A stretch of DNA of 64,000 nt from Dudresnaya verticillata (Eukaryota). The position numbers and the translations under genes were made by a program. Location of the stretch: contig OZ374564.1 in the NCBI GenBank assembly GCA_977862235.1, positions 620,001 to 684,000 of the forward strand, read 5' to 3'. The stretch's first letter is position 1; each line of letters opens with the position of its first letter. The notes under the pieces are model-generated. The model was not told where the DNA came from and did no database searches. It was given only the letters and a program-made list of their open reading frames with translations. This document shows positions 1 to 64,000 of this stretch, piece after piece.

Positions 1-451
1 AACGTGTCGGCCGCACGACAACTGCATCTCCTGATATCACAAGTCAGGCTCCACGTAGCGCAAGTCCCTGCAGTACCAACTCGGACGCCATCAGCACATT
101 GCATGGCACGTTCATGTGTACTTGTGGAGTACAGTGCGCGTCATACCAATACCATTCCATGCCATACCACGTGCATCCATGTGGTCCAATCAGATCGTTC
201 CACTTGGCCGTTCCTGTTATAACCGCCAATTCCAGCACAACACTTGTAAGCCATATAGACCATGGAGGCGGTTTGTAACAACCAATCAGAAGCCCGTTTC
301 ACGTTGCTTTTGCAAAAGGCCTAAATGCGCCGTGATTTTGGAAGCCCGGAAAAAGGGCTGTCGTCTCCGGAAGGTTTGGTGAAAGCGTGCCAGGGTACCA
401 TCTGGGGTACCTGACCCGTGACGTGAGGCGCCAGCGACCATGTCCTCAACA
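1..451 (-). repeat. Copia LTR, partial (runs off window start), inverted relative to the 2553-9868 element
   Basis: Reverse complement of ~2553-3004; begins TGTTGAGGACA at 451; not preceded by the GAGGAGGAG polypurine tract, so a 5' or solo LTR. Confidence 0.93.
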
Positions 452-896
452 AGATTCAACGTCGCAGCATCTGATTGCTCGTCACCGTGCTCTATTTCCG
501 AGCCATCAGCATCTGGCGTTCGTTCCACGTCACCCTTTGTGTTAGTACTCGCGGCCAACGCCGGGGTAGCATCAGGGTCGGGTTCTGGTGTGCCACTACT
601 AAAACCCGAACTACTTTCAGGTGTACGTCTGAGATTGTGTGCAGGGCATGGCTGGGGCGTGATACAGTTCTCTTCGTCGCTTGCTCCTTTTCCTCGAGAA
701 GGAATAGATCCGACAGCCCTAGCAGAGTTTTGTTTCAGATCTGCATCGCCTCTGTCGAAATGTGTGATTTATTTAGAGACGCCTCAGTGTCCTAAGTTGT
801 AGCTACGCTACACTATGTGGCAAGGGAGTACGTCTTCAACCTTCATGCAAACTCTAAAACATATTCGGTACTACATGCTTCCAATGCGATGATTTG

Positions 897-2343
897 CTAA
901 CTTGGTTTGCGCTTCTTGGTCGTTCTGTGCACGGGACTCAAATCCTCGCGTTTGCGCTTCTGACCAACACAGTTTTGGTCATCTAAGACATCCAGAAATG
1001 CCTTCAGACTATCTAGGAGTCGGGCTTGCACGCCCGCATTCCAACGCTTCACACTCAATCCAGACTCAATTCGGGCTTTGTGCAACCTGTAGACCTCGGG
1101 ACCAAGTCGAGTCTTGAGGACATCCGGTTTTCCGGGAAATGACCCACAATACCATCGAATCCCGGCATCTCGCAGCTTACGATCCCTAATGTGTAGAATC
1201 GGAACGAATCCAGAGTCGGGAACTGGAATGCGCCGCCGACGTTGGCGACACAGGCCCTCCCACGAATCACGGAGATCCTGGTTCCTCATGTCCAGAGGAC
1301 TCTTATTCTGCGCCCGGAAACTTCGGAATTCTAACATATCTGTCATGGCGAGCACGTCGCCACGGTTGCGGTGAGCTCGTTTTGTGAGGCGTTTACCAAG
1401 ACTGCGAAGGCGCAGACGGATACGCTGCAACCAGTCCGGCAGCTTGGCCATCTTCAAATGACGTGGTAGGCGCCCGCGGATGCGGCCACTGCGAGGCCAC
1501 ATAGGCTCTTTGGCAATGCACCCAAGTGCAAATTCTGCCACTTTGTAGTCCAGCAACTCGAGTTGATGACTCAAATCGCACTTGCCGGCCGTGTCGATCG
1601 GCATCAAATGGGTGCTAAAGTCCGCAACTGGGTAGATATACGTGCGGCAGATGTCCACAAGTCGTGCGCTAGGCACATATTTGCGGTGTACGCCGACCGC
1701 CTTGAGTAAGTTTAGGCGTTGATGAGCCGCCTTAACTCGTTCCAAATTCTTGTCAGGTGCCAGTTTGGTACCTTTCAGAGTCACTCCCAGGTACTTTGCA
1801 GTGTCTACCACGTCAATTTTCTGACCATTCAGGTAGTACATTGCTCGTTTGGTGCAGTTTTCGGGCTCCAAAACATGGCATTTTGAAGTTCCCCACTGCA
1901 TACCTTCAAGATCAGCCCATTTCGTGGACGCATCTAAGGCCGTTTGGAGGCCGGTACTAGTCTTGGATCGGAGCTTGACGTCGTCAGCAAAGATCGTAAT
2001 GTCGATTTCTTCAGCACTTTCGGAGGCCGACATTGACAAATCCATGAACTCAGGATACGAGTCCATGTTGACATTGTACAAAGTCGGACTCGAAGACACG
2101 CCTTGAGGCACACCCCGCGACACAATTGCAGTGGTGCCGGTGATATCGCCCTTGGTAACTACTGTTGCTGGTTGTAACTCCAGAGCGACCATTGCCGCCG
2201 TGGTAGGTGACATCTTCTGATTCACTTTCGACATCAACCGCTCGCGGGGTACTGTATCGTATGCCGACTTCAAGTCGAGCACGGCCGTGTACCGGAATCC
2301 AGCTTTTGTGCTGGTTGCATGCCTTAAGATGGCGGTTTCGGTA
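897..2343 (-). mobile_element. 5'-truncated non-LTR (LINE-type) retrotransposon, reverse transcriptase and C-terminal region
   Basis: ORF 897-2399 has STETAI, VLDLKSAYDTV, GVPQGxxSSPTLYN, FADD and KYLGV motifs. The first ~18 codons are antisense Copia sequence, so the true junction is ~2343. AATAAA lies on the minus strand near 770. Confidence 0.88.
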
Positions 2344-2552
2344 CTACTGGAGAACGCAGTCCATCTGGTCGTGCCAAGCATATCGACGTTCGTGTACACT
2401 TCATTCGCGAACTTGTCGCCGACTCTGTTCTGGAAGTGGTGTATGTGCCGTCAGAAGACAACGACGCGGACTTGCTGACAAAGCCACTCGGCCCCACTTT
2501 GCTCAATAGGATTCTACCAAGGGTTGGACTTGGAGGAGCCATCGAGGAGGAG
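2344..2552 (+). mobile_element. Remnant of the 3' end of Copia pol (RNase H) plus PPT from an upstream tandem copy
   Basis: Near-identical to ~8676-8884 (KHIDVRVHFIRE...GGAIEEE). Confidence 0.92.
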
Positions 2553-3626
2553 TGTTGATGACATGGTCGCTGGCGCCTCACGTCACGGGTCAGGTACCCC
2601 AGATGGTACCCTGGCACGCTGTCACCAAACCTTCCGGAGACGACAGCCCTTTTTCCGGGCTTCCAAAATCACGGCGCATTTAGGCCTTTTGCAAAAGCAA
2701 CGTGAAACGGGCTTCTGATTGGTTGTTACAAACCGCCTCCATGGTCTATATGGCTTACAAGTGTTGTGCTGGAATTGGCGGTTATAACAGGAACGGCCAA
2801 GTGGAACGATCTGATTGGACCACATGGATGCACGTGGTATGGCATGGAATGGTATTGGTATGACGCGCACTGTACTCCACAAGTACACATGAACGTGCCA
2901 TGCAATGTGCTGATGGCGTCCGAGTTGGTACTGCAGGGACTTGCGCTACGTGGAGCCTGACTTGTGATATCAGGAGATGCAGTTGTCGTGCGGCCGACAC
3001 GTTGGTTTACAGTTTGCACGTAGCTGTCGTGCGGCCGACACGTTGGTTTACAGTTTGCACGTAGCTGTCGTGCGGCCGACACGTTGGTTTACAGTTGCCA
3101 CGTAGGTGTCGTGCGGCCGACACGTTGGTTTACAGCTGCCACGTAGGCAAATCTGGGTGATTACGTGGTCAATGATCCAAGTTGGATATTCATGGACGGA
3201 CTTGAGCTGGTAAGTGCGGCCACGTGGTGTGCAGTGTTGTCCGACAGCAGCCATGCGGGGACACTCGATACTTTCGAGTTCCCGCCCAAAGTTGGAGTAC
3301 ATATGGATGGCAGGAAATGCGGTCGCAAGAGGGATTGCTGATGTCAGCAGTTAGCAACACTGGTGTGCAAGTTCCCGCCCATTTTGGTGGCGGATGTGAG
3401 TGTGCTGAGAGTATGATTTGGTAGATTTAATTGCTTTACTTTTTCCCGCCCATTTGATAATAGGGATTTTGGGCGTTTCTTTAATGATTTGTTTTGTTTG
3501 TGTTCACGCAGCGAATCATCCGAAAAGCTGATATAAGCCTTGTCGGATGGTCGGCTGCAGTAAACGAAGTCAAGCGACTTCCATTTCTCATCTTGTTCAC
3601 CTTCAACCTCTCCATATTCCTCTTCA
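2553..3626 (+). repeat. Copia upstream LTR (1074 bp)
   Basis: TGTTGA...TCTTCA; direct repeat of 8885-9868 and 49001-50032. Confidence 0.96.
2984..3147 (+). repeat. 41-bp tandem repeat (4 copies) inside the Copia LTR
   Basis: Unit TGTCGTGCGGCCGACACGTTGGTTTACAGTTTGCACGTAGC starting at 2984, 3025, 3066, 3107. Confidence 0.93.
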
Positions 3627-3640
3627 GGTTATGGGCCCAG
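3627..3640 (+). promoter_or_regulatory. Copia primer-binding site
   Basis: GGTTATGGGCCCAG immediately after the LTR; copia-type PBS for a half tRNA-iMet primer. Confidence 0.88.
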
Positions 3641-4564
3641 AAGGTCGACCTACGCAGACTTCATCGCTTCGCTGCAACCTTCTTCCTTTTTCTTTTCATT
3701 CTTGATACTGTCCTGTCCCGTCCTGGCCTGTCCTGTCTGCTTGTGTCCTGTCTTGTCGGCTTGTGTCCTGTCCTGTCTGCTTGTTGTCTGTTGAAAGTGG
3801 TCCCTATCCCACTGTGTCGGCTTGTGTCTCTGATTTTGTGTGAGAGAGTTCTCGAGGCTCTCGTCCGCTGTTGTCTTGGTCCGTGAGCTTGCTGAGAGGT
3901 TGAGTGTTGTGCGTGGTGACTCTCGTTAAGTCAGGACCTCGTTGGCCTAGGGGAGCAGCCTCCAGTAAGATCCAGAACCTTGACACGGTTGGGCCTAGTT
4001 CCATTCCTGCAAGAGACTGGACCTGTTCGTGTGGTGAACACTCGTTTTGAGTTAGTACCCATAAGGTGGACGTCTCGTAAGGATTGCATACTTCGTGTCT
4101 GTGTGCGCACGACACGAAAGGGCTGCTGAAAGACGCATTTCACCCGGAGAATCATATCCGGGGGCCAGGAGTCCGACTCCTAGGGGTGACTAGGTAGAAC
4201 CTGGTGCCAGAACATCCCGCGTCAAAAAGACGTTCAACTATCAAGAATCAACTTTTCAACTTCAAGTTTCAACTTTTCTTCTTCAGTCCAGGTGATCCCA
4301 TCATCACCTGAGAGTTTCATTACTCCAAGCGTGGGAGCTACTTGGCAAAGTGTGCTCCGCTTGTGACTGTATTATATTACCGGCGTGTTCGACACATTTC
4401 TCAGTTTCGTCGTCACGTCTTCGTTGTGTGAGCTGCACTGCTCTGCTTAACACGACTATTACCCTCTGGGCATCGGCACTGTTGCACTAACAGCACTGCC
4501 CCAAGTTCACCAGGTTTTCTAAAACTATTCAAGTTATCTCTTCTCACCATCAGTCCCAACAGCT

Positions 4565-6145
4565 ATGACTGATACCGAAGCCGAGATGGATACTTCGAGC
4601 GGGGTCAAGATACCCCGTTTCCACGGCAGGAGAGGTGACGACTACAGTCTCTGGCGTCATCGCCTTCGTGCCGCATGCCGCATCAAAGGGGTTTGGAATG
4701 TTGTCCACACCTCAAACGACACACCGAGCAGCTCACAGTCAACTGGAGAGGCCTCAGCGGATACTTCCATTCTTCACGCCAGAACCTTGGCCAAACGTGA
4801 GAAGGCTTGCGGGATCATTATCTCCGCACTTGGTGATGCTCCGCTTCGTGTCGTTATGGAGGTTGATGATGACCCCAAACGCATGCTGGAGCTATTGGAC
4901 TCGCGCTATGCGTCCAGTCGAACCGTATCCCGTATCGCCGTACAGACCAAGCTATTCCGTATGACGTACACCGGTCAGAATATGTCCAGCTATGTCGACC
5001 AGTACACGTCACTGTTCGCCCAACTCGACCGCATGGGCAACGACTCGGCGATACCGGAGACACATAAGGCACCTATGCTGCTTGCTTCCATTGATCCGTC
5101 CTGCCACCTGGAGTCAACAGCTGCAGCTCTTCGCACCAAAGATGCTGCTGAGCTGACTTGGGACTACGTCGCAACCACGCTGATCGATGAGTACAACGCC
5201 AAAGATTCTCATGGATCAAACGCAGGTGGGAGATCCAGTAAGTCGAAGAGTCGTCGGAAGAAGAAAAAGAAGTCCGCGTCGTCAGGTTCTCGCCAGCAAC
5301 ACAACACGCTGGATGACAACGACGACTCCGATGACTCTTCTGATATTGAATCTACCGTCCGTTCTTTGGCGGTTGCACTCAAGTCCGCCAAGCAGGCTCA
5401 CTCCACCCCGAACCGGCACCTTCACTGTGATGTTTGCGACAAGGATGGACACACCGCGGATCGATGCTATCTAAATCCGGAAAATCCTAACAACAAGCTT
5501 CCTCCAAAGGTGCGACAGATGTTCACCAACCAGGGCAAAAAGGGCAACGCCAACTCGGCGGTAGCTGCATCTGGTAAGAATAATGGTAAATCTGCAAAGG
5601 TAGAAATCGCCGGTGCATCGGTTGAGATGACTACTGTTGTTCCTCCGAACGACCAAGGAACGTATGCCGACAGTGGAGCAACTGTGCATTGCTTCCACTC
5701 AATGACTTCTTTTGTACCGAGCTCAGTATCGCGCTGCGAAAAGCGTACTGTAGTGCTTGCGGACAAGTCGTCTGTCACCTCAGACCTATGTGGAGATGTG
5801 ATTCTGCCGTTTGAGCATGCCAATATTCGGCTCAAGAAGGCCCTCTTCATCCCGCAGATGGGATACAATCTTGTCTCTACTGGGCGTTTGGCAGATAAAG
5901 GAATTGAATCCCACTTTCGCCGCTTGGACGTGCGCTTGGTACTCGACTCTGATGGGTACTATATTGGATCCGGTGTTCGCGATGCGAGTTCTGGAATGTA
6001 CATGCTACCAGAACCCGAGCTGCACACTTCGGAGGAGCAAGTACTGGCTGTCCCCAGCACGCAGCAAACTACTGAGCTCTGGCATCGACGTCTTGCCCAC
6101 ATTAATTTTCGGGACTTGGCTGGCCAAAGTGCACGAGCATGTTGA
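4565..6145 (+). CDS. gag: Copia Gag (UBN2-like, CCHC knuckle) + protease + GAG-pre-integrase; ends at a frameshift
   Basis: CDVCDKDGHTADRC knuckle, YADSGATVH protease site, LWHRRLAH; a 4-bp TGGC duplication at ~6117-6124 shifts the frame. Confidence 0.92.
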   Translation: MTDTEAEMDTSSGVKIPRFHGRRGDDYSLWRHRLRAACRIKGVWNVVHTSNDTPSSSQSTGEASADTSILHARTLAKREKACGIIISALGDAPLRVVMEVDDDPKRMLELLDSRYASSRTVSRIAVQTKLFRMTYTGQNMSSYVDQYTSLFAQLDRMGNDSAIPETHKAPMLLASIDPSCHLESTAAALRTKDAAELTWDYVATTLIDEYNAKDSHGSNAGGRSSKSKSRRKKKKKSASSGSRQQHNTLDDNDDSDDSSDIESTVRSLAVALKSAKQAHSTPNRHLHCDVCDKDGHTADRCYLNPENPNNKLPPKVRQMFTNQGKKGNANSAVAASGKNNGKSAKVEIAGASVEMTTVVPPNDQGTYADSGATVHCFHSMTSFVPSSVSRCEKRTVVLADKSSVTSDLCGDVILPFEHANIRLKKALFIPQMGYNLVSTGRLADKGIESHFRRLDVRLVLDSDGYYIGSGVRDASSGMYMLPEPELHTSEEQVLAVPSTQQTTELWHRRLAHINFRDLAGQSARAC

Positions 6146-8075
6146 GGGTGTTCCGGAGTTGGGCTCCACTCATGAAGTGTGTCGGGCTTGTAGACTTGGG
6201 AAAGCACACAAACAATCATTCCCAGGGCACTTCCGCCTGGCCAAAGCTGTCGGTGATCTCGTGCATTCCGACATTGTGGGTCCAATCCAGATCTCCTTTC
6301 CCGATCGTTTCCGGTATGCCACGACGTTTCTGGATGACAAATCCCGTTTCTTGGTCGTCGCATGTATGAGAAGTCGCCGTATGTTGAGTGCAGCATTTGA
6401 TCAAGCTTCAGCAAAGTTTATCGAGCTTGGAGGAGCAGAAATAACAAAACTCCACTCAGACGGGGCTCAGGAGTATTTGGCTTTGCAGAAAGATTTGGGA
6501 GGAGTTGGAGACAGTGGCAAATCCTTCTCCCCACCTTATACTCCGGAGCTCAATGGAATCGCGGAAAGGGTGAACCGAACCATGGTGGAAGCTGCCCTGA
6601 CTTTGCTGATCCAGGCTGATCTACCGGGATGTTTGTGGCCGTTTGCACTGAAGCATGTCAACTACGTGCGCAATCGGGTACCACACTCAACCGTTGGGGC
6701 TACGCCATACTCGGTCATGACAGGTGATGTTCCTGATTTAAAACATTTAAGAGTGTTTGGATGTGCTGCATATGTCCTAAGGCTCCCACGCGGATCCAAG
6801 TTCGAGTCTCGTGCACTTGAGGGGGTGCACTTGGAGACTCTAGAGCATGGGATCTACAGGATATTGGTCACTGGCGGTGACGGTATACCTCGTGTGGTTG
6901 AGTCGCGGCATGTCACATTCGACGAGTCCAAATTCCCGGGTGCTCCAATCCTGTTGGAATATGGGCAGGACGAGGCAGATTCGGATGAAGATTACGAGTC
7001 TAACCCAGACGCCTCTATTTTCAACTCGGACTCTGATGACGATGTGTCGCTGGGTAACTTTGAGGATGAAGAGGATGCAATTGAAGTTGACACACCTTCT
7101 TCACCTCCACTACCTCCATCAGAACCCAGCTCATTCGAATCTGATGACACGGCTGAGGAAGAAAACGTCTCTGACAATCCTCCGGCTGGTGTGAGTTCAG
7201 ACCCAGAACGCCAGCAACAGAGTCGATATCCTCGTCGCCAACGTCGCCAGACGTCGAAATGGTTTATGGCAAGCTCTGCACAAGCTGAACAACAGGTTGC
7301 CCTCACAACTGGAGATGAGCCCACTCTTCGAGAGGCCATGTCTGCCACTCCGGAGGAGCGCGGGTTGTGGCAATCTGCCATTGATGATGAGTTCGCATCC
7401 TTGGAATCCAAAGGCACTTGGGTCCGTGATGACAGTCCCGATGCACAGCCGCTTCCAACGCACGCCGTGCTGAAAGTTAAACGCAAGTCCGACGGGACGG
7501 TCGAGCGCTTCAAAGCGCGGGTCGTCGCTGGTGGAAACTTCCAGACGTATGGTGAAGACTACATGGAAACATACGCCCCAGTTGTGTCGTTCTCGCTGGT
7601 GCGCATGTTCCTATACTTGGTACTGTGTTCGAACCTGTTTGTTGCACAGCTAGACGTGAAGACGGCTTTCCTGAATGGTGATCTGGCAGAACACGTGTGG
7701 GTAATGTCACCGCGTGGGATTCCTGGAAGGGAATCTCTCTGTTACAAACTTCTGAAAGCTATGTATGGGCTAAAACAGGCTCACCTAGCTTGGCACACCA
7801 AGCTGTGTGGTGACCTTGCTAGGATGATGTTTGAGGAATTGCCAAGTGCACCTTGCGTGTTTCGTCGCAAATCCAAGTCTTCTGGATACGCATACATCTT
7901 GGTGTACGTTGATGACTTGCTCATCCTCGCACCCACAAAGGCGGAGAGAGACGCCATTGTTAAGGAACTGCAGGGCCTCTACGATCTACGGCTGTCTGAA
8001 GGGGTTGACCTCTTCCTCGGAGTCGAGCTTGGATGGGAGCTAGACTCTGATGGCAGATTTGTGTCTCTCAAATGA
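6121..8075 (+). CDS. pol: Copia Pol segment: integrase + reverse transcriptase (between two frameshifts)
   Basis: CRAC, VHSDIVGP, LHSDGA, ELNGIAER (DDE); FKARVVAGG, QLDVKTAFLNG, YGLKQA, VYVDD. Confidence 0.94.
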
Positions 8076-8890
8076 CTCAACAGGTCTACACGGAAAGTGT
8101 TCTTCGTCGATTTGGACTTCAGAACTCTAAGCCGGCTTGTACGCCGATGGTTGAGTCTTTCTTCACTGGACTTGCCGCCGAAGAGGACAAGGCCGTCGTG
8201 TCGGTTGAGACGTACCAGCAGATGATCGGGTCACTTCTGTACTTGGGGCTTCGCACAAGGCTGGACATTTTGGCCTCTGTGCTTATCCTCGCACGGTTCC
8301 AGAAGGCTCCAACTGCGTACTGTCACCGTGGTGTAAAGAGGGTTCTGCGATATCTTCGAGGCACTCACAAGCATGGAGTTACGTACCAGTCCGGAAGCAC
8401 TCGTATCCAAGCTTATGTGGACGCTGACTATGCCGGTGACACCACAGACCGAAAATCTATGTCTGGTTACATGGTGAACCTGGGAGATGCAGTGTGTATT
8501 TGGGGATCCAAGAAGCAGTCAACTGTTGCTCTCTCAACTTGCGAGTCGGAGTACTATGCAATGACTCTGGCTGCGAAAGAGACGGTTTGGGTCACGCGAG
8601 TGCTGAAGGAGGCCGACTTGAACGTCGAAGGCCCGGTTCCATTGAGATCAGACAACCAGTCTGCCATCAATTGGGCTACTGGAGAACGCTGTCCGTCTGG
8701 TCGTGCCAAGCACATCGACGTTCGTGTACACTTCATTCGCGAACTTGTCGCCGACTCTGTTCTGGAAGTGGTGTATGTGCCGTCAGAAGACAACGACGCG
8801 GACTTGCTGATAAAGCCACTCGGGCCCACTTTGCTCAATAGGATTCTACCAAGGGTTGGACTTGGAGGAGCCATCGAGGAGGAGTGTTGA
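8072..8890 (+). CDS. pol: Copia Pol C-terminal segment: RT end + RNase H
   Basis: YVDADYAG, VALSTCESEY, SDNQSAI, KHIDVRVHFIRE; the stop (TGT TGA) lies in the first bases of the 3' LTR; 1-nt loss at ~8070. Confidence 0.94.
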   Translation: MTQQVYTESVLRRFGLQNSKPACTPMVESFFTGLAAEEDKAVVSVETYQQMIGSLLYLGLRTRLDILASVLILARFQKAPTAYCHRGVKRVLRYLRGTHKHGVTYQSGSTRIQAYVDADYAGDTTDRKSMSGYMVNLGDAVCIWGSKKQSTVALSTCESEYYAMTLAAKETVWVTRVLKEADLNVEGPVPLRSDNQSAINWATGERCPSGRAKHIDVRVHFIRELVADSVLEVVYVPSEDNDADLLIKPLGPTLLNRILPRVGLGGAIEEEC

Positions 8891-9868
8891 GGACATGGTC
8901 GCTGGCGCCTCACGTCACGGGTCAGGTACCCCAGATGGTACCCTGGCACGCTTTCACCAAACCTTCCGGAGACGACAGCCCTTTTTCCGGGCTTCCAAAA
9001 TCACGGCGCATTTAGGCCTTTTGCAAAAGCAACGTGAAACGGGCTTCTGATTGGTTGTTACAAACCGCCTCCATGGTCTATATGGCTTACAAGTGTTGTG
9101 CTGGAATTGGCGGTTATAACAGGAACGGCCAAGTGGAACGATCTGATTGGACCACATGGATGCACGTGGTATGGCATGGAATGGTGTTGGTATGACTCGC
9201 ACTGTACTCCACAAGTACACATGAACGTGCCATGCAATGTGCTGATGGCGTCTGAGTTGGTACTGCAGGGACTTGCGCTACGTGGAGCCTGGCTTGTGAG
9301 ATCAGCAGATGCAGTTGTCGTCACGTTCGTTTACAGTTGGCACGTAGCTGTCGTGCGGCCGACACGTTGGTTTACAGCTGCCACGTAGGCAAATCTGGGT
9401 GATTACGTGGTCAATGATCCAAGTTGGATATTCATGGACGGACTTCAGCTCGTAAGTGCGGCCACGTGGTATGCAGTGTTGTCCGACAGCAGCCATGCGG
9501 GGACACTCGATACTTTCACGTTCCCGCCCAAAGTTGGAGTACATATGGATGGCAGGAAATGCGGTCGCAAGAGGGATTGCTGATGTCAGCAGTTAGCAAC
9601 ACTGGTGTGCAAGTTCCCGCCCATTTCGGTGGCGGATGTGAGTGTGCTGAGAGTATGATTTGGTAGATTTAATTGCTTTACTTTTTCCCGCCCATTTGAT
9701 GATAGGGATTTTGGGCGTTTCTTTAATGATTTGTTTTGTTTGTGTTCACGCAGCGAATCATCCGAAAAGCTGATATAAGCCTTGTCGGATGGTCGACTGC
9801 AGTAAACGAAGTCAAGCGACTTCCATTTCTCATCTTGTTCAACTCCAACCTCTCCATATTCCTTTTCA
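8885..9868 (+). repeat. Copia 3' LTR (984 bp)
   Basis: TGTTGA...TTTTCA after the PPT; fewer 41-bp units than the upstream LTR. Confidence 0.96.
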
Positions 9869-10316
9869 GAGCCTAAAGGAGGCAGTTGATCGTATGGGAG
9901 AGGAGAGGTTTGTGGGTATAGTCAGTCGGGCAAGGAAGCGTCAGATGCGTATCGTCGGGTTGGAAGATCTGGGAATACGTCTCTATGACACGTCTATTTT
10001 CAAAGTGTTTCATGAAAGGGTGTACGGCGTGAGTGGAATTGAAAGTGCAGACTTCTCCGTCTCTCAGCAGTACTTCGACGGAATCTATAAGTTCAATTAC
10101 AGAGGAAAGAAGTTTTATGAGCGGCGGAGGATAGAAAGGCTGACTCTGCTGGACCTGTGGAAGGGCCCTCACTGCGGATGTATGGATGGTGAGGAAGATA
10201 AGTCCGAGGAAACTCCGCGGCGCCTAGCCAACCTGATTAGACGTAGCACCGGGTGCTGCGTTCATATGCCGTTCTTGAAGAAAAGGCTACAAGATCTGAA
10301 AGAAGCATTGGAGTGA
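9869..10316 (+). pseudogene. Unknown Cys-motif protein family 1 ('HCGCMD...RLANxIRR...CC'), copy 1, 5' part cut off by the Copia LTR
   Basis: Translation aligns by eye with 48310-48984(-) and 39335-40030(+). Confidence 0.75.
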
Positions 10317-11296
10317 TGGCGTTCGCCAACAGTTTGTTAAAGTTCTATTTCCTGTGTCCTAATAGTGGGAGCGTACAACCTAACCATTTCTGACTACTAT
10401 CACATTCATTATTTCACTGTGCCTGTAATAGAACTACTGCGTTCATCATACGGAACAGTGTAGGACAATTTTGCTTGATGAGGACGAGTACGTCTACTAC
10501 TCGGACGACAGTCTCAGGATCCTATAACGGATTACAGCAGGGTGACGGGATCAGTTTCTGTACTGGCATCGTCGCTGTGGATCAATTTCCGTCGGCTTCG
10601 TAACAGTTCGATTATTATATTACATCATTAGTCAGGTGACATCATAATTTACGCGTGGTATTGAGCTGTGCAGATAAACCCGGAACGACCCATGATGATT
10701 CAGCAGACACTCCCTGCTATAACAATAATTCGCGAGGGCCTCAGCGCCATCCATGGCCATGGTGTTCAATACGAACCGTACAGGCATAACGTTAATACGG
10801 TCAAGCGTTTCGACCCCTATTTGTCCCTAAGAGACCCGCTCCGTTAAAACCGTACAGTGGCGTAACTGCGCATAGTATTCCATTTTCTAACCCGTGTTCG
10901 TCATCCAACAACATCCATATTACTATAATAACGTGTGCGTCAGATACAGAGCACTTCCCGCCAATACAACATCGCAACTGTTGCGGTCAGTTTTCTCTTC
11001 GTTCCAACTGTAACATTCTTGTTCAGGAAAACCGTGAACATGGATTTACGGGTCATATAAAACATAGTTGCTGCAGCAAGGATACTGTTGCATGTTACAC
11101 AAGGCGCTCCTCGTCTATGCAACCAAACATTTCACCAACCATGTATATTGCTAGCGTGGATCGCGAAGGGGCACCATTCGATGGAAAATGCCAGGACGAG
11201 TCAATTGAGGATCGCCTTGATGCCATGTTCAAAACACTTGACGGGAGTTTGTCCATGAAGATAGCTCGAAAGTAGAGGCAGTGGGCTCACGAAGCT

Positions 11297-11680
11297 TTGA
11301 GTGAATCAGGCATCGAACTAGTCGAGGACAGGGACAGTGAAGCTTTTCAACGTTTCTGCCAGAATCTGTCGCACGCTGAAGCGCGAAACCACAGACACGA
11401 GACAAGGATTCTTAGCGAATTGTATCGCCTACTACGCCGCAAAGTCCGAATGGTGAAGGAGGGAAGCTATGCAGGGGAAAATGCTCTGTTACTGGAATCT
11501 TATATATCTGAGACCGTCCACGGGGCTGGAGAAGAGGTTTTTCATTTGGACCGGTTCTGCCGTCTATTACTCAATACCAGATATGTAGAGATGAGTGAAA
11601 ACACCGCAAGGGAGATGCGGTTTCTGCAAGTCAGGTATCTCACAGTTCAGGTCAACAATTTGACTCGAATGTACGAATGA
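11297..11680 (+). CDS. Unknown protein family 2 ('YAGExALxLESxIxETVxGxGEEVFHLxRF'), copy 1
   Basis: Clear protein-level similarity to 24290-24790; true start uncertain. Confidence 0.65.
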   Translation: MSESGIELVEDRDSEAFQRFCQNLSHAEARNHRHETRILSELYRLLRRKVRMVKEGSYAGENALLLESYISETVHGAGEEVFHLDRFCRLLLNTRYVEMSENTAREMRFLQVRYLTVQVNNLTRMYE

Positions 11681-12188
11681 GGTGCTCCGTGAAGGTATTA
11701 CCAGCAGTATTACTACTACTACAAAGAAGAAAAGGTAGTAACGATTGGGTAGTCTGTCGTTTCATTGCTTTGAGAGATCAGGGGTTCTTTTCCTCTTCCC
11801 AGATATTAAAGGCTCCCAGAAATCCCCTTCCACTGCATTGTCCAACTTTTACCTAGTAGCAGGTATCTGCATCCCCAGAAATGAACTTTGACGACATCAC
11901 GGTGACATACGAGCATGCTCGATTACTTCGCGAGGAGTTCCAACGCGTGCATATTCTGGTGCAGGGTGCACAGACCGAGGCATTGGCGCAATGAAACATT
12001 GTCTTTAGCGAAGGGCAAAGCGAATGGCAGGACTTGGACGTTTACGTGTAGATGAGCAGCAGAGGCATTCCATTACTGTTAGCACTTATCTGCTGACTTG
12101 ACGCCCCCAACCCCTGCTCAGGTACTGGTTCCCACTGCACCAGGCGACCGGCTGTGTCTGCAGCAGTCCACAGTCCACAGTATTAAAG

Positions 12189-12491
12189 ATGGAAGTCGAC
12201 CTCCCTCCCCGTGCACAGCCAACATCGACCATGAACCGCAATTCAATCCGACAAGCCTACGAACAAGTGGCACTACTTCGCATCGATGTTCGCACCCAGC
12301 ACGACATCTCCAAGCTCTGTTTAAGGGAGGCTCGCGAGTGCATGGAGGAATTCGAATTCCTCATGCACTGCTACCGCCACTTGAGGCGGGAAGCGACGGC
12401 GGTTATTACAGCTGTCGCTAGAGCTGTCCGTTCGGTGTGCGCGGAACTGTGGAGCGGCACGAACCCCTTAAACAGAGAAGGAGAAGAATAG
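12189..12491 (+). CDS. Small hypothetical helical protein, with a weaker paralogous ORF at 11881-11994
   Basis: ATG-started ORF; MNRNSIRQAYEQVALLR resembles MNFDDITVTYEHARLLR; both are preceded by TATTAAAG. Confidence 0.35.
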   Translation: MEVDLPPRAQPTSTMNRNSIRQAYEQVALLRIDVRTQHDISKLCLREARECMEEFEFLMHCYRHLRREATAVITAVARAVRSVCAELWSGTNPLNREGEE

Positions 12492-15360
12492 CAGTTAATC
12501 GTGTAGTGAGAATGTCAAATGAGAGCAATGAATAGATAGAGTAGAAAAGGGGGTTGAGTAAATTTACTGAGACAGAATGGGAAGTCAACCTTATGTCTTT
12601 AATGAACTCCTTTCTCGCTTGTCTTCAGTCGCGATTCTATCCACGAAGGGATGGAAAGCCTGCCAATATTGAAAATCCCGACTGGTAGGGGGCAGGAAGT
12701 GCTTAAAGAACGTGAAGAATAAGAACAACAAAACAGCGTCTGCGATGGAATTGCAAGCAAAATGAGGCCTTCACATCATAGCACCCCGACTGCAACCCGG
12801 CTTTGCCATTATTCAGAACCCCAAAGGAATAAGAACTGCACTTTCCCAAGCTCTCTGTTCAACCTCCCAAGAACATTCTGGGCTGCGGCGATTGTACCAT
12901 GAGCTTGCGCAACAAATGCGACAAGATTGGCTCGGCGTCGCTTCGCATCCTCCGACTCCGTGTGTCCCATCGCGAGTCCAAGCCGTTTGCGTTTAGTCTC
13001 CCCAATCCATGCTGCCTGCACGAAGAAGAGGGACGCTGGGACGTAGTGTACTAGGCCGTTCGCTGCAATAGTGACGCACAATAAAATTTCCAACACAGCT
13101 GTGTCTGCGTACCAGGTGACTAGTTGGGTATTCCGCTCGGCATGCGAGAAGAGCAGCAAGTTCATACCCGTTTCCTTGTTACCCTCCTCAAAGATGGGCA
13201 GCGGGAAATATTAGCATGTGCCGCGACTGCCAGAAGTGGCGGAGATGGTTCGTTCCGAAATGGGTCCGTGTCACGCGCGTAGTTAAGCAAGCGAATCTCT
13301 GATGTTTCTCGACCAACCTTGTCTGTTTCGGCTCCAGTATCCGAACTGGCGCTAAGATCAGACACTTGAGTCTGCTGCGGATGTAACGAGGGTATTACTT
13401 GACGCGAGCTACCAAAGCCCAACTGCACGTGGAGTTTTTGGGCTGCTACGATTTACCCCGTAAGATGAACCCAATTGTTGCGCTTCTATTGCTCTCTGAC
13501 TTGGACACGGATGGAAAAAGGGGCTCTTCCTCGCTGTGAATTGCCACATGAGCTTACACACATATTGGAATAGCGCTGGGTCTTGCCGGATATCCTCTGC
13601 ACGCCCTTGCCGACAATTTCGGTATGTTGAGCCTGCTTCCGCGTTCTATTCCCCACAAAGAGCAGATACCACATCAATGGCTGCCTTCTTCTCAGGCTGT
13701 AGACGTATTTGCAAACAGTCACGCATCATGAGAGGTATCTCTGTCGTGGACACATCTGCAACAACCGCTAACCTTACGACACAACGATTCCTGCCAACCG
13801 CTGCAAAAACATATGATACCTCTGGCTAAGGAAAAGCTTTCCCAGGGTAGGGAACACATTACTGCGATCCAACGCACCTTGCGACTTGATCCGAATTTCG
13901 CCAGGGTCAATACACAGCTGTTGTTTGACGTTGAGCCAGCCAGTAATAGTCATGATAAAGATACTTCTACTGAATAGAGAGAAAGAATGGGCACCAGATC
14001 GCATACCGCAACGCAACAGCTGGTGGATAAAGGTCGTGCAGGGGAGCTCCATCGCCTGCCAGGCTGCTGACCGAGAAGTCTCCATTGGTAGCAATGGGGA
14101 AGAAGTCGATGGCATAGCCCGCATCTGTATATACAAGGGATGAAGCATCACTATTAGCACTGACTATGCCCGTAAAAGGTCGTCGTCGATGTAAGCCGTC
14201 AGCAACGGCTTGGCTGCGCTTCCTCGTTTCTTCTCCCGAGTTCCAGTTACCTATCCCTCCAAAAGTGAGGGCCGTTCTGTTTGGAGTCCTGCAAGGTTGC
14301 TGACGCCTCTTCTTCTGCGGCACGCTCGGTCAGCTAGCGCACAAGCTCGTCAAACACAAGACCTGCAACCGCGGCATCCGCAACTGGTCAGATAAATGCG
14401 GCGTAACGCACAAAATCATCCCGTATGACGTAGCCAGCACCAGTGCGGTCCATCATGTTAAACAGCCAAGATGCAGCGTTCTGCATAGCCAGGGAATCCT
14501 ACACTTTAAGGGTGGAAATGATGGCGTAGTCTGCGAGGTCGCGCGGGAGGTGTTCGCACGAGCGAGCATCGTTGGCAAAGAAGGTATATGACGCGGACGT
14601 GGATTCAGTGGCAGCATAGAAGTCACTCTTCAGCTCTTCTAAGGACTTCCCGTGCAGGTCTTAACAGACCCGGACCATGGAGTCGCGCCATACGACAAAA
14701 TTGGAAACAAATCTCTGCAGTCCACCGGCATCGTCATCTGGCTGGTCGTCGTCTTCTTCTTGTGTTTCGTGGGCCTCATCCGCTGAGGACGCGCCACCCG
14801 GCGGTGGGGAAAGATCTCCCTCGCTGTTGGGCTCATCTGCGACTGTATGCGCAGCGCGAGACTCCGCGGCTGGGGGTGCAGTGCAGGGCGTGTTGTGGAT
14901 GCAAGAGTCGCCTGTTCTTACGGGTGCGGGGTGATGGGGAGGGCGGCAGGGGCGAGGCGTGGCGAACCTCATCCGGAGTTTGATGTGAGATGCGCGATGA
15001 CGATAGAGATGGTGTGGCCCACGCGCGATGGCGGTAGAGGAGGTGCGGGGCACGCGCGATGGAGGTGGAGCTGCTGCGCGAGATGAGCCGCACTGGTCCA
15101 GGATCCGGAGTGGAATGATGCGCACGTGCGGGAAGGGGTGGTACTGGTACCAGCACGTGAGTATTTGAGCGCCTCGCATGACTGGTTTACCCTCCAGATT
15201 TACCCTGGTGTCCAAGCAGTACCAGTCGTTCGGGGCGACACTGCGCCCTTGGTCCCAGCCCAGGGTAGGCCGGGGGGTGAGGCGAGCGGGGCCAGACATG
15301 CCGGAGCACGGGCGCAGGCGCCCGTGCGCGCCCAGGCGCCCCCCGAAGGGCAGCAGGGGG

Positions 15361-15610
15361 CAGCGCAATTTTCTGGCTAAATTTTAATCCAGAAATGCCG
15401 AAACTTTCCAAACTTTCTCGAAAGTTTCGGGACATTTCACCCCTATATGCGGCACGCCATAACTCCGCAACCGTACATGCTATCCCAAAACCGATTCCAC
15501 TATTCTTCTCAGCTCTCTCTCCCCAGTCTAACGCGATATAGAAATCGTCGTTCCATGAGCATTTTTCAGACTGATTCGCGACACAGATTCTGAAAACCCG
15601 GAAATCTGTG
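15361..15610 (+). repeat. Right-end TIR-like sequence of the putative DNA transposon family (diverged)
   Basis: Follows a GC-rich tract; shares GAAACTTT blocks, CATAACT, CGATTCCAC, TTCTCAGC and a GGAAATCTGTG|TTG terminus with 60575-60852 and 40945-41194. Confidence 0.65.
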
Positions 15611-18536
15611 TTGCTCGTTGACGAATGCATCCATTGTTGTAGCATGCCTCGTTTTCTGCGGTGGATGTGCGACTGAATGCCTGGTCTATATCGGAATGAG
15701 TATGGCCGATGGGCAACAAAGATGCCTGAACCTCCCGTAGAACTCCCCAGGCAAACAAGCTTTCCAAGTAAGAACACGTAAACCTGTTCCTGTTCTCACG
15801 AGTGCAATTGTCCATTTGCACGAATAGTGCGGGCTGTAGAGGGGCTTTGGGATGTCTCAACATCAGACTGCAATGTATTGATTCTATCACATGATTTGCA
15901 CCCGACTCGTGGTCCACAGTCAGTCTTCAATTGTAGGGCTAAATGCTTGGTCGGGCCATTCTCCAGTGCACCCACCACGCTTAGCTGAATGCCATGTCCT
16001 CTCAAATCCTTCGTCTTAACAGGAACAAACGGGAGGACATAGCTCTCCTGGTCTCCTACATCCACGACAATGGAGCGGTACTGCGACTGTTTGCTCAATA
16101 CGCCGCTTGTAGTCAAGTCTTTCCTCGTACACATTTCGATGATGCACCTTGCGACGAACACGGAACGGTCGTGCTGCTACTTTATTATTCCCTGCCCTCG
16201 CCAGTCCGAGTCTGGTCTCCTCATACTAAGAGCAAAGCGTGAATAATTTCTGTTTGCGGACTTTGATTGTGGGCCAGAAGGTTTTCCATGTGACATCAAA
16301 GTAGCTTGTATTTGCTGGGTTCTGTATTCCACACATTTCTTTCTGTTCTGAAATAAATGCCTTATACACATCCTTTCTCGAGAAGTGAGGGAGGTATATC
16401 TCGTTTTTGTGGGGCATTTGATCTCCATCGACCTTAGCGAGCCGGCAGAGGAGGCATACGTCGCTCTCTCTGGTCCGTCTCCCCACCAACCCCGACATAC
16501 ACCGGTCTAATGGAAGCAGGAATAGAGCCCCCTTGTCTCTTGACGGATATTCGCAGATCCCTCGAGAACCGAAGCACCTTCTCCATGAAACTCATACAAA
16601 TAATCTTACCGTGGAACATACACCGACAGTCTCGTTGCATCAATTCGTGAAGATACATGGGACGGTCATAGACACTCATCGGCAAAACACTTAGGGCCTC
16701 AGACTTCATGAATACCAAGAGATTTTCTTAAAGCACTCCTTCCTGATGCAACACTTCTCCCTCAGCCAATCCACCGTATCCAGCTTCTCTAGTGCTTCCA
16801 TGCGGCGCTTTTCAAGTGCCGTGTCGCCAACCCTTCTCCTCTTTCGAGATCGGTCGCGGTACCGATACCTTCGTTTCCTTCCGCTTCCATTATCTTTCAT
16901 AGTCTGCGGTGGCTCATAAGCTTCGTCCATTACCTCTTCGTCGTCCTGGGAGTTTGAGAAAGACTCCCAAACCCTGGACCCTTCATTTTCTGTTTCTTCT
17001 GGACACTCGCCCAGATTCCGAATAGGAATATCAAGTGCGCCATCATCACCAACTTCCCCCAAAGTGTGCTCAACAATGTCTGGAACGCGCCAATCCTTTT
17101 CTTGCGTAGGTGTCCCACCCTATGCATCAGCTTGACCCGGTAAAGGCGTCTCTTTGTCAGACTCCAGGTCTGTGAGACAAGCGGCAGGAGCCTCTTGGGC
17201 TTCATTTTGGGAGGGGACTTCTTCTCCCAAATCTTGATGTAGAGCGTCAGACAGCACTTCAGATTCACCCTGAATGGGATCCAGGGGAGGAGGGGAGGCG
17301 GGGGGATCAACTACGCGCTCTATTTTCTCCGTGGGATTGGTAATTGCGGCGCAGACGGGGGGGCGCAGGGGGACCCAGACGCAGCGACGGGAGCGGCCCC
17401 TGGTGTGGAGGCGCGGGCCTCGATCTCGGTCTCGTTATTGACCGCACTGAAGTCTGGATTCTGACCGCTGCCATTCCCATCCTTCTCCCGAGCATGATGT
17501 GCTATCGCCGAGCCGAGGTTGGATGCAGCACCAGGGTGGGAGTCATTCACGACTGCCTCCCGTTCGTCTCGAATTGATGGGCCTCCTTGACCTGCACGAG
17601 GACTCGGGGATGCGGTCGGTGGCAAGCGATACGGCGGCTTCTTCTCTGGAGTGTACTGCAGCAGTGAGGCCTGAGTTCCAATCGAGTCTACCATCTCATT
17701 GAGATATGTCCGTTTTACCTGCACAAAACCGACTGTGTTCTGCTTTGCAGTCGGCGGAGTGAAGCGAACACTGCGCAAGTGCGAGGCGGTTGTAGGGCCA
17801 TGCGTTGGCGAGCCAGGAAGGCAAAATATCAGTGTGGCAATAACATCGACAACGACACCTTTCTTTTCAACAGGAGACGCACTGCGCCCTAACTCAACAG
17901 GTGTTTCCAGGGTACTTTCCGAAACGCACTCCCTCTCCTTCTCTGCAGAAGAAGTAAACTTTTTCTCCATGACAGCTGAAGCGATAACCCTTTCCGCATT
18001 GTAGACAACGAAGTGATATCCATCTGAAAGGCACCCCATGCATTCGTCCCTGTGATCATGTCTAAAAGCGTTGTCTGTAGAGGGCGCATCGGAATCCACA
18101 GTGAACGGGGTTTGTATGTCTTCGCATCCTGATAGGCATGCAACCTGTTTAACAGCCACCCACAGCTCTGCAAATCTCTGCTCATCCTCCAAGTTATTCA
18201 CGTTGATGACTGTGCAGAATCTTCCACTTCGGTCTGCACCCTTCTCCTATCCATGTTTCGGACGCTCCAACGTAGCTCGAGCCACTTGAGACCCATTCTG
18301 TGTCAAAATGACTCTAGCTCCAGATCGCACCCCTATAGCACAGTGCTATACAAGTCTCTCCGACCTGTGCCTCGCGGCATGGTTGAGAGCTGTCCCCTTC
18401 CGCGTCGAGGCGTGGAGTAGTGCAGGTGGGGTACCTGGTGAGAGTATCGCGCACGGAGCTCTTCTGCCAAAGTCGCTGGTAGGAGCTCGCCTGCCCTGAC
18501 GCGCCCCTGGGCAGAGAGTAGGATTAATATTGCCAC
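15611..18536 (-). pseudogene. DUF7869 / Sola-like DDD transposase, multiply frameshifted and 3'-truncated
   Basis: Fragments in order: CCIRKEC, GDQMPH-EIYLP, W..IKVRK..FTLC, SIVVDVGDQ, VQMDNCTRENRN, LPIGHTHSDIDQAFS; N-terminal half homologous to 56703-58735. Confidence 0.75.
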
Positions 18537-19934
18537 TGCGTCTCCCCCAGAACTACTCGGAACAGCACCGACCAGACTAGAATCTGAGTGGTGCGAACGG
18601 CGCCATAGCCGTCAATAATGACAGTGTGGGAGCCAGGAGATCGGGACACGGACAGTGGTGGCGGTTTATTCGACAGCGAGATGCGGGGTTTTCGGACAGT
18701 TCTGCTGTTCGCTACAAATATAGGCTCTAAAACAGGGTGAACGATATGCGCTGCGAAACAATTTCATCGCCTCGCGCAGTCATGCTCGCACAGAGTTCAA
18801 TTTGGCACAGTAGCCAGAGAGGGCCACACAACAGAATACTGGAGCATGAGAGTAGGGAGGGCCACGCCTCAGAATGCTGGAGCAAAAGAACAGGGCGGGC
18901 CATGATTCAGCATGCTGGGCACGAGTTTCCTTTGAAAAACGTTTGCGCCGTTGCGAGCCTTCTGGTGTAGTTGAACATGGCTATACATACGGCCAAGTAC
19001 TGTATTGCCCTCGGTCAGGCCTCAGAAGCTCCGATGTGTGTCCCGACTATCGTCCGCCACCGAGCGCAGGCAATAGATAAAATAAGGATATTCGATACTT
19101 ACGATCTCTGCCGTCCCCAATAAACCCCTTCGTTTCATCATGCTGAACAAGATATTCTCAGTGCTGCATCCTGCCCTATGTACTGCTTACATGAAGCCTG
19201 AGAGGTTTCGGCTGGCTGACTTCCGAGAACTTTGAAAATACCCTCTTGCATGTCCAGTGACATCTTCTTGTCATAGTTCTTTACCGACTTCTGTACATAC
19301 CCCACCATCGGCATGGTACGTAGAACGTCTTCCTTGCTGACATTCTTGCGAAGTAACAGGCGACAAGGATCTGACACGCAAATCTCATCCTTCACATTTT
19401 ACCTTTCCGCGCTCGATAGCTTTCCTTTCACCTTGCCACGACGCTTTAAAGGCTCGCAGGTATCTTCTGCGCCCCGGTCATTGCGCTCCGAGGATGTGTG
19501 TGAAGTGCAGATTGCGTGGCAGTGGGTAGGAGTACGAAAGAAATGGACAACGTATTGTCTCGCTGGACGGGTGGATACGGCCAACCAGGCCGGGACGTAG
19601 AAGAAGCGTGTAGCGGTGGTGGCGTACGAGCCACACGAATGGCGGCTGCACGGGAGACAAGCGCGCGGCGTCGAATCGCTTGGTGAAGGCGGGGCGCGAG
19701 CGGTGGCGCGGCGGGGCGCGAGAGTGATGGTTGGTGGGTGGGGCCTCGACACAGGGTTTGGGCTGCTGCGGGCACTGCTGTCCTGGACGGTCCTGCCGTA
19801 CAGTGTTGTGATGTTTTATGCCGACGAGAAGGTGCAGCCGTCGCCGTCGTGCGCCGGCGACGGGTCGGAGAGAGAAGCGTGTCCGGGGAACGCAATTTAT
19901 CTCTCGAGGTCTCGAATGTTTTTTGCGGAAAGAG

Positions 19935-20300
19935 GATCTGTATTTATAGCTTTTATAGAAGAAGATCTGTAAAAGCTATAAGTGAATATGACAACTCAAG
20001 AATAGATTTTTCAGGACCGGCCATGTCAATGTCTATTTAAATAGGTTTCACGAAAATCGATCTGTAAAAGCTATATAGATTTTACAGTAAAAGCTCTATA
20101 GCTTTTACAGCAATGAAATTATTCCAGCTATAGACAGATATTTCAAACCGTTGCGCCATTAAAGCTATATAACTTTTACAGGAGCTCTATTACATTAGCC
20201 TCCAGACAGCATTCCACTTCGGCGATCTCGTAAAAGCTGTTTGCAATTATGGATATTCACAAACAGCTTTTACAGCTCTCGATCCGTAAAAGCTATCTTT
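19935..20300. repeat. AT-rich array of (C)TGTAAAAGCT motifs in both orientations, forming palindromes
   Basis: Nine AAAGCT/AGCTTT cores plus degenerate copies, e.g. GTAAAAGCTCTATAGCTTTTAC at ~20087-20108. Confidence 0.85.
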
Positions 20301-20686
20301 ACGGAAACCCGATTCCATTTTTTAGGAAATACGCCGCACCGCTGCTATTTCTTAGGAAACTAACGCAACGCCGCCCCACACTACTCCTCCTATCCTGTCG
20401 TCTTCCGTGCCCAATCGCCCTGCAGTTCTGTTGTCGGTGTCGTCGCTCACTGCCAGCTGGATACCCGATCTTCGCCCCGCCGCTCCGCAGTGTCCCCATA
20501 CTACTGTCGTGATGTCATTCCGCCGCGTCGCACTATGCGCCGCCTCACAGCGCCTGCCCGTCCTAGATAGTATCTGCAAGGGTATCCTTTCTCCTACGAG
20601 TGAGTACGTGGTTCCTACCGTGAAGCAATTCGTAAACAATACCCATAGCCATTATTCATCTAAGATACTTGCGCGCTCCTTACGTT

Positions 20687-23677
20687 TTATCCTTTTGCAG
20701 CAACAGCTTCATTTGATTCGTATACCAAGGAAAAACCGCTGAGTTGGCTAACGGTCTTCGGAAATTCACCCTCCGGGTTGTGAAATCTGCACGGGTACTC
20801 GACATTTTCCATTCCATCAAGATACGCAGACGAAAATACAGATACTAGATGCTGGCCGTTCTTTTGGAATTCTTCCAACGATGTATTATGAGCAGATGTG
20901 CGGAACCTATCTCCTTCGGACACGGGGAGCTGGCACTTCGCACTTCCAACTTCTTTCCCAGGCATAATGAGCATAATATCGTTTCCGCCGCGGAATTCGA
21001 GCCGAACCTGATCAGAAGCAGGAGCAGGTGCAGGCCCCAGTCTGGGTGCGCTGCTTCCTCGAAGGGATGGGTCGTTGTGCTTTCCCAAAGGGCGGTTATC
21101 ACGATTCATGACATTAGGCGCCTCACAGTGTTGCGCGGAATTGATCTTTTGGAGTGCGAGTCTTGCGAGACGGGAGAAAGCAAGCCTGAATGTTTCGCCG
21201 TTCTGTTCAACGGAAGTACTTTTTCGGCCAGTATTCATTGCAGCTATTCCAGTTGTCATGATTCCAGCATACATGTCCAAGTACATGTCCAAAACAGATC
21301 CTCCCGGCGCGCAGAAAGTTGTCATCAGCTCTTCCAACAGACAAACAGTCTTCTCCTCAGACATAACCGGAGATCTCGTCCCCTGCTTCAGTAGTTTCTG
21401 TTTGGGTACAGGGACGACAGAAATGCAAGCAAATTTACGCTTCTCCTTGCTTCGAAGCAAGGCGTAAGGACTGCGTAAATCTGGCTTAAAACCAGTTGGG
21501 TTTTGTCCAGGTACTCTGGCCATGATCAGAATCTCAGTTGCGTTCTGTGGCCGATCGTTTCCACGATGATCCTGAATGATATACGTATCCTCCACGATCG
21601 TGAATGGATATATATGGGATGTCATATCCGCAGCAATGAGAGGCTTGCGCATGGACTCATAGTTCTGGAATGACATCAACATCAGAATCCATCCTCCTGG
21701 TACGACCAACCCACGGAAACGTTCAGAGAGAGATCCCATGTCCTTCTCCGAGAGGTACTTGCCGTACTTCTGGTCTGCTCCAAATTGCGAAGGCAGGGTA
21801 CCGTACGACGAATCAGTTAGGACCAAGTCAAAGGTTGGGAGCCCTGATGGGGGGTATCAGCCCGAACATTCTGGTCGTACTGCTGCCATCTCATTTGATG
21901 GCAACTAAGCCCCATGCGCTGCATTACTTCGCGAGGAGAAGGATTTTCGGGTTTGCCATAGTCTGAATTCACCTCAGGAAAGAGACGGTCTGACTTCTGC
22001 GTACTCGCAGTGAAGTAACGTACTTTTCGGGGAGTATCCTTGCTCTCGTCCTCATTTCCTGGTTTCCCACCAGGATTGGAACCGCACTCAGGCCCTTTTG
22101 CTCGTTCCTGTCCTCGGCGTTCAGTTGTTTGTAAAGGGGCGTCTCCTCTATCATCTTCTACACCTGTTTATGGTGTCGGATAGGGGTTTGCGCTGTCTTC
22201 CGGAGTATCATCTACAGCAGCCTGCTCGTTGCAGGGAGCAATTTGCGCTTCAGGCAAGGTGTTGGTACCGCTCCCAGCGTCTTTTGCTTCCGCGGAGGTG
22301 GTAGCAGTGTTCGGAGCTTTCACAATGCGGGACTTACACTTGAATAGTTTCATCGGTGCCTCCTCGGGGCATGTATCCCGGTACATGTCCAGTATTTCCT
22401 TCAGAAATCGCGTTTCGTTCCCCTCATTTATACGTACTTGTAAGTCGAGCTTCCGAGTTCGAAACAGGTTGGTCCTAAGCACTTCCATTTCGGCAGGCCA
22501 CTCAACAGACTCCCGCATATTCTCAAACTTCCTAACCTCGCGTAGAGCCCGGGAGGCTCTCACAAACGCTTCTACAGTGGCCGTATGCGGAGCAGGTCTG
22601 AAGCCCTGAAGCCGGGACCGGTCTTTGAGTCTGTAGAGAGTGGCTATCTGCGCTTTCACGCATTCTTCTGTATCAAATGCCCTAATAAATGCTGCCGCCG
22701 ATTTCAGGGACGATGGGTGGATGAATCGCCTGTACACTCTACAGTACATCGAAGACAGTGCCGTGTGCTCAGCGACACGACCTGATGATTTTTTGAATGT
22801 CGCTGTCGCCCCCAGTAACGGCAGTTCTTCCGTCATGAAACTTCCGATTGCCAGCGCCCTTCTCTCCAGAGGGAGAACAACAGCTGCTGTTTGCTTAATC
22901 GTACTTCAGCTTAGATGGGAAGCAGCATCGAAAGCGGTGGCAATTGTGGCTGCCGACGGATCTTTCCCATTGTTGGCGGCGCACATTCGATCGTCTTCGT
23001 CGCGAAGTCCTCGTAGAGTGTCGTAGAGGGTAGATTCAATGTAAAAGGAGGCATCGTGTCTCCTGTTCTGAGGTCTCGCGAATTGGCGAAGGACATTAAT
23101 ACCGCATGCAGTCTTGATTTACAGAACGGGCCATTCGAACGCCTTCCACAGTTCATACTCCTCTCTTATGAGTTCATGAATTGCGACAAGTCTGTGCATA
23201 CGATCCATGACCCCGTACCAAATCCCGCGCTGCTCAACAGCCTCTTGTACCTCCTTCCCACTGCGGGAGGTTACGTCTTCCTTTCGCTTCTCAGCGTTTC
23301 GCAGTGAGGTATTCCGAAATATACTTGCGACGGCTTCCCGTCAGTTGCACGATAACGGGTATGTCAGCACCTACCACATACCCTGTACAGTCTGGAATGT
23401 GTACTCCTTGAAGGCCAGTGGAATCATTTCCTCTCCCGGACTTGGCTTGGAACAAGCGTTTCAAGCGTTCAACGCCCGAACGGGAGATTGGTCGAATGTT
23501 CGTCAGCGGTATGCATGCCCGAGGATCGACAAAAATATTTGCTGATCCCCTGAGAAGTTCCAGGAACATAACATTCGCCTGTGGAGAAGCCGTTGCAGGT
23601 ATCGTGACGTCTGTTCCATGACCAGGATCGACTTATTTTCTTGCAGACTTACGGCGCTTCTTCCGGTGCGGAGGCAT
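20687..23677 (-). pseudogene. ParB/Srx-like domain + beta-class N6A/N4C DNA methyltransferase fusion, copy 1 (frameshifted)
   Basis: IWYGVMDRMHRLVAI (ParB-like); FDLVLTDSSYG (DPPY position) precedes EK..LLEELM..F..PGGSVLDMYAG..TTGIAA...GR (SAM-binding); colinear with 50796-53599. Confidence 0.8.
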
Positions 23678-24289
23678 GTCAGATCACAGACTAGTCGTTG
23701 TGTTGCTCGTACTTGCAAGTACAACATGCAATGGGCCAGGTGGTTACTACGAGGGTAGAGCACCAACGCACAATGAATACATTATCACCCAGGTTATGTA
23801 GCACGGAATATCCGTTCCTGTATAACGCGGGAACGTAGTTCTCTCTCTTACTCTAATCTCCGTTGCAGCTAATATTTAATCCAATACCACTATTACTCCG
23901 TACAGTGCGAAAGAGCCTACCGTTTGGTAGGTCCTGGCAACCAACTACCAATCCCTGTCCTGGTGTTGCCACCCCCACTTTCTCCACTGGAACGCCCGAC
24001 CCTGTACTGTTCTTATTGCAGTAGTGCTACTCTACAACCTAGGGTAATGAAGCTTCATTCCGCATCTGACAGCACTCTGTCACGCTATGAGGCGGTGAGG
24101 CACGCTCCGCCAGCGTGCCAAACCAACCTCTGTGCGAGCAATGCTCGTTAAATATTGACCGTACGACCTAAAACCCTTCAATGCCGCATCAAGCTCTATC
24201 GTCGCTATTGCTGTGTTGTGCATGCAGAAGATCGCTGCGAGAAGTTTTATCCTGCCTTGTACCATTCAGATGTCTGACTCCGTCGAGGA

Positions 24290-24790
24290 TTGTTTTTCCC
24301 CACGCCCTACCGAGGAACGCATTCACAAACGCTTCCAATTGATCGACCGCTGCCTGTCGGTCATCTGTGTGAAAAGTCAATAGTGTGGACCACGGAAGTT
24401 ATCGATGCCCGGAAAACAGGACGGGTGTGTGGAAGTGATTCCGATGGATGGAACCGCTTCCCCGTTCTGAATTCCCAGAACGGATTTGGAATTCACAGGC
24501 ACATCTGCAACAATCTTACTATTCTGTATGAATTGATCATGAAAAAGATTCGCTTGGTGAAGTCTGGTGACTATGCTGGTGAACGCGCGCTCTACCTCGA
24601 GTCCAGCATTGCCGAGACTGTAAATGGATCAGGTGAAGAGGTTTTTCATTTGGAGAGGTTCTCCCGTTTCATGCTGAGAATCTACTAACTGGAGCAGAAG
24701 GAAGGGAACAGTTCTGGTCTTTCCTTCCTGCAGATGGCGCACTTGCACATGGAAGCGAGGCAAGTATCACGCATCTATTCAAAGGATTAG
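24290..24790 (+). pseudogene. Unknown protein family 2, copy 2 (internal stop at 24686)
   Basis: KKIRLVKSGDYAGERALYLESSIAETVNGSGEEVFHLERF; similarity to copy 1 continues past the stop (FLQ..L...RIY). Confidence 0.65.
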
Positions 24791-25070
24791 GGGCGTGGAA
24801 CAGGTAGGGCAACACAATCTATGAAGAACTAGTGCAGAGTACTGAGGATTCGTTGCCGGCGCCCGTATCGCTAGCGTAAATAGCTGTAAGACCAGCTGCG
24901 CCACGTGTACACTGCTGTGCGCACGCTGTCATCCGGTGGCGCCGAAGCCCCACTGAACCGTAAGGAAGTGCGCAGTGGCGCCCGCTCGTGACGTGTACGC
25001 GTGTGATACTGAAACTCCCATGTAATTTCTACGTTTATTGTTGTGTAGTGACAGCACCGTCTAGTGTAAG

Positions 25071-25916
25071 TGTGGTGCAAGGGGAGGGCTGCCCCTTTTT
25101 CGCTCTGAGCGTATTATATGCCAACGTCCACCGAAGGAACGTCCACCGCCGTTGGCGCGCGAACACGTCATCGACGATTGGCCCACGGGCATACGGCCGC
25201 CGTTACCCCGCGCGGCGCGGCGCACGCGCCCACTGTACGGCCAGATCCGGATGCACGATCCCGATCGGCCGGGCGCAAGGCGCCCGCCTGTAAGCTTGGC
25301 CCGCATCCGGATCGGATCCGGATGGGGCATCGAGATCCGGCATCCGGATCCACAGTGATGTAAGGAGCGCGCCTGTAATGGCCGCGCGCCAGCAATGCTG
25401 GCAGGGATCTGGATCCGAATCCGGATCACCCGCAATGCTACGCGCATGCGCCTGTAAGCTACTCCTGAGCTCCCGCGCGCGCGGCTGCATGGCGACGACG
25501 ACGTGTCAGACGCTCGACGACGTGACACGCGTCCTGAGTTCCCGCGCACCGCGCCTACCGCCGTCGCTCACGTAGTATATTAGGTAATCCGTCTGCGACG
25601 CTGAGTAAACCCCGGACAAGCCGGCCTTGGTCCAGACTTCCCCGTTCCGCACGCGCGTACCCTACCGCTGCCTACGGCTAAGCGTCTACCTCCCGTGCTT
25701 CCACGTCTCTACCCTTCCTTGACGTGCTTCCCTTTTGTTTCCTTTCTGCTCTCTTTTCCCTTCCTTTCCGCCTCGGGCGTCTACAGTCCGCCCAAGGCGT
25801 GTTCCTTTGCTCTACCAACAAGTCGCCCACGGCGGGATCACCCAACGCCGAGGGCGCAGCTACCCACCGAACCCCGAACTGCTCGGCGGTCCATCGTCTG
25901 TGACGTTTGCACCACA
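25071..25916 (+). repeat. Gypsy 5' LTR
   Basis: Direct repeat of 37634-38479; 10-bp terminal inverted repeat; followed by PBS-like TCTGGTCTCCCGAC. Confidence 0.96.
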
Positions 25917-26494
25917 TCTGGTCTCCCGACCTAGATTTGTGCTACGTTTCAACGAGTTTCTCCGTCGTGCGACGTCCGACTCTTCGTCTCTAGACGTTTG
26001 TCGCTAATCGTCCACGACGTTCAAACAACTCTACGATTGTATCATGGCCTCACGACCGCCGCCGTCGCGAGGCCCAAGTTCAAGAAGACCGTCTTCGACG
26101 CCTGGGAGTGTGCCCGCGTCAGAACGGTCGCTACAGCGGATGACAACGAGGTCTGGGCGCCTCGTGAGCCCCGAGATCGCGTCGGCGTTCCCGACGCTAC
26201 CCCGGGCCACGGCCACGCACGCTCCCACGCGTCGCTCAACGGAGGAGAGTTACCCCCCCGCCGACGTGCCACAACCCCGTCGTCGTCCGCACCTCAGTCC
26301 CCGAGGGATCGGCCCTCCGCACCTACCGCTCCTATGTTGACTCGGCTGATACAGTACAAGCCGAGCAACACGACGTCGTAGACGGAACACAAGCCGACAT
26401 CGTCGAGGGACAACCAGAACTTCCGGATCAACCAACCAACCACGTCAACGATGATCAAGGGCGCTCCGCGGAGCGCAATGTCGCTGACGAACCA

Positions 26495-28606
26495 TTGACA
26501 CAAGGGGCATGTTGCCCCACTCCCCACGGCAGTGCCGGTTGTTCGCCGGCTAAGCCGAATTCACCAAGTCAAAGGGCGCAAGGGACGCCCGACCGGTCAA
26601 ACCGCGAAAGCCAACCGCCAACGGCGTCACCCTCGGCCGTCCGCGTGAGTAACTTAACTATACCACGCGAACGGATCCGAGAGGTATGCGTCTTAGAGGA
26701 CGATGCGATGCTCGCTCGATTCGCCGGGTTGCTGGACGACAGTGTCGGAGGAATCGCAAGCCGTCTACAGACGTTGGAAGAGGATCGGAACGGCGCCCTA
26801 CAAGGGCTACGCTCCGACCTCGACCGTCTATTGACGAACCAAAACGCCCAAGGCGAGGGTACACAACCACCGCCGGCAGTAACGGTTCATTCGCATTCTG
26901 AGCTTAGCTCACGCGAACGCTTTCAGCGACTTGCGACCCGCTTAGAGCGTCTCCAAACCGCCAAATGGCGCAATGGTCCGCCGTCAGGTGACGAGAGCTC
27001 AGGCGAAGATCGTCACAGACGTAAGGACCGGAAGAAACGCCGTCGGAAGCTGCGTCAGAGACGGAAGAAGAACCGTCATCGACGTGGGGACTCATCCTCG
27101 TCCTCTTCGGACTCGTCAAGTGACGGAGAGTCATCGGAATCTTTGTCTGAAGACGACGACTTCCCAACTCTCGGCAGTGCCGCAAGACCTCGCGGAAAGC
27201 GGTTCAAGGGGTTGAAGGAGCTACGCCCCTCCAACCCCCTTTTCGATCAGCTATTATCGTACCAAACTTACCGTCTCAAAGACGTAGGGCAAAAACGCTC
27301 AGGGCGCGATACGGGCAAGGTCAAGGACCACATTAAGCGACTGGAGCTGACCATGAAGGACGCCGCCTTCAACGGCAGTGACCCCGTCATGGTCCTCGAG
27401 TTCCTGACGCGTTACGCGGATGAAGCCGATACGCTGGAGATGAGCGAAGCCCAAGCGATCGTCGCGCTGCCGTACTTCTTGCGAGGTACGGCAGCCACGC
27501 AATTCCGCTCCGTCAAGTCGACGTCTTCTCGCCACCGCGGCGGGGTGTCCTCGTATCCGGAGGCGGTACAGTACCTCCTCCGTACGTATGCTACACCAGC
27601 GGCGATCAGGGACGCTGTCCTCGCCCTACGGTCGACTGCCCAAAATCAAGGCGAGGACGAGACGACCTATGGGATGCGGCTAGCCGGTGCGTATATTCGT
27701 TGCGGTAACGTATATCCCGATTGGGAAAAGATGACGCTGTACATCGACGGGTTAGACCCGTCGATCAGGTCCCTAGTCGCTCGCTTCCGAGAAGAAACGC
27801 CAAGGGCGGAGTTGTCATTCGAGCGGCTGGTCCACTTCGCACAAGACGAAGGGGATGCCGACCGCGCACGACACGGCAGAGCCGGTTCCGCGTCAGCCCG
27901 ACGTGACCTACTGACACCGGCTCAAGCCGTACGAACACCGCGATCCGCCATCGGCGATACCCGAGGGGTACTGCGTCCACAGACGAAAGGCGCCAAGCCT
28001 GGAGCGCGCGCTATGATAGCGGAGTCCTCCGTCGAGTTCTGGGACGTTAGTCGTCCTGTCGATGACATGGAAACACACGCCGAAAGCGATCTGTATTTGG
28101 CAGATGAGCAAGCGTCGGTGCCAACCTCGGCACTACCGACGGACAGCTACGTCGATGACGAAGACGAAAGGGATATGGACCCCGCTCTCGCCTTTGGACG
28201 CTCAGTCGTACCCGCTCCACGCGTCCCCTATTCCGAGTATGCTCCTCACGTCCACCGAACAAGGCCCGGATGGCAGGACAGAGGCCCGCCCCGTCAAGAC
28301 GCGCGTCGGCAACTGGTATGCCACCAATGCTACGACCGCGGACACATCGCGCCGGACTGCTTCCTCCACATGAGCGACTTCATGAAGGTTATTACCAACT
28401 ATGAAGGACTAACCGAAGCCGAGAAGTCTGGTGTCCCCGCTGATGCGTATGTACGTTGCAAGGAACGCGCGACCCGCGACGCTGCTCGACGTGCTGCACG
28501 ACCACAATCGCCACGAGACGGACCCATGCCGCACGCGGCAGAACGTCATCCGACGATGATCAATCGCTATGTAGCGCCACAACCACCGCCGCAGGCGAAA
28601 AAATAA
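26495..28606 (+). CDS. gag: Gypsy Gag (true start uncertain)
   Basis: 703-aa open frame with FNGSDP capsid-like region and CHQCYDRGHIAPDC knuckle. Confidence 0.88.
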   Translation: MTQGACCPTPHGSAGCSPAKPNSPSQRAQGTPDRSNRESQPPTASPSAVRVSNLTIPRERIREVCVLEDDAMLARFAGLLDDSVGGIASRLQTLEEDRNGALQGLRSDLDRLLTNQNAQGEGTQPPPAVTVHSHSELSSRERFQRLATRLERLQTAKWRNGPPSGDESSGEDRHRRKDRKKRRRKLRQRRKKNRHRRGDSSSSSSDSSSDGESSESLSEDDDFPTLGSAARPRGKRFKGLKELRPSNPLFDQLLSYQTYRLKDVGQKRSGRDTGKVKDHIKRLELTMKDAAFNGSDPVMVLEFLTRYADEADTLEMSEAQAIVALPYFLRGTAATQFRSVKSTSSRHRGGVSSYPEAVQYLLRTYATPAAIRDAVLALRSTAQNQGEDETTYGMRLAGAYIRCGNVYPDWEKMTLYIDGLDPSIRSLVARFREETPRAELSFERLVHFAQDEGDADRARHGRAGSASARRDLLTPAQAVRTPRSAIGDTRGVLRPQTKGAKPGARAMIAESSVEFWDVSRPVDDMETHAESDLYLADEQASVPTSALPTDSYVDDEDERDMDPALAFGRSVVPAPRVPYSEYAPHVHRTRPGWQDRGPPRQDARRQLVCHQCYDRGHIAPDCFLHMSDFMKVITNYEGLTEAEKSGVPADAYVRCKERATRDAARRAARPQSPRDGPMPHAAERHPTMINRYVAPQPPPQAKK

Positions 28607-31600
28607 CTCGGGCACCAAATCCTGACACTGCGGTGTCGCACCACGAAGAGAGGCCTAGGCCTCGGGTGCTGACACGGAAGGAGGGCCCGAAGTTAGTTAC
28701 TGATGACGCCAACGGGCGGATAGAGTCGTCACAGACGTCATTAAAACGCCCATGGCGAAGGTACCAGCCCCCCCAGGCGCGAGGGCAGTTGTTCGTAATG
28801 GCCAAGAGGAACTATAAGGTGTACGCCGATTTGGGCGCAACCGTTAGTACCTTGGCACGTAAACTCACTGTCCTCGACACGGGGGCTGGTCCGAATTTCA
28901 TTCGCATTAACGACATTCCGCTGGAAGCGCGATCGCGCATCGTGGCCAAGAGCCTCCCCGTCATAGCCGACGCCAACAATAAGGCGATGCAGACAAGAGG
29001 CAACATCGACCTGGTCGTTCGTCTGGGACGGAGAGTCGTCAAGTTGGAACTGATCGTTTGCGAACGACTCGCTGCGCCGGTTATACTCGGCTGCGACTTT
29101 TGCGACCGCTTCGTCGAAGCAATATATCCGCGAAGTCGCGAGGTTGAATTGGATGACGGGACTCGTGTCCCTATAACGCGCCGCCCGCTGCGCCGACCCC
29201 CGTCGTACCCTCCCTTACCAACGGAAAAGGAATACGGCAAGGCCGAAGGGAGGACGTCGCCCAAGATCCAAGTCGCCGAACGCGCGATCATCCCGCCTAA
29301 GGCGCAGCAATCGGTATCGGTGACCATCGAGCGCGCCGCATCATCACAATTAAACCGTTCGGAACGCTGTACGACAAACAAGGGTTGGCCGTTACAAACG
29401 GGATTGCTCAAGTGGAGCCGCTAAAAGCGTTTCGTATTCTGGTTGCCAACTTCTCTCCCCGCCCGCAGGCGCTGGACAAGGGTCAAGTCGTCGCGACGGC
29501 GTTACCACATCCGACAGCAGTGTTCCCCAGTCACGTAAGTCTAGCCGATGTTTTGGGCCTCACAGAGGAACAGGCCGAGGAAGAGAAGGCGAACCAAGAT
29601 TTCCGTTTTCAAACGAACGATAACACCGCGGCACAGCCGGATACTTTCACGAAGTCTATCGAGGCAACCACTGCCAAACCTCCGTCAGTAGACGATTTGG
29701 ACTTGGGACATCTCCCCGCCGAGCATCAAGGCCGGCTTAAGGAGATGTTGCGCAAGTATTCGTCTATGTGGGACGGTTCGTTGGGAGAAAGCTCAACCAC
29801 GGAGCACTACATCGACTTGCTTCCCGGCTCTAGACCGATATCGTCCCCGCCCTACCGAGCGGGGCCGAAGCAAAGACAACTCGTTCAAGCGGAAGTGGAC
29901 CGCATGCTGTGTCAAGGGGTTATCGAGACCGCACAATCGCCGTGGGCGTCACCAGTGGTCTTCGCCCCCAAGAAGGACGGCACCCTCCGCTTTTGCGTAG
30001 ACTACCGTCGTTTAAACGCAGTAACCATACGGGACACGTACCCGCTGCCGCGTATCGACGAATGCATTGACAGTCTAGGGGAAGCAAACGTCTTCACCAC
30101 CCTACACTGTAACAGTGGGTACTGGCAGGTGCCAATCAATCCGCGAGACCGCGATAAGACGGCGTTCACGTGCCACGCTGGACTGTTCCGCTATAAGCGT
30201 ATGCCATTCGGTCTCACGAACGCACCCGCTACGTTTCAACGAACGTTGGACATACTGCTCGCTGGTTACAAGTGGCGTTCGTGCCTCGTCTACCTCGATG
30301 ACGTAATAATCTTCTCCAGCGACATCGACAGTCACTTCCGTCATGTTGACGAGATCCTTTCGACATTGCACCGCGCCGGGGTGACTCTGAAGTTGACCAA
30401 GTGTGACTTCTTCACCCCGACCGTCAACTACTTAGGACACGTCATACGTCCAGGACGGTTAGAAGTTGACCGAACTGTCACTGCCGCGCTACGCGAAGCC
30501 AAGCATACACGGGATCAGAAGGAGCTACGGAGTTTCCTAGGTCGTTGTAACGTCTACCGACGGTTCGTCTCGCGATACGCGCATGTCGCTGCCCCCCTCA
30601 ACAAGTTGCTGAGGAAGGAACAGGACTTCCGGTTACCACCGTTGATGAGACACAAGCCAAAGCGTTCAGTACGCTCGTCGAGGCCGTGACTCATCCGCCT
30701 ATACTGGCGCTACCACAACAGGGTCTCCCCTATTCCGTCGACTGTGACGCAAGCGAGTATCAGGTTGGCTGCGCTCTCTTTCAAACGCAGCCAGACGGGG
30801 AACGTAAGCCACTCGGCTTCTGGTCCCGCTCGCTCACCGCTCCAGAGCGTAACTACTCGGTCTCCAAAAAGGAGTGCCTCGCAGTAGTATGGTCCGTCAT
30901 GACGCTGCGACCTTACCTCCAGATGGAGTCGTTCACAGTCCATACGGACCATTCGTCATTGAGGTCGCTGGTGGAAATCAGCGACCCCTCTGGACGGTTA
31001 ATGCGGTGGCGCCTTCGCCTTTCCGAGTTCAACTTTGTCGTGAAGTACAAAAAGGGGTACCTGAATACTCAGACAGATGCCCTTTCGCGTCTACAGACGA
31101 AGGGAGAAACCGTCGAGCCCATTGACGATGATATACCGTGCTATCACGGAAGCTACGTCGAAGACGGCCATCAAACGTCACAAGAAGATCTGCCAGACGC
31201 CGAAGGCGAGGTCGACTTCGCCGAACGAGAGTTCGAGGAGTTCGACCAAGTGTTGATCAACAACACGCCACCGGCGGATGAGGTACTCCTTCGTCAAGTG
31301 ACGCATGAGGAGTTGGTACACGCCCAAGGCGATGACAAATACTGTAACGATGTCAGGAAACGTCTGGATGACGGGATCATCTTACCGTTCGCAACGGATG
31401 AACAGGGCCTGTTTGTCCGAACCGTGGAAGTCCGTCCGCAAGTGGTCGTACCCTCCGCGTTACGCGCTCGCTTACTCCACCTCCGGCACCACGCCAAGTT
31501 GGCAGGGCACCCAGGGGGCGTAAGTTGTATCATACGCTTCGACGCGAATACTATTGGCCATCGATGCCAGTGGCCTGCTATGCGACCGTCCGCAACTGCG

Positions 31601-33321
31601 TAACCTGCGCTAAGAATCGCGTATTGCTGCGAAAGAACACCAAGCAATTGAAGTTGTTCCCGGCAACCGAGCCTCTCGAATTCGTATCGATCGACATCCT
31701 GGGCGAACTCATACGCACGAAGCGAGGAAACAAGTTCCTACTCGTCATTGTGGACCGCTTCTCGAAGCTGGTCCGGACGGTCCCACTGCGTAGTATTACG
31801 GCATTGTAAATCGCTAAGGCGTTTGTACGACATTGCGTCTTCGTGTACGGTCCTCCCAAGAAACTGTTGTCCGACAACGGACCACAGTTTGTGGCTAAGC
31901 TGTTTCAGGATATCTGTCGTCTTTTGGGAGTGGAGAATCTCTTCACCACGACGTACCATCCGCAATGAAATGGCCAGGTAGAACGATTCAATTGAACTAT
32001 CCTGGCCTCGCTGCGTCACTACGTTGCGGATCATCCGAGAGACTGGGACCTGTTCACGGGTGCCTTGACGTTTGCATACAACACACAGTTGCATTCGTCT
32101 ACGCATCTCGCTCCGTTTGAATTGGTGCTGTCTAAGCCACCACGGCCACTGTCGCTCGAAGCGGAACCGTCGCTCGAAAGCGTACCCACCGCGGGGCAAT
32201 ACTACACCAAGTGGCGAACCTGGTTGGCCGCACTGATGGGAACCGCTAAAGCGTCGTTAGAGAAAACTCAAGCACGTTACAAACGAAACTTCAATACCCG
32301 ATTAAGGAAATCGAAGGAAACAATCGCCGTAGGAGACTTCGTATTCGTACGTAAGGAATACTTCGACCGAGGCGGGAGCACGGATCGCGCAGAGCGTAAG
32401 CATAAGCTGGCGCCAGTGGCGGACGGACCATACCGGGTAACTCACGTTGATAACGAGACAGTAACCGTCGACAAGGGACGTGATGAGCGGGAACGTTTGT
32501 CCCGAGACCATGTGGTCTGGGCGCCGACCCTACCGAGTCAGGTGGCCCCTCCAATCGTCGTACCACCAGGCCCGCCTGAGGAGCAGGACGCAGTCGCCCC
32601 CACGTCACAAGACGAAGGGACGACTACCCCAAGCACGCCACCAGCGGACCCGGAGGGGGACGCAGAGACTTCGCAAACTGCGAGAGATCCGCAAGAGCGT
32701 ACGATCACAGCGTCACGCAGTCGTGGGTTGGCAGAGCTTTCGCCCTTCGCCGCCGATCCCGACGACCGCGCTTCGCAATCCGTCTCCAACGACGACAATA
32801 CCCCAGGGGCTCGCACCCGTTTGGAACACGTCGCTACGGCACTGCCGAATGAGAACAATGAATCCGCTGAAAGCGCGTCCGATAACGACGAAGTTAACCG
32901 TGCAAGCACGAAGCAAGGCGCTGCAAGCGATGGACTCGTCTCAAGACGCAACAACCCACTTACCGCTGATCGAGCGTCCGAGGCCCAAGGCCAACGCCTT
33001 CGGCGATCAACTCATCTAGTGCGCTTCGCCGAACCGGAACAGACGCCCATAACGCAACGAGACGAACCGCCAAAGGCGCTGGAAGGACACCGGTCCAAGC
33101 CGAACGCTGTGAGCGGGAAAGAATACGTTATCGAACGCATCGAGTCGCACGCCTACGCGGATGATGGCGAGATCCTTTACCGCGTCAAGTGGTTTGGATA
33201 CCCCGCTTCAGCGAACACCTGGGAGCCCGTGTCCAGTTTGCCGCGATCACACGCCGTGCGGTACCACCGTCGGAAGCACACGCGCCTGCCTCCAAATATT
33301 GACGACGCCCAGCGCGGATAA
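28456..33321 (+). pseudogene. pol: Gypsy Pol (protease, RT, RNase H, integrase, chromodomain) with several frameshifts and stops
   Basis: VLDTGAG; RFCVDYRRLN, MPFGLTNAPATFQ, YLDD; DCDAS, VHTDH; HH..AGHPG/CVTC, SIDILG, GPY; EYVIERI...YRVKWFGY...NTWEP. Confidence 0.95.
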
Positions 33322-34803
33322 CCCTAATCGGGAAAACAACGCTAATAGCAAATACGCTGACGTTCAGAGACTGCACGGGCACGCAAACGTCGCCAACGGC
33401 GTGGAAGCCCCCTCTCACGTACGTGGACGCGGACACACCCGCCGCGGCGACCATCAAGCACACACGTCACAGACGGAGCCGGACGCAAATCTGGCGTCAA
33501 AGACAACCACACCAAAAGGCCCTCATACAACGCCCCGGATGCGAGGGTGGCTGACAGTGGCTCCCGCTCACTCGCCGAGGTACGCGCCTCACCGATCCCA
33601 TGGCAGACGCAGACGCGAGCTGGAAATTTTAATGCACAAACAAAGGGGAGGCGCACTACCCGACAATCAACCATTACGCCAAACACGGTATGCCAAGTGG
33701 CAGCACTGGTGCTACCAGCACGCACGACGCCAGACGCACTTCGTAACGCGCAAAGACCGTCCCCGACGTTGCCGCACGCTTGCGCACCACGGCCAAGTCG
33801 CTGCAGCCTTCAGTTACCCAGCCAGCGAACGGCTCGGCCGGGCACGAACACACGCACCACGCCGCCGACGCACCTCCCGAAGAAGGGGCACGCCGCCGAA
33901 CCCGCCGACAAAGGGGGGGTGTGAGTCGTCGAGGACGCGTTTATCACGGTTCCGTGCACGACGCACAACCGAATCGCTAACCAAATCGCGCAATGGCTCC
34001 GCCGCTGGGAATGGCCGCCACAGTCGCGCGACGACCATTCCCCAACCTCGAAGGAGAACGTCAGAGACGAGGAACAAGGCGACTCGCCCACCACCAGAAG
34101 CCACCTCACCCCCCACACGTCGACCTCCGTCAACGACGATGCGCACAACTAAGCTACAGAAGCTAAGCTACACACCAAGCGAGAAAAGAATACGCCCCTG
34201 GCGTGCAAACGGCCCACGCTCATGCGCAAGCCGCGGACCGAACGTGACGACACCCAACAACGCTCTGAGCGAGTCACCCATGACGACTCTGTCGAGCGTG
34301 GCAGGATGAAATGCAACGCAAAGAAACGCTTTGCTAAGCGAAATAATCAAGAGGCTCGGCCCCGACAATGTCGACAATATTTGTCGTCAACGAAACGCAG
34401 TTCCGAAAACAACGCCCCAGGCGCGCTACACAACGCTAATGCAGCGAACAAAGAAGGGAGGTACAACGCCCAAGTAACGTCTCTCGACGATTAATACAAT
34501 AACGTCGTCACGACGAGAAAATAAGTAGGTGAACACTCGCAGAAGTGACACCACTTCTCACTATACGTGTAGCACGAATTCGCTAACACACCCGCAAGAC
34601 GCGATGGCAACACACTACAACGCAACGGCTGCAACACGACGATTGCAGCGGGACGAACCAACCTACGTTACCAACGATACAATTTATTCGGGCTAAGCAA
34701 CGGGGAAGCCCCGCGCCCAAGCTACAAGCCACGGCGGCTAAACGCCGCAAAACACGATACGCACCCCCGCGAAGGCCTTCCGCCCTAAACGACGCTAACT
34801 ATA

Positions 34804-37214
34804 TCACGTCGCAGACGGTTTGGCCGAGTCAGCCGCATCATCGCCCTCGGCGGACGCCCTCAACGCCTCTTCATAGAGGTCGTCTTCCGTCACTGACGGC
34901 ACACCCACAGCGGCAACAGGGACGGACCGCAAAGGCACCGCCACCGCCACAGCTGAAGGAGTAATATGCGCCACTGGCGAAGAGTTCGACTCACCACCCG
35001 CCTTAGGTGGCGAAGCCTCTTTGGCTTTACCAACCGCCGACGGCGCAGAACCAAGTGGTCAATTCGCCTCCAGCGCTGCCCCGATAACATCCGCCTTCGG
35101 CGTAGTTGCAGGGACTGTCCCCTTGGACGGCGAAGCAACCGCAACCGCCTTTGGCGTAGATTTCGACTCATCGCTCGCCTTCGGCGCCGCAGAACCTACC
35201 GCCTTCGGCGCAACGGTCGCAACCGTCTGAACCGACGAAGACCCCTCACCCGCCTTTGGCGTCATCGATTCTATATCCGTCATCAACGCAGGAGCCACTG
35301 GGCCCTCCTCAACCGTCGAAGACGTTGTAGCGACATCTGCCTCGCTCGCCGCTGGTGGTACAGTAGCAATTACGTCTTTGGACGCTGAACCAGTCGCTTT
35401 AGGCGATGACGACTTTCCGTCTGCACCGTCTTTCGACGCAGAACCTACGCCAACCATCGGCACCGACACCGACGCACTCTGGGGACGCGATGCAGCGGCC
35501 AGAGACTGGCTCACCCACTCAGTGGGCGAGCCACTCAAACCGCTAGTAGCGACTCCAGCTGCACGCAATAAGGCGAGCACGGTGCGGCGCTGTTCCTCGG
35601 TCCAGACTGGCACCGAGAGCGCCTTCACAGACCCGTCTATGACGTTCGACACTACGCCTTGAGGCGTTACGGTCGGTGGAGCCGACTCGACTATTGGCGT
35701 CGCCATAACGGCATCGCCATCAACGTCCGAGACGGGAGCCGGTGTCCAAGGGTGCCACAGCTGGCAAGCCAGCTGACACCCCAACACCACCGGCAGACCC
35801 TTGTGGTAAAGCTGATGGTGGAGCCGCAGCATCGGCAGATGACTCAACCGCCATAGGCGTAGCAACAGCCGTCCCAGACGGGTTACCCGGTTCGCCATCG
35901 GCGTTAAAAGCATCTTCCTCGGCCATCAAGGCACTCAAGTGCGGAGGAAAATCACCGACAAAGTCGCAGCTCTTACGCAAACCACGCGGGTGATTACCCG
36001 GGGTGAAGCGATCCGTTTTGCGATGGCGCTCCGCAACGTTCTTCGTCGTACGACGCTTTGTCCATGGGTTATACTGGATCCAATCGCCACAGGCGGAGTG
36101 AGTACGACTCATCGCGAATCGCGGGCGGTTCGTCTTACGACGGTTGTTCCCTAACGGCACCATCGCCGGGTCGTTCCAGTTAATTTCATCCGCTACTGAG
36201 CGCAAATCCCAGAACTCCTGGCTATTCCTCGACCCGCCGAGTATCTCAGCTAGGTCCAGGCCACCAAGAGACGCGACTATGCGAGGTGGCAGATAATACA
36301 TGCGGAAGGTGTCATACACCTCCCACATCCATGCGTACGCTACGTTTGCCACCCATTCGGTGTAGAACATGACCTACCATTTGGAGTACGGGTCCGTCAT
36401 TAACTCCGACCCGATATACGTGAGACACGGAGGAAGGAGGAAGTTCGGCAGCGAAACCTTCGCAAATTTCGAACTCTCGCCAAACGGGCGGTACCTTCAC
36501 GAAGCAGTGAGGCAACTTACTGCGTTCGATATGATCGACCTGCATATCCTGGTAGGCCACAAAAACGCCCTTGCGGCGAAGCGTTTCACATTCCCAACGT
36601 ATGCACCGTTCCCAAAAGAACGTCCCCGTTCGGTGTTGGTAACGGAAATCCGCTTTCAAGCGTACTTCAAGGAGGTATGCCTCCGGTCTGATACGCGGCT
36701 CTGCCGAAACGCTCAGATGTTTGAGCGATAACGTCCCTAGACGATTCCCATATTCGATCTCGCCCTTGGTCCGGTATTGACCGGCATCAAACTCGAAAAT
36801 AGCCGGCGTTAACGCCGAGCACGGATAACGCGTCGGACGACGATACACGTCTGCGACGAACATGGCATGAACGCCCGCACGAGATTGCCCTGCGTGAACC
36901 CACAGCCACTCGGGCGGCACCGCGCAGCGCAACTTCCAATCCATCGTCCAAACGACGGCAAGGGGGAGTCCCCCCGGCAAAAATCCGCTAGTAGCGTAAT
37001 GAGCAATGAGCTCCTCATTGCGAAATGCCTCCTGGTCAAACCAGGGGGCCTGTGCGAAGATGTCCCCGTGATCCTGCGGGTTCTTCACGACGAAGTCGTA
37101 TGGAGATAAGTATACCGGCGCGGCCGAGGGCGCCGCGACCTGCACACCATTGAACGTCGGCATATCGTCGACGACGCAACTTCGTTTACGCCACTGGCGC
37201 TTAAGGTCAAACAA
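34804..37214 (-). pseudogene. Antisense extra ORF inside the Gypsy element, unknown function, frameshifted
   Basis: Overlapping minus-strand ORFs 36312-37214, 35720-36370 and 35059-35913, plus a tail ending DDLYEEALRAS...SAT* at 34804. Confidence 0.7.
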
Positions 37215-37633
37215 ACGTCAACGACGACTCTTGCCCCACGCCACAGGCGGTTATACCTTTTTGCTTACGTCAAAGACGCCTTTTGTTCTGCGCCACGGGC
37301 GACTACGATGCAGCTGCGTCACAGACGGGAAACACCTGCGTCTTGGGCGATGAGCTTCACACAAACTCACAACAACTCGTCGACGACGATGCAACTGAAA
37401 CGCCCTAGGCGACGAATTGGATGTGGCGTCGTTGACGGGACTCGCAAGGCGCCAACGGCGATGGTGTACGGCAAAGAAAGCACGCACGAGAGCGAGAGGT
37501 CGCCGGACGCAACGCGCAGGACGCGAAGTTAGCACGGCACAGCCGGAACGCAGGAACGCACGCACAACGATGTGGGACCCGCAGAAGAGACGCAAGCTTG
37601 CGGCGGACGTGTTCGCGATTTGCGAGGGGTTCG

Positions 37634-38479
37634 TGTGGTGCAAGGGGAGGGCTGCCCCTTTTTCGCTCTGAGCGTATTATATGCCAACGTCCACCGAAGG
37701 AACGTCCACCGCCGTTGGCGCGCGAACACGTCATCGACGATTGGCCCACGGGCATACGGCCGCCGTTACCCCGCGCGGCGCGGCGCACGCGCCCACTGTA
37801 CGGCCAGATCCGGATGCACGATCCCGATCGGCCGGGCGCAAGGCGCCCGCCTGTAAGCTTGGCCCGCATCCGGATCGGATCCGGATGGGGCATCGAGATC
37901 CGGCATCCGGATCCACAGTGATGTAAGGAGCGCGCCTGTAATGGCCGCGCGCCAGCAATGCTGGCAGGGATCTGGATCCGAATCCGGATCACCCGCAATG
38001 CTACGCGCATGCGCCTGTAAGCTACTCCTGAGCTCCCGCGCGCGCGGCTGCATGGCGACGACGACGTGTCAGACGCTCGACGACGTGACACGCGTCCTGA
38101 GTTCCCGCGCACCGCGCCTACCGCCGTCGCTCACGTAGTATATTAGGTAATCCGTCTGCGACGCTGAGTAAACCCCGGACAAGCCGGCCTTGGTCCAGAC
38201 TTCCCCGTTCCGCACGCGTGTACCCTACTGATGCCTACGGCTAAGCGTCTACCTCCCGTGCTTCCACGTCTCTACCCGTCCTTGACGTGCTTCCCTTTTG
38301 TTTCCTTTCTGATCTCTTTTCCCTTCCTTTCCGCATCGGGCGTCTACAGTCCGCCCAAGGCGTGTTCCTTTGCTCTACCAACAAGTCGCCCACGGCGGGA
38401 TCATCCAACGCCGAGGGCGCAGCTACCCACCGAGCCCCGAACTGCTCGGCGGTCCATCGTCTGTGACGTTTGCACCACA
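37634..38479 (+). repeat. Gypsy 3' LTR
   Basis: Direct repeat of 25071-25916 with few substitutions. Confidence 0.96.
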
Positions 38480-39090
38480 GCAAGCGGCTTTCGAACGCTT
38501 TGCTGTCCTACGAGCAGTGCGCACGCACTCCGGCGCAGAGCCGTTGAGTGCGTGACAAGCGCGCGCACACTCCGGCGTGGAACCGTTGAGTACGTGTGGA
38601 CCGTTTCGCCCACGCGCGCCCCCGAGTTACCGTTACCCGTACGCGTCGACGCGTGTTGGGGCGCGCCGGCGCACCTCCCGGGTTGGTGCCGCCGCAGGCC
38701 CTGTAGTATATCTAATAGTCGCCCCTCTTGGCTTGAGTAAACCAGGCAAGCAAGCCTACGCCAGGCTTGCCCTTTCTGCTTTGGGTTTCTTTCCCAGTCC
38801 TTCGCCCTATGGCTCCCCTCTTTCCCTAGCTTCCTAGGCTCTTCTTTTCCTTTCCCTACCGTCGGCTTCGTGCCGCCCCACGACGGGGACGCAGGGATCC
38901 GGCCGCTGCCGTCCGTGTACGGTACGCCCCGTGCGCGCTCAGGCTTCGACGCCGTTGATCCGCGACCGTCGACGGCGCGTGCGGCCGAGACCACCGCTCT
39001 ACCACCACCGCTACCACCCTTCGACGGGTCTGGGTGCGACGGCGAGACCGGCCACGCTCGACGTCAGTTCGACCTGATGTCTACGCCACA
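38480..39090 (+). repeat. Probable solo LTR of a second Gypsy-like family, split by the 25071-38479 insertion (5' stub ~25039-25070)
   Basis: Ends CTACGCCACA, complementary to TGTTGTGTAG at 25039 (8/10); contains TAGTATAT...TGAGTAAACC..G.CAAGC and a pyrimidine tract like the 846-bp LTR. Confidence 0.55.
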
Positions 39091-39334
39091 ATTGAACAGG
39101 AACCAGAACGTGGTAGCGTTATCACACCCGGCTGTGACAAACATGGAGACTAGGATTGGTTGCATTCGAAGAAGAGCCGTAAAGTACAGAAACTGTAGCC
39201 TGGTTTGATGTCACATATACTGCACAGGGTACAGTAAACTACGTTACAACGCGTGTCTCAAACACAAAAATCTACAACACCCCGCCGGATCCGACTGGTA
39301 AACGCACCAGCGTTCTATTTCGGGCAATCCCGTA

Positions 39335-40030
39335 ATGGCGCTTTATGACGACGTCATCGATGTGAATGCCATTCTGGACACAGAAGAAGTCATGCCCGCG
39401 GAAAAAGTTACCGGAGTACCACTCGTCACGGGCGATACAGATGAAGAAACGTCGGGCAGTTGCCCTTCCTTGGCTTTATCCAGGGCAGCTCGGGGATCGC
39501 GAAAGGACGTCGCAGGACACGGTCCACTGCATTTGAATGAGTATGTATGGGAAGTAGAGAGTCTGAATGAGGCTATTCGGCGCGTGGGGAGAAGGAGGTT
39601 GTCGGAGCCATCGTTCTGGCTCATGAGCGGGGCTGTATTGTAGTGGGTATGAAGGAGCTGGATCTGCTCGATCGCAACCGTATCCGGTTCAGGGAGTTCT
39701 GCGATAGGGTGTAAGGAGGAATTGGGAAGAAAAAAGGCCTGCAAGAGTGTGTCGGAAAAGTACTTCACAGGGGAATTGAAGTTCTGGTACAGGAACAGGC
39801 ACTGGGACGATCAAAGGAGGAAGAAGAAGATGCTGACGGACCTTTGGAAATCGGCACACTGCGGGTGCATGGACGGCCCCAATGCTGAGGGCGGAGACTG
39901 ACGCTCGGCTAACATCATTCGGCGCCGCTACGGTTGCTGTGAGCAGAAGAAGGAACTGCTTAAACGTCTGGAACTCCTGAATCGGAGTTACGCAGACTGC
40001 CAGAAACTAAAGCGGATAGCGATGGATAGA
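39335..40030 (+). pseudogene. Unknown Cys-motif protein family 1, copy 2 (frameshift and stops)
   Basis: ESLNEAIRRVG...SEKYFTGELKFWYRNR...DLWKSAHCGCMDG...ANIIRRRYGCC. Confidence 0.75.
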
Positions 40031-40944
40031 AATGTCCGAGTGCACGGAGTAGGTACAAGATCCCCTGCAGGTCACTTCGTGCGAACTTAGAGAGCAGGGT
40101 GGAGGTGGGATGGCGGGAGGACTGTTACAGTAGTAAAGCGAAGACCTTCGGGATAATTTAATGTGCAATACAAAGACACCCACTGGGTCCCGGACCGAGT
40201 GCGGCGATATCCCTGGTACCCATGGGTACTGACAATGCCATTTGACAATGTGGTGGATACAGGATTGCGATTGGGAACAGGCGCGGGACTGGGAGACGGC
40301 GTAGGCCGAATGAGGCGAGTGCCGACGAATTGTGGATTGGGTGGCACATGCTTGTCGGTCGCGTTCGGCACTGGCAGTTCCTAGGCGCGACTCCGGAGTG
40401 GACTAGGGTAATTGCTTGGCACAGTACCTACGGCCCTGGGTGTGGCGGGGAAGCGTAGCAAATGCCCATCCTAACGGGAAATCGTCTAGTCGTGGCTTGG
40501 CGGAATCCAACAGGACAGCACCTGGGCACTGTACGCACGGCCCGGGATACGGTGCGCGAAAGACGAGTAAATTGTCTGCGGAAGCAGCGCACGAGGCCCT
40601 GGACGCGGTGCTCGAAAGCCGAGGAAATTGTGTGGGCGCAGCAGCGCACTTGGCCCTGGGGGCAGGGTTAGGGCGGCAGGAAAGTGCCTAGCGTAGTACT
40701 GACGGGCCTGGACGCGGGGCGTGAACAGCCCATGGGTACGGCATGGGTGCGGTTAGGACAGTGCCTGCGCGCTGCAGCGAGCGCCATGGGTGTGGTGCGC
40801 AAGTGAGGCTGGCAAGGGAAATGTGCGGGCGCAGAGCGCACGCGGCCCTGGGCGCGGCACGAGAGTGGGGCGGGCGTGGGCCAAGGCAATTTCTGGAAAG
40901 GATTCTGAGGAGGGGCAGGGGCGGCCCAGGGCCGGGCTGGGCGA

Positions 40945-41194
40945 ATGGGGAAATTCGGATTAAAATTGGTTGCAAAAATTATGAAAGTTGGAAAGTTTCG
41001 CGAACGTTTCAAAGAGTTTCGGCCGCACGGCGAAAAGCACGGAAACTGCTATAACTTTCGAAGGACACGTTCGTTTACAAAACGGTTTTCACCACTAAAC
41101 TCAGTCCACGCTCCACTGTCCAACGCAGTAAAGAAATATCTGTTCTGAAAAATTCTGTGAGGCACGAATACTTCTGCTACATCGGAAATCAGTG
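40945..41194 (+). repeat. Right-end TIR-like sequence of the putative DNA transposon family (diverged)
   Basis: GC-rich tract, then TTAAAATTG, GAAAGTTT blocks, CTATAACTTTC, AAACGGTTTTCACC, TAAAGAAA and a CGGAAATCAGTG|TTG terminus. Confidence 0.62.
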
Positions 41195-43430
41195 TTGCCC
41201 TTGGCGAGTGTCCGGTCGCGTTGCACCACAGTGCACAGGTGTGGTACCTGTGCCGATCCCGATCGGAGGATCACGCTCGGACTCGAGCGCGGCCCTGCTA
41301 CCTGCGTGGCGGCCAATGCTCCGTGATCCACGTGTCTATGGGTTGCACTCACGGCGGTTGAGGTACCCCGCGGTAGCGTGCGCCCGTGGACGTCGTCGAC
41401 TGCTGCGACCGAGCGAACGGCGTTTTCTCGCCAACGTTCAAAAGGGAGGGTCAGAACACCTCGGGGATACTGGCCCGTCGTAGACGGTATAACAGCGCCT
41501 TTGTAGAGTGAAGAAATTCTCTAAGAGTTTATTCCAGAGCTCAGCCGTACTGCTGAGCCCCAGTGGCTATCTTCTGTAGCTCAAGAGTTGTAGCGATACG
41601 CAAACTAAAACAATAAAACCCCACAAAGCGCCGTAAAAGAGAAGTAGACTTGATGAATGCAAGGGCGGGAGGGTGGGACAAAAGAAAATAGACTTGCCGA
41701 GGTGGCGAGGGGGACAAGACGACGACACCCAAATGTGCGAGGCCGGCGGCGGGTTGCGACGGCGGCGGCAGGGTTTGGACGCGTGTCAAGACCCTCTTGG
41801 TCACACGTGGCAGAGCACGTTATCTTCCAATCCGAGAGCCCTTCAGGTGTAAACACTTGTGTTCACATGTCTGATCAGAGATGGCCATAACATATTCAAC
41901 GTTTAATCCGTTTTGGTCGTCATTTTCCTCCCCACCGGTATCAGTCGCCGATTTATCTGAATACACATGCTCCACCACGCTTGCTACCGTCATGCATGCC
42001 TGGTCGGCGATTACGGTTAGTTTCTTTGGCTGTTTGCCAATTCTAAAATCCGATCCTTCTTTCAATATTCAGTTTGGAGTTTGATTTGAAAGCCCTAAAT
42101 CTCTGCCATCCTGGGCATATAACAGGAATTTTCAGTGCACACCACTCAATCACAGTATTCCCGCTGAGCCTTATAAGTCTGATCAATTGATACCTTCGCG
42201 TCCTGCCTTCGACAATGACGTATCATCTCTAAGCTGTGTACGTCTTCGCGTGGTTATTGGGCTTCCAGCGAGCCACAATTCTGCTTAGATGCACGTGTTG
42301 AGATCTGTAACAATGTTTTCTACACTACTTCTACGCGAAGAGAATAAAGAAAGGTTCATCAACATAAGAAGAATAGAGAACACACAGATGTGTTTACAAG
42401 CACTGGAAAAGACAGAAAAATAAATTACAGGGGATTTCAAAAGATACCAACGATTTCGAACATACTGTAGCAATTTCATCTCTGTTTAAAGTTAGAGTAG
42501 ACGGGCTGTAGTGCAATGAGAAGGGGCCACATCTGACTGACAGGAAAAAGGGAGTATGCAGGAATGAGCTACATTTTCTATTGAATTCTCAATCTCACAA
42601 GCTGATAATACAAACGGGTATGAAAAATACACCCGGTTAGTTTCAATTGGGGCCGCGGATAAATCTAAAGCAATTAGAGGGCAGAACCTTTTCCTAGCCC
42701 ATATGGCATGTTCCCTTTTGAAGCCAGTTGCGCGATCTATCTTGGTGGGCTGTGGGCGCAACATATTTTCCTTGGAAACTTGCGATACCTGTACCGGAAA
42801 AGTCTGACAGCTTTCGCTATTATCCTTCCACCTATAAAAAGGTCTGAGTATGATGTCTTTTTCGGAATTTGTAGCACCGAAGTCATTTTCATACTCCATT
42901 CTGATATTTAATGTACTGGAAATTATTTTCATCGCACAGTGCTTGCATACGAATATTTGCACTGGCCCGGCTGCGAGTTTAATTTCGTTACTGGGCTGTC
43001 ATGGATTGCGCATGCATTGCGGATAACTAGGACTGGCGGAATAGCAACAGTCCAAATGCAAGCAACTTTCGAAAGGTTTCGTTCGAGATGTACCTGCCGT
43101 TATCATTACGGATTGCCTCTTACCTGTCCCGAGGAAAGAGCCCTTTTGCCAGTAATTGAGGACTTGAAACACAATCCGATAGCGTTGACATTGACACTCC
43201 TGACTTGCGAACAGAACCCCGAAGTTGTCGCTTCCGCAACCCATACCGGTTGTGCCGCACTTGGCCTGAGATGAAGTCTACCATTGCAAGTAAATGGCGT
43301 AAATGTGTAGAAAAATGCGGTTCCCTCTTCCCCAGTACCCCATACTTCTAACGGGCCATGATGGATAGGCCCTTCCGCAATTCGTACGCCGGAAGAGGGA
43401 AAGCAGTTCGTATGAATGTAATAGAAGTAC

Positions 43431-43437
43431 TATAAAA
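43431..43437 (+). promoter_or_regulatory. Putative TATA box of NRT2
   Basis: TATAAAA ~125 bp upstream of the ATG, followed by a pyrimidine-rich leader. Confidence 0.55.
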
Positions 43438-43554
43438 GCACTGCCCCAAAAAGGTACGACTATCCTTCTCTCCGCAGAGCACCATCTATTCTTCTTCCTC
43501 GAATACCTGCGGAAAGAGGGAGTTGGGTTTCATTTCTTGTCAATAGTTCCAGGA

Positions 43555-44982
43555 ATGGCATCCGTCGAAGAAAAGGGCTCTACGCCCGAAGTGAATGATA
43601 CCGGGGATAAGTATGAATATTCTCTTCCGGTTGACGAGAATGGGAAATCGAAGATATTAAAGATCCTTTCCATTCGCCGCCCGCATATGCGAGCTTTCCA
43701 TTTCGCTTGGCTTTCATTCTTCCTCGCATTTTTCGGATGGTTTGCTCTCGCTCCTCTTCAGAAGGGAATTCGTGACCGTGAAGAAACTCCGTGGCTTACT
43801 GATAGCAACTTCAAGGCTCAGAACATTATTGCAGTTGCCGGAACCATCCTTATGCGACTGATAATTGGTCCGGTTTGCGACCGTTTCGGCCCACGCTTGG
43901 CACAGTCTACTCTTCTTGGCGTCTTTTCCATTCCCGTATTCCTGGTGGGAGTCTCCCAAAGCTACTGGCAGTGGGTCACCGCTCGCTTTTTCATTGGATT
44001 CATCGGTGCTACGTTTGTCGTTACCCAATTCTGGACTTCCATAATGTTCTCCGGAAACATTGTCGGAACTGCGAATGCTACGTCTGCGGGATGGGGTAAC
44101 CTGGGTGGTGGGGTGACCCAAGCAGTTATGCCCCAGATTTTTAATGGAATTGTCGCTGCTGGCGCCTCTAAGGACCGCGCTTGGCGCATTGCGATGGTGA
44201 TTCCGGGTGCTGCGCTCCTGATCACGTCAGTTGCCATGTTCTTCCTCTCCGATGATCTCCCGCAAGGAAACTACGCCGACCTTCATAAAGAGGGGAAGAA
44301 GGAGAAGACCAACCCCTTTGTTGCTATGGGACGTGCTTCATTGAACTGGAGGGTTTGGATTCTTTTCATACTGTACGCTGGATGCTTCGGAGTTGAGCTG
44401 ATCATGAATGGAAATTTGGCGACCTATTTCGGCGATCGTTTCGATCTCAGCCAAGGCATCGCAGGTGTGAGTGCTTCTCTTTTCGGTTTGATGAACCTTT
44501 TTGCTCGTTCTCTCGGAGGAATCTTCTCTGATCTCATGGCAAAGAGGTTTGGATTTCGTGGACGACTTTGGGCGTTCTTCGTCGTACAGTTTGCAGAAGG
44601 CTGCTTCTTCGTCCTCTTCTCTCGCATCGGTGTCTTCGGCGGTGCTCTTCCTGTCCTAATCGGTTTCTCTCTTTTCGTGCAGATGGCTGAGGGATGCACC
44701 TTCGGTATCGTTCCGTTCGTTGACCCACCCGCAACTGGAGCGGTTTCCGGTATCGTTGGTGCCGGTGGAAATTTCGGTGCTGTAACTGGCGGACTACTTC
44801 TCAACAGGGTAAAGGGCGACAAGGGTTCTGGTGTTGCAGATGGGTTCTTTATTCTTGGCTTTATTGTAATCGGATCTGCCTTCCTAATCCCCTTGCTGTA
44901 CTGGCCGCAGTACGGATCTATGTTCTTCCCCCCGTCGAGTGCAGCGAAGGTTGTTGAAGACGATAAGACTGAGGAAGAGTAA
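43555..44982 (+). CDS. NRT2: High-affinity nitrate/nitrite transporter, MFS NNP family (NRT2/NarK), intronless
   Basis: RPHMRAFH, CDRFGPR, nitrate signature VGTANATSAGWGNLGGG, FGVEL, NLFARSLGG, EGCTFGIVPFV, SGIVGAGGN; many hydrophobic helices; AATAAA at ~45026. Confidence 0.97.
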   Translation: MASVEEKGSTPEVNDTGDKYEYSLPVDENGKSKILKILSIRRPHMRAFHFAWLSFFLAFFGWFALAPLQKGIRDREETPWLTDSNFKAQNIIAVAGTILMRLIIGPVCDRFGPRLAQSTLLGVFSIPVFLVGVSQSYWQWVTARFFIGFIGATFVVTQFWTSIMFSGNIVGTANATSAGWGNLGGGVTQAVMPQIFNGIVAAGASKDRAWRIAMVIPGAALLITSVAMFFLSDDLPQGNYADLHKEGKKEKTNPFVAMGRASLNWRVWILFILYAGCFGVELIMNGNLATYFGDRFDLSQGIAGVSASLFGLMNLFARSLGGIFSDLMAKRFGFRGRLWAFFVVQFAEGCFFVLFSRIGVFGGALPVLIGFSLFVQMAEGCTFGIVPFVDPPATGAVSGIVGAGGNFGAVTGGLLLNRVKGDKGSGVADGFFILGFIVIGSAFLIPLLYWPQYGSMFFPPSSAAKVVEDDKTEEE

Positions 44983-45784
44983 CCTTCGTGAGGTTGTCAG
45001 GAAAAGTGCTATGATTTAGTGCGGGAATAAAGTGCTGAGCACATGATGCCTTATCTCCGTTTAGTAAAACCTTACCGCAGTCCAAATGTTCACATGGGGG
45101 CGCAACCATCCTTTTATCCCAACGTTGGAAGATGGCCCATGGTAACAAGCTTGAAAACGAAACGCCGACCTTAAATTCAGGAAATTTGGAGCTTTTCTCG
45201 GTGATAGCAAAATTATGACAACACCCCTCACAATGTAGTAAAGCATCCACACAATTACATAACAGGGAGCGACCAGTTCTCAGCAAAGGAAAACATTTTC
45301 TCAACTTCTGAGATTTTCCAGCATTCGCAGCAACCGCGGAGTGGAACTTAGACGCCAAACAATCACAATCACGACAGGCCATTTTCGAATATTAATGTGG
45401 GGTGTGTAATTCACCAACTGTTTTGCGAGTTTGAACGAAATAAAATATTGCCTGGAAACGCCATCAAATCTGTAACGGACAAGGGACACATTTTTAGTGT
45501 GGCGGCGTCTATACGCCTGATTGAAACATCACGAAGTGAACAAGATTAATGCTGGATAATTAGCTGCAAAACACTGATTACCATGCGATACAGCAAAATG
45601 GTGTTCAGCAGCTTCAAAAAAAGCAATATTTTGGCCCATGAGATACTCTTCTCACGGTAAGAATATTTAATTTATACCATGCTCGTCCGAATAATATCAC
45701 TTCTTAATTCAATAATTATTACAAGTTTGGACAATTATGCATCCCAGTACCGTTCTTATTTTCTGAGGCCACACCTCAATTAGA

Positions 45785-46010
45785 AATGATTTCGTCCGCT
45801 TCAGAATTTCCCGTTTCAAATAGAATAATAAAAACGCATTCTCTTACATGCATTCGACACAGGAGAACGAGCAGGTAACAACGACGAAACGCGTTTGCTC
45901 TAAACTATGGGTGTTCCCACGTCATGGTCGTCCGCTCATCACTAACTGCGCCCTTGAAATGCCCCGAATTCCCTCTGATATTTTCCGAAATTATTTCTCA
46001 GAAATTGCTC
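45785..46010 (+). repeat. Degenerate left-end TIR-like sequence
   Basis: TTCAGAA...TTCTCTTA...AACAACGACGAAACGCGTTTG...TTTTCCGAA is colinear with 47396-47652. Confidence 0.4.
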
Positions 46011-47395
46011 CAGGCCCCACCGGGGATCCGCGGTCCAGACCCGACTTGCCGCGATTTCCCACTGGGCCCAGGCCCCCCTTAAACACTCTGAAGTCTGCAA
46101 CTCCCACCGCATGTCCCATCGGGTCACATCTTACCTGCGCTCAGTTCTTGCTGGCAGCTATGTAGCTGTTCTTGTACCTTTCTTTGGGTTCAGCAACCTC
46201 GAAGAAAGGGCCGGCTAAATTTGTATTGGAGATCGTGTTCTCTCACCGCGCAGAGCTGCAGTCACCATCACGAGCATTGTGTGTTAAGAGAAACGCAAGC
46301 TTCGCATATGGCGCCTGGAAAGAACTCTGACTGTTATCTGTTCTGTCTAAACGCGCGAGGAGGCATCTAGAACATTTGCCGGGTGTAGACCACAACGGGG
46401 CGACAAGCGCTGCGGAAATAACCCCAAAAAACCTGGTCATTGCAGAATATGGGTCTTTCCTGTGATTCTGTGCACAAAAGTATTCAGCGCGTCGGTGTGG
46501 ATGCCCTAATCACTGCGATGATTACAGCGGAAGAAGGGAATCATATTAGTAGTCCGGAAGAACTCGGATTTACCTTATAGAGCAAAACAATATTTCCCAG
46601 TTTCAAAAAGCAACTTGATGGTGCGGAAGAGCATCGCCAGTCCCTGATGCGTTCTCCCGCTGCAGCGTAGCCCGCCGCTACGAAATGATACCCTAAATCC
46701 TCAAGTGCAGTACTGAAGCTGGGAACGCCTCCAATTTCTTGAGGAAGTGGCCCGTTTCAAAAGCAGTAGAGCGACTGTAATCTGCCTTGATTGCTATATG
46801 TACAGGTAAAGCAAGTATTAACCGCTCGACTATGATGATTCTGCCAATTACCCACCAGAACCAACTCTGTAGTTAGCTGTGTAAACCTCCTTGGACGGTA
46901 GCTATCCGCCGTAATTCTGTTAAACGCAACCGGTGACCCGACGTCTCACCGAGTACTAATACGTATTCTCTTCTACCTAGTGTTTATGTTCCTGATACTG
47001 GATCCCCCAGTAAGCTGTCTTACATAATCCATCAGTTGTTGAGAAAACATTTCTTGTGCAGCTCCCATTAGTTGTCGCGACATTCGCCTACCTTTTCGCG
47101 CATGACTACGGATCCTGGTATTGAGCCCTGCTCATGCCCTCCCTTACTGGCGAATGGTGTAGTTTCACATTCACCCTCTTCAGCGGCACCTCCCCCTTCC
47201 GGCCTTGCCCTCTTTCCCACAGGCTCTTCGTGTTCATTCGTATTTTTATTCAATTCGCGTTTTGTTCCTTCAGGCATTTCTCTTGCCACTGCATCGTCGG
47301 CTATTTCTCATGTCTTCAGGCCTGTAGCGGTCGCCCTTTCACTGAATCCATCACCTTCAACTCCCCCGATATGACCATCAGTCTCGTTCGGTGAA

Positions 47396-47652
47396 CACTA
47401 CTCTCGAGAAATTCAGAAACAACTTTGCAAAACAGTATCAAATTGTACCCCGATTTCTTTAGCTCTATGGAACCATGAGCGTGCGCTGAGAACAACGGTG
47501 GAATCCGTTTGTCTATAGCGTAACTAGTTCAGAAGTTACGGCGCACTAAACACAGTCTGTACCCCCCAAACGTTTCCGAAAGTTTCACACTTTTCCGAAT
47601 TTCTGTAAAACATTTTTAATTAGATTTTCCCTCGCCCTGTGCGCCCCCAGGG
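47396..47652 (+). repeat. Left terminal inverted repeat
   Basis: Reverse complement of 60575-60852, with roughly 15 substitutions and a few indels by eye; starts CACTAC. Confidence 0.92.
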
Positions 47653-48309
47653 ACGCCAGCACACTCGCCGCATCACCGCTGTCGCCCCCGCCCGCCGCCC
47701 TTGCATCGCGCCGTCCATGCACCGCCCCGTCCCCGCACCACACCGCGCGCACCACGCCGCCCCTGCACTACGCCACGCACACCACGCCTCGCGAACTATT
47801 GTCGTCACCCTCGCTCGCCGCCCCTGCACAATGCCGCGCGCACCATTGCCGTCGCCCCTGCTCCCCTCCCCTGCCCAAAGTGCCAGCCCTTCGCGTATTC
47901 GCGCACCCGGCCTGCCCGCGTCGGCCCTGTACATGATGTCAGGTACCTGAAGGGCGTCCCTGCGCGGCGACCGTGCTTGCCGAACAGGCACTTGACGTCC
48001 TTGCTAGGCGTCCCTGCTCACTGCGCACGGTTGCTCTACCTGCATGTGTCAATCCTGCGCACAAGCACTGCAGTCAGGACATGCACTGACAGACTGTAAC
48101 AGTACCCTCGCTTCATCCCTCCTCAGTCCGCCTCGCGCAACTTCCCCTTCTCGCTGCCGTCCCACGTGGGTGTACACCCAAGACCCCGTAATTCACTCCC
48201 ACTCTGCTCTTGTGCTCACCTTCTGTCTCGAACCAGTGGTATCGCAATGCACACCGTCCGTCGCCATTGCACGCTGCTGCGAAAACGCCACCTTTATCGT
48301 ATCTAAACT

Positions 48310-48984
48310 TCACCTTCTGCAGTACTCGTACGGGATAGTCCCAATACCCTTGATGATTTCTCTCATCTTTGCTGCATGCCTGCAGCAATTGTATCGCCTG
48401 CGGATGATGTTTGCCAGCCTTGGTGGTTCGTTCTGTTCTCCATTCTTAACCTCATCCATGCAACCGCAGTGCGGATCGATCCACGTGTCGCAGAGTTTCA
48501 CTTTCTTACTGCGCCTCTTGAACTCCCGCCATTCCCGCCCGTTATACGAGAACTTGTATTCCCCCCTGAAGAATCGCTCTGAATATGACTGTGGTCCTGA
48601 CTGTGTTGATTCTGCCCCGTACACACGTTCGTAGAACTCTTTGAGATTACTTCTGTCGTAGAGGTGCACACCGAGGTCTGCAAGGCCGAGTACCTCCTTC
48701 TTCACCTCGATGGCACTGCTCACTTCTCGAACAATGACATACTCTCCGATTCGCTGCACAGCCTCCTCAAGTGTCTCCCCAGGCTGGCAGTGCTTGTGAA
48801 GGTCGAGAATATGCATTCTGCCCTTCCCTGACGTTGTAGATTCCTCTTTGTTAAATTCTGGTTCCTGACCTGCGCCTGTCCCCGAATCAGGACTCCCTGC
48901 TGAGTGTTCGGGGTCACTCTCTTCTTCATCACTGCTGATTTGTATCGCCTCGTCCACTTCGATGGCCTGTGTGATGTCGCCCAT
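48310..48984 (-). CDS. Unknown Cys-motif protein family 1, copy 3 (most intact)
   Basis: MGDITQAIEV...ETLEEAVQRIG...LGLADLGVHLYD...FYERVYG...WIDPHCGCMD...RLANIIRRRYNCC. Confidence 0.75.
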   Translation of the reverse strand: MGDITQAIEVDEAIQISSDEEESDPEHSAGSPDSGTGAGQEPEFNKEESTTSGKGRMHILDLHKHCQPGETLEEAVQRIGEYVIVREVSSAIEVKKEVLGLADLGVHLYDRSNLKEFYERVYGAESTQSGPQSYSERFFRGEYKFSYNGREWREFKRRSKKVKLCDTWIDPHCGCMDEVKNGEQNEPPRLANIIRRRYNCCRHAAKMREIIKGIGTIPYEYCRR

Positions 48985-49000
48985 CTCTAACGTGCGCCAA

Positions 49001-50032
49001 TGTTGAGGACATGGTCGCTGGCGCCTCACGTCACGGGTCAGGCACCCCAGATGGCACCCTGTCACGCTGTCACCAAACCTTCCGGAGACGACAGCCCTTT
49101 TTCCGGGCTTCCAAAATCACGGCGCATTTAGGCCTCTTGCAAAAGCAACGTGAAACGGGCTTCTGATTGGTTGTTACAAACCGCCTCCATGGTCTATATG
49201 GCTTACAAGTGTTGTGCTGGAATTGGCGGTTATAACAGGAACGGCCAAGTGGAACGATCTGATTGGACCACATGGATGCACGTGGTATGGCATGGAATGG
49301 TACTGGTATGACGCGCACTGTACTCCACAAGTACATGTGAACGTGCCATGCAATGTGCTGATGGCGTCTGAGTTGGTACTGCAGGGACTTGCGCTACGTG
49401 AGCCTGGCTTGTGATATCAGCAGATGCAGTTGTCGTGCGGCCGACACGTTGGTTTACAGTTGCCACGTCGCTGTCGTGCGGCCGACACGTTGGTTTACAG
49501 TCGGCACGTAGCTGTCGTGCGGCCGACACGTTGGTTTACAGCTGCCACGTAGGCAAATCTGGGTGATTACGTGGTCAATGATCCAAGTTGGATATTCATG
49601 GACGGACTTCAGCTCGTAAGTGCGGCCACGTGGTGTGCAGTGTTGTCCGACAGCAGCCATGCGGGGACACTCGATACTTTCGAGTTCCCGCCCAAAGTTG
49701 GAGTACATATTATTGGCAGGAAATGCGGTCGCAAGAGGGATTGCTGATGTCAGCAGTTAGCAACACTGGTGTGCAAGTTCCCGCCCATTTTGGTGGCGGA
49801 TGTGAGTGTGCTGAGAGTATGATTTGGTAGATTTGATTGCTTTACTTTTTCCCGCCCATTTGACGGTAGGGATTTTGGGCGTATCTTTAATGATTTGTTT
49901 TGTTTGTGTTCACGCAGCAACTCATCCGAAAAGCTGATATAAGCCTTGTCGGATGGTCGACTGCAGTAAACGAAGTCAAGCGACTTCCATTTCTCATCTT
50001 GTTCAACTCCAACCTCTCCATATTCCTTTTCA
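49001..50032 (+). mobile_element. Copia solo LTR with a perfect 5-bp TSD (GCCAA)
   Basis: Same LTR as 2553-3626; GCCAA at 48996-49000 and 50033-50037; three 41-bp units. Confidence 0.97.
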
Positions 50033-50795
50033 GCCAAGGTCACTTTCCTCGTGCTGGCCAGAACGCGACCAATTCGTGTGCTAGGGGCCTTCGACATGTG
50101 CCATCTTGTAAGATCTGGAGAGTTCGGAATGCCGTACAAGTCTCCCGCAGTAGACTGTAATTTCTTCGCGTATGTGGAAGCACAGTACTAAGGTGCAATA
50201 ACCGGGATGTGACACGGAAAGGGCGTGTCCACACTTTTCAGATTCCCATGACGTAGTTCACAGTTCTGAAACTGATGGACATACCGGCCTCTGTACAGTG
50301 CTATTACGGCAACAGGATCAACGAGTTTCTCAGTAGGAGCGTTTCTGCTCCCGGTCTGAAACATATGGGGGAAGGATTGAGTACGACGAGGGCATTACCA
50401 ATAATTCTGGTGTGACTTCATATGCATATGCGTTGGACACATTCCTACTGTGAGATATGCCGCGAGCTATATTTGCCTTGTAATGCCCGCGGGAATGCGC
50501 GCTTTTTCGACTCTGTACGGTCACTATGGTGCCTCTAGCTCTCCCTGTCCGGGCATAACTGAGTTGTAGAGACTGCACATACTCCTGTGCCCGCAGGCCC
50601 CGAAGACTGGTTTCCGGTACAGTAAAGTGGCTTCGTTGTCACTGCTAGAGTGGTTTTGAAGCAGTAACAGTGCAAAAAGGAGTTTGATCCAGCCGATATC
50701 TCCTACCCAGTTACTGCACTTTCCCTAAGTCCGAAGTCAAGCAGTTCATCACGATCATCTCTTTGCACTTGCGACAGACCACCTGCATGTGCGCC

Positions 50796-53599
50796 ATGGG
50801 CAGAAAGTCCAACAGAACGAAGAAGACGCCCGTGACAAATGACCGTAATGAAGTCGGCCTGCACCAGCAACAGATTCTGTTCGCTGATCTGCTTGACGGT
50901 TCCATGCTGAAGCGTGTCGATCCCCGGGCTTGTGTATCCCTCACCAAGGTCAGGACGATATCCAGGTCTGGAGTCAAACGGCTCAAGCCTATTTTCATCG
51001 GACTAGGAGGGGTACAAACCAGAGGATGCCACATGCTCCCGAGTCGATACGATATGTTGCAGGAAGCGATATGCCAGTGATTATCGAGCTCACGGGAGCC
51101 CTTCGCAAGCATGTGAGAGACTATTTTCGAAGTACTCGGAATAAGGAGGGAGCGTACCATACGGAGAAGAAGATAAAGGAAATCATCAGTTCGAGAGGAG
51201 TGTGGTACGGCGTCGTAGATGGCATGCACCGGATGGTTGCAATTATTGAGCCCATGGACATACACGACGAGATAGGGAAGACATTCTCGTGGCCGGTTAT
51301 GCATGTCAAGGGCGGGGCGTCTCTGCAGGTTCTAAAACAGTTTGCAAGACACCAGAACCGCAAACATCAGTCTGCTTGTTATGTAGAAACCACGTTCTTT
51401 GACACACTGAAAGGCCTGCGTGAAGAAGCCGACCGTCTGCAGGCTGAAGCCAATGGAAAAGAGCCGACAGCGAAAGCAGTGGCCGCGGCGTTTTATGGTG
51501 CTTCTCATCTTCACTAGAACACAATCAGGAAAACAGCCCAGGTTGTTCTTCGATTGCATAGATCGGTTCTAGATACTATCGGGGAGATTGCAACACAGGA
51601 GGATGCAGACTTGGCGGCCTCGACTTCCCTTGGAAGTGCAGGGGCTGGAATTTCCAGGCAGCTCGTAATGTCTTCGGTAGACTGCCGAGTCTATCGGGAT
51701 TTTATCCATATATCGTCACTGAAGTCTGCTACAGTTTTTATGAATGCCGGCCGGTCGCCAGACGGGGTAGAGGCTCAAATATGTACCTTGTACAGGCTGC
51801 GGGAAAGGGCCAGAATGCATAATTTCAGACCTGCACCGTACAAGGTCACAGTCGAGGAATTCGAGAGAGCAAGAGACGCGCTGGTAGAAGTTAGGAAGTT
51901 CGAGAGCCTGAGGGAATCCCCGAATTGGCCTTCAGCTATGTCCGTTCTGAGGACCAATATGTTGCACACGCGCAAACTGGACCTGGACGTTATGTCGAAT
52001 CGTGGAAACAATCACATACTGAAGTCGATTCTTACCATGTACCGAGACAGTTGCCCAGGGGAGGCTCCACAGAAAATAGAGAAATACAACCGCAGATTAG
52101 AAATTGCGCAGGCACGATTATCGTCTAGCACAGATCCAAAGCATCCTGAAGAAGAGAAGAGCCCTGACAGTCACATGAAACATGTGCCGTCTGGAGTGCT
52201 CTTGAACAAAACTGCTTCACAATGGGCCCCACAGACAGATATGGAGAAGGAGAACGACGACAACCGCAGTGATCCCGACCACCTGGGCTGCACTGCGAGA
52301 AGCTCAACTCCGGTTGAGTCCCTTCCTGTGATCAACGGGAATGAAGGAGACGCTGTCACACCTATCCCTTTGCCCTCAACGGCCACTACGATAAGATCGG
52401 AAAGATTGGATACTGTTAAGAAGCTCAAAAAGGATAATAGAGACGATGTTGCAACATCGGACGAGATACTGAAATCGGAAGACCTTGGGTGTCACCAAAT
52501 GCGCTGGGTGGACTACAACCAAAAATACAAGAAAAGTGAGAGCAACCTGTTTGACTGCATTCTGTCGGACACCCGTATGGCACCCCTGCCTCACAGTCTC
52601 GAGCTGGGAAAGGGTATGACAACCAGCTCAGCACTTCAGAAATGAACGAGTTGGCTGAGTTTTGCCGGCAGACAATCGCCCCGGGTGGTTGGGTGTTCCT
52701 GTTTGTGTCATTTCAGACCTTTGAGCCCATGAGGCAGGCACTTTCAAAGAATAGTTTCGACTGCCCAACGTATGCATTCGTGATTCTGAAGGATACCGGT
52801 ACTGTTCAGGAACCCAGGGGCAACGAAAGGCCGCAAAATGGCGCAGACATAGCTGTTTTTGGGAAAGCACCGGGTATACACCCATCCGGTTCAAAGGTAG
52901 ACTTGAAGAGCCCCTATCACTTATTGATATTGGGTATACACCCATCCGGTTCAAAGGTAGACTTGAAGAGCCCCTATCACTTATTGAAATGCCAGGAGAA
53001 AAGGAAGTTCGCATGCATGTCATCTGTTCCAGTCTCCAAAAAGAAACTGTTGAGACCTCAGACAAGATCCCCAGCAGGCCGAAGAAAAGAATGTTGACTT
53101 GCTCGCGGAAGTTCTGACGACGTTCTGTGCAGAGCAAGGGCATGTTCTGGATATGTACGCTGACACGATGACGACCGGCATACCCTGAACAGATGGAACC
53201 GTTGACCAAGCGGCAAAATGTCGAGACAGGAGCAGTGCCTGCTAAGGTCAGGGGATGGAATGAGAAACAGGAAGAAGGGGAAGATGTGACCCAACGCGGA
53301 GAAATCAGTGGAGGAGATCAAGTCACTCTCTTCATTGACAAGAAGGCTGTAGGAACTTGCAAGGTTCAGTTCGGGTGGACAGGGCGCGATTTCGGGATAG
53401 CATCCATGGTACTGCGTTATCCTCCTTTCAAAGAGAAGATCACCATCTTGTCGCAGTCTATCCATTCAAAACCGCGACGCAAAGCTCCCATTTGCGACAA
53501 CCGTACTCATACCGGGAGGTAGATGGTGAGATCCCGACAACATTGAGTGAGATCCAAAGCTTTTTTGCTTGTGGCGTCAATCAGATGGCATTGACATGA
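50796..53599 (+). pseudogene. ParB/Srx-like domain + beta-class N6A/N4C DNA methyltransferase fusion, copy 2 (frameshifted)
   Basis: VDPRAC..VRTISRSGVKRL, MPVII, VWYGVVDGMHRMVAI; FDCILSD-x-PYGTLP across compensating indels; PGGWVFLF; VLDMYADTMTTGI; 60-bp tandem duplication at 52872-52988. Confidence 0.8.
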
Positions 53600-54773
53600 A
53601 CTCACAGGACGAGCTTTTGATGGTCATCGTCGAATTGGGCGAGTTTCCTGAGATTAGCAGGCGACCGTTCGCAAGGACGCCTTACAATAAACTGATACCA
53701 GCCTGCTGGCGCTCTACAGACACAGATTCCTTCCGCACAGACGTCATCGCCCCTGCAGTGTTTCTCATAAGAACGGAATCGACCAGACTGCAACGTTTCG
53801 TTTGCGAGCCTGACAAATTCGGTCCGCGTTGCAGTCAAGAAGCTGGGAGGTAATGCATCGCCTGATGAGAAGGTGCATCTTGGGAATGCGCAACGAAGAG
53901 CGGTTAATGGTTGACGTAGCCGCGAGCTTCCAGGAAACGGCAGTGCGAAATCTGGAGCAGCGCGCGGGGGGCGCCCTGTAGATTTGCGCTGCACACAAGA
54001 CAGGGGCGCGCACGCTGGTTGTGTCGGGCAGCCGCCGGTGCGGCGGCCAACGCAGTGGTGAGAAGGTGGGTAATTGCGGCGTGCGAGCGGCACGGGTGTA
54101 CATGCGCCATCCCGTCCAACGAGCTGTGCACCGCGGTGCCGAAACGGGGGGATGGATGTGCGGGCGAGAAGGCCGCTCGCGGGGCTCCTCGCGCAGCAGG
54201 AACGAAAAAGCTCCGATAGCTATGTGCTGTCTCGTGCGGGAAAAGCCATTCCGTATTATTGATAATACGATGACAGTTCTGATTGCTTGGCAAAGGGGAA
54301 AAGGTTTCTGAAAGCTTCCCTTTCTGCGCTGCAAAGAGCAGCTGCTTCGTTGTCCCAGGGCCCGCAAGGAAAATATCTGTTGAAAAGCTTTACTTTCGTA
54401 TGAAATACGAAACCTTTTTAGATATTCCGGTTCTGGCCGTATCAATACCCAATCAGAAGTATTTGACAGATCATTTCCAGGAAAAGCTATGTTGCATTAT
54501 CCATACTACACCTACAGTTTCGCGGAGCTCGCCCTTTGCAAAACTTAAAGTTTCGTGTCGCGACCCGCTACTCCGCTCGTGTTTCTCCGACGGGCCGTCG
54601 CCTGGCCTCTACCTATTCTCCCCAGGCACCGTTGCTACCTCGGAGCACTTTGTTCACGGTCTGTGCCGCACTGTCCGCAATTCGGCCGATGGCGATGACA
54701 GTGGTGCTGAGAAATCACCGGTCGATCCGCGGTCGTCGGACCCGACACGAAGCCAGGCCCCGGAGAGCCTAAC

Positions 54774-56047
54774 TTGGGCGACGACAACCCGGTCACGTCA
54801 GACTATGTCGCCAAGCCAGATCCGCCTGCAGACGCCGCGCCTGCTGCGAACGGAATAGAGCCTGGGGCTGGCGGTGCTGATCCGCCCACAAACGCTACCC
54901 AGGCCGCGGCCCTGGAGCAGTTCGAGCAGATGCAAGTCGAGGAGGTTTCTGGTGCAGTCGGTATTAACACAACTGTTATCTTCAAGGGTGTTGCACTCAC
55001 GGGCAGCTTTGAGTCCAACTGGAAGAAGTCGGATATCGCGTCGCTTGGTGCCGAGGATAAAAAAGAGGGCTGGTATGCAGATAGCCCGTACACGGACCGG
55101 TTTTCATGCCGGTTTGCATACAGCGAGAATGTGACAGACGATTCCGTCACAGAACCGGTGGTGCGCGTTTCCGATGAGAGTAGTATTGCTCCGACTGTGG
55201 AGAAGTTTACCGACAATGTGGAGGAAACCATGGGGGCGTTCTTTGTGCCCTACACATGCTCCAGCACGACCTGTTCAACGAGGATGTACATACGACACAA
55301 CCGAAGCGCAAAGTTTGCGCTGTTTTTAACACTGGAAGTAGGCCCGATGCAGCAATCGATCGAGGTCAGCGTACAGATGAGCAAGCCGCAATGGAACCTA
55401 GACTTCTTGGACCCGTACCTCACGTCGGGCAACTATATGATGAAAGTGGCTCTGCCTAGCACCGTTGTAGGAAGGCGCATGTCGGCAGATGAGCCGACCA
55501 TTATCAGTGTCAACAGACGACAGTCGTCGCAGTCACTGCGAAGGTGGCAACTCGGCTTACGTTTTCCGTTGCACCTTGGCAGAATGTGATTGCGACGTGG
55601 AGGAAGACCTGTGGTGGATGCTATTCAACTTCCTTTCTAATCGGTACAACCGGAAAGGGCTCGTTTGATGATGTGCAAGCAGGAGAGCTTACTCCCAAGC
55701 ACAAGTTAACTGAATCAACTAAACTCGATAGCGCTCTCGGAAGGATAGAAGAAGTTGATGAGCGCACCGCATATAAGCGGTTTTATCTTACGAATAGCGA
55801 AGGCGACTCAGATATTCATATTCAGACTACTGCTACGACTGCAACCAAGCAAGATTTTGTTACTGCGTACGTTGAAGTACCGTTCAGTGGGTCACATTCC
55901 TACATCCAGGCAGGCGCTTCCACCATATCGAGACGTGAAACAAAATCCCTTCGGCTCTACTTCATCTGCAAACAGTTTGGCGCTTCCTGGGTATTGGTCA
56001 CTATCCTGATCGTTATGTACAATAATTATCATCAAGCACTGCGTTGA
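54774..56047 (+). pseudogene. Hypothetical protein in two overlapping frames, unknown function
   Basis: Long ORFs of 271 and 167 aa with protein-like composition; no motif recognised. Confidence 0.4.
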
Positions 56048-56702
56048 ACCGAAGGTCTACCACCATTCCAGTTTCACGCAAACAGCAGGGTCTATCATGT
56101 GGACTGTCATGCTTCTGGCTGCAGCAAGTGCAGTCGGGTCAGGGATTTATATGCGCCGACGAAGCGGCATCAAATATGCACCAGTACGGACAAACTACAG
56201 GGCCCCATAGACTTCATGGTTCTCAGTTGCAAACAAGGTCGTAGTTTTTACTTTGGTGCGTCGCAGTTGACCCGTACAGCCCTTCATGGCCCCTACCATG
56301 GATTCATTCCCGGCTCACTCCTGGTCGTCTATCAGGTGAGTGACTGCGACAAGATTGGTGGCGATGAACTTGCAGCCAGGTTACTCGTTAACGCATAGCT
56401 GCGCGTACCGAATCTTGTAGTAATTGATGAAGCGGTCAAAGCCAAAAAATACTGGCTGCTCTGTCACCCGTTCTTCAGGCTGTCGACGCCGTCGACCGCA
56501 GGCGCCTCGCCGCTGCGCTGTTCGAACTATCATGATTTGCGCGGGCAAGCCATAAAATGGCTGCCACAGACCACTCCCGCTCTTGGGAGCCAATATCAGA
56601 ATGACCTACCGTCTGTCTGAAGCCCTGCTGGATACTTGCGGACCAACGCTACAACTCAATGGTGTGGTCTTTATTGGGAAATTACTCAATGCAGGTATGC
56701 AA

Positions 56703-58735
56703 TCATTGCGCACTAGTTTTGGTGAAGACTCTCGCCTTGGCAGGTCCATCGCGAATCTCCTCACATTCTGCGCACTTCGTAAAGCGACTTACTTTTCGTA
56801 CCCTAATGTGGGAACAGTGTGCCTTCCACGTAGCGTAAAAGTAGCTCGCGCGTGCAGGTGTCTCGCCACTATACAAAAGGCCCTGGTCTGTTGTGAATTG
56901 CTCGTACAAAGTCTTCCTGTCAAAGTATGGCAGATGTATTTCGGCTCTGTCCGGCATATGGTCTGCAGTAGCTTCAGCAATCCTCTCGAGGTACGAAACG
57001 ATTCTGTCCCGTTGTTCAGAATTTGCGTCTCGCGGAGTGGAATCGGAGAGGGACAACGAACCGCCAAACTCCTTGACAGACGTTTGCAAGTCCCTTGAAA
57101 ACCCAAATGCTTTCTCTAAGAAATTGTAGCACACCAGAGCACCATTGACCGGTAAAACCTGTCAGGCTGGATCAGGCGGAATAGATAGTCCCTCCTTTCG
57201 TTCTTTTCCATCATCAGAACACGACGAGCTTCGGCCTTGAGTTAAACCTGCTCACAGGCCTGGAAACATTTCTTTGCAGAACAGCACTTCTTGCGCTCCC
57301 AGTCCTCCGTGTCTATCCTCGCTAGTGCAGCCTTACGCCTTATCATCAAGTCAGTCTCGCCCTTCTTGGGCCTCTTACTAACACGTGAACGATAACGATA
57401 AATTCGCTTCTTAACGGCACCAATTCCCCTCATACCGTTTCCTCTACGTTCCTCAGAACCAACACGAGCAGCCGCTCCTCCACTATCTGCGTCCTCCTCA
57501 TCTTGGTAATCCGGGTCAGAGAGCATTTCTGTTCCATCTGCCACCTCTTCAGCAGTTGCTGCCAATTCATCAGCAGGTTCTGTCTGTGCGCCACCCCGAG
57601 TGACAAGGTCGACAGTGGATTCCGAACCCTCACCTTCTTCGCGACGGTCTTTCCCCTCGCTTTCTTCCTCCACCGCCCCCTCGACGTCATCGTCCTCAGC
57701 TTCCTGTTCTGCTCCTGCTATCTGGTCTGCATCCTGGCCTGGCCCTGCTTCATGGTCTGGCCCTAGTTCTCCTAAGTTCCCTGGTTCCGCTTCGGCCATA
57801 ACGTTGTCATCTTCAGTGATCCCCTTCTTCTCGTTTTGAATAATGCGGTTTGCTGGCTTTTGAGGGCGTGGTCGTAACGGGGGGCTTTTCACCGGGGTGT
57901 ACTGCAGGGGAGATTCCATATCTCTATCGTCTTCAAGCACAATGCCACACCTTTCCCCGGGTGACATGAATGGGTCCGGATCCTGCACGACTGTCTCCCG
58001 ACCACCGGCATCTGCTGCTACAGGCGTGCGAAGAGGGGTGTTAGGAGGTCTTGGGCTGCGAATGGTGCCCTTACCTTGGCCCGGTGTATGCAGAGTACCG
58101 GAATCAGGGCATTCCTCTCGGTCCCTTTCAAGTAGCATTGCCTCTCCAGGGTTCATCTCTGGCCCAGACTCCATCGCCTCCTTCAGATACACAGCCACCA
58201 TATCCTCGAACTGGTACAGATCCCAACAGTGCTCACCTTTACCAATTTTTTGTAGCATCTTGGGAACCGCCCTGTCAGATAAGTACTGAAATGAGTTGGG
58301 TAGGCGCTCTGCTCCGGGTAGACAGTGCACTCGGTGGATCGCTACCCATACCCCCCCGGGGCGTTGCTGCTTACTGAGAGAATGGCCGCCAAGGACTGTG
58401 CACAAACGACCGCTTGGGTCCTCCGTCCCGGGCGGTGGCAGCAAGGGAGTGGCACGAGCCACATGCTGTCCTCCGAGAGTTAGCGAGACGCGCGAATCCG
58501 GCTTGACATGGGGTTGAGTAATACTTACCTCCGTAGATGTGGGGCGACCTGAGGCTTCTTCCATAGCGTCAAAACGCGGCAATAGGGGCTGGTCCGGCGA
58601 TGCCTGGGAGGGAGGGAAATCAGGAGAGCTCGGAGGCCACTGCGAGGGTAAAGGTGCATTGCAGGCACCGATCGCTTGTGGAAATATCTTAAATAGGTGA
58701 GGTTTGCGAGTACCGGAAAGATCGCAGTGCTCCAA
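56703..58735 (-). pseudogene. N-terminal half of the DUF7869/Sola-like transposase gene, copy 2 (catalytic core absent)
   Basis: LQYTP, RIYRYRSR, D..DW...KCC..KKCF, ADHMPD.AEIHLP, ASYFYATWK..IRVRK..RFTKCAEC match the 16177-18536 fragments; likely ATG at 58564. Confidence 0.72.
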
Positions 58736-58973
58736 TTACTGGGTCAGGAACGAACAACTCCAGAGTAGAGATACGTGGGATTGCATTCTGTGCATATTCT
58801 GTCGTGCGTGCAGAACCGCCTTCCAGAACAACTGGTATCGTGAAAAATCATTCATACACACGCGACGTGAGGCGCCAATGACAGGTGCCGTAGAGGATAG
58901 GAGGAGCACCCTGGGCACGAGTACTCGTGAGGGTATACCCTGGTGTGTAGGTCCCGCTTGCCAGTCGAGGTCC

Positions 58974-59363
58974 ATGTTGTTCCGCTCGGTTCTGCTTACG
59001 GGTGGTGACAATGCGGTGGGGGTACGGGCACATCAAGGACAAGAGGAGGATACAAAGACGCTAACAATTTTGAAGAACGTGAACGAGCTTCTTCCAAAGC
59101 AGTACAGTGCAGCTGCGGTGAAAAAGGGTACTCTGGCTCCAAGTATGGACGCGGTTGAGTTTATGAATGAGCGTGTCACGGATATGGCTAGAGAGCACGG
59201 AAACATTACCAACGCGATTACTCCACAGAATCTCGGAGCGAAGATTGCCGTGCAAACGTTTGGAGACAGTCGCTTGAACAGCACCTGGAAGGAGCTCCTT
59301 TCCAAGCGGGGCCGCGAGGTGTACATGCGTCCATGTGAAACATATGCAGATATTGCAGAATAG
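58974..59363 (+). pseudogene. Fragment resembling the C-terminal RCK-like region of CASTOR/POLLUX/DMI1-type cation channels
   Basis: FRSVLL...DTKTLTIL...VEFMNERV...AITPQNLGAKIAVQ...RLNSTWKELLSKRGREVYMRPCETY follows the family pattern as I recall it. Confidence 0.55.
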
Positions 59364-60139
59364 AACTAATCGTTTGCAGCTCTTGCAGACACGCTCGCAA
59401 AGACCACAGATGACTTAGTCATTTGATACGTTCGTCACGACGGATGAGTCATTATCAAACCATAAGGGCCGGAGAGGTTGACGTCTCGCGAAGGGGATAA
59501 ACTGCATGTACTTGTTGTATTGTGGAATGAGTAGTTCGAGGCCACGGCAAAGCACCAAAAACATACGTACGTACTTACACAAACACATCGAATGACACAT
59601 ACGCCACTCGCGAGCACGTGCACGGGCACATGCACATCACCACTTGGGAATACAAAGATCGCCCATGCCCGATGTTGTTTCCCAGTTAGCAATCTACTGA
59701 AGGGCCATTTCGAGCGATGTCTCTCGACTCGTTTTATTCATAAGTAAGCTGTGTAATGACGTCAACAGTACTGTTTTGAAGAACATACCATACCGTTGTA
59801 TCCAAGCCGGCTGTGCTGGCATCCAGCATCTCACGAACCGGCCCTGCATGGGCAACGGAGCGGTATCCCAAACGTTTGCGACAAGTCAATGGCCCATGGC
59901 ACAGAAATGCTTGTACTAGGCTAGCACTGTCTCCATCCGCCCCGTTGTTTACTTCGCACCTTCAAAGTCCAGAAACAGAATGCCAAACTTGTTCCACATC
60001 ACACAGTCCACAAGTCCTCCTCATCCGGTCTAGGCCATTAGTTACCGCTGCGGCTTGGGAGTCGCGTCGTGTAAACTATAAGAATTTCACTGCAGCATTC
60101 ATCCGCTGGGGCGTCTGATCGAGGACTTGATCACTAGGA

Positions 60140-60545
60140 GCAAGCATCAGCAGCAATCAAGCGGGCGATCATTAGCGGCGGTCAGACGGGCGGCAACTAG
60201 ACGGGAGAGCAGTAGCGGCGGGCAGACGCGCGGTAGACATTCGCGGCGAGCAGATGAGCAGCAGGAGAGGCGAGGAGGAGTAGCAGCAGATGCGCGGTAG
60301 ACAGTCGCGGCGAGCAGGCACAGCGAGCAGGCGGGCGACCAGTAGTAGCAGCAGACGCGCGGCTGACAGGCGCGGCGAGAAGGCACAGAGAGCAGGCGGG
60401 CGACCAGTAGTAGTAGCAGACGCTCGGCTGACAGGCGCGGACAGCAGATGAGTAGCGAGCAGGCGGGCGTGCAGGAGCGGCGGGCATGGGCGGCGAGCAG
60501 GGACGCTGGGCACGGGTGGCGTACAGGAGCGGCGGGCAGGGGCGA
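60140..60545 (+). repeat. GC-rich subterminal degenerate tandem repeats (~65-bp units with AGCAG/AGTAG runs)
   Basis: GAGCAGGCGGGCGACCAGTAGTAG..GCAGACGC.CGGCTGACAGGCGCGG repeated at ~60325 and ~60390, plus looser copies. Confidence 0.75.
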
Positions 60546-60574
60546 CAGCAGTGGTGCGGGGAGTACGTTGGTGG

Positions 60575-60852
60575 CCCTGGGGCGCACAGAGCGAGGGAAA
60601 AATCTAATTAAAATTGTTTTACAGAAATTCGGAAAAGTGTGAAACTTTCGGAAAAGTGTGAAACTTTTGGAAACGTTTGGGGGGTGTACAGACTGTGTTT
60701 CGTGCGCCGTAACTTCTGAACTACCTACGCTATAGACAGACGGATTCCACCGTTGTTCTCAGCGCACGCTCCTGGTTCCATAGAGCTAAAGAAACCGGGG
60801 GACAATTTGGTACTGTTTGGCAAAGTTGATTCTGAATATCTCGAAAGTAGTG
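60575..60852 (-). repeat. Right terminal inverted repeat
   Basis: Inverse of 47396-47652; contains a 19-bp tandem duplication CGGAAAAGTGTGAAACTTT; ends GTAGTG. Confidence 0.92.
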
Positions 60853-60916
60853 TTGTTGGTGAATGAACTGTTGAAAAGCTCGTTTTGCTTCATTGAATAG
60901 TTGTCTGGTTCTGGTA

Positions 60917-61180
60917 GCGCCGCTCGGACGTACGCATGGTACTCGACTATGATGGGTACTATGTTGGGTCCGGTATTCGCGATGCGAGTTATGCAATGTA
61001 CATGCCACCAGAACCCGAGTGGTACGCTTCGTAAGAGCAAGTACTGGCTGTCCCCAGCACTCAGAAAACTACTAAGTTCTGGCATCAACGTCTTGCCCAT
61101 ATCAGTTTTCGAGACTTGACCAAGATACACGGGCACGTTGACTGTTTTCCGAAGTTGGGCTCTACTCATGAAGTGTTTTG
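60917..61180 (+). mobile_element. Diverged Copia internal fragment (GAG-pre-integrase region)
   Basis: Colinear with ~5918-6181; interrupted by the Gypsy LTR at 61181. Confidence 0.85.
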
Positions 61181-64000
61181 TGTGGTGCAAGGGGGGTGAG
61201 CCCCTTTTTCGCTGAAAGCGGAGCAACAAATACGTCGACCGACGGAGAAACCGCCACCGGCGCTCACCACTGACGTTGGCGCGCGAACACGTCATCGATG
61301 GCTCACTGGGGCGCGCGCGCACACTGCGCGCCGCGCGCCACGCGGGCACTGTACGGTGATGGGCCGAAGTGGCGCCCCGGGGCACTGTGATACGGATCCA
61401 GATGGGATCCGGATCCAATATCCAGATTGGCTATCTGGATCGCCTGAGCTGTAAGATACGCGCCTGTAAGGCTGCGGGTGTTCGCATTGCTGGCCCGATC
61501 CGGATGGGATCGGGATCGGACAAGTATCGGATTAGATCCAAGGCGCACGCTCTACAGTATGCGCGCGCGCACGGCTGTAAGGCACACACGTCCACGTGTG
61601 CGTGTAAGCACCCACACAGGGGGTTGTACAGCAATCTGTCAGGCGCGCGGCTGCATGCGGTGGGTGATCTGTCAGGCGCACCTCGGGACGACACGTGTCC
61701 CGAGTTCCCGCGCTACGCATACACACCGCCGCCGCCGCATCGCCGTACTATATGTGGTGCAAACGTCACAGACGATAGACCGCCGAGCAGTTCGGGGCTC
61801 GGTGGGTAGCTGCGCCCTCGGCGATGGGTGGTCCCGCCGTGGGCGCCTTGTTGGTAGAGCAAAGGGACACGCCTTGGGCGGACTGTAGACGCCCGAGGCG
61901 GAAAGGAAGGGAAAAGGAAACAGAAAGGAAACAAAAGGGAAGCACGTCAAGGACGATGGTAGACGTGGAAGCACGGGAGGTAGACGCTTAGCCGTAGGCA
62001 GCGGTAGGGTACGCGCGTGCGGAACGGGGGAGTCTGGACCAAGACCGGCTTGTCCGGGGTTTACTCAGCGTCTCAGACGGATTACCTAATATACTACGTG
62101 AGTGACGGCGGCGGGCGCGGTGCGCGAGAACTCAGGGCGCGTGTCGCGTCGTCGAGCGTCTGACATGTCGTCGTCTCCATGCAGCCGCGCGCGCGGGAGC
62201 TCAGGAGTAGCTTACAGGCGCATGCGCGTAGCATTGCGGGTGATCCGGATTCGGATCCAGATCCCTGCCAGCATTGCTGGCGCGCGGCCATTACAGGCGC
62301 GCTCCTTACATCACTGTGGATCCGGATGCCGGATCTCGATGCCCCATCCGGATCCGATCCGGATCCGGGCCAAGCTTACAGGCGGGCGCCTTGCGCCCGG
62401 CCGATCGGGATCGTGCATCCGGATCTGGCCGTACAGTGGGCGCGTGCGCCGCGCCGCGCGGGGTAACGGCGGCCGTATGCCCGTGGGCCAATCGTCGGTG
62501 ACGTGTTCGCGCGCCAACGGCGGTGGACGTTCCGTCGGTGGACGTTGGCATATAATACGCTCAGAGCGAAAAAGGGGCAGCCCTCCCCTTGCACCACACT
62601 ATACTTAGGTAAGCCGTCCCAGACGTAACAGTAAACGCCCGGGCAAGCCGGCCTTGGTCCAGACTTCCCCGTTCTGCACGCGCGTACCCTACCGCTGCCT
62701 ACGGCTAAGCGTCTACCTCCCGTGCTTCCACGTCTACCATCGTCTTTGACGTGTTCCCTTTCTGTTTCCTTTTCCCTTCCTTCACACTTTCCGCCTCGGG
62801 CGTTTACAGTCCGCCCAAGACGTGTTCCTTTGCTCTACCAACAAGTCGCCCTCGGCGGGACCACCCATCGCCGAGGGCGCAGCTACCCACCGAGCCCCGA
62901 ACTGCTCTGCGGTCTATCGTCTCAGACGTTTGCACCACATCTGGTCTCCCGACCTAGAAATTGTGCTACGTTTCAACGAGTTACTCCGTCGTGCGACGTC
63001 CGACCCTCCGTCTTCAGACGTTTGTCGCTAATCGTCCACGACGTTCAAGCAACTCTACGATTGTATCATGGCCTCACGACCGCCACTGTCGCGAGGCCCA
63101 AGTTCAAGAAGACCGTCTTCGACGCCTGGGAGTGTACCCGCGTCAGAACGGTCGCTACAGCGGATGACAACGAGGTCTGGCGCCTCGTGAGCCCCGAGAT
63201 CGCGTCGGCGTTCCCGACGCTACCCCCGGGCCACGGCCACGCAGGCTCCCACGCGTCGTTTAACGGAGGAGAGTTACCTCCCCCGCCGACGCGCAACCCC
63301 GTCGTCGTCCGCACCTCAGTCCCCGAGGGATCGGCCCTCCGCACCTACCGCTCCTACGTTGACTCGGCTGATACAGTACAAGCGGAGCAACACGACGTCG
63401 TAGACGGAACACAAGCCGACATCGTCGAGGGACAACCGGAACTTCCGGATCAACCAACCATCCCCGTCAACGACGACCAAGGGCACTCCGCGGAGCGCAA
63501 CGTCGCTGACGAACCATTGACACACGGGGCATGTTGCCCCACTCCCCACGGCAGTGCCGGTTGTTCGCCGGCTAAGCCGAAGTCGCCAAGTCAAAGGGCG
63601 CAAGGGACGCCCGACCGGTCAACCTCCGAAAGCCATCCGCCAACGGCGTCACCCTCGGCCGTCCGCGTGAGTAACTTAACGATACCATGCGAACGGATCC
63701 GAGAGGTGTGCGTCTTGGAAGACGATTCTTTTCTCGCTAGGTTCGCCGGTTTGCTAGACGACAATGTCGGAGGAATCGCAAGTCGTCTACAGACGTTGTA
63801 AAAGGATCGGGACGGCGCCCTACACGGGCTTCGCTCCGATCTTTACCGTCTATTGACGAACCAAAACGCCCATGGCGAGGATATCCAGCCCCCGCCGGCA
63901 GTAAGCGTCCATTCGCACTCTGAGCTTAGCTCACGCGAACGCTTTCAGAGACTGGCAACTCGCTTAGAGCGTCTTGAATCCGCCAAGTGGCGCAACGGTC
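61181..64000 (+). mobile_element. Second Gypsy copy (variant 5' LTR 61181-62939, PBS, start of gag), running off the window end
   Basis: TGTGGTGCAA start; TTGCACCACA end at 62939; TCTGGTCTCCCGAC; 62940-64000 matches ~25917-26980, with a stop at 63799. Confidence 0.92.
61753..62598 (-). mobile_element. Gypsy solo LTR (846 bp) inserted in inverted orientation into the 61181 LTR, TSD CTATA
   Basis: Reverse complement of 25071-25916; CTATA at 61748-61752 and 62599-62603. Confidence 0.96.

What the first reader, a model, noticed from the sequence alone, without database searches (positions are those of the whole stretch)
47396..60852. Candidate undescribed large DNA-transposon family: CAC-ended long TIRs + DUF7869/Sola-like transposase + ParB-DNA methyltransferase cargo
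Seen: ~260-bp inverted repeats enclose a recurring gene set (family-1 Cys protein pointing toward the TIR, ParB-MTase pointing away, transposase-like gene). The same set recurs in a diverged copy at ~15611-41194 once the Gypsy insertions are removed, with the same TIR / family-1 / ParB-MTase arrangement. A third end with family-1 and family-2 genes lies at 9869-15610. Known: CACTA ends normally go with a Tnp2 transposase, of which I see no trace here. Inference: a multi-gene mobile element that carries its own DNA-modifying enzyme. All copies here are decayed, and the transposase orientation differs between copies, so the boundaries are provisional.
Basis: partly seen in the sequence, partly recalled or inferred. 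Interest (0 to 1): 0.9.

Follow-up and report, generated by a model that had tools for sequence, protein, structure and literature searches.

The report
Sola1 transposon carrying ParB-methyltransferase gene
These are broken copies of a large jumping gene of the Sola1 type, likely from a red seaweed, that carries a bacterial-style protein predicted to bind and methylate the element's own DNA; the same design was described in a brown alga in 2025, so this is a new branch with extra parts rather than a new kind.

Summary
47394-60854 is bounded by ~260-300-bp inverted repeats (93% alike). It holds a Cys-rich gene, a ParB-fold + beta-class amino-methyltransferase gene and a truncated DUF7869-family transposase. 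Two more ends (15612, 41196) and a second gene set are real but only 54-59% alike in the ends: sister families, not copies. Corrections: the termini are most likely AACAC...GTGTT with a probable 4-bp duplication (GGTG/GTTG), so the CACTA look is accidental, and the transposase is Sola1. The design is published: Sola1-1_Ec32 of Ectocarpus (AACCG termini, 282-bp TIR, 4-bp TSD, ParB + N4C/N6A methyltransferase). This scan also noted it before in animal and plant DNA. Not found in my ten paper searches: a widespread intronless lineage (190 methyltransferase clusters; 7 of 14 testable ones lie on a contig of the same length as a related transposase), an intact DPPY motif in the nearest relatives, two further conserved genes, an inverted-motif array behind the methyltransferase gene, and a ~100-aa beta-barrel shared by methyltransferase and transposase. 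Likely mechanism: cut-and-paste with self-targeted adenine methylation; untested. All copies here are dead. No host genome was available.

The parts
47394..60854 (.). Element A: decayed Sola1-type DNA transposon, 13,461 bp (12,424 bp without the solo LTR)
47394..47698 (+). Left TIR of A, begins AACAC; holds 2 GAAA[CG]TTT sites ~190 bp in
60529..60854 (-). Right TIR of A, ends GTGTT; 3 GAAA[CG]TTT sites, 19-bp duplication
47390..47393 (+). Probable 4-bp target duplication GGTG (partner GTTG at 60855-60858; 3 of 4 match); a 5-bp reading TCGGT/TTGGT with termini one base further out is not excluded
48313..49000 (-). Family-1 Cys-rich gene (HCGCM...C-C motif), points to the left TIR; no family match; 5' part cut by a solo LTR
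49001..50032 (+). Solo LTR of the Copia at 2553-9868, duplication GCCAA; later insertion
50802..53596 (+). ParB-fold + beta-class amino-methyltransferase gene with C-terminal shared barrel; several frameshifts, stops and a 60-bp tandem duplication
53558..54488 (.). Loose cluster of 5 AAAAGCT motifs at and behind the methyltransferase gene's end (0.12 expected)
54711..56398 (+). Unassigned reading frames found only in A; no Pfam, NCBIfam or PHROG match
56718..58510 (-). Sola1 (DUF7869-family) transposase, N-terminal half only: shared barrel, acidic linker, Cys-rich region; catalytic core absent
59055..59528 (+). Possible captured host fragment, weakly CASTOR/POLLUX-like (below significance)
   Evidence: PF06241 E 0.22; DMI1 E 0.44
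60222..60551 (+). GC-rich 65-bp tandem repeats inside the right TIR boundary
15613..18321 (-). Element B transposase with DUF7869 core (DNC..NxN, GHTH.D.DQ kept); frameshifted; 3' end cut by the end of element D
19945..20297 (.). Array of about 13 (C)TGTAAAAGCTAT-like motifs in both orientations; all 8 TAAAAGCT of the window lie here
20690..23635 (-). Element B ParB-methyltransferase gene; motif IV reads DSSY; 2 frameshifts and 5 stops in the profile-matched part
24386..24781 (+). Family-2 gene of B; unknown
25070..38479 (+). Chromodomain Gypsy inserted in B/C; not part of the element
39514..39985 (+). Family-1 gene of B/C, points to the TIR
40890..41196 (-). TIR of B/C, ends GTGTT, flank GCCC
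9870..15612 (.). Element D, right part: family 1 (9870-10316 +), family 2 (11276-11677 +), TIR ending GTGTT at 15612 with flank GCTC; inserted into B's transposase; cut on the left by a Copia LTR
45787..45992 (+).
   Evidence: (nhmmer E 1.7e-4)

Best explanation
This is a decayed Sola1 cut-and-paste transposon, likely of a red seaweed, whose second large gene encodes a ParB-fold domain fused to a beta-class methyltransferase that is predicted to load at the element's own inverted-motif array and likely methylates adenines of the element to keep it expressed or tell it from host DNA. Shown: TIRs, gene set, Sola1 motifs, domain folds (on relatives), purifying selection on all four genes, motif clusters. 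Inferred: the DDD transposase binds the GAAA[CG]TTT sites in both TIRs, excises the element and leaves a 4-bp duplication (about 85%); the ParB domain recognises the AAAAGCT array (about 45%); the DPPY enzyme of this lineage made N6-methyladenine rather than N4-methylcytosine (about 70% if active); the barrel shared by both proteins brings them to the same DNA or chromatin mark or to each other (about 35%). Confidence that it is a Sola1 element with this gene as a long-term part is about 0.9; the figure below is for the whole mechanism.
For: Sola1: the published Sola1 profile reads D-n-c-x-x-x-N-k-n ... g-H-s with 35 positions from D to G (PMC5751038 supplement); the spacing is 35 in copy B and in 113 of 121 relatives; D683 and D807 are in 121 of 121, D765 in 119 of 121; Sola2 motifs differ. 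Ends: AAC start, ~280-bp imperfect TIR and 4-bp TSD as in Sola1-1_Ec32; D's end interrupts B's transposase where a 4-bp GAGC site would keep the expected Glu-Leu codons. Methyltransferase: profile hits DpnA-type, CcrM, RsrI; model of relative P0011 (pLDDT 80.5) matches CcrM Z 24.3, rmsd 2.8, 223 aligned, and the ParB-like PadC Z 9.7, rmsd 2.8, 97 aligned. DPPY in 12 of the 13 best hits, the 13th not spanning the motif. Linkage elsewhere: 7 of 14 methyltransferase clusters with a contig of 6 kb or more have exactly the contig length and source of a listed transposase; 600 shifted controls reach at most 2. A and B are sisters in both gene trees and sit near the P0007/P0161 pair. Codon position identities 0.53-0.63 / 0.62-0.72 / 0.32-0.40 for all four genes. 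Motifs: 12 of 13 GAAA[CG]TTT lie in the four TIRs; 8 of 8 TAAAAGCT lie in 340 bp behind B's methyltransferase gene; 5 AAAAGCT at the same place in A against 0.12 expected.
Against: No activity, binding or methylation data. Neither copy here keeps DPPY (B reads DSSY, A is frameshifted there), and only 31 of 107 relatives spanning the motif have DPPY or DPPF, so catalysis is dispensable in much of the family. The duplication has a mismatch; 3 of 4 arises by chance about 5% of the time and 90 terminus/length options were scanned. Contig-length matching is indirect: 7 of 14 clusters did not match, and 1 of 13 short-contig clusters matched though too short to hold both genes. Distances of the 7 pairs correlate only weakly (Mantel rho 0.50, p 0.073). 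The ParB fold cannot be told from sulfiredoxin by fold alone (Z 7.9). A's motif cluster is weak under B's weight matrix (2 sites at 9.9-12.7 bits). The transposase rows of A and B fill 25% and 38% of tree columns. The host is inferred only from intronless genes and composition.
Confidence: 0.6

Rival explanations
1. Same Sola1 element, but the accessory protein works as a DNA-binding or sliding scaffold (like CACTA TnpA or VANC): the ParB clamp and the shared barrel bring the two distant ends or the transposase together, and methyl transfer is incidental.
For: Motif IV is lost in most of the wider family (31 of 107 keep DPPY/DPPF), including a supported 17-protein clade, while several of those still share a contig length with a transposase (P0044, P0067). 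The barrel is on both proteins (33 of 162 methyltransferases, 9 of 121 transposases). Recalled, from no call: the barrel's pattern resembles the C-terminal domain of CACTA TnpA.
Against: The lineage of the window's copies keeps DPPY and the SAM-binding motif over ~40% identity, which a dead domain would not. No Pfam match of the barrel to TnpA families at E up to 10.
Confidence: 0.27
2. The methyltransferase restrains the element (self-limiting copy number by blocking transposase binding or its promoter) rather than protecting it.
For: Bacterial Dam represses Tn10 and Tn5 transposition by methylating ends and promoters (recalled). In B the array lies upstream of the transposase gene on its strand.
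Against: In A the array is not upstream of the transposase. No data on direction of effect.
Confidence: 0.08
3. The TIRs belong to a CACTA/Plavaka-type or Pack-type shell that picked up unrelated genes, including a piece of a Sola transposase, as passive cargo.
For: A's ends contain CACTA; gene order and orientation differ among A, B/C and D; A holds a possible host fragment; large red-algal EnSpm/Plavaka elements with accessory genes are known.
Against: The other two ends read CACTG and CACAG and all four extend to AACAC; no 2- or 3-bp duplication at CAC (0 of 2, 0 of 3); no Tnp2/Plavaka domain among 72 ORFs scanned; all four genes show purifying selection; the two large genes travel together elsewhere.
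Confidence: 0.05

Closest known systems
Sola1-1_Ec32 of Ectocarpus (PMC12477816; passages and one supplementary table row read; its FASTA files not readable)
   Same: Sola1 transposase; second gene with ParB-like domain and N4C/N6A methyltransferase (1104 aa there, ~850-1050 aa in relatives here); opposite strand to the transposase as in A; imperfect TIR of ~280 bp; termini begin AAC; 4-bp TSD; giant size with nested insertions.
   Different: Termini AACAC versus AACCG; about 12.4 kb versus 21.5 kb; genes here show no introns; families 1 and 2, the motif array and the shared barrel are not mentioned in the passages read; flanks here begin with G, the Ectocarpus TSD tends to end in A. Sequence identity untested.
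Red-algal Plavaka (EnSpm) elements with PAG1-3, Bostrychia (bioRxiv 10.1101/2025.02.11.637652; section 8 and passages read; supplements closed)
   Same: Giant DNA transposons with several accessory genes, a PF01555 methylase, a ParB-like domain and arrays of inverted repeats next to the ParB gene; accessory genes move between superfamilies.
   Different: There the methylase is fused to SET (PAG2) and ParB to a 2OG oxygenase (PAG3), with a Plavaka transposase; here ParB and methylase are one protein and the transposase is Sola1. 'Sola' does not occur in the main text; supplementary table 6 was not seen and may list such elements. Whether family 1 or 2 is PAG1 could not be tested.
Bacterial and phage beta-class amino-methyltransferases (CcrM, M1.HpyAVI/DpnA type, M.RsrI) and phage ParB-methyltransferase loci (Iyer 2016, PMC4738411, passages read)
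   Same: Permuted fold, DPPY motif before the SAM-binding motif; best PHROG is phrog_67 (E 2.5e-32).
   Different: Only 17-24% identity over the catalytic domain; the 44 metagenome and viral loci fetched hold no match to the N-terminal half or the barrel. The eukaryotic ParB-HTH + Dam fusion in that review is a group-2 enzyme, not this group-1 type.
VANDAL/VANC and En/Spm TnpA anti-silencing proteins (VANDAL as cited; TnpA recalled)
   Same: Accessory protein that would bind the element's own motif arrays and change its methylation state.
   Different: Those remove cytosine methylation and have no methyltransferase or ParB fold; different superfamilies.

Membership tests
Sola1 | Transposase core with Sola1 motifs (D...DNCxxxNKN...GH[ST]...D) | tested here: met
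   By-eye comparison with positions 82-124 of the published 124-position Sola1 profile; 35-residue spacing in copy B and 113 of 121 relatives. The profile itself was not run.
Sola1 | Three invariant acidic residues (DDD) | tested here: met
   D683 121/121, D765 119/121, D805 and D807 121/121 in P0002 numbering; which of 805/807 is catalytic is not resolved.
Sola1 | 4-bp target site duplication | tested here: inconclusive
   GGTG/GTTG, 3 of 4; a 5-bp 4 of 5 reading competes. One pair of ends only.
Sola1 | Terminal inverted repeats; termini like the known Sola1 with this gene (AACCG) | tested here: met
   AACAC on 4 of 4 ends, ~260-300 bp.
Sola1 | Tree placement among Repbase Sola1 transposases | not testable with these tools
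   No Repbase or Dfam library held; Ectocarpus FASTA unreadable.
Sola2 | Sola2 motifs (DFKEN, D..xHFK, HGKS.xD), short TIRs, AWWT TSD | tested here: not met
   Sola2 proteins and features read in PMC3627910 text and supplement passages differ from the invariant motifs.
CACTA/EnSpm (incl. Plavaka) | CACTA/G terminus with 2-3-bp TSD | tested here: not met
   At CAC the flanks match 0 of 2 and 0 of 3; one end reads CACAG; all extend to AACAC.
CACTA/EnSpm (incl. Plavaka) | Tnp2 or Plavaka transposase | tested here: not met
   The transposase present is DUF7869/Sola1; no Tnp2 or Plavaka Pfam match among 72 ORFs. Short decayed remains outside those ORFs are not excluded.
Beta-class amino-methyltransferase | Permuted fold, motif IV (DPPY) before motif I | tested here: met
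   on relatives; window copies carry the domain but a broken motif IV.
Beta-class amino-methyltransferase | Methyl transfer to adenine N6 or cytosine N4 of DNA | not testable with these tools
   Needs an assay or long-read modification data.
ParB/Srx superfamily | ParB/Srx fold with GxxR motif | tested here: met
   PadC Z 9.7, rmsd 2.8, 97 aligned; ParB 5k5d Z 8.3, rmsd 4.4, 212 aligned; DGMHR in copy A; G112 invariant in 43 of 43; DGxHR in about 21 of 52 long relatives. No Pfam ParB match.
ParB CTPase clamps | CTP binding, parS loading and sliding | not testable with these tools
   Only a candidate motif array.
CACTA TnpA-type C-terminal domain (for the shared barrel) | Match to Transposase_23/DUF8039-type profiles or a solved relative | tested here: inconclusive
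   No Pfam match at E up to 10 in 12 proteins; best structural Z 4.4, tied among SH3-like barrels.

The most novel reading that the evidence does not exclude
A eukaryotic transposon lineage runs a bacterial-style ParB-parS system on itself: a CTP-switched clamp loads at a private inverted-motif array, slides along the element and writes N6-methyladenine, while an unnamed barrel domain shared by the methyltransferase and the transposase couples the mark to transposition (both read the same mark, or dock on each other). It would be a self-marking, element-confined methylation system in a seaweed genome, with intact DPPY members available for testing.
Probability: 0.2. Interest if true: 0.82.

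Novelty: new variant of a known kind. Interest (0 to 1): 0.45.

Why it matters
Two 2025 papers propose that algal transposons carry ParB-like and methylase proteins that modify their own DNA, but in the passages read neither tests it. This lineage offers what a test needs: intronless ~900-aa genes, an intact DPPY motif in the nearest relatives, a sharply defined candidate binding array, and many diverged families for comparison. If true it would be an anti-silencing route by adding a mark, a source of adenine methylation in seaweed genomes, and a possible tool for region-confined DNA methylation. The barrel shared by two proteins of one element points to a coupling step that my searches did not find in print.

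Tried and rejected
No host genome is held, so copy number, intact copies and empty sites could not be examined. Sequencing runs: none was listed; no evidence either way. Word-indexed protein search with B's methyltransferase against longer proteins found nothing although the full HMMER search found 190. Locus searches: 10 metagenome and 34 viral loci matched only the catalytic domain at 22-41% and none holds the N-terminal half, barrel, families 1/2 or a TIR; viral contigs gave no transposase or family-1 relative; two prokaryotic-bin contigs carry a distant transposase without the methyltransferase. Families 1 and 2 and the frames at 54711-56398 have no Pfam, NCBIfam or PHROG match above curated cut-offs; no homologue search was left for them. 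No solved relative of the transposase by profile; it was not folded, so the RNase H fold rests on the Sola1 assignment. The barrel has no significant structural match; this does not show a new fold. Atlas look-ups did not complete, and the complex prediction for the two barrel domains was not available, so nothing is known about binding. A longer TIR reaching ~15 bp beyond AACAC was considered and rejected: at D that stretch is transposase coding sequence. A CACTA reading and 8-11-bp (Mutator-like) duplications were rejected or left unsupported (best 7 of 11). Bao 2009, Yuan and Wessler 2011 and the journal version of the Bostrychia paper were not held under the ids tried. 'DUF7869' occurs in 0 papers.

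Full report
1. What is in the sequence. A self-comparison of the window finds one long inverted pair around the finding, 47394-47698 and 60529-60854; 239 of 256 aligned bases are identical. Two further ends, stopping at 41196 and 15612, align with them over about 260 bases at 54-59%, and a profile of the four finds a fifth, older remnant at 45787-45992 (E 1.7e-4). All four clear ends read AACAC from outside; after CAC they differ (CACTA twice, CACTG, CACAG). With AACAC...GTGTT as termini the flanks of element A are GGTG and GTTG (3 of 4); one base further out they are TCGGT and TTGGT (4 of 5) with a mismatched first base; at CAC there is no 2- or 3-bp duplication. Such matches arise by chance 5% and 2% of the time and 90 options were scanned, so the duplication alone is weak. 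It gains from element D, whose end interrupts B's transposase right after a GAGC that would begin the Glu-Leu seen in relatives, and from the G that follows GTGTT at all three right ends.

2. Genes. Translated comparison shows the same three genes in A and in B/C, family 1 also in D, and family 2 in B/C and D. Of 72 ORFs scanned, 15531-15926(-) hits DUF7869 (E 1.4e-23) and 20690-21856(-) hits N6_N4_Mtase (E 3.2e-7). Full-length relatives map the genes: the methyltransferase gene spans about 50802-53596(+) and 20690-23635(-); the transposase about 56718-58510(-), lacking the catalytic half, and 15613-18321(-), lacking the 3' end. All are broken by frameshifts and stops. Later insertions are a solo LTR in A (duplication GCCAA), a chromodomain Gypsy in B/C (GTAAG/GCAAG) and a Copia at D. 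Without them A is 12,424 bp and the surviving part of B/C 12,169 bp. Between elements, codon positions 1, 2 and 3 are 53-63%, 62-72% and 32-40% identical for all four genes and fourfold sites are near saturation (73 of 99 differ in the methyltransferase gene). So these are separate families whose four genes were kept under selection, and they died later.

3. The transposase is Sola1. A search with A's fragment gave 3 relatives; the core of the 1132-aa P0002 gave 131, of which 120 are listed, all DUF7869. In 121 aligned proteins D683, D805 and D807 are invariant and D765 is in 119. Positions 82-124 of the published Sola1 profile (PMC5751038 supplement, two parts read) give D-n-c-a-g-q-N-k-n and g-H-s with 35 positions from D to G; copy B and 113 of 121 relatives have the same spacing, 1 has 36 and 7 did not match the pattern. 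Sola2 proteins have other motifs. This is a motif comparison by eye, not a profile search or a tree with Repbase entries.

4. The accessory protein. A full search with B's fragment found 190 representatives at E up to 0.001, 150 listed, many of 850-1050 aa; none of the 27 clusters looked up carries a name. A profile of 43 hits bacterial beta-class enzymes. The model of relative P0011 (pLDDT 80.5) matches CcrM (Z 24.3, rmsd 2.8, 223 aligned) in residues 555-811 and ParB/Srx proteins in the N-terminus (PadC Z 9.7, rmsd 2.8, 97 aligned; ParB 5k5d Z 8.3; sulfiredoxin Z 7.9). DPPY is present in 12 of the 13 best hits and in the three proteins nearest to A and B in the tree (the 44 listed hits of 780 aa or more plus A and B), but in only 26, plus 5 DPPF, of 107 relatives that span the motif out of 162 examined. 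The window's own copies read DSSY (B) or are frameshifted there (A); that their ancestors had DPPY is inferred.

5. Do the genes travel together elsewhere? No host genome or run was available, and fetched loci were uninformative. An indirect test used the contig lengths that the protein tables list. Of 27 methyltransferase clusters looked up (of 150 listed hits), 14 have a contig of 6 kb or more; 7 of these have exactly the length and source of a contig bearing one of the 120 listed transposases. In 600 shifted controls 512 gave 0 matches, 85 gave 1 and 3 gave 2. One of the 13 short-contig clusters also matched though the contig is too short for both genes, which shows the chance rate is not nil. 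A and B are sisters in both gene trees, next to P0007 in one and in the group holding its contig partner P0161 in the other (fast method, partial transposase rows, the 54-row transposase tree uses 52 of 121 relatives). Among the 7 pairs, distances correlate only weakly (rho 0.50, p 0.073), so strict co-divergence is not shown.

6. (a) A ~100-aa domain sits at the C-terminus of the methyltransferase and at the N-terminus of the transposase: 33 of 162 and 9 of 121 stored proteins, both genes of A, B's methyltransferase and, more weakly, B's transposase (E 1e-4). Many stored proteins are incomplete, so these counts are lower bounds. It folds with high confidence as a small beta-barrel; the best structural matches are SH3-like barrels (KOW, Tudor, CAP-Gly, PWWP, BAH) at Z 4.4 or less, too low to name, and Pfam has no match. 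(b) 12 of 13 GAAA[CG]TTT sites of the window lie inside the four TIRs. (c) All 8 TAAAAGCT of the window lie in 19955-20287, in both orientations, behind B's methyltransferase gene; A has 5 AAAAGCT at the matching place against 0.12 expected, though only 2 score under B's matrix.

7. Mechanism. Most likely a cut-and-paste Sola1 element: the DDD transposase binds the subterminal sites and leaves a 4-bp duplication (inferred from family and motif position). The accessory protein is predicted to load at the array through its ParB part and to methylate adenines in the element, keeping it expressed or marked as self (inferred; DPPY favours N6-adenine, N4-cytosine is possible). The main rival is a binding scaffold without catalysis, which the loss of DPPY in much of the family supports. 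The direction of any effect is unknown.

8. Known systems. [quoted passage not shown] Red-algal Plavaka elements carry a methylase-SET gene and a ParB-oxygenase gene with inverted-repeat arrays (bioRxiv 10.1101/2025.02.11.637652; section 8 and passages). Giant multi-ORF En/Spm elements of Chondrus are noted in PMC6431247 (passages). Other papers seen: PMC4738411, PMC4455052, PMC3627910, PMC5751038, PMC3713064 and bioRxiv 10.1101/2021.09.26.461848 (passages; for PMC3627910 and PMC5751038 also supplement parts). My ten searches found no report of a red-algal Sola1 element with this fusion, of the shared barrel, or of the term DUF7869; Repbase reports, subscription journals, the Ectocarpus FASTA files and the Bostrychia supplements were not seen and may hold it. 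Earlier notes of this scan describe the same design in animal and plant DNA; they are unchecked except where stated.

9. Host. An intronless 475-aa nitrate transporter (43555-44982; TIGR00886), intronless element genes and about 52% GC fit a red seaweed, whose genes are mostly single-exon (PMC3713064). This is an inference; no call names the organism.

10. Verdict. A real, dead, multi-gene Sola1 transposon lineage of a design published in 2025, with extra conserved genes, an intact catalytic motif in its nearest relatives and a shared domain that I did not find in print. New variant of a known kind; interest 0.45.

Noticed in passing
window 43555-44982 (+): Intact-looking, intronless 475-aa NarK/NRT2-family nitrate transporter, the only clear host gene seen, sitting between the B/C end and element A (TIGR00886 E 2e-85); exact sequence not in the protein collection.
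   Followed up: partly
window 59055-59528 (+): Broken frame just inside A's right end with weak likeness to CASTOR/POLLUX/DMI1 channel gating domains (E 0.22 and 0.44); possible captured host fragment.
   Followed up: partly
window 45787-45992 (+): Old TIR-like remnant of the same group 1.4 kb left of element A; three related elements nest or cluster within 52 kb, and D sits inside B's transposase, which suggests insertion near relatives.
   Followed up: partly
window 48996-50037 and 8885-9873: The same Copia LTR family interrupts the family-1 gene in two different elements (A and D), at different positions.
   Followed up: no
window 2344-3627 / 8676-9869 and 1-451: Copia with about 200 bp of internal 3' sequence in front of its left LTR (tandem or nested arrangement), an inverted LTR piece at 1-451 and a RVT_1 frame at 897-2450(-) between them.
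   Followed up: no
window 25070-38479: 13.4-kb chromodomain Gypsy with 99% identical LTRs and a long unassigned region (33113-37600) after the integrase, with minus-strand frames of 200-300 aa and no Pfam match.
   Followed up: no
window 61175-64000: Relatives of the same Gypsy LTR piled head to head (inverted copy 61747-62600, direct copy from 62600, older copy from 61180), next to a Copia integrase-region fragment at 60918-61176.
   Followed up: no
P0253, P0158 (C-termini): Weak BAH-like matches at the C-terminus of related transposases (E 0.04 and 0.14), a possible second chromatin-reading barrel.
   Followed up: no
L045 1583-2677; L046 1420-3141: Distant DUF7869-type transposase sequence on short contigs in two bacterial bins; likely eukaryotic carry-over, not checked.
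   Followed up: partly
window 11700-15300: Interior of element D holds several frames of 120-240 aa with no match in Pfam or elsewhere in the window.
   Followed up: partly

What the first reader, a model, noticed from the sequence alone, without database searches (positions are those of the whole stretch)
50796..53599. Prokaryote/phage-style ParB-like + beta-class amino-methyltransferase fusion in a eukaryotic repeat
Seen: an N-terminal VVDGMHR motif (ParB/sulfiredoxin-type GxHR), a helical middle region, then a DPPY-position motif placed before the SAM-binding motif, which is the beta-class order of N6A/N4C MTases. Known: ParB-MTase fusions are typical of phages and bacterial mobile elements, and amino-MTases are uncommon in eukaryotes. 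Inference: the intact protein could write 6mA or 4mC on the element or on host chromatin.
Basis: partly seen in the sequence, partly recalled or inferred. Interest (0 to 1): 0.85.

Follow-up and report, generated by a model that had tools for sequence, protein, structure and literature searches.

The report
Dead transposon ParB–methylase cargo gene
This is a broken copy of a bacterial-style ParB-plus-DNA-methylase gene lying inside what is likely a 13.5-kb eukaryotic DNA transposon; intact relatives are predicted to methylate their own element, a design already described in algae but not yet tested.

Summary
The architecture is real, but this copy is dead. Against an intact 1010-aa relative it is 43% identical, with 5 frameshifts (one inside DPPY), 2 stops, a 60-nt duplication and a deletion. 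A second, diverged copy at 20.7–23.7 kb is also broken. A model of the intact relative gives a ParB/sulfiredoxin fold (Z 7–9) and a beta-class amino-methyltransferase (CcrM, Z 23.7). The gene lies in a 13,461-bp element with ~375-bp imperfect terminal inverted repeats (AACAC…GTGTT, flanks GGTG/GTTG), which also holds half of a DUF7869 gene. DUF7869 models as a transposase/integrase fold with three conserved aspartates. The same gene pair occurs in 2 of 3 metagenome loci with enough flank, and the two proteins share a 90-aa domain. The context is eukaryotic (Copia, chromodomain Gypsy), not contamination. The design is in print: Ectocarpus Sola1-1_Ec32, and related cargo genes in red algae. What my searches did not find in print: at least 206 clusters at 50% identity, 32 of 55 full-length members lacking DPPY, and the domain shared with the transposase. 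Likely mechanism (untested): the ParB part loads at the element's palindromes and confines adenine methylation to the element.

The parts
47394..47768 (+). Left terminal inverted repeat (imperfect), begins AACAC; preceded by GGTG (47390-47393)
   Evidence: (86% identity over 327 columns with the right arm, sharp outer boundary)
48310..48984 (-). ORF X, unknown protein inside the element; homologue at about 9870-10300 (+)
   Evidence: 38% over 188 aa, E 1e-31; no Pfam family
49001..50033 (+). Partial solo-LTR-like copy of the repeat that flanks the Copia element at 2344-9869; a nested insertion
   Evidence: 93% identity; Copia domains between the two other copies
50796..53590 (+). Copy 1: ParB/Srx + helical + linker + beta-class MTase + C-terminal beta domain; pseudogene with 5 frameshifts, 2 stops, a 60-nt duplication and a deletion
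50865..51370 (+). ParB/sulfiredoxin-fold domain; Box II motif DGMHR at 51218-51232; one frameshift near 51025
   Evidence: model of relative P0003: Srx Z 9.2, SerK 8.8, pNOB8 ParB 8.5, PadC 8.4, KorB 7.4
51400..52090 (+). Conserved helical region; its first part resembles a ParB HTH by eye (recalled pattern, not tested directly); stop at 51515-51517
   Evidence: pNOB8 ParB aligns over model residues 65-404
52480..53188 (+). Beta-class amino-MTase domain; DPPY broken at 52568-52578; SAM motif DMYADT at 53150-53167
   Evidence: (CcrM Z 23.7, M.BceJIV 23.0)
53313..53590 (+). About 90-aa beta domain, also found at the N-terminus of the neighbouring transposase-like ORF
   Evidence: E 3e-8 here; 4e-6 at 58217-58492; 3e-15 in DUF7869 protein P0297; no Pfam or Atlas match
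56715..58735 (-). 5' half of a DUF7869 transposase-like gene, broken; the catalytic core is missing (profile positions 49-296 of 808 only)
60469..60854 (-). Right terminal inverted repeat, ends GTGTT; followed by GTTG (60855-60858; 3 of 4 match to the left flank)
20700..23680 (-). Copy 2 of the ParB-MTase gene; pseudogene (5 frameshifts, 4 stops; motif IV reads DSSY)
19937..20305 (.). Array of inverted GTAAAAGCT/AGCTTTTAC units downstream of copy 2 (10 of the window's 20 matches)
15660..18321 (-). Broken DUF7869 transposase-like gene next to copy 2, reaching into the catalytic core
   Evidence: (PF25273, E 1e-23)
15330..15612 (-). Third, diverged copy of the AACAC terminus; it interrupts the copy-2 transposase and has no partner in the window

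Best explanation
The locus is a broken ParB-plus-methyltransferase gene lying between ~375-bp inverted repeats together with half of a DUF7869 gene, so it is likely the dead accessory gene of a 13.5-kb cut-and-paste transposon, and its intact ancestor would likely have methylated adenines in its own element. Shown here: the lesions, the domain order, the inverted repeats, the repeated gene pairing and a domain shared with the transposase. Predicted from models of relatives: the ParB/Srx fold, the beta-class MTase fold and the transposase fold. Inferred mechanism: the ParB/Srx domain binds an NTP through its GxHR box; the helical region recognises palindromic units on the element; the protein loads there as a dimer and spreads locally, as bacterial ParB clamps do; the DPPY domain then writes N6-methyladenine in cis, keeping the element in a state that favours its expression or transposition. 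The shared C-terminal domain would tie it to the same DNA sites or partners as the transposase. My odds: dead ParB-MTase transposon cargo 0.9; methylase-active ancestor for this clade 0.75; cis targeting through ParB loading about 0.45.
For: Lesions. Family: 2228 clusters at E<=1e-3 and 206 at 1e-30; 67 of 174 fetched proteins (near-identical cluster members included) carry both the ParB part and the MTase part. MTase: PF01555 in 48 of 51 long relatives; profile hits M1.HpyAVI 1e-18, M.BceJIV 2e-15, CcrM 1e-10; CcrM Z 23.7, rmsd 3.2, 231 aligned. ParB/Srx: rows 21-28 are all ParB/Srx-fold chains (Srx Z 9.2, rmsd 3.2, 87 of 89 residues); Atlas nearest clusters are phage ParB-like (score 0.92). 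Both window copies are sisters inside a 10-row clade (SH-aLRT 98) whose 8 intact members all keep GxHR and DPPY. Element: inverted repeats with AACAC ends and GGTG/GTTG flanks; a DUF7869 gene near both window copies and head-to-head with the MTase gene in L012 and L026; two same-source contig-length matches between the families against 0.15 expected (indirect); shared 90-aa domain. The DUF7869 model's top 20 rows are all transposases or integrases, with D156, D278 and D280 invariant in 118 sequences. Palindrome arrays lie just downstream of the gene in copy 2 and L026. Precedent: Sola1-1_Ec32.
Against: No activity, expression or methylation data were obtained. ParB Z-scores of 7-9 are near the tool's stated background; Pfam ParB_N and TIGR00180 are not among the first 25 families listed for 70 members, which give only sub-threshold DndB (6 of 70), GmrSD_N (2 of 70) and DGQHR (3 of 70) hits. 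Atlas hits share only 112-121 of 256 features. 32 of 55 full-length relatives lack a DPP[YF]-like motif and 31 lack GxHR, so catalysis is not needed family-wide. The co-retention of the two motifs (Fisher p 1e-6) is not supported once relatedness is taken into account (independent pairs, median p 0.5-1). Copy 1 has no clear palindrome array, and the arrays of copy 2 and L026 differ in sequence; they could equally be transposase sites. The 4-bp flanks match at only 3 of 4. L003 shows no DUF7869 gene in about 2.9 kb upstream. Gene orientation differs between loci (convergent, tandem, divergent). Nucleotide choice cannot be predicted from sequence (PMC12704722).
Confidence: 0.6

Rival explanations
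1. The protein is mainly a DNA-binding helper of transposition or an anti-silencing factor; the methylase fold acts as a binder or scaffold, and catalysis is incidental.
For: 32 of 55 full-length relatives have lost the DPP[YF]-like motif (EPPS, AIPx, DPFQ) yet keep long ORFs and the fold's other motifs; at least 6 state changes on the tree. L026 has an intact 994-aa frame with AIPS next to an intact transposase. The most invariant columns lie in the helical region. A domain is shared with the transposase.
Against: The clade that holds the window copies keeps GxHR and DPPY in 8 of 8 intact members, and 23 of 55 members across several deep branches keep the motif, which points to selection for catalysis.
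Confidence: 0.22
2. The intact enzyme writes 4mC rather than 6mA, or acts genome-wide on host chromatin without ParB-based targeting.
For: N4C enzymes score nearly as well structurally (bdelloid N4CMT Z 19.4, M.PvuII 19.3); several top viral matches are annotated as N4-cytosine MTases. Some D-initial motifs belong to N4C enzymes (recalled, not tested).
Against: No SPPY among the motif-IV variants of 87 aligned sequences; DPPY is the commonest. Iyer et al. tie serine in this position to N4C. The four best structural matches are N6A enzymes.
Confidence: 0.12
3. The locus is a working host gene whose breaks are introns, recoding or sequencing errors.
For: Both copies have a stop at the same aligned column (residue 279 of P0003), TAG in copy 1 and TGA in copy 2. 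No reads could be laid on the region.
Against: Breaks are 1-2 nt shifts, a tandem duplication and a deletion, too small for introns, and they hit the catalytic motif; the SAM glycine is also substituted; relatives are single ORFs through that column. The neighbouring transposase is also broken, while the MFS transporter frame at 43369-44979 is intact.
Confidence: 0.04
4. The segment is bacterial or phage contamination, or a misassembly.
For: The domain combination is typical of prophages (PMC12704722), and a phage ParB-named protein ranks second in the viral fold search.
Against: The window carries a Copia and a chromodomain Gypsy element; an LTR-like copy sits inside the element; GC and GC3 match the neighbours (0.50/0.54 against 0.51/0.52). 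Phage matches cover only the MTase domain (22-26% identity in the 15 of 70 rows shown); plasmids give no match to the N-terminal half; 0 of 4 viral-contig pattern hits were real.
Confidence: 0.02

Closest known systems
Sola1-1_Ec32 accessory gene of Ectocarpus (Dinatale et al. 2025, PMC12477816; passages and one supplementary table row read)
   Same: ParB-like domain plus N4C/N6A methyltransferase in one ~1100-aa protein, carried by a large TIR DNA transposon beside its transposase; long imperfect TIRs (282 bp there, ~375 bp here), AAC-starting ends (AACCG there, AACAC here), 4-bp target duplication (imperfect here); same proposed self-marking role.
   Different: That family has 2 intact copies and a transcribed gene; this copy is a pseudogene with half a transposase. 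Sequence homology to the Ectocarpus protein and the Sola1 assignment of DUF7869 could not be tested (sequences not available). The passages read do not mention catalytically degenerate clades or a domain shared with the transposase.
Plavaka accessory genes PAG2 and PAG3 of red algae (Petroll et al., bioRxiv 10.1101/2025.02.11.637652; section 8 and passages read, supplements closed)
   Same: Red-algal transposon cargo with PF01555 (PAG2) and a ParB-like N-terminus (PAG3), inverted-repeat arrays next to the gene, mobile between transposon superfamilies, mostly degenerate copies.
   Different: There the MTase goes with SET and the ParB domain with a 2OG oxygenase, in separate genes. Here ParB and MTase are fused, 0 of 51 long relatives show SET or a 2OG family, and the partner is DUF7869, not an EnSpm/Plavaka transposase. 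Whether PAG2 has an unannotated ParB N-terminus is unknown.
Phage/prophage ParB-N6N4-MTase fusions (PMC12704722 and PMC4738411, passages read)
   Same: Same two folds in the same order; likely ultimate source.
   Different: Identity at most about 26%, mainly over the MTase domain; about twice as long, with a ~230-aa helical region, an acidic linker and a C-terminal beta domain; embedded in a eukaryotic transposon.
Beta-class DNA amino-MTases (CcrM, M.BceJIV, M.MboIIA, M1.HpyAVI; bdelloid N4CMT)
   Same: Fold and motif order (Z 19-24; profile E 1e-18).
   Different: N4CMT is a host enzyme with SPPY and a chromodomain that marks transposons (recalled); this family has DPPY or degenerate motifs, a ParB module, and is carried by the transposon itself.
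ParB-family clamps (Spo0J/ParB, KorB, VirB, BisD)
   Same: ParB/Srx fold with Box II GxxR-type motif, followed by a helical region; palindromic arrays nearby in two loci.
   Different: No ParA partner seen; HTH, dimerisation, nucleotide and sliding are all untested; the Box II arginine is kept in only 40 of 79 aligned sequences.

Membership tests
Beta-class N6A/N4C DNA methyltransferases (PF01555) | Motif IV (DPPY-type) before the SAM-binding motif; PF01555 above cut-off | tested here: met
   Relatives: 45.9 bits against cut-off 26.7 for P0003; copy 2 piece 31 bits; order shown
Beta-class N6A/N4C DNA methyltransferases (PF01555) | Fold match to solved beta-class enzymes | tested here: met
   Model of P0003: CcrM Z 23.7, rmsd 3.2, 231 aligned; Foldseek E 2.5e-11
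Beta-class N6A/N4C DNA methyltransferases (PF01555) | Intact frame and catalytic/SAM residues at this locus | tested here: not met
   Frameshift inside DPPY, G to D in the SAM motif, 5 frameshifts and 2 stops
Beta-class N6A/N4C DNA methyltransferases (PF01555) | SAM-dependent DNA methylation; target base | not testable with these tools
   needs an assay or long-read modification calls
ParB/Srx superfamily | ParB/Srx fold with Box II GxxR-type motif | tested here: met
   8 ParB/Srx chains at Z 7.2-9.2, Srx 87 of 89 residues, rmsd 3.2; DGMHR in copy 1; D181 72/79, G182 77/79. Z is only modestly above the tool's background
Canonical ParB CTP clamp | TIGR00180 / ParB_N profile hit | tested here: inconclusive
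   Not among the first 25 families listed for 70 members; only sub-threshold DndB, GmrSD_N, DGQHR
Canonical ParB CTP clamp | HTH domain recognising a parS-like palindrome | tested here: inconclusive
   Helices 264-272 and 281-291 in the model; pNOB8 ParB aligns to 65-404 at rmsd 4.4; arrays in copy 2 and L026 but not clear in copy 1
Canonical ParB CTP clamp | Homodimer, NTP binding, sliding | not tested
   no complex prediction was run; binding and sliding need experiments
Cut-and-paste (DDE/D) DNA transposon | Terminal inverted repeats | tested here: met
   47394-47768 and 60469-60854, 86% identical, AACAC...GTGTT
Cut-and-paste (DDE/D) DNA transposon | Target-site duplication | tested here: inconclusive
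   GGTG against GTTG, 3 of 4; about 5% by chance
Cut-and-paste (DDE/D) DNA transposon | RNase H-fold transposase with an acidic triad | tested here: met
   For the DUF7869 family: top 20 rows transposases/integrases, Mos1 catalytic domain Z 8.1, rmsd 3.4, 162 aligned; conserved D375, D457, D497/D499 in P0180 numbering. In copy 1 the catalytic half is deleted
Sola1 superfamily | Transposase homology to Sola1 references | not testable with these tools
   No Sola reference sequences were available; the DDD resemblance is recalled; TIR length, AAC ends and 4-bp flanks resemble Sola1-1_Ec32
Plavaka accessory gene PAG2 | PF01555 fused to SET (PF00856) | tested here: not met
   0 of 51 long relatives with SET at E<=0.01
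Plavaka accessory gene PAG3 | ParB-like N-terminus fused to a 2OG oxygenase | tested here: not met
   The C-terminal catalytic domain is an MTase in 48 of 51 long relatives

The most novel reading that the evidence does not exclude
A large family of eukaryotic transposons (at least 206 clusters at 50% identity) runs a transplanted bacterial ParB-type switch: a nucleotide-gated clamp loads on the element's own palindromes, slides, and lays a cis-limited 6mA mark, co-ordinated with the transposase through a shared 90-aa domain; more than half of the lineages have since dropped the catalytic motifs and kept the protein as a pure loading or anti-silencing factor.
Probability: 0.3. Interest if true: 0.8.

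Novelty: new member of a known kind. Interest (0 to 1): 0.38.

Why it matters
The locus itself is a fossil and cannot mark anything. It matters as a pointer to a family. Transposons that carry their own DNA-marking enzyme have been proposed from domain annotation in brown and red algae but, in the papers my ten searches found, not tested. This work supplies intact DPPY-clade proteins (P0003, P0005, P0011, P0022), a natural catalytically degenerate control next to an intact transposase (L026), candidate sites and element ends, which makes the question directly testable. If the clamp model holds, it would be a ParB-type switch working on eukaryotic chromatin and a source of 6mA independent of the host's MT-A70 enzymes. 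A side result: Pfam DUF7869 models as a transposase/integrase catalytic core.

Tried and rejected
No whole genome is held for the window, so copy number and intact copies in this organism are unknown. No sequencing run was listed (no RNA holder listed; not evidence). The first metagenome scan with N-terminal peptide patterns confirmed 0 of 433 stretches; the viral scan with P0003 matched nothing. The DNA-pattern scan gave 34 metagenome loci, of which 9 were real and 25 chance; 0 of 4 viral loci were real; only 3 of the 9 had more than 2 kb of flank. Pfam on the pieces of copy 1 found nothing. Coupled loss of GxHR and DPPY: significant by Fisher test, not after phylogenetic pairing, so not claimed. 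The C-terminal domain looked to me like the Tnp1/En/Spm (Transposase_23/DUF8039) domain (recalled); Pfam and the Atlas gave no support, so not claimed. Similarity between the L026 ends and the window's termini or arrays was not above shuffles. A 22-nt inverted pair around the L003 gene showed no obvious terminus features. A CACTA-type end was considered (CACTA lies 2 nt inside the arms) and rejected because homology starts at AACAC in all three termini. No ParB reference alignment could be fetched for a profile-profile test of the HTH. A homodimer prediction was not run. The DUF7869 profile has no useful sequence hit in the PDB and the term is in no held paper. The papers defining Sola were not held. 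The host taxon was not determined: the transporter's exact sequence is not in the collection; 'red alga' is my inference from gene style and the literature.
Full report
Observation. The interval 50796-53599 holds no single open frame. A frameshift-aware alignment to an intact 1010-aa relative (P0003, found) covers residues 43-1006 at 379/881 identity and shows 5 frameshifts and 2 stops. There is also a 60-nt tandem duplication at 52872-52990 and a deletion of about 26 residues after the SAM-binding motif. VVDGMHR is intact at 51212-51232. The DPPY position is broken by a missing base at 52571-52572, and the SAM motif has D where 58 of 64 relatives have G. A second copy at about 20700-23680 (minus) is 343/926 identical to P0003, with 5 frameshifts and 4 stops.

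The family. A profile of 8 relatives finds 2228 clusters at E<=1e-3, 675 at 1e-10 and 206 at 1e-30 in the 50%-identity library (the weaker hits may be MTase domains alone, and I saw only the best 150). Of 174 proteins fetched by then, 67 carry both the N-terminal and the MTase parts, and only one protein of 600 aa or more with the N-terminal part lacked an MTase hit. PF01555 is found in 48 of 51 long members and SET in none. Phage genomes match only the MTase domain (70 records, 22-26% identity in the 15 rows shown), and plasmids do not match the N-terminal half.

Folds. An AlphaFold2 model of P0003 from 87 sequences has mean pLDDT 81. Residues 601-856 match beta-class amino-MTases: CcrM Z 23.7, M.BceJIV 23.0, M.MboIIA 22.0, M1.HpyAVI 21.8, bdelloid N4CMT 19.4. 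Residues 61-231 match eight ParB/Srx-fold chains in a row: sulfiredoxin Z 9.2 (87 of 89 residues), SerK 8.8, pNOB8 ParB 8.5 (extending to residue 404), PadC 8.4, KorB 7.4. These scores are only modestly above the tool's background, but they are consistent with each other, with the Atlas neighbours (phage ParB-like clusters, 0.92, low shared-feature counts) and with weak DndB, GmrSD_N and DGQHR hits. The helical region after it looks like a ParB HTH to my eye (recalled pattern); I could not test this by profile.

Motif decay. Among 55 full-length members, 19 keep both GxHR and a DPP[YF]-like motif, 27 keep neither and 9 keep one. On a quick maximum-likelihood tree without the motif columns, the two window copies are sisters inside a 10-row clade (support 98) whose 8 intact members all keep both motifs; the motifs change state at least 8 and 6 times; independent pairs do not show coupling. 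So this lineage descends from a likely active enzyme, while much of the family persists without the catalytic motif.

The element. Copy 1 lies between inverted repeats at 47394-47768 and 60469-60854 (86% identity over 327 columns, sharp outer edge). The ends read AACAC...GTGTT and the 4-bp flanks are GGTG and GTTG. A motif for this terminus occurs three times in the window, the third at 15612 in a diverged copy. Inside the 13,461 bp are an unknown ORF X, an LTR-like insertion, the ParB-MTase gene, two unassigned ORFs (54711-55586, 55493-56044) and the 5' half of a DUF7869 gene. Copy 2 also has a DUF7869 gene 2.4 kb downstream (PF25273, E 1e-23), with an array of inverted GTAAAAGCT units between them. 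A pattern scan of metagenome contigs gave 9 real loci of 34; two of the three with enough flank (L012, L026) have a DUF7869 gene head-to-head with the MTase gene, L003 does not. In L026 both frames are open (914 and 994 codons stop to stop), motif IV is degenerate, and an inverted-repeat array lies 200 bp downstream. Two same-source contig-length coincidences between the two families (0.15 expected) hint at two more pairs, one with an intact DPPY (indirect). The MTase's C-terminal 90-aa domain recurs at the N-terminus of the window's transposase-like ORF (E 4e-6; E 0.08 for copy 2) and of 1 of 120 DUF7869 proteins (E 3e-15). A model of DUF7869 from 118 sequences (pLDDT 87) has an RNase H-type core; its top 20 structural matches are all transposases or integrases at Z 6.4-8.7 (Foldseek weaker), and conserved aspartates fall at the ends of strands 1 and 4 and the start of the last helix.

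Context. The window is eukaryotic: a Copia element and a chromodomain Gypsy element, an uninterrupted MFS transporter frame ('nitrate transporter' is my recall), uniform GC near 0.5. A red alga is my guess; it was not tested.

Mechanism. Shown: lesions, domain order, repeats, gene pairing, shared domain. Predicted: the three folds. Inferred: an NTP-gated ParB module loads a dimer at palindromic units on the element and spreads, and the DPPY domain writes 6mA in cis. The clamp cycle is taken from bacterial ParB, KorB, VirB and BisD as summarised in PMC12704722 (passages), which also reports that nucleotide choice cannot be predicted and that 17 of 28 purified candidates bound none. The main rival is a non-catalytic helper role, supported by the degenerate clades. 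4mC or genome-wide action is less likely; a working host gene and contamination are unlikely.

What is known. Dinatale et al. [quoted passage not shown] Petroll et al. (bioRxiv 2025.02.11.637652; section 8 whole and passages; supplements closed, and they may hold the sequences needed to test homology) describe PAG2 (MTase plus SET) and PAG3 (ParB-like plus 2OG oxygenase) with adjacent inverted-repeat arrays. Iyer et al. (PMC4738411; passages) list eukaryotic N6A-MTase clades from phage ParB-terminase loci. Iyer et al. 2011 I saw only as a citation. PMC5751038, PMC3985635, bioRxiv 2021.09.26.461848 and PMC9861306 (passages) gave no Sola motifs or red-algal 6mA data. An earlier scan note (e1-6729163) pointed me to the Ectocarpus paper. 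My searches found no test of activity, no mention of DUF7869 and no description of the degenerate clades or the shared domain; subscription journals and Repbase Reports were not searchable.

Verdict. A new, decayed member of a recently described kind of transposon accessory gene. Interest 0.38: the locus is dead and the concept is published, but the family-level findings make an open question testable.

Noticed in passing
window 51515-51517 and 22906-22908: Both broken copies have a stop at the same aligned residue (279 of P0003), TAG in one and TGA in the other; relatives read through. Probably coincidence; unexplained.
   Followed up: partly
window 48310-48984 (-) and about 9870-10300 (+): ORF X, an unknown protein in two diverged copies, each next to a copy of the Copia LTR and inside an AACAC terminus; a candidate further cargo gene.
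   Followed up: partly
window 15612-15330 (-) and about 41100-40800 (-): Two further diverged copies of the terminal sequence; the first starts with AACAC in register, the second does not; no partners in the window.
   Followed up: partly
window 1-3003: A 517-codon RVT_1 frame (900-2450, minus) lies between a near-perfect inverted 451-bp copy of Copia LTR sequence (1-451 against 2553-3003); an inversion or an assembly artefact.
   Followed up: no
window 25069-38479 and 61643-64000: A Gypsy element with ~850-bp LTRs and a chromodomain integrase; a rearranged, partly inverted copy at the window's right end.
   Followed up: partly
window 54711-56044 (+): Two unassigned ORFs (292 and 184 codons) inside the element, no Pfam match; possibly captured host sequence.
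   Followed up: partly
window 23840-23890 and 10760-10820: A short shared segment (80% over 54 nt) between the region upstream of copy 2 and the region beside ORF X, suggesting another decayed shared gene.
   Followed up: no
L003:1401-2087 (-); L017 near 430-600: Some relatives end in a Cys/His-rich segment (C-x-C ... H-x-x-C ... C-x-x-C) resembling a PHD/RING-type finger; no Pfam hit.
   Followed up: no
L026:3330-3684: Tandem 41-bp and 49-bp repeats between the divergent transposase and MTase genes.
   Followed up: no
window 21800-21820 (-): Copy 2's motif IV reads GAT TCG TCG TAC (DSSY), two C-to-T changes from DPPY codons in CCG context.
   Followed up: no
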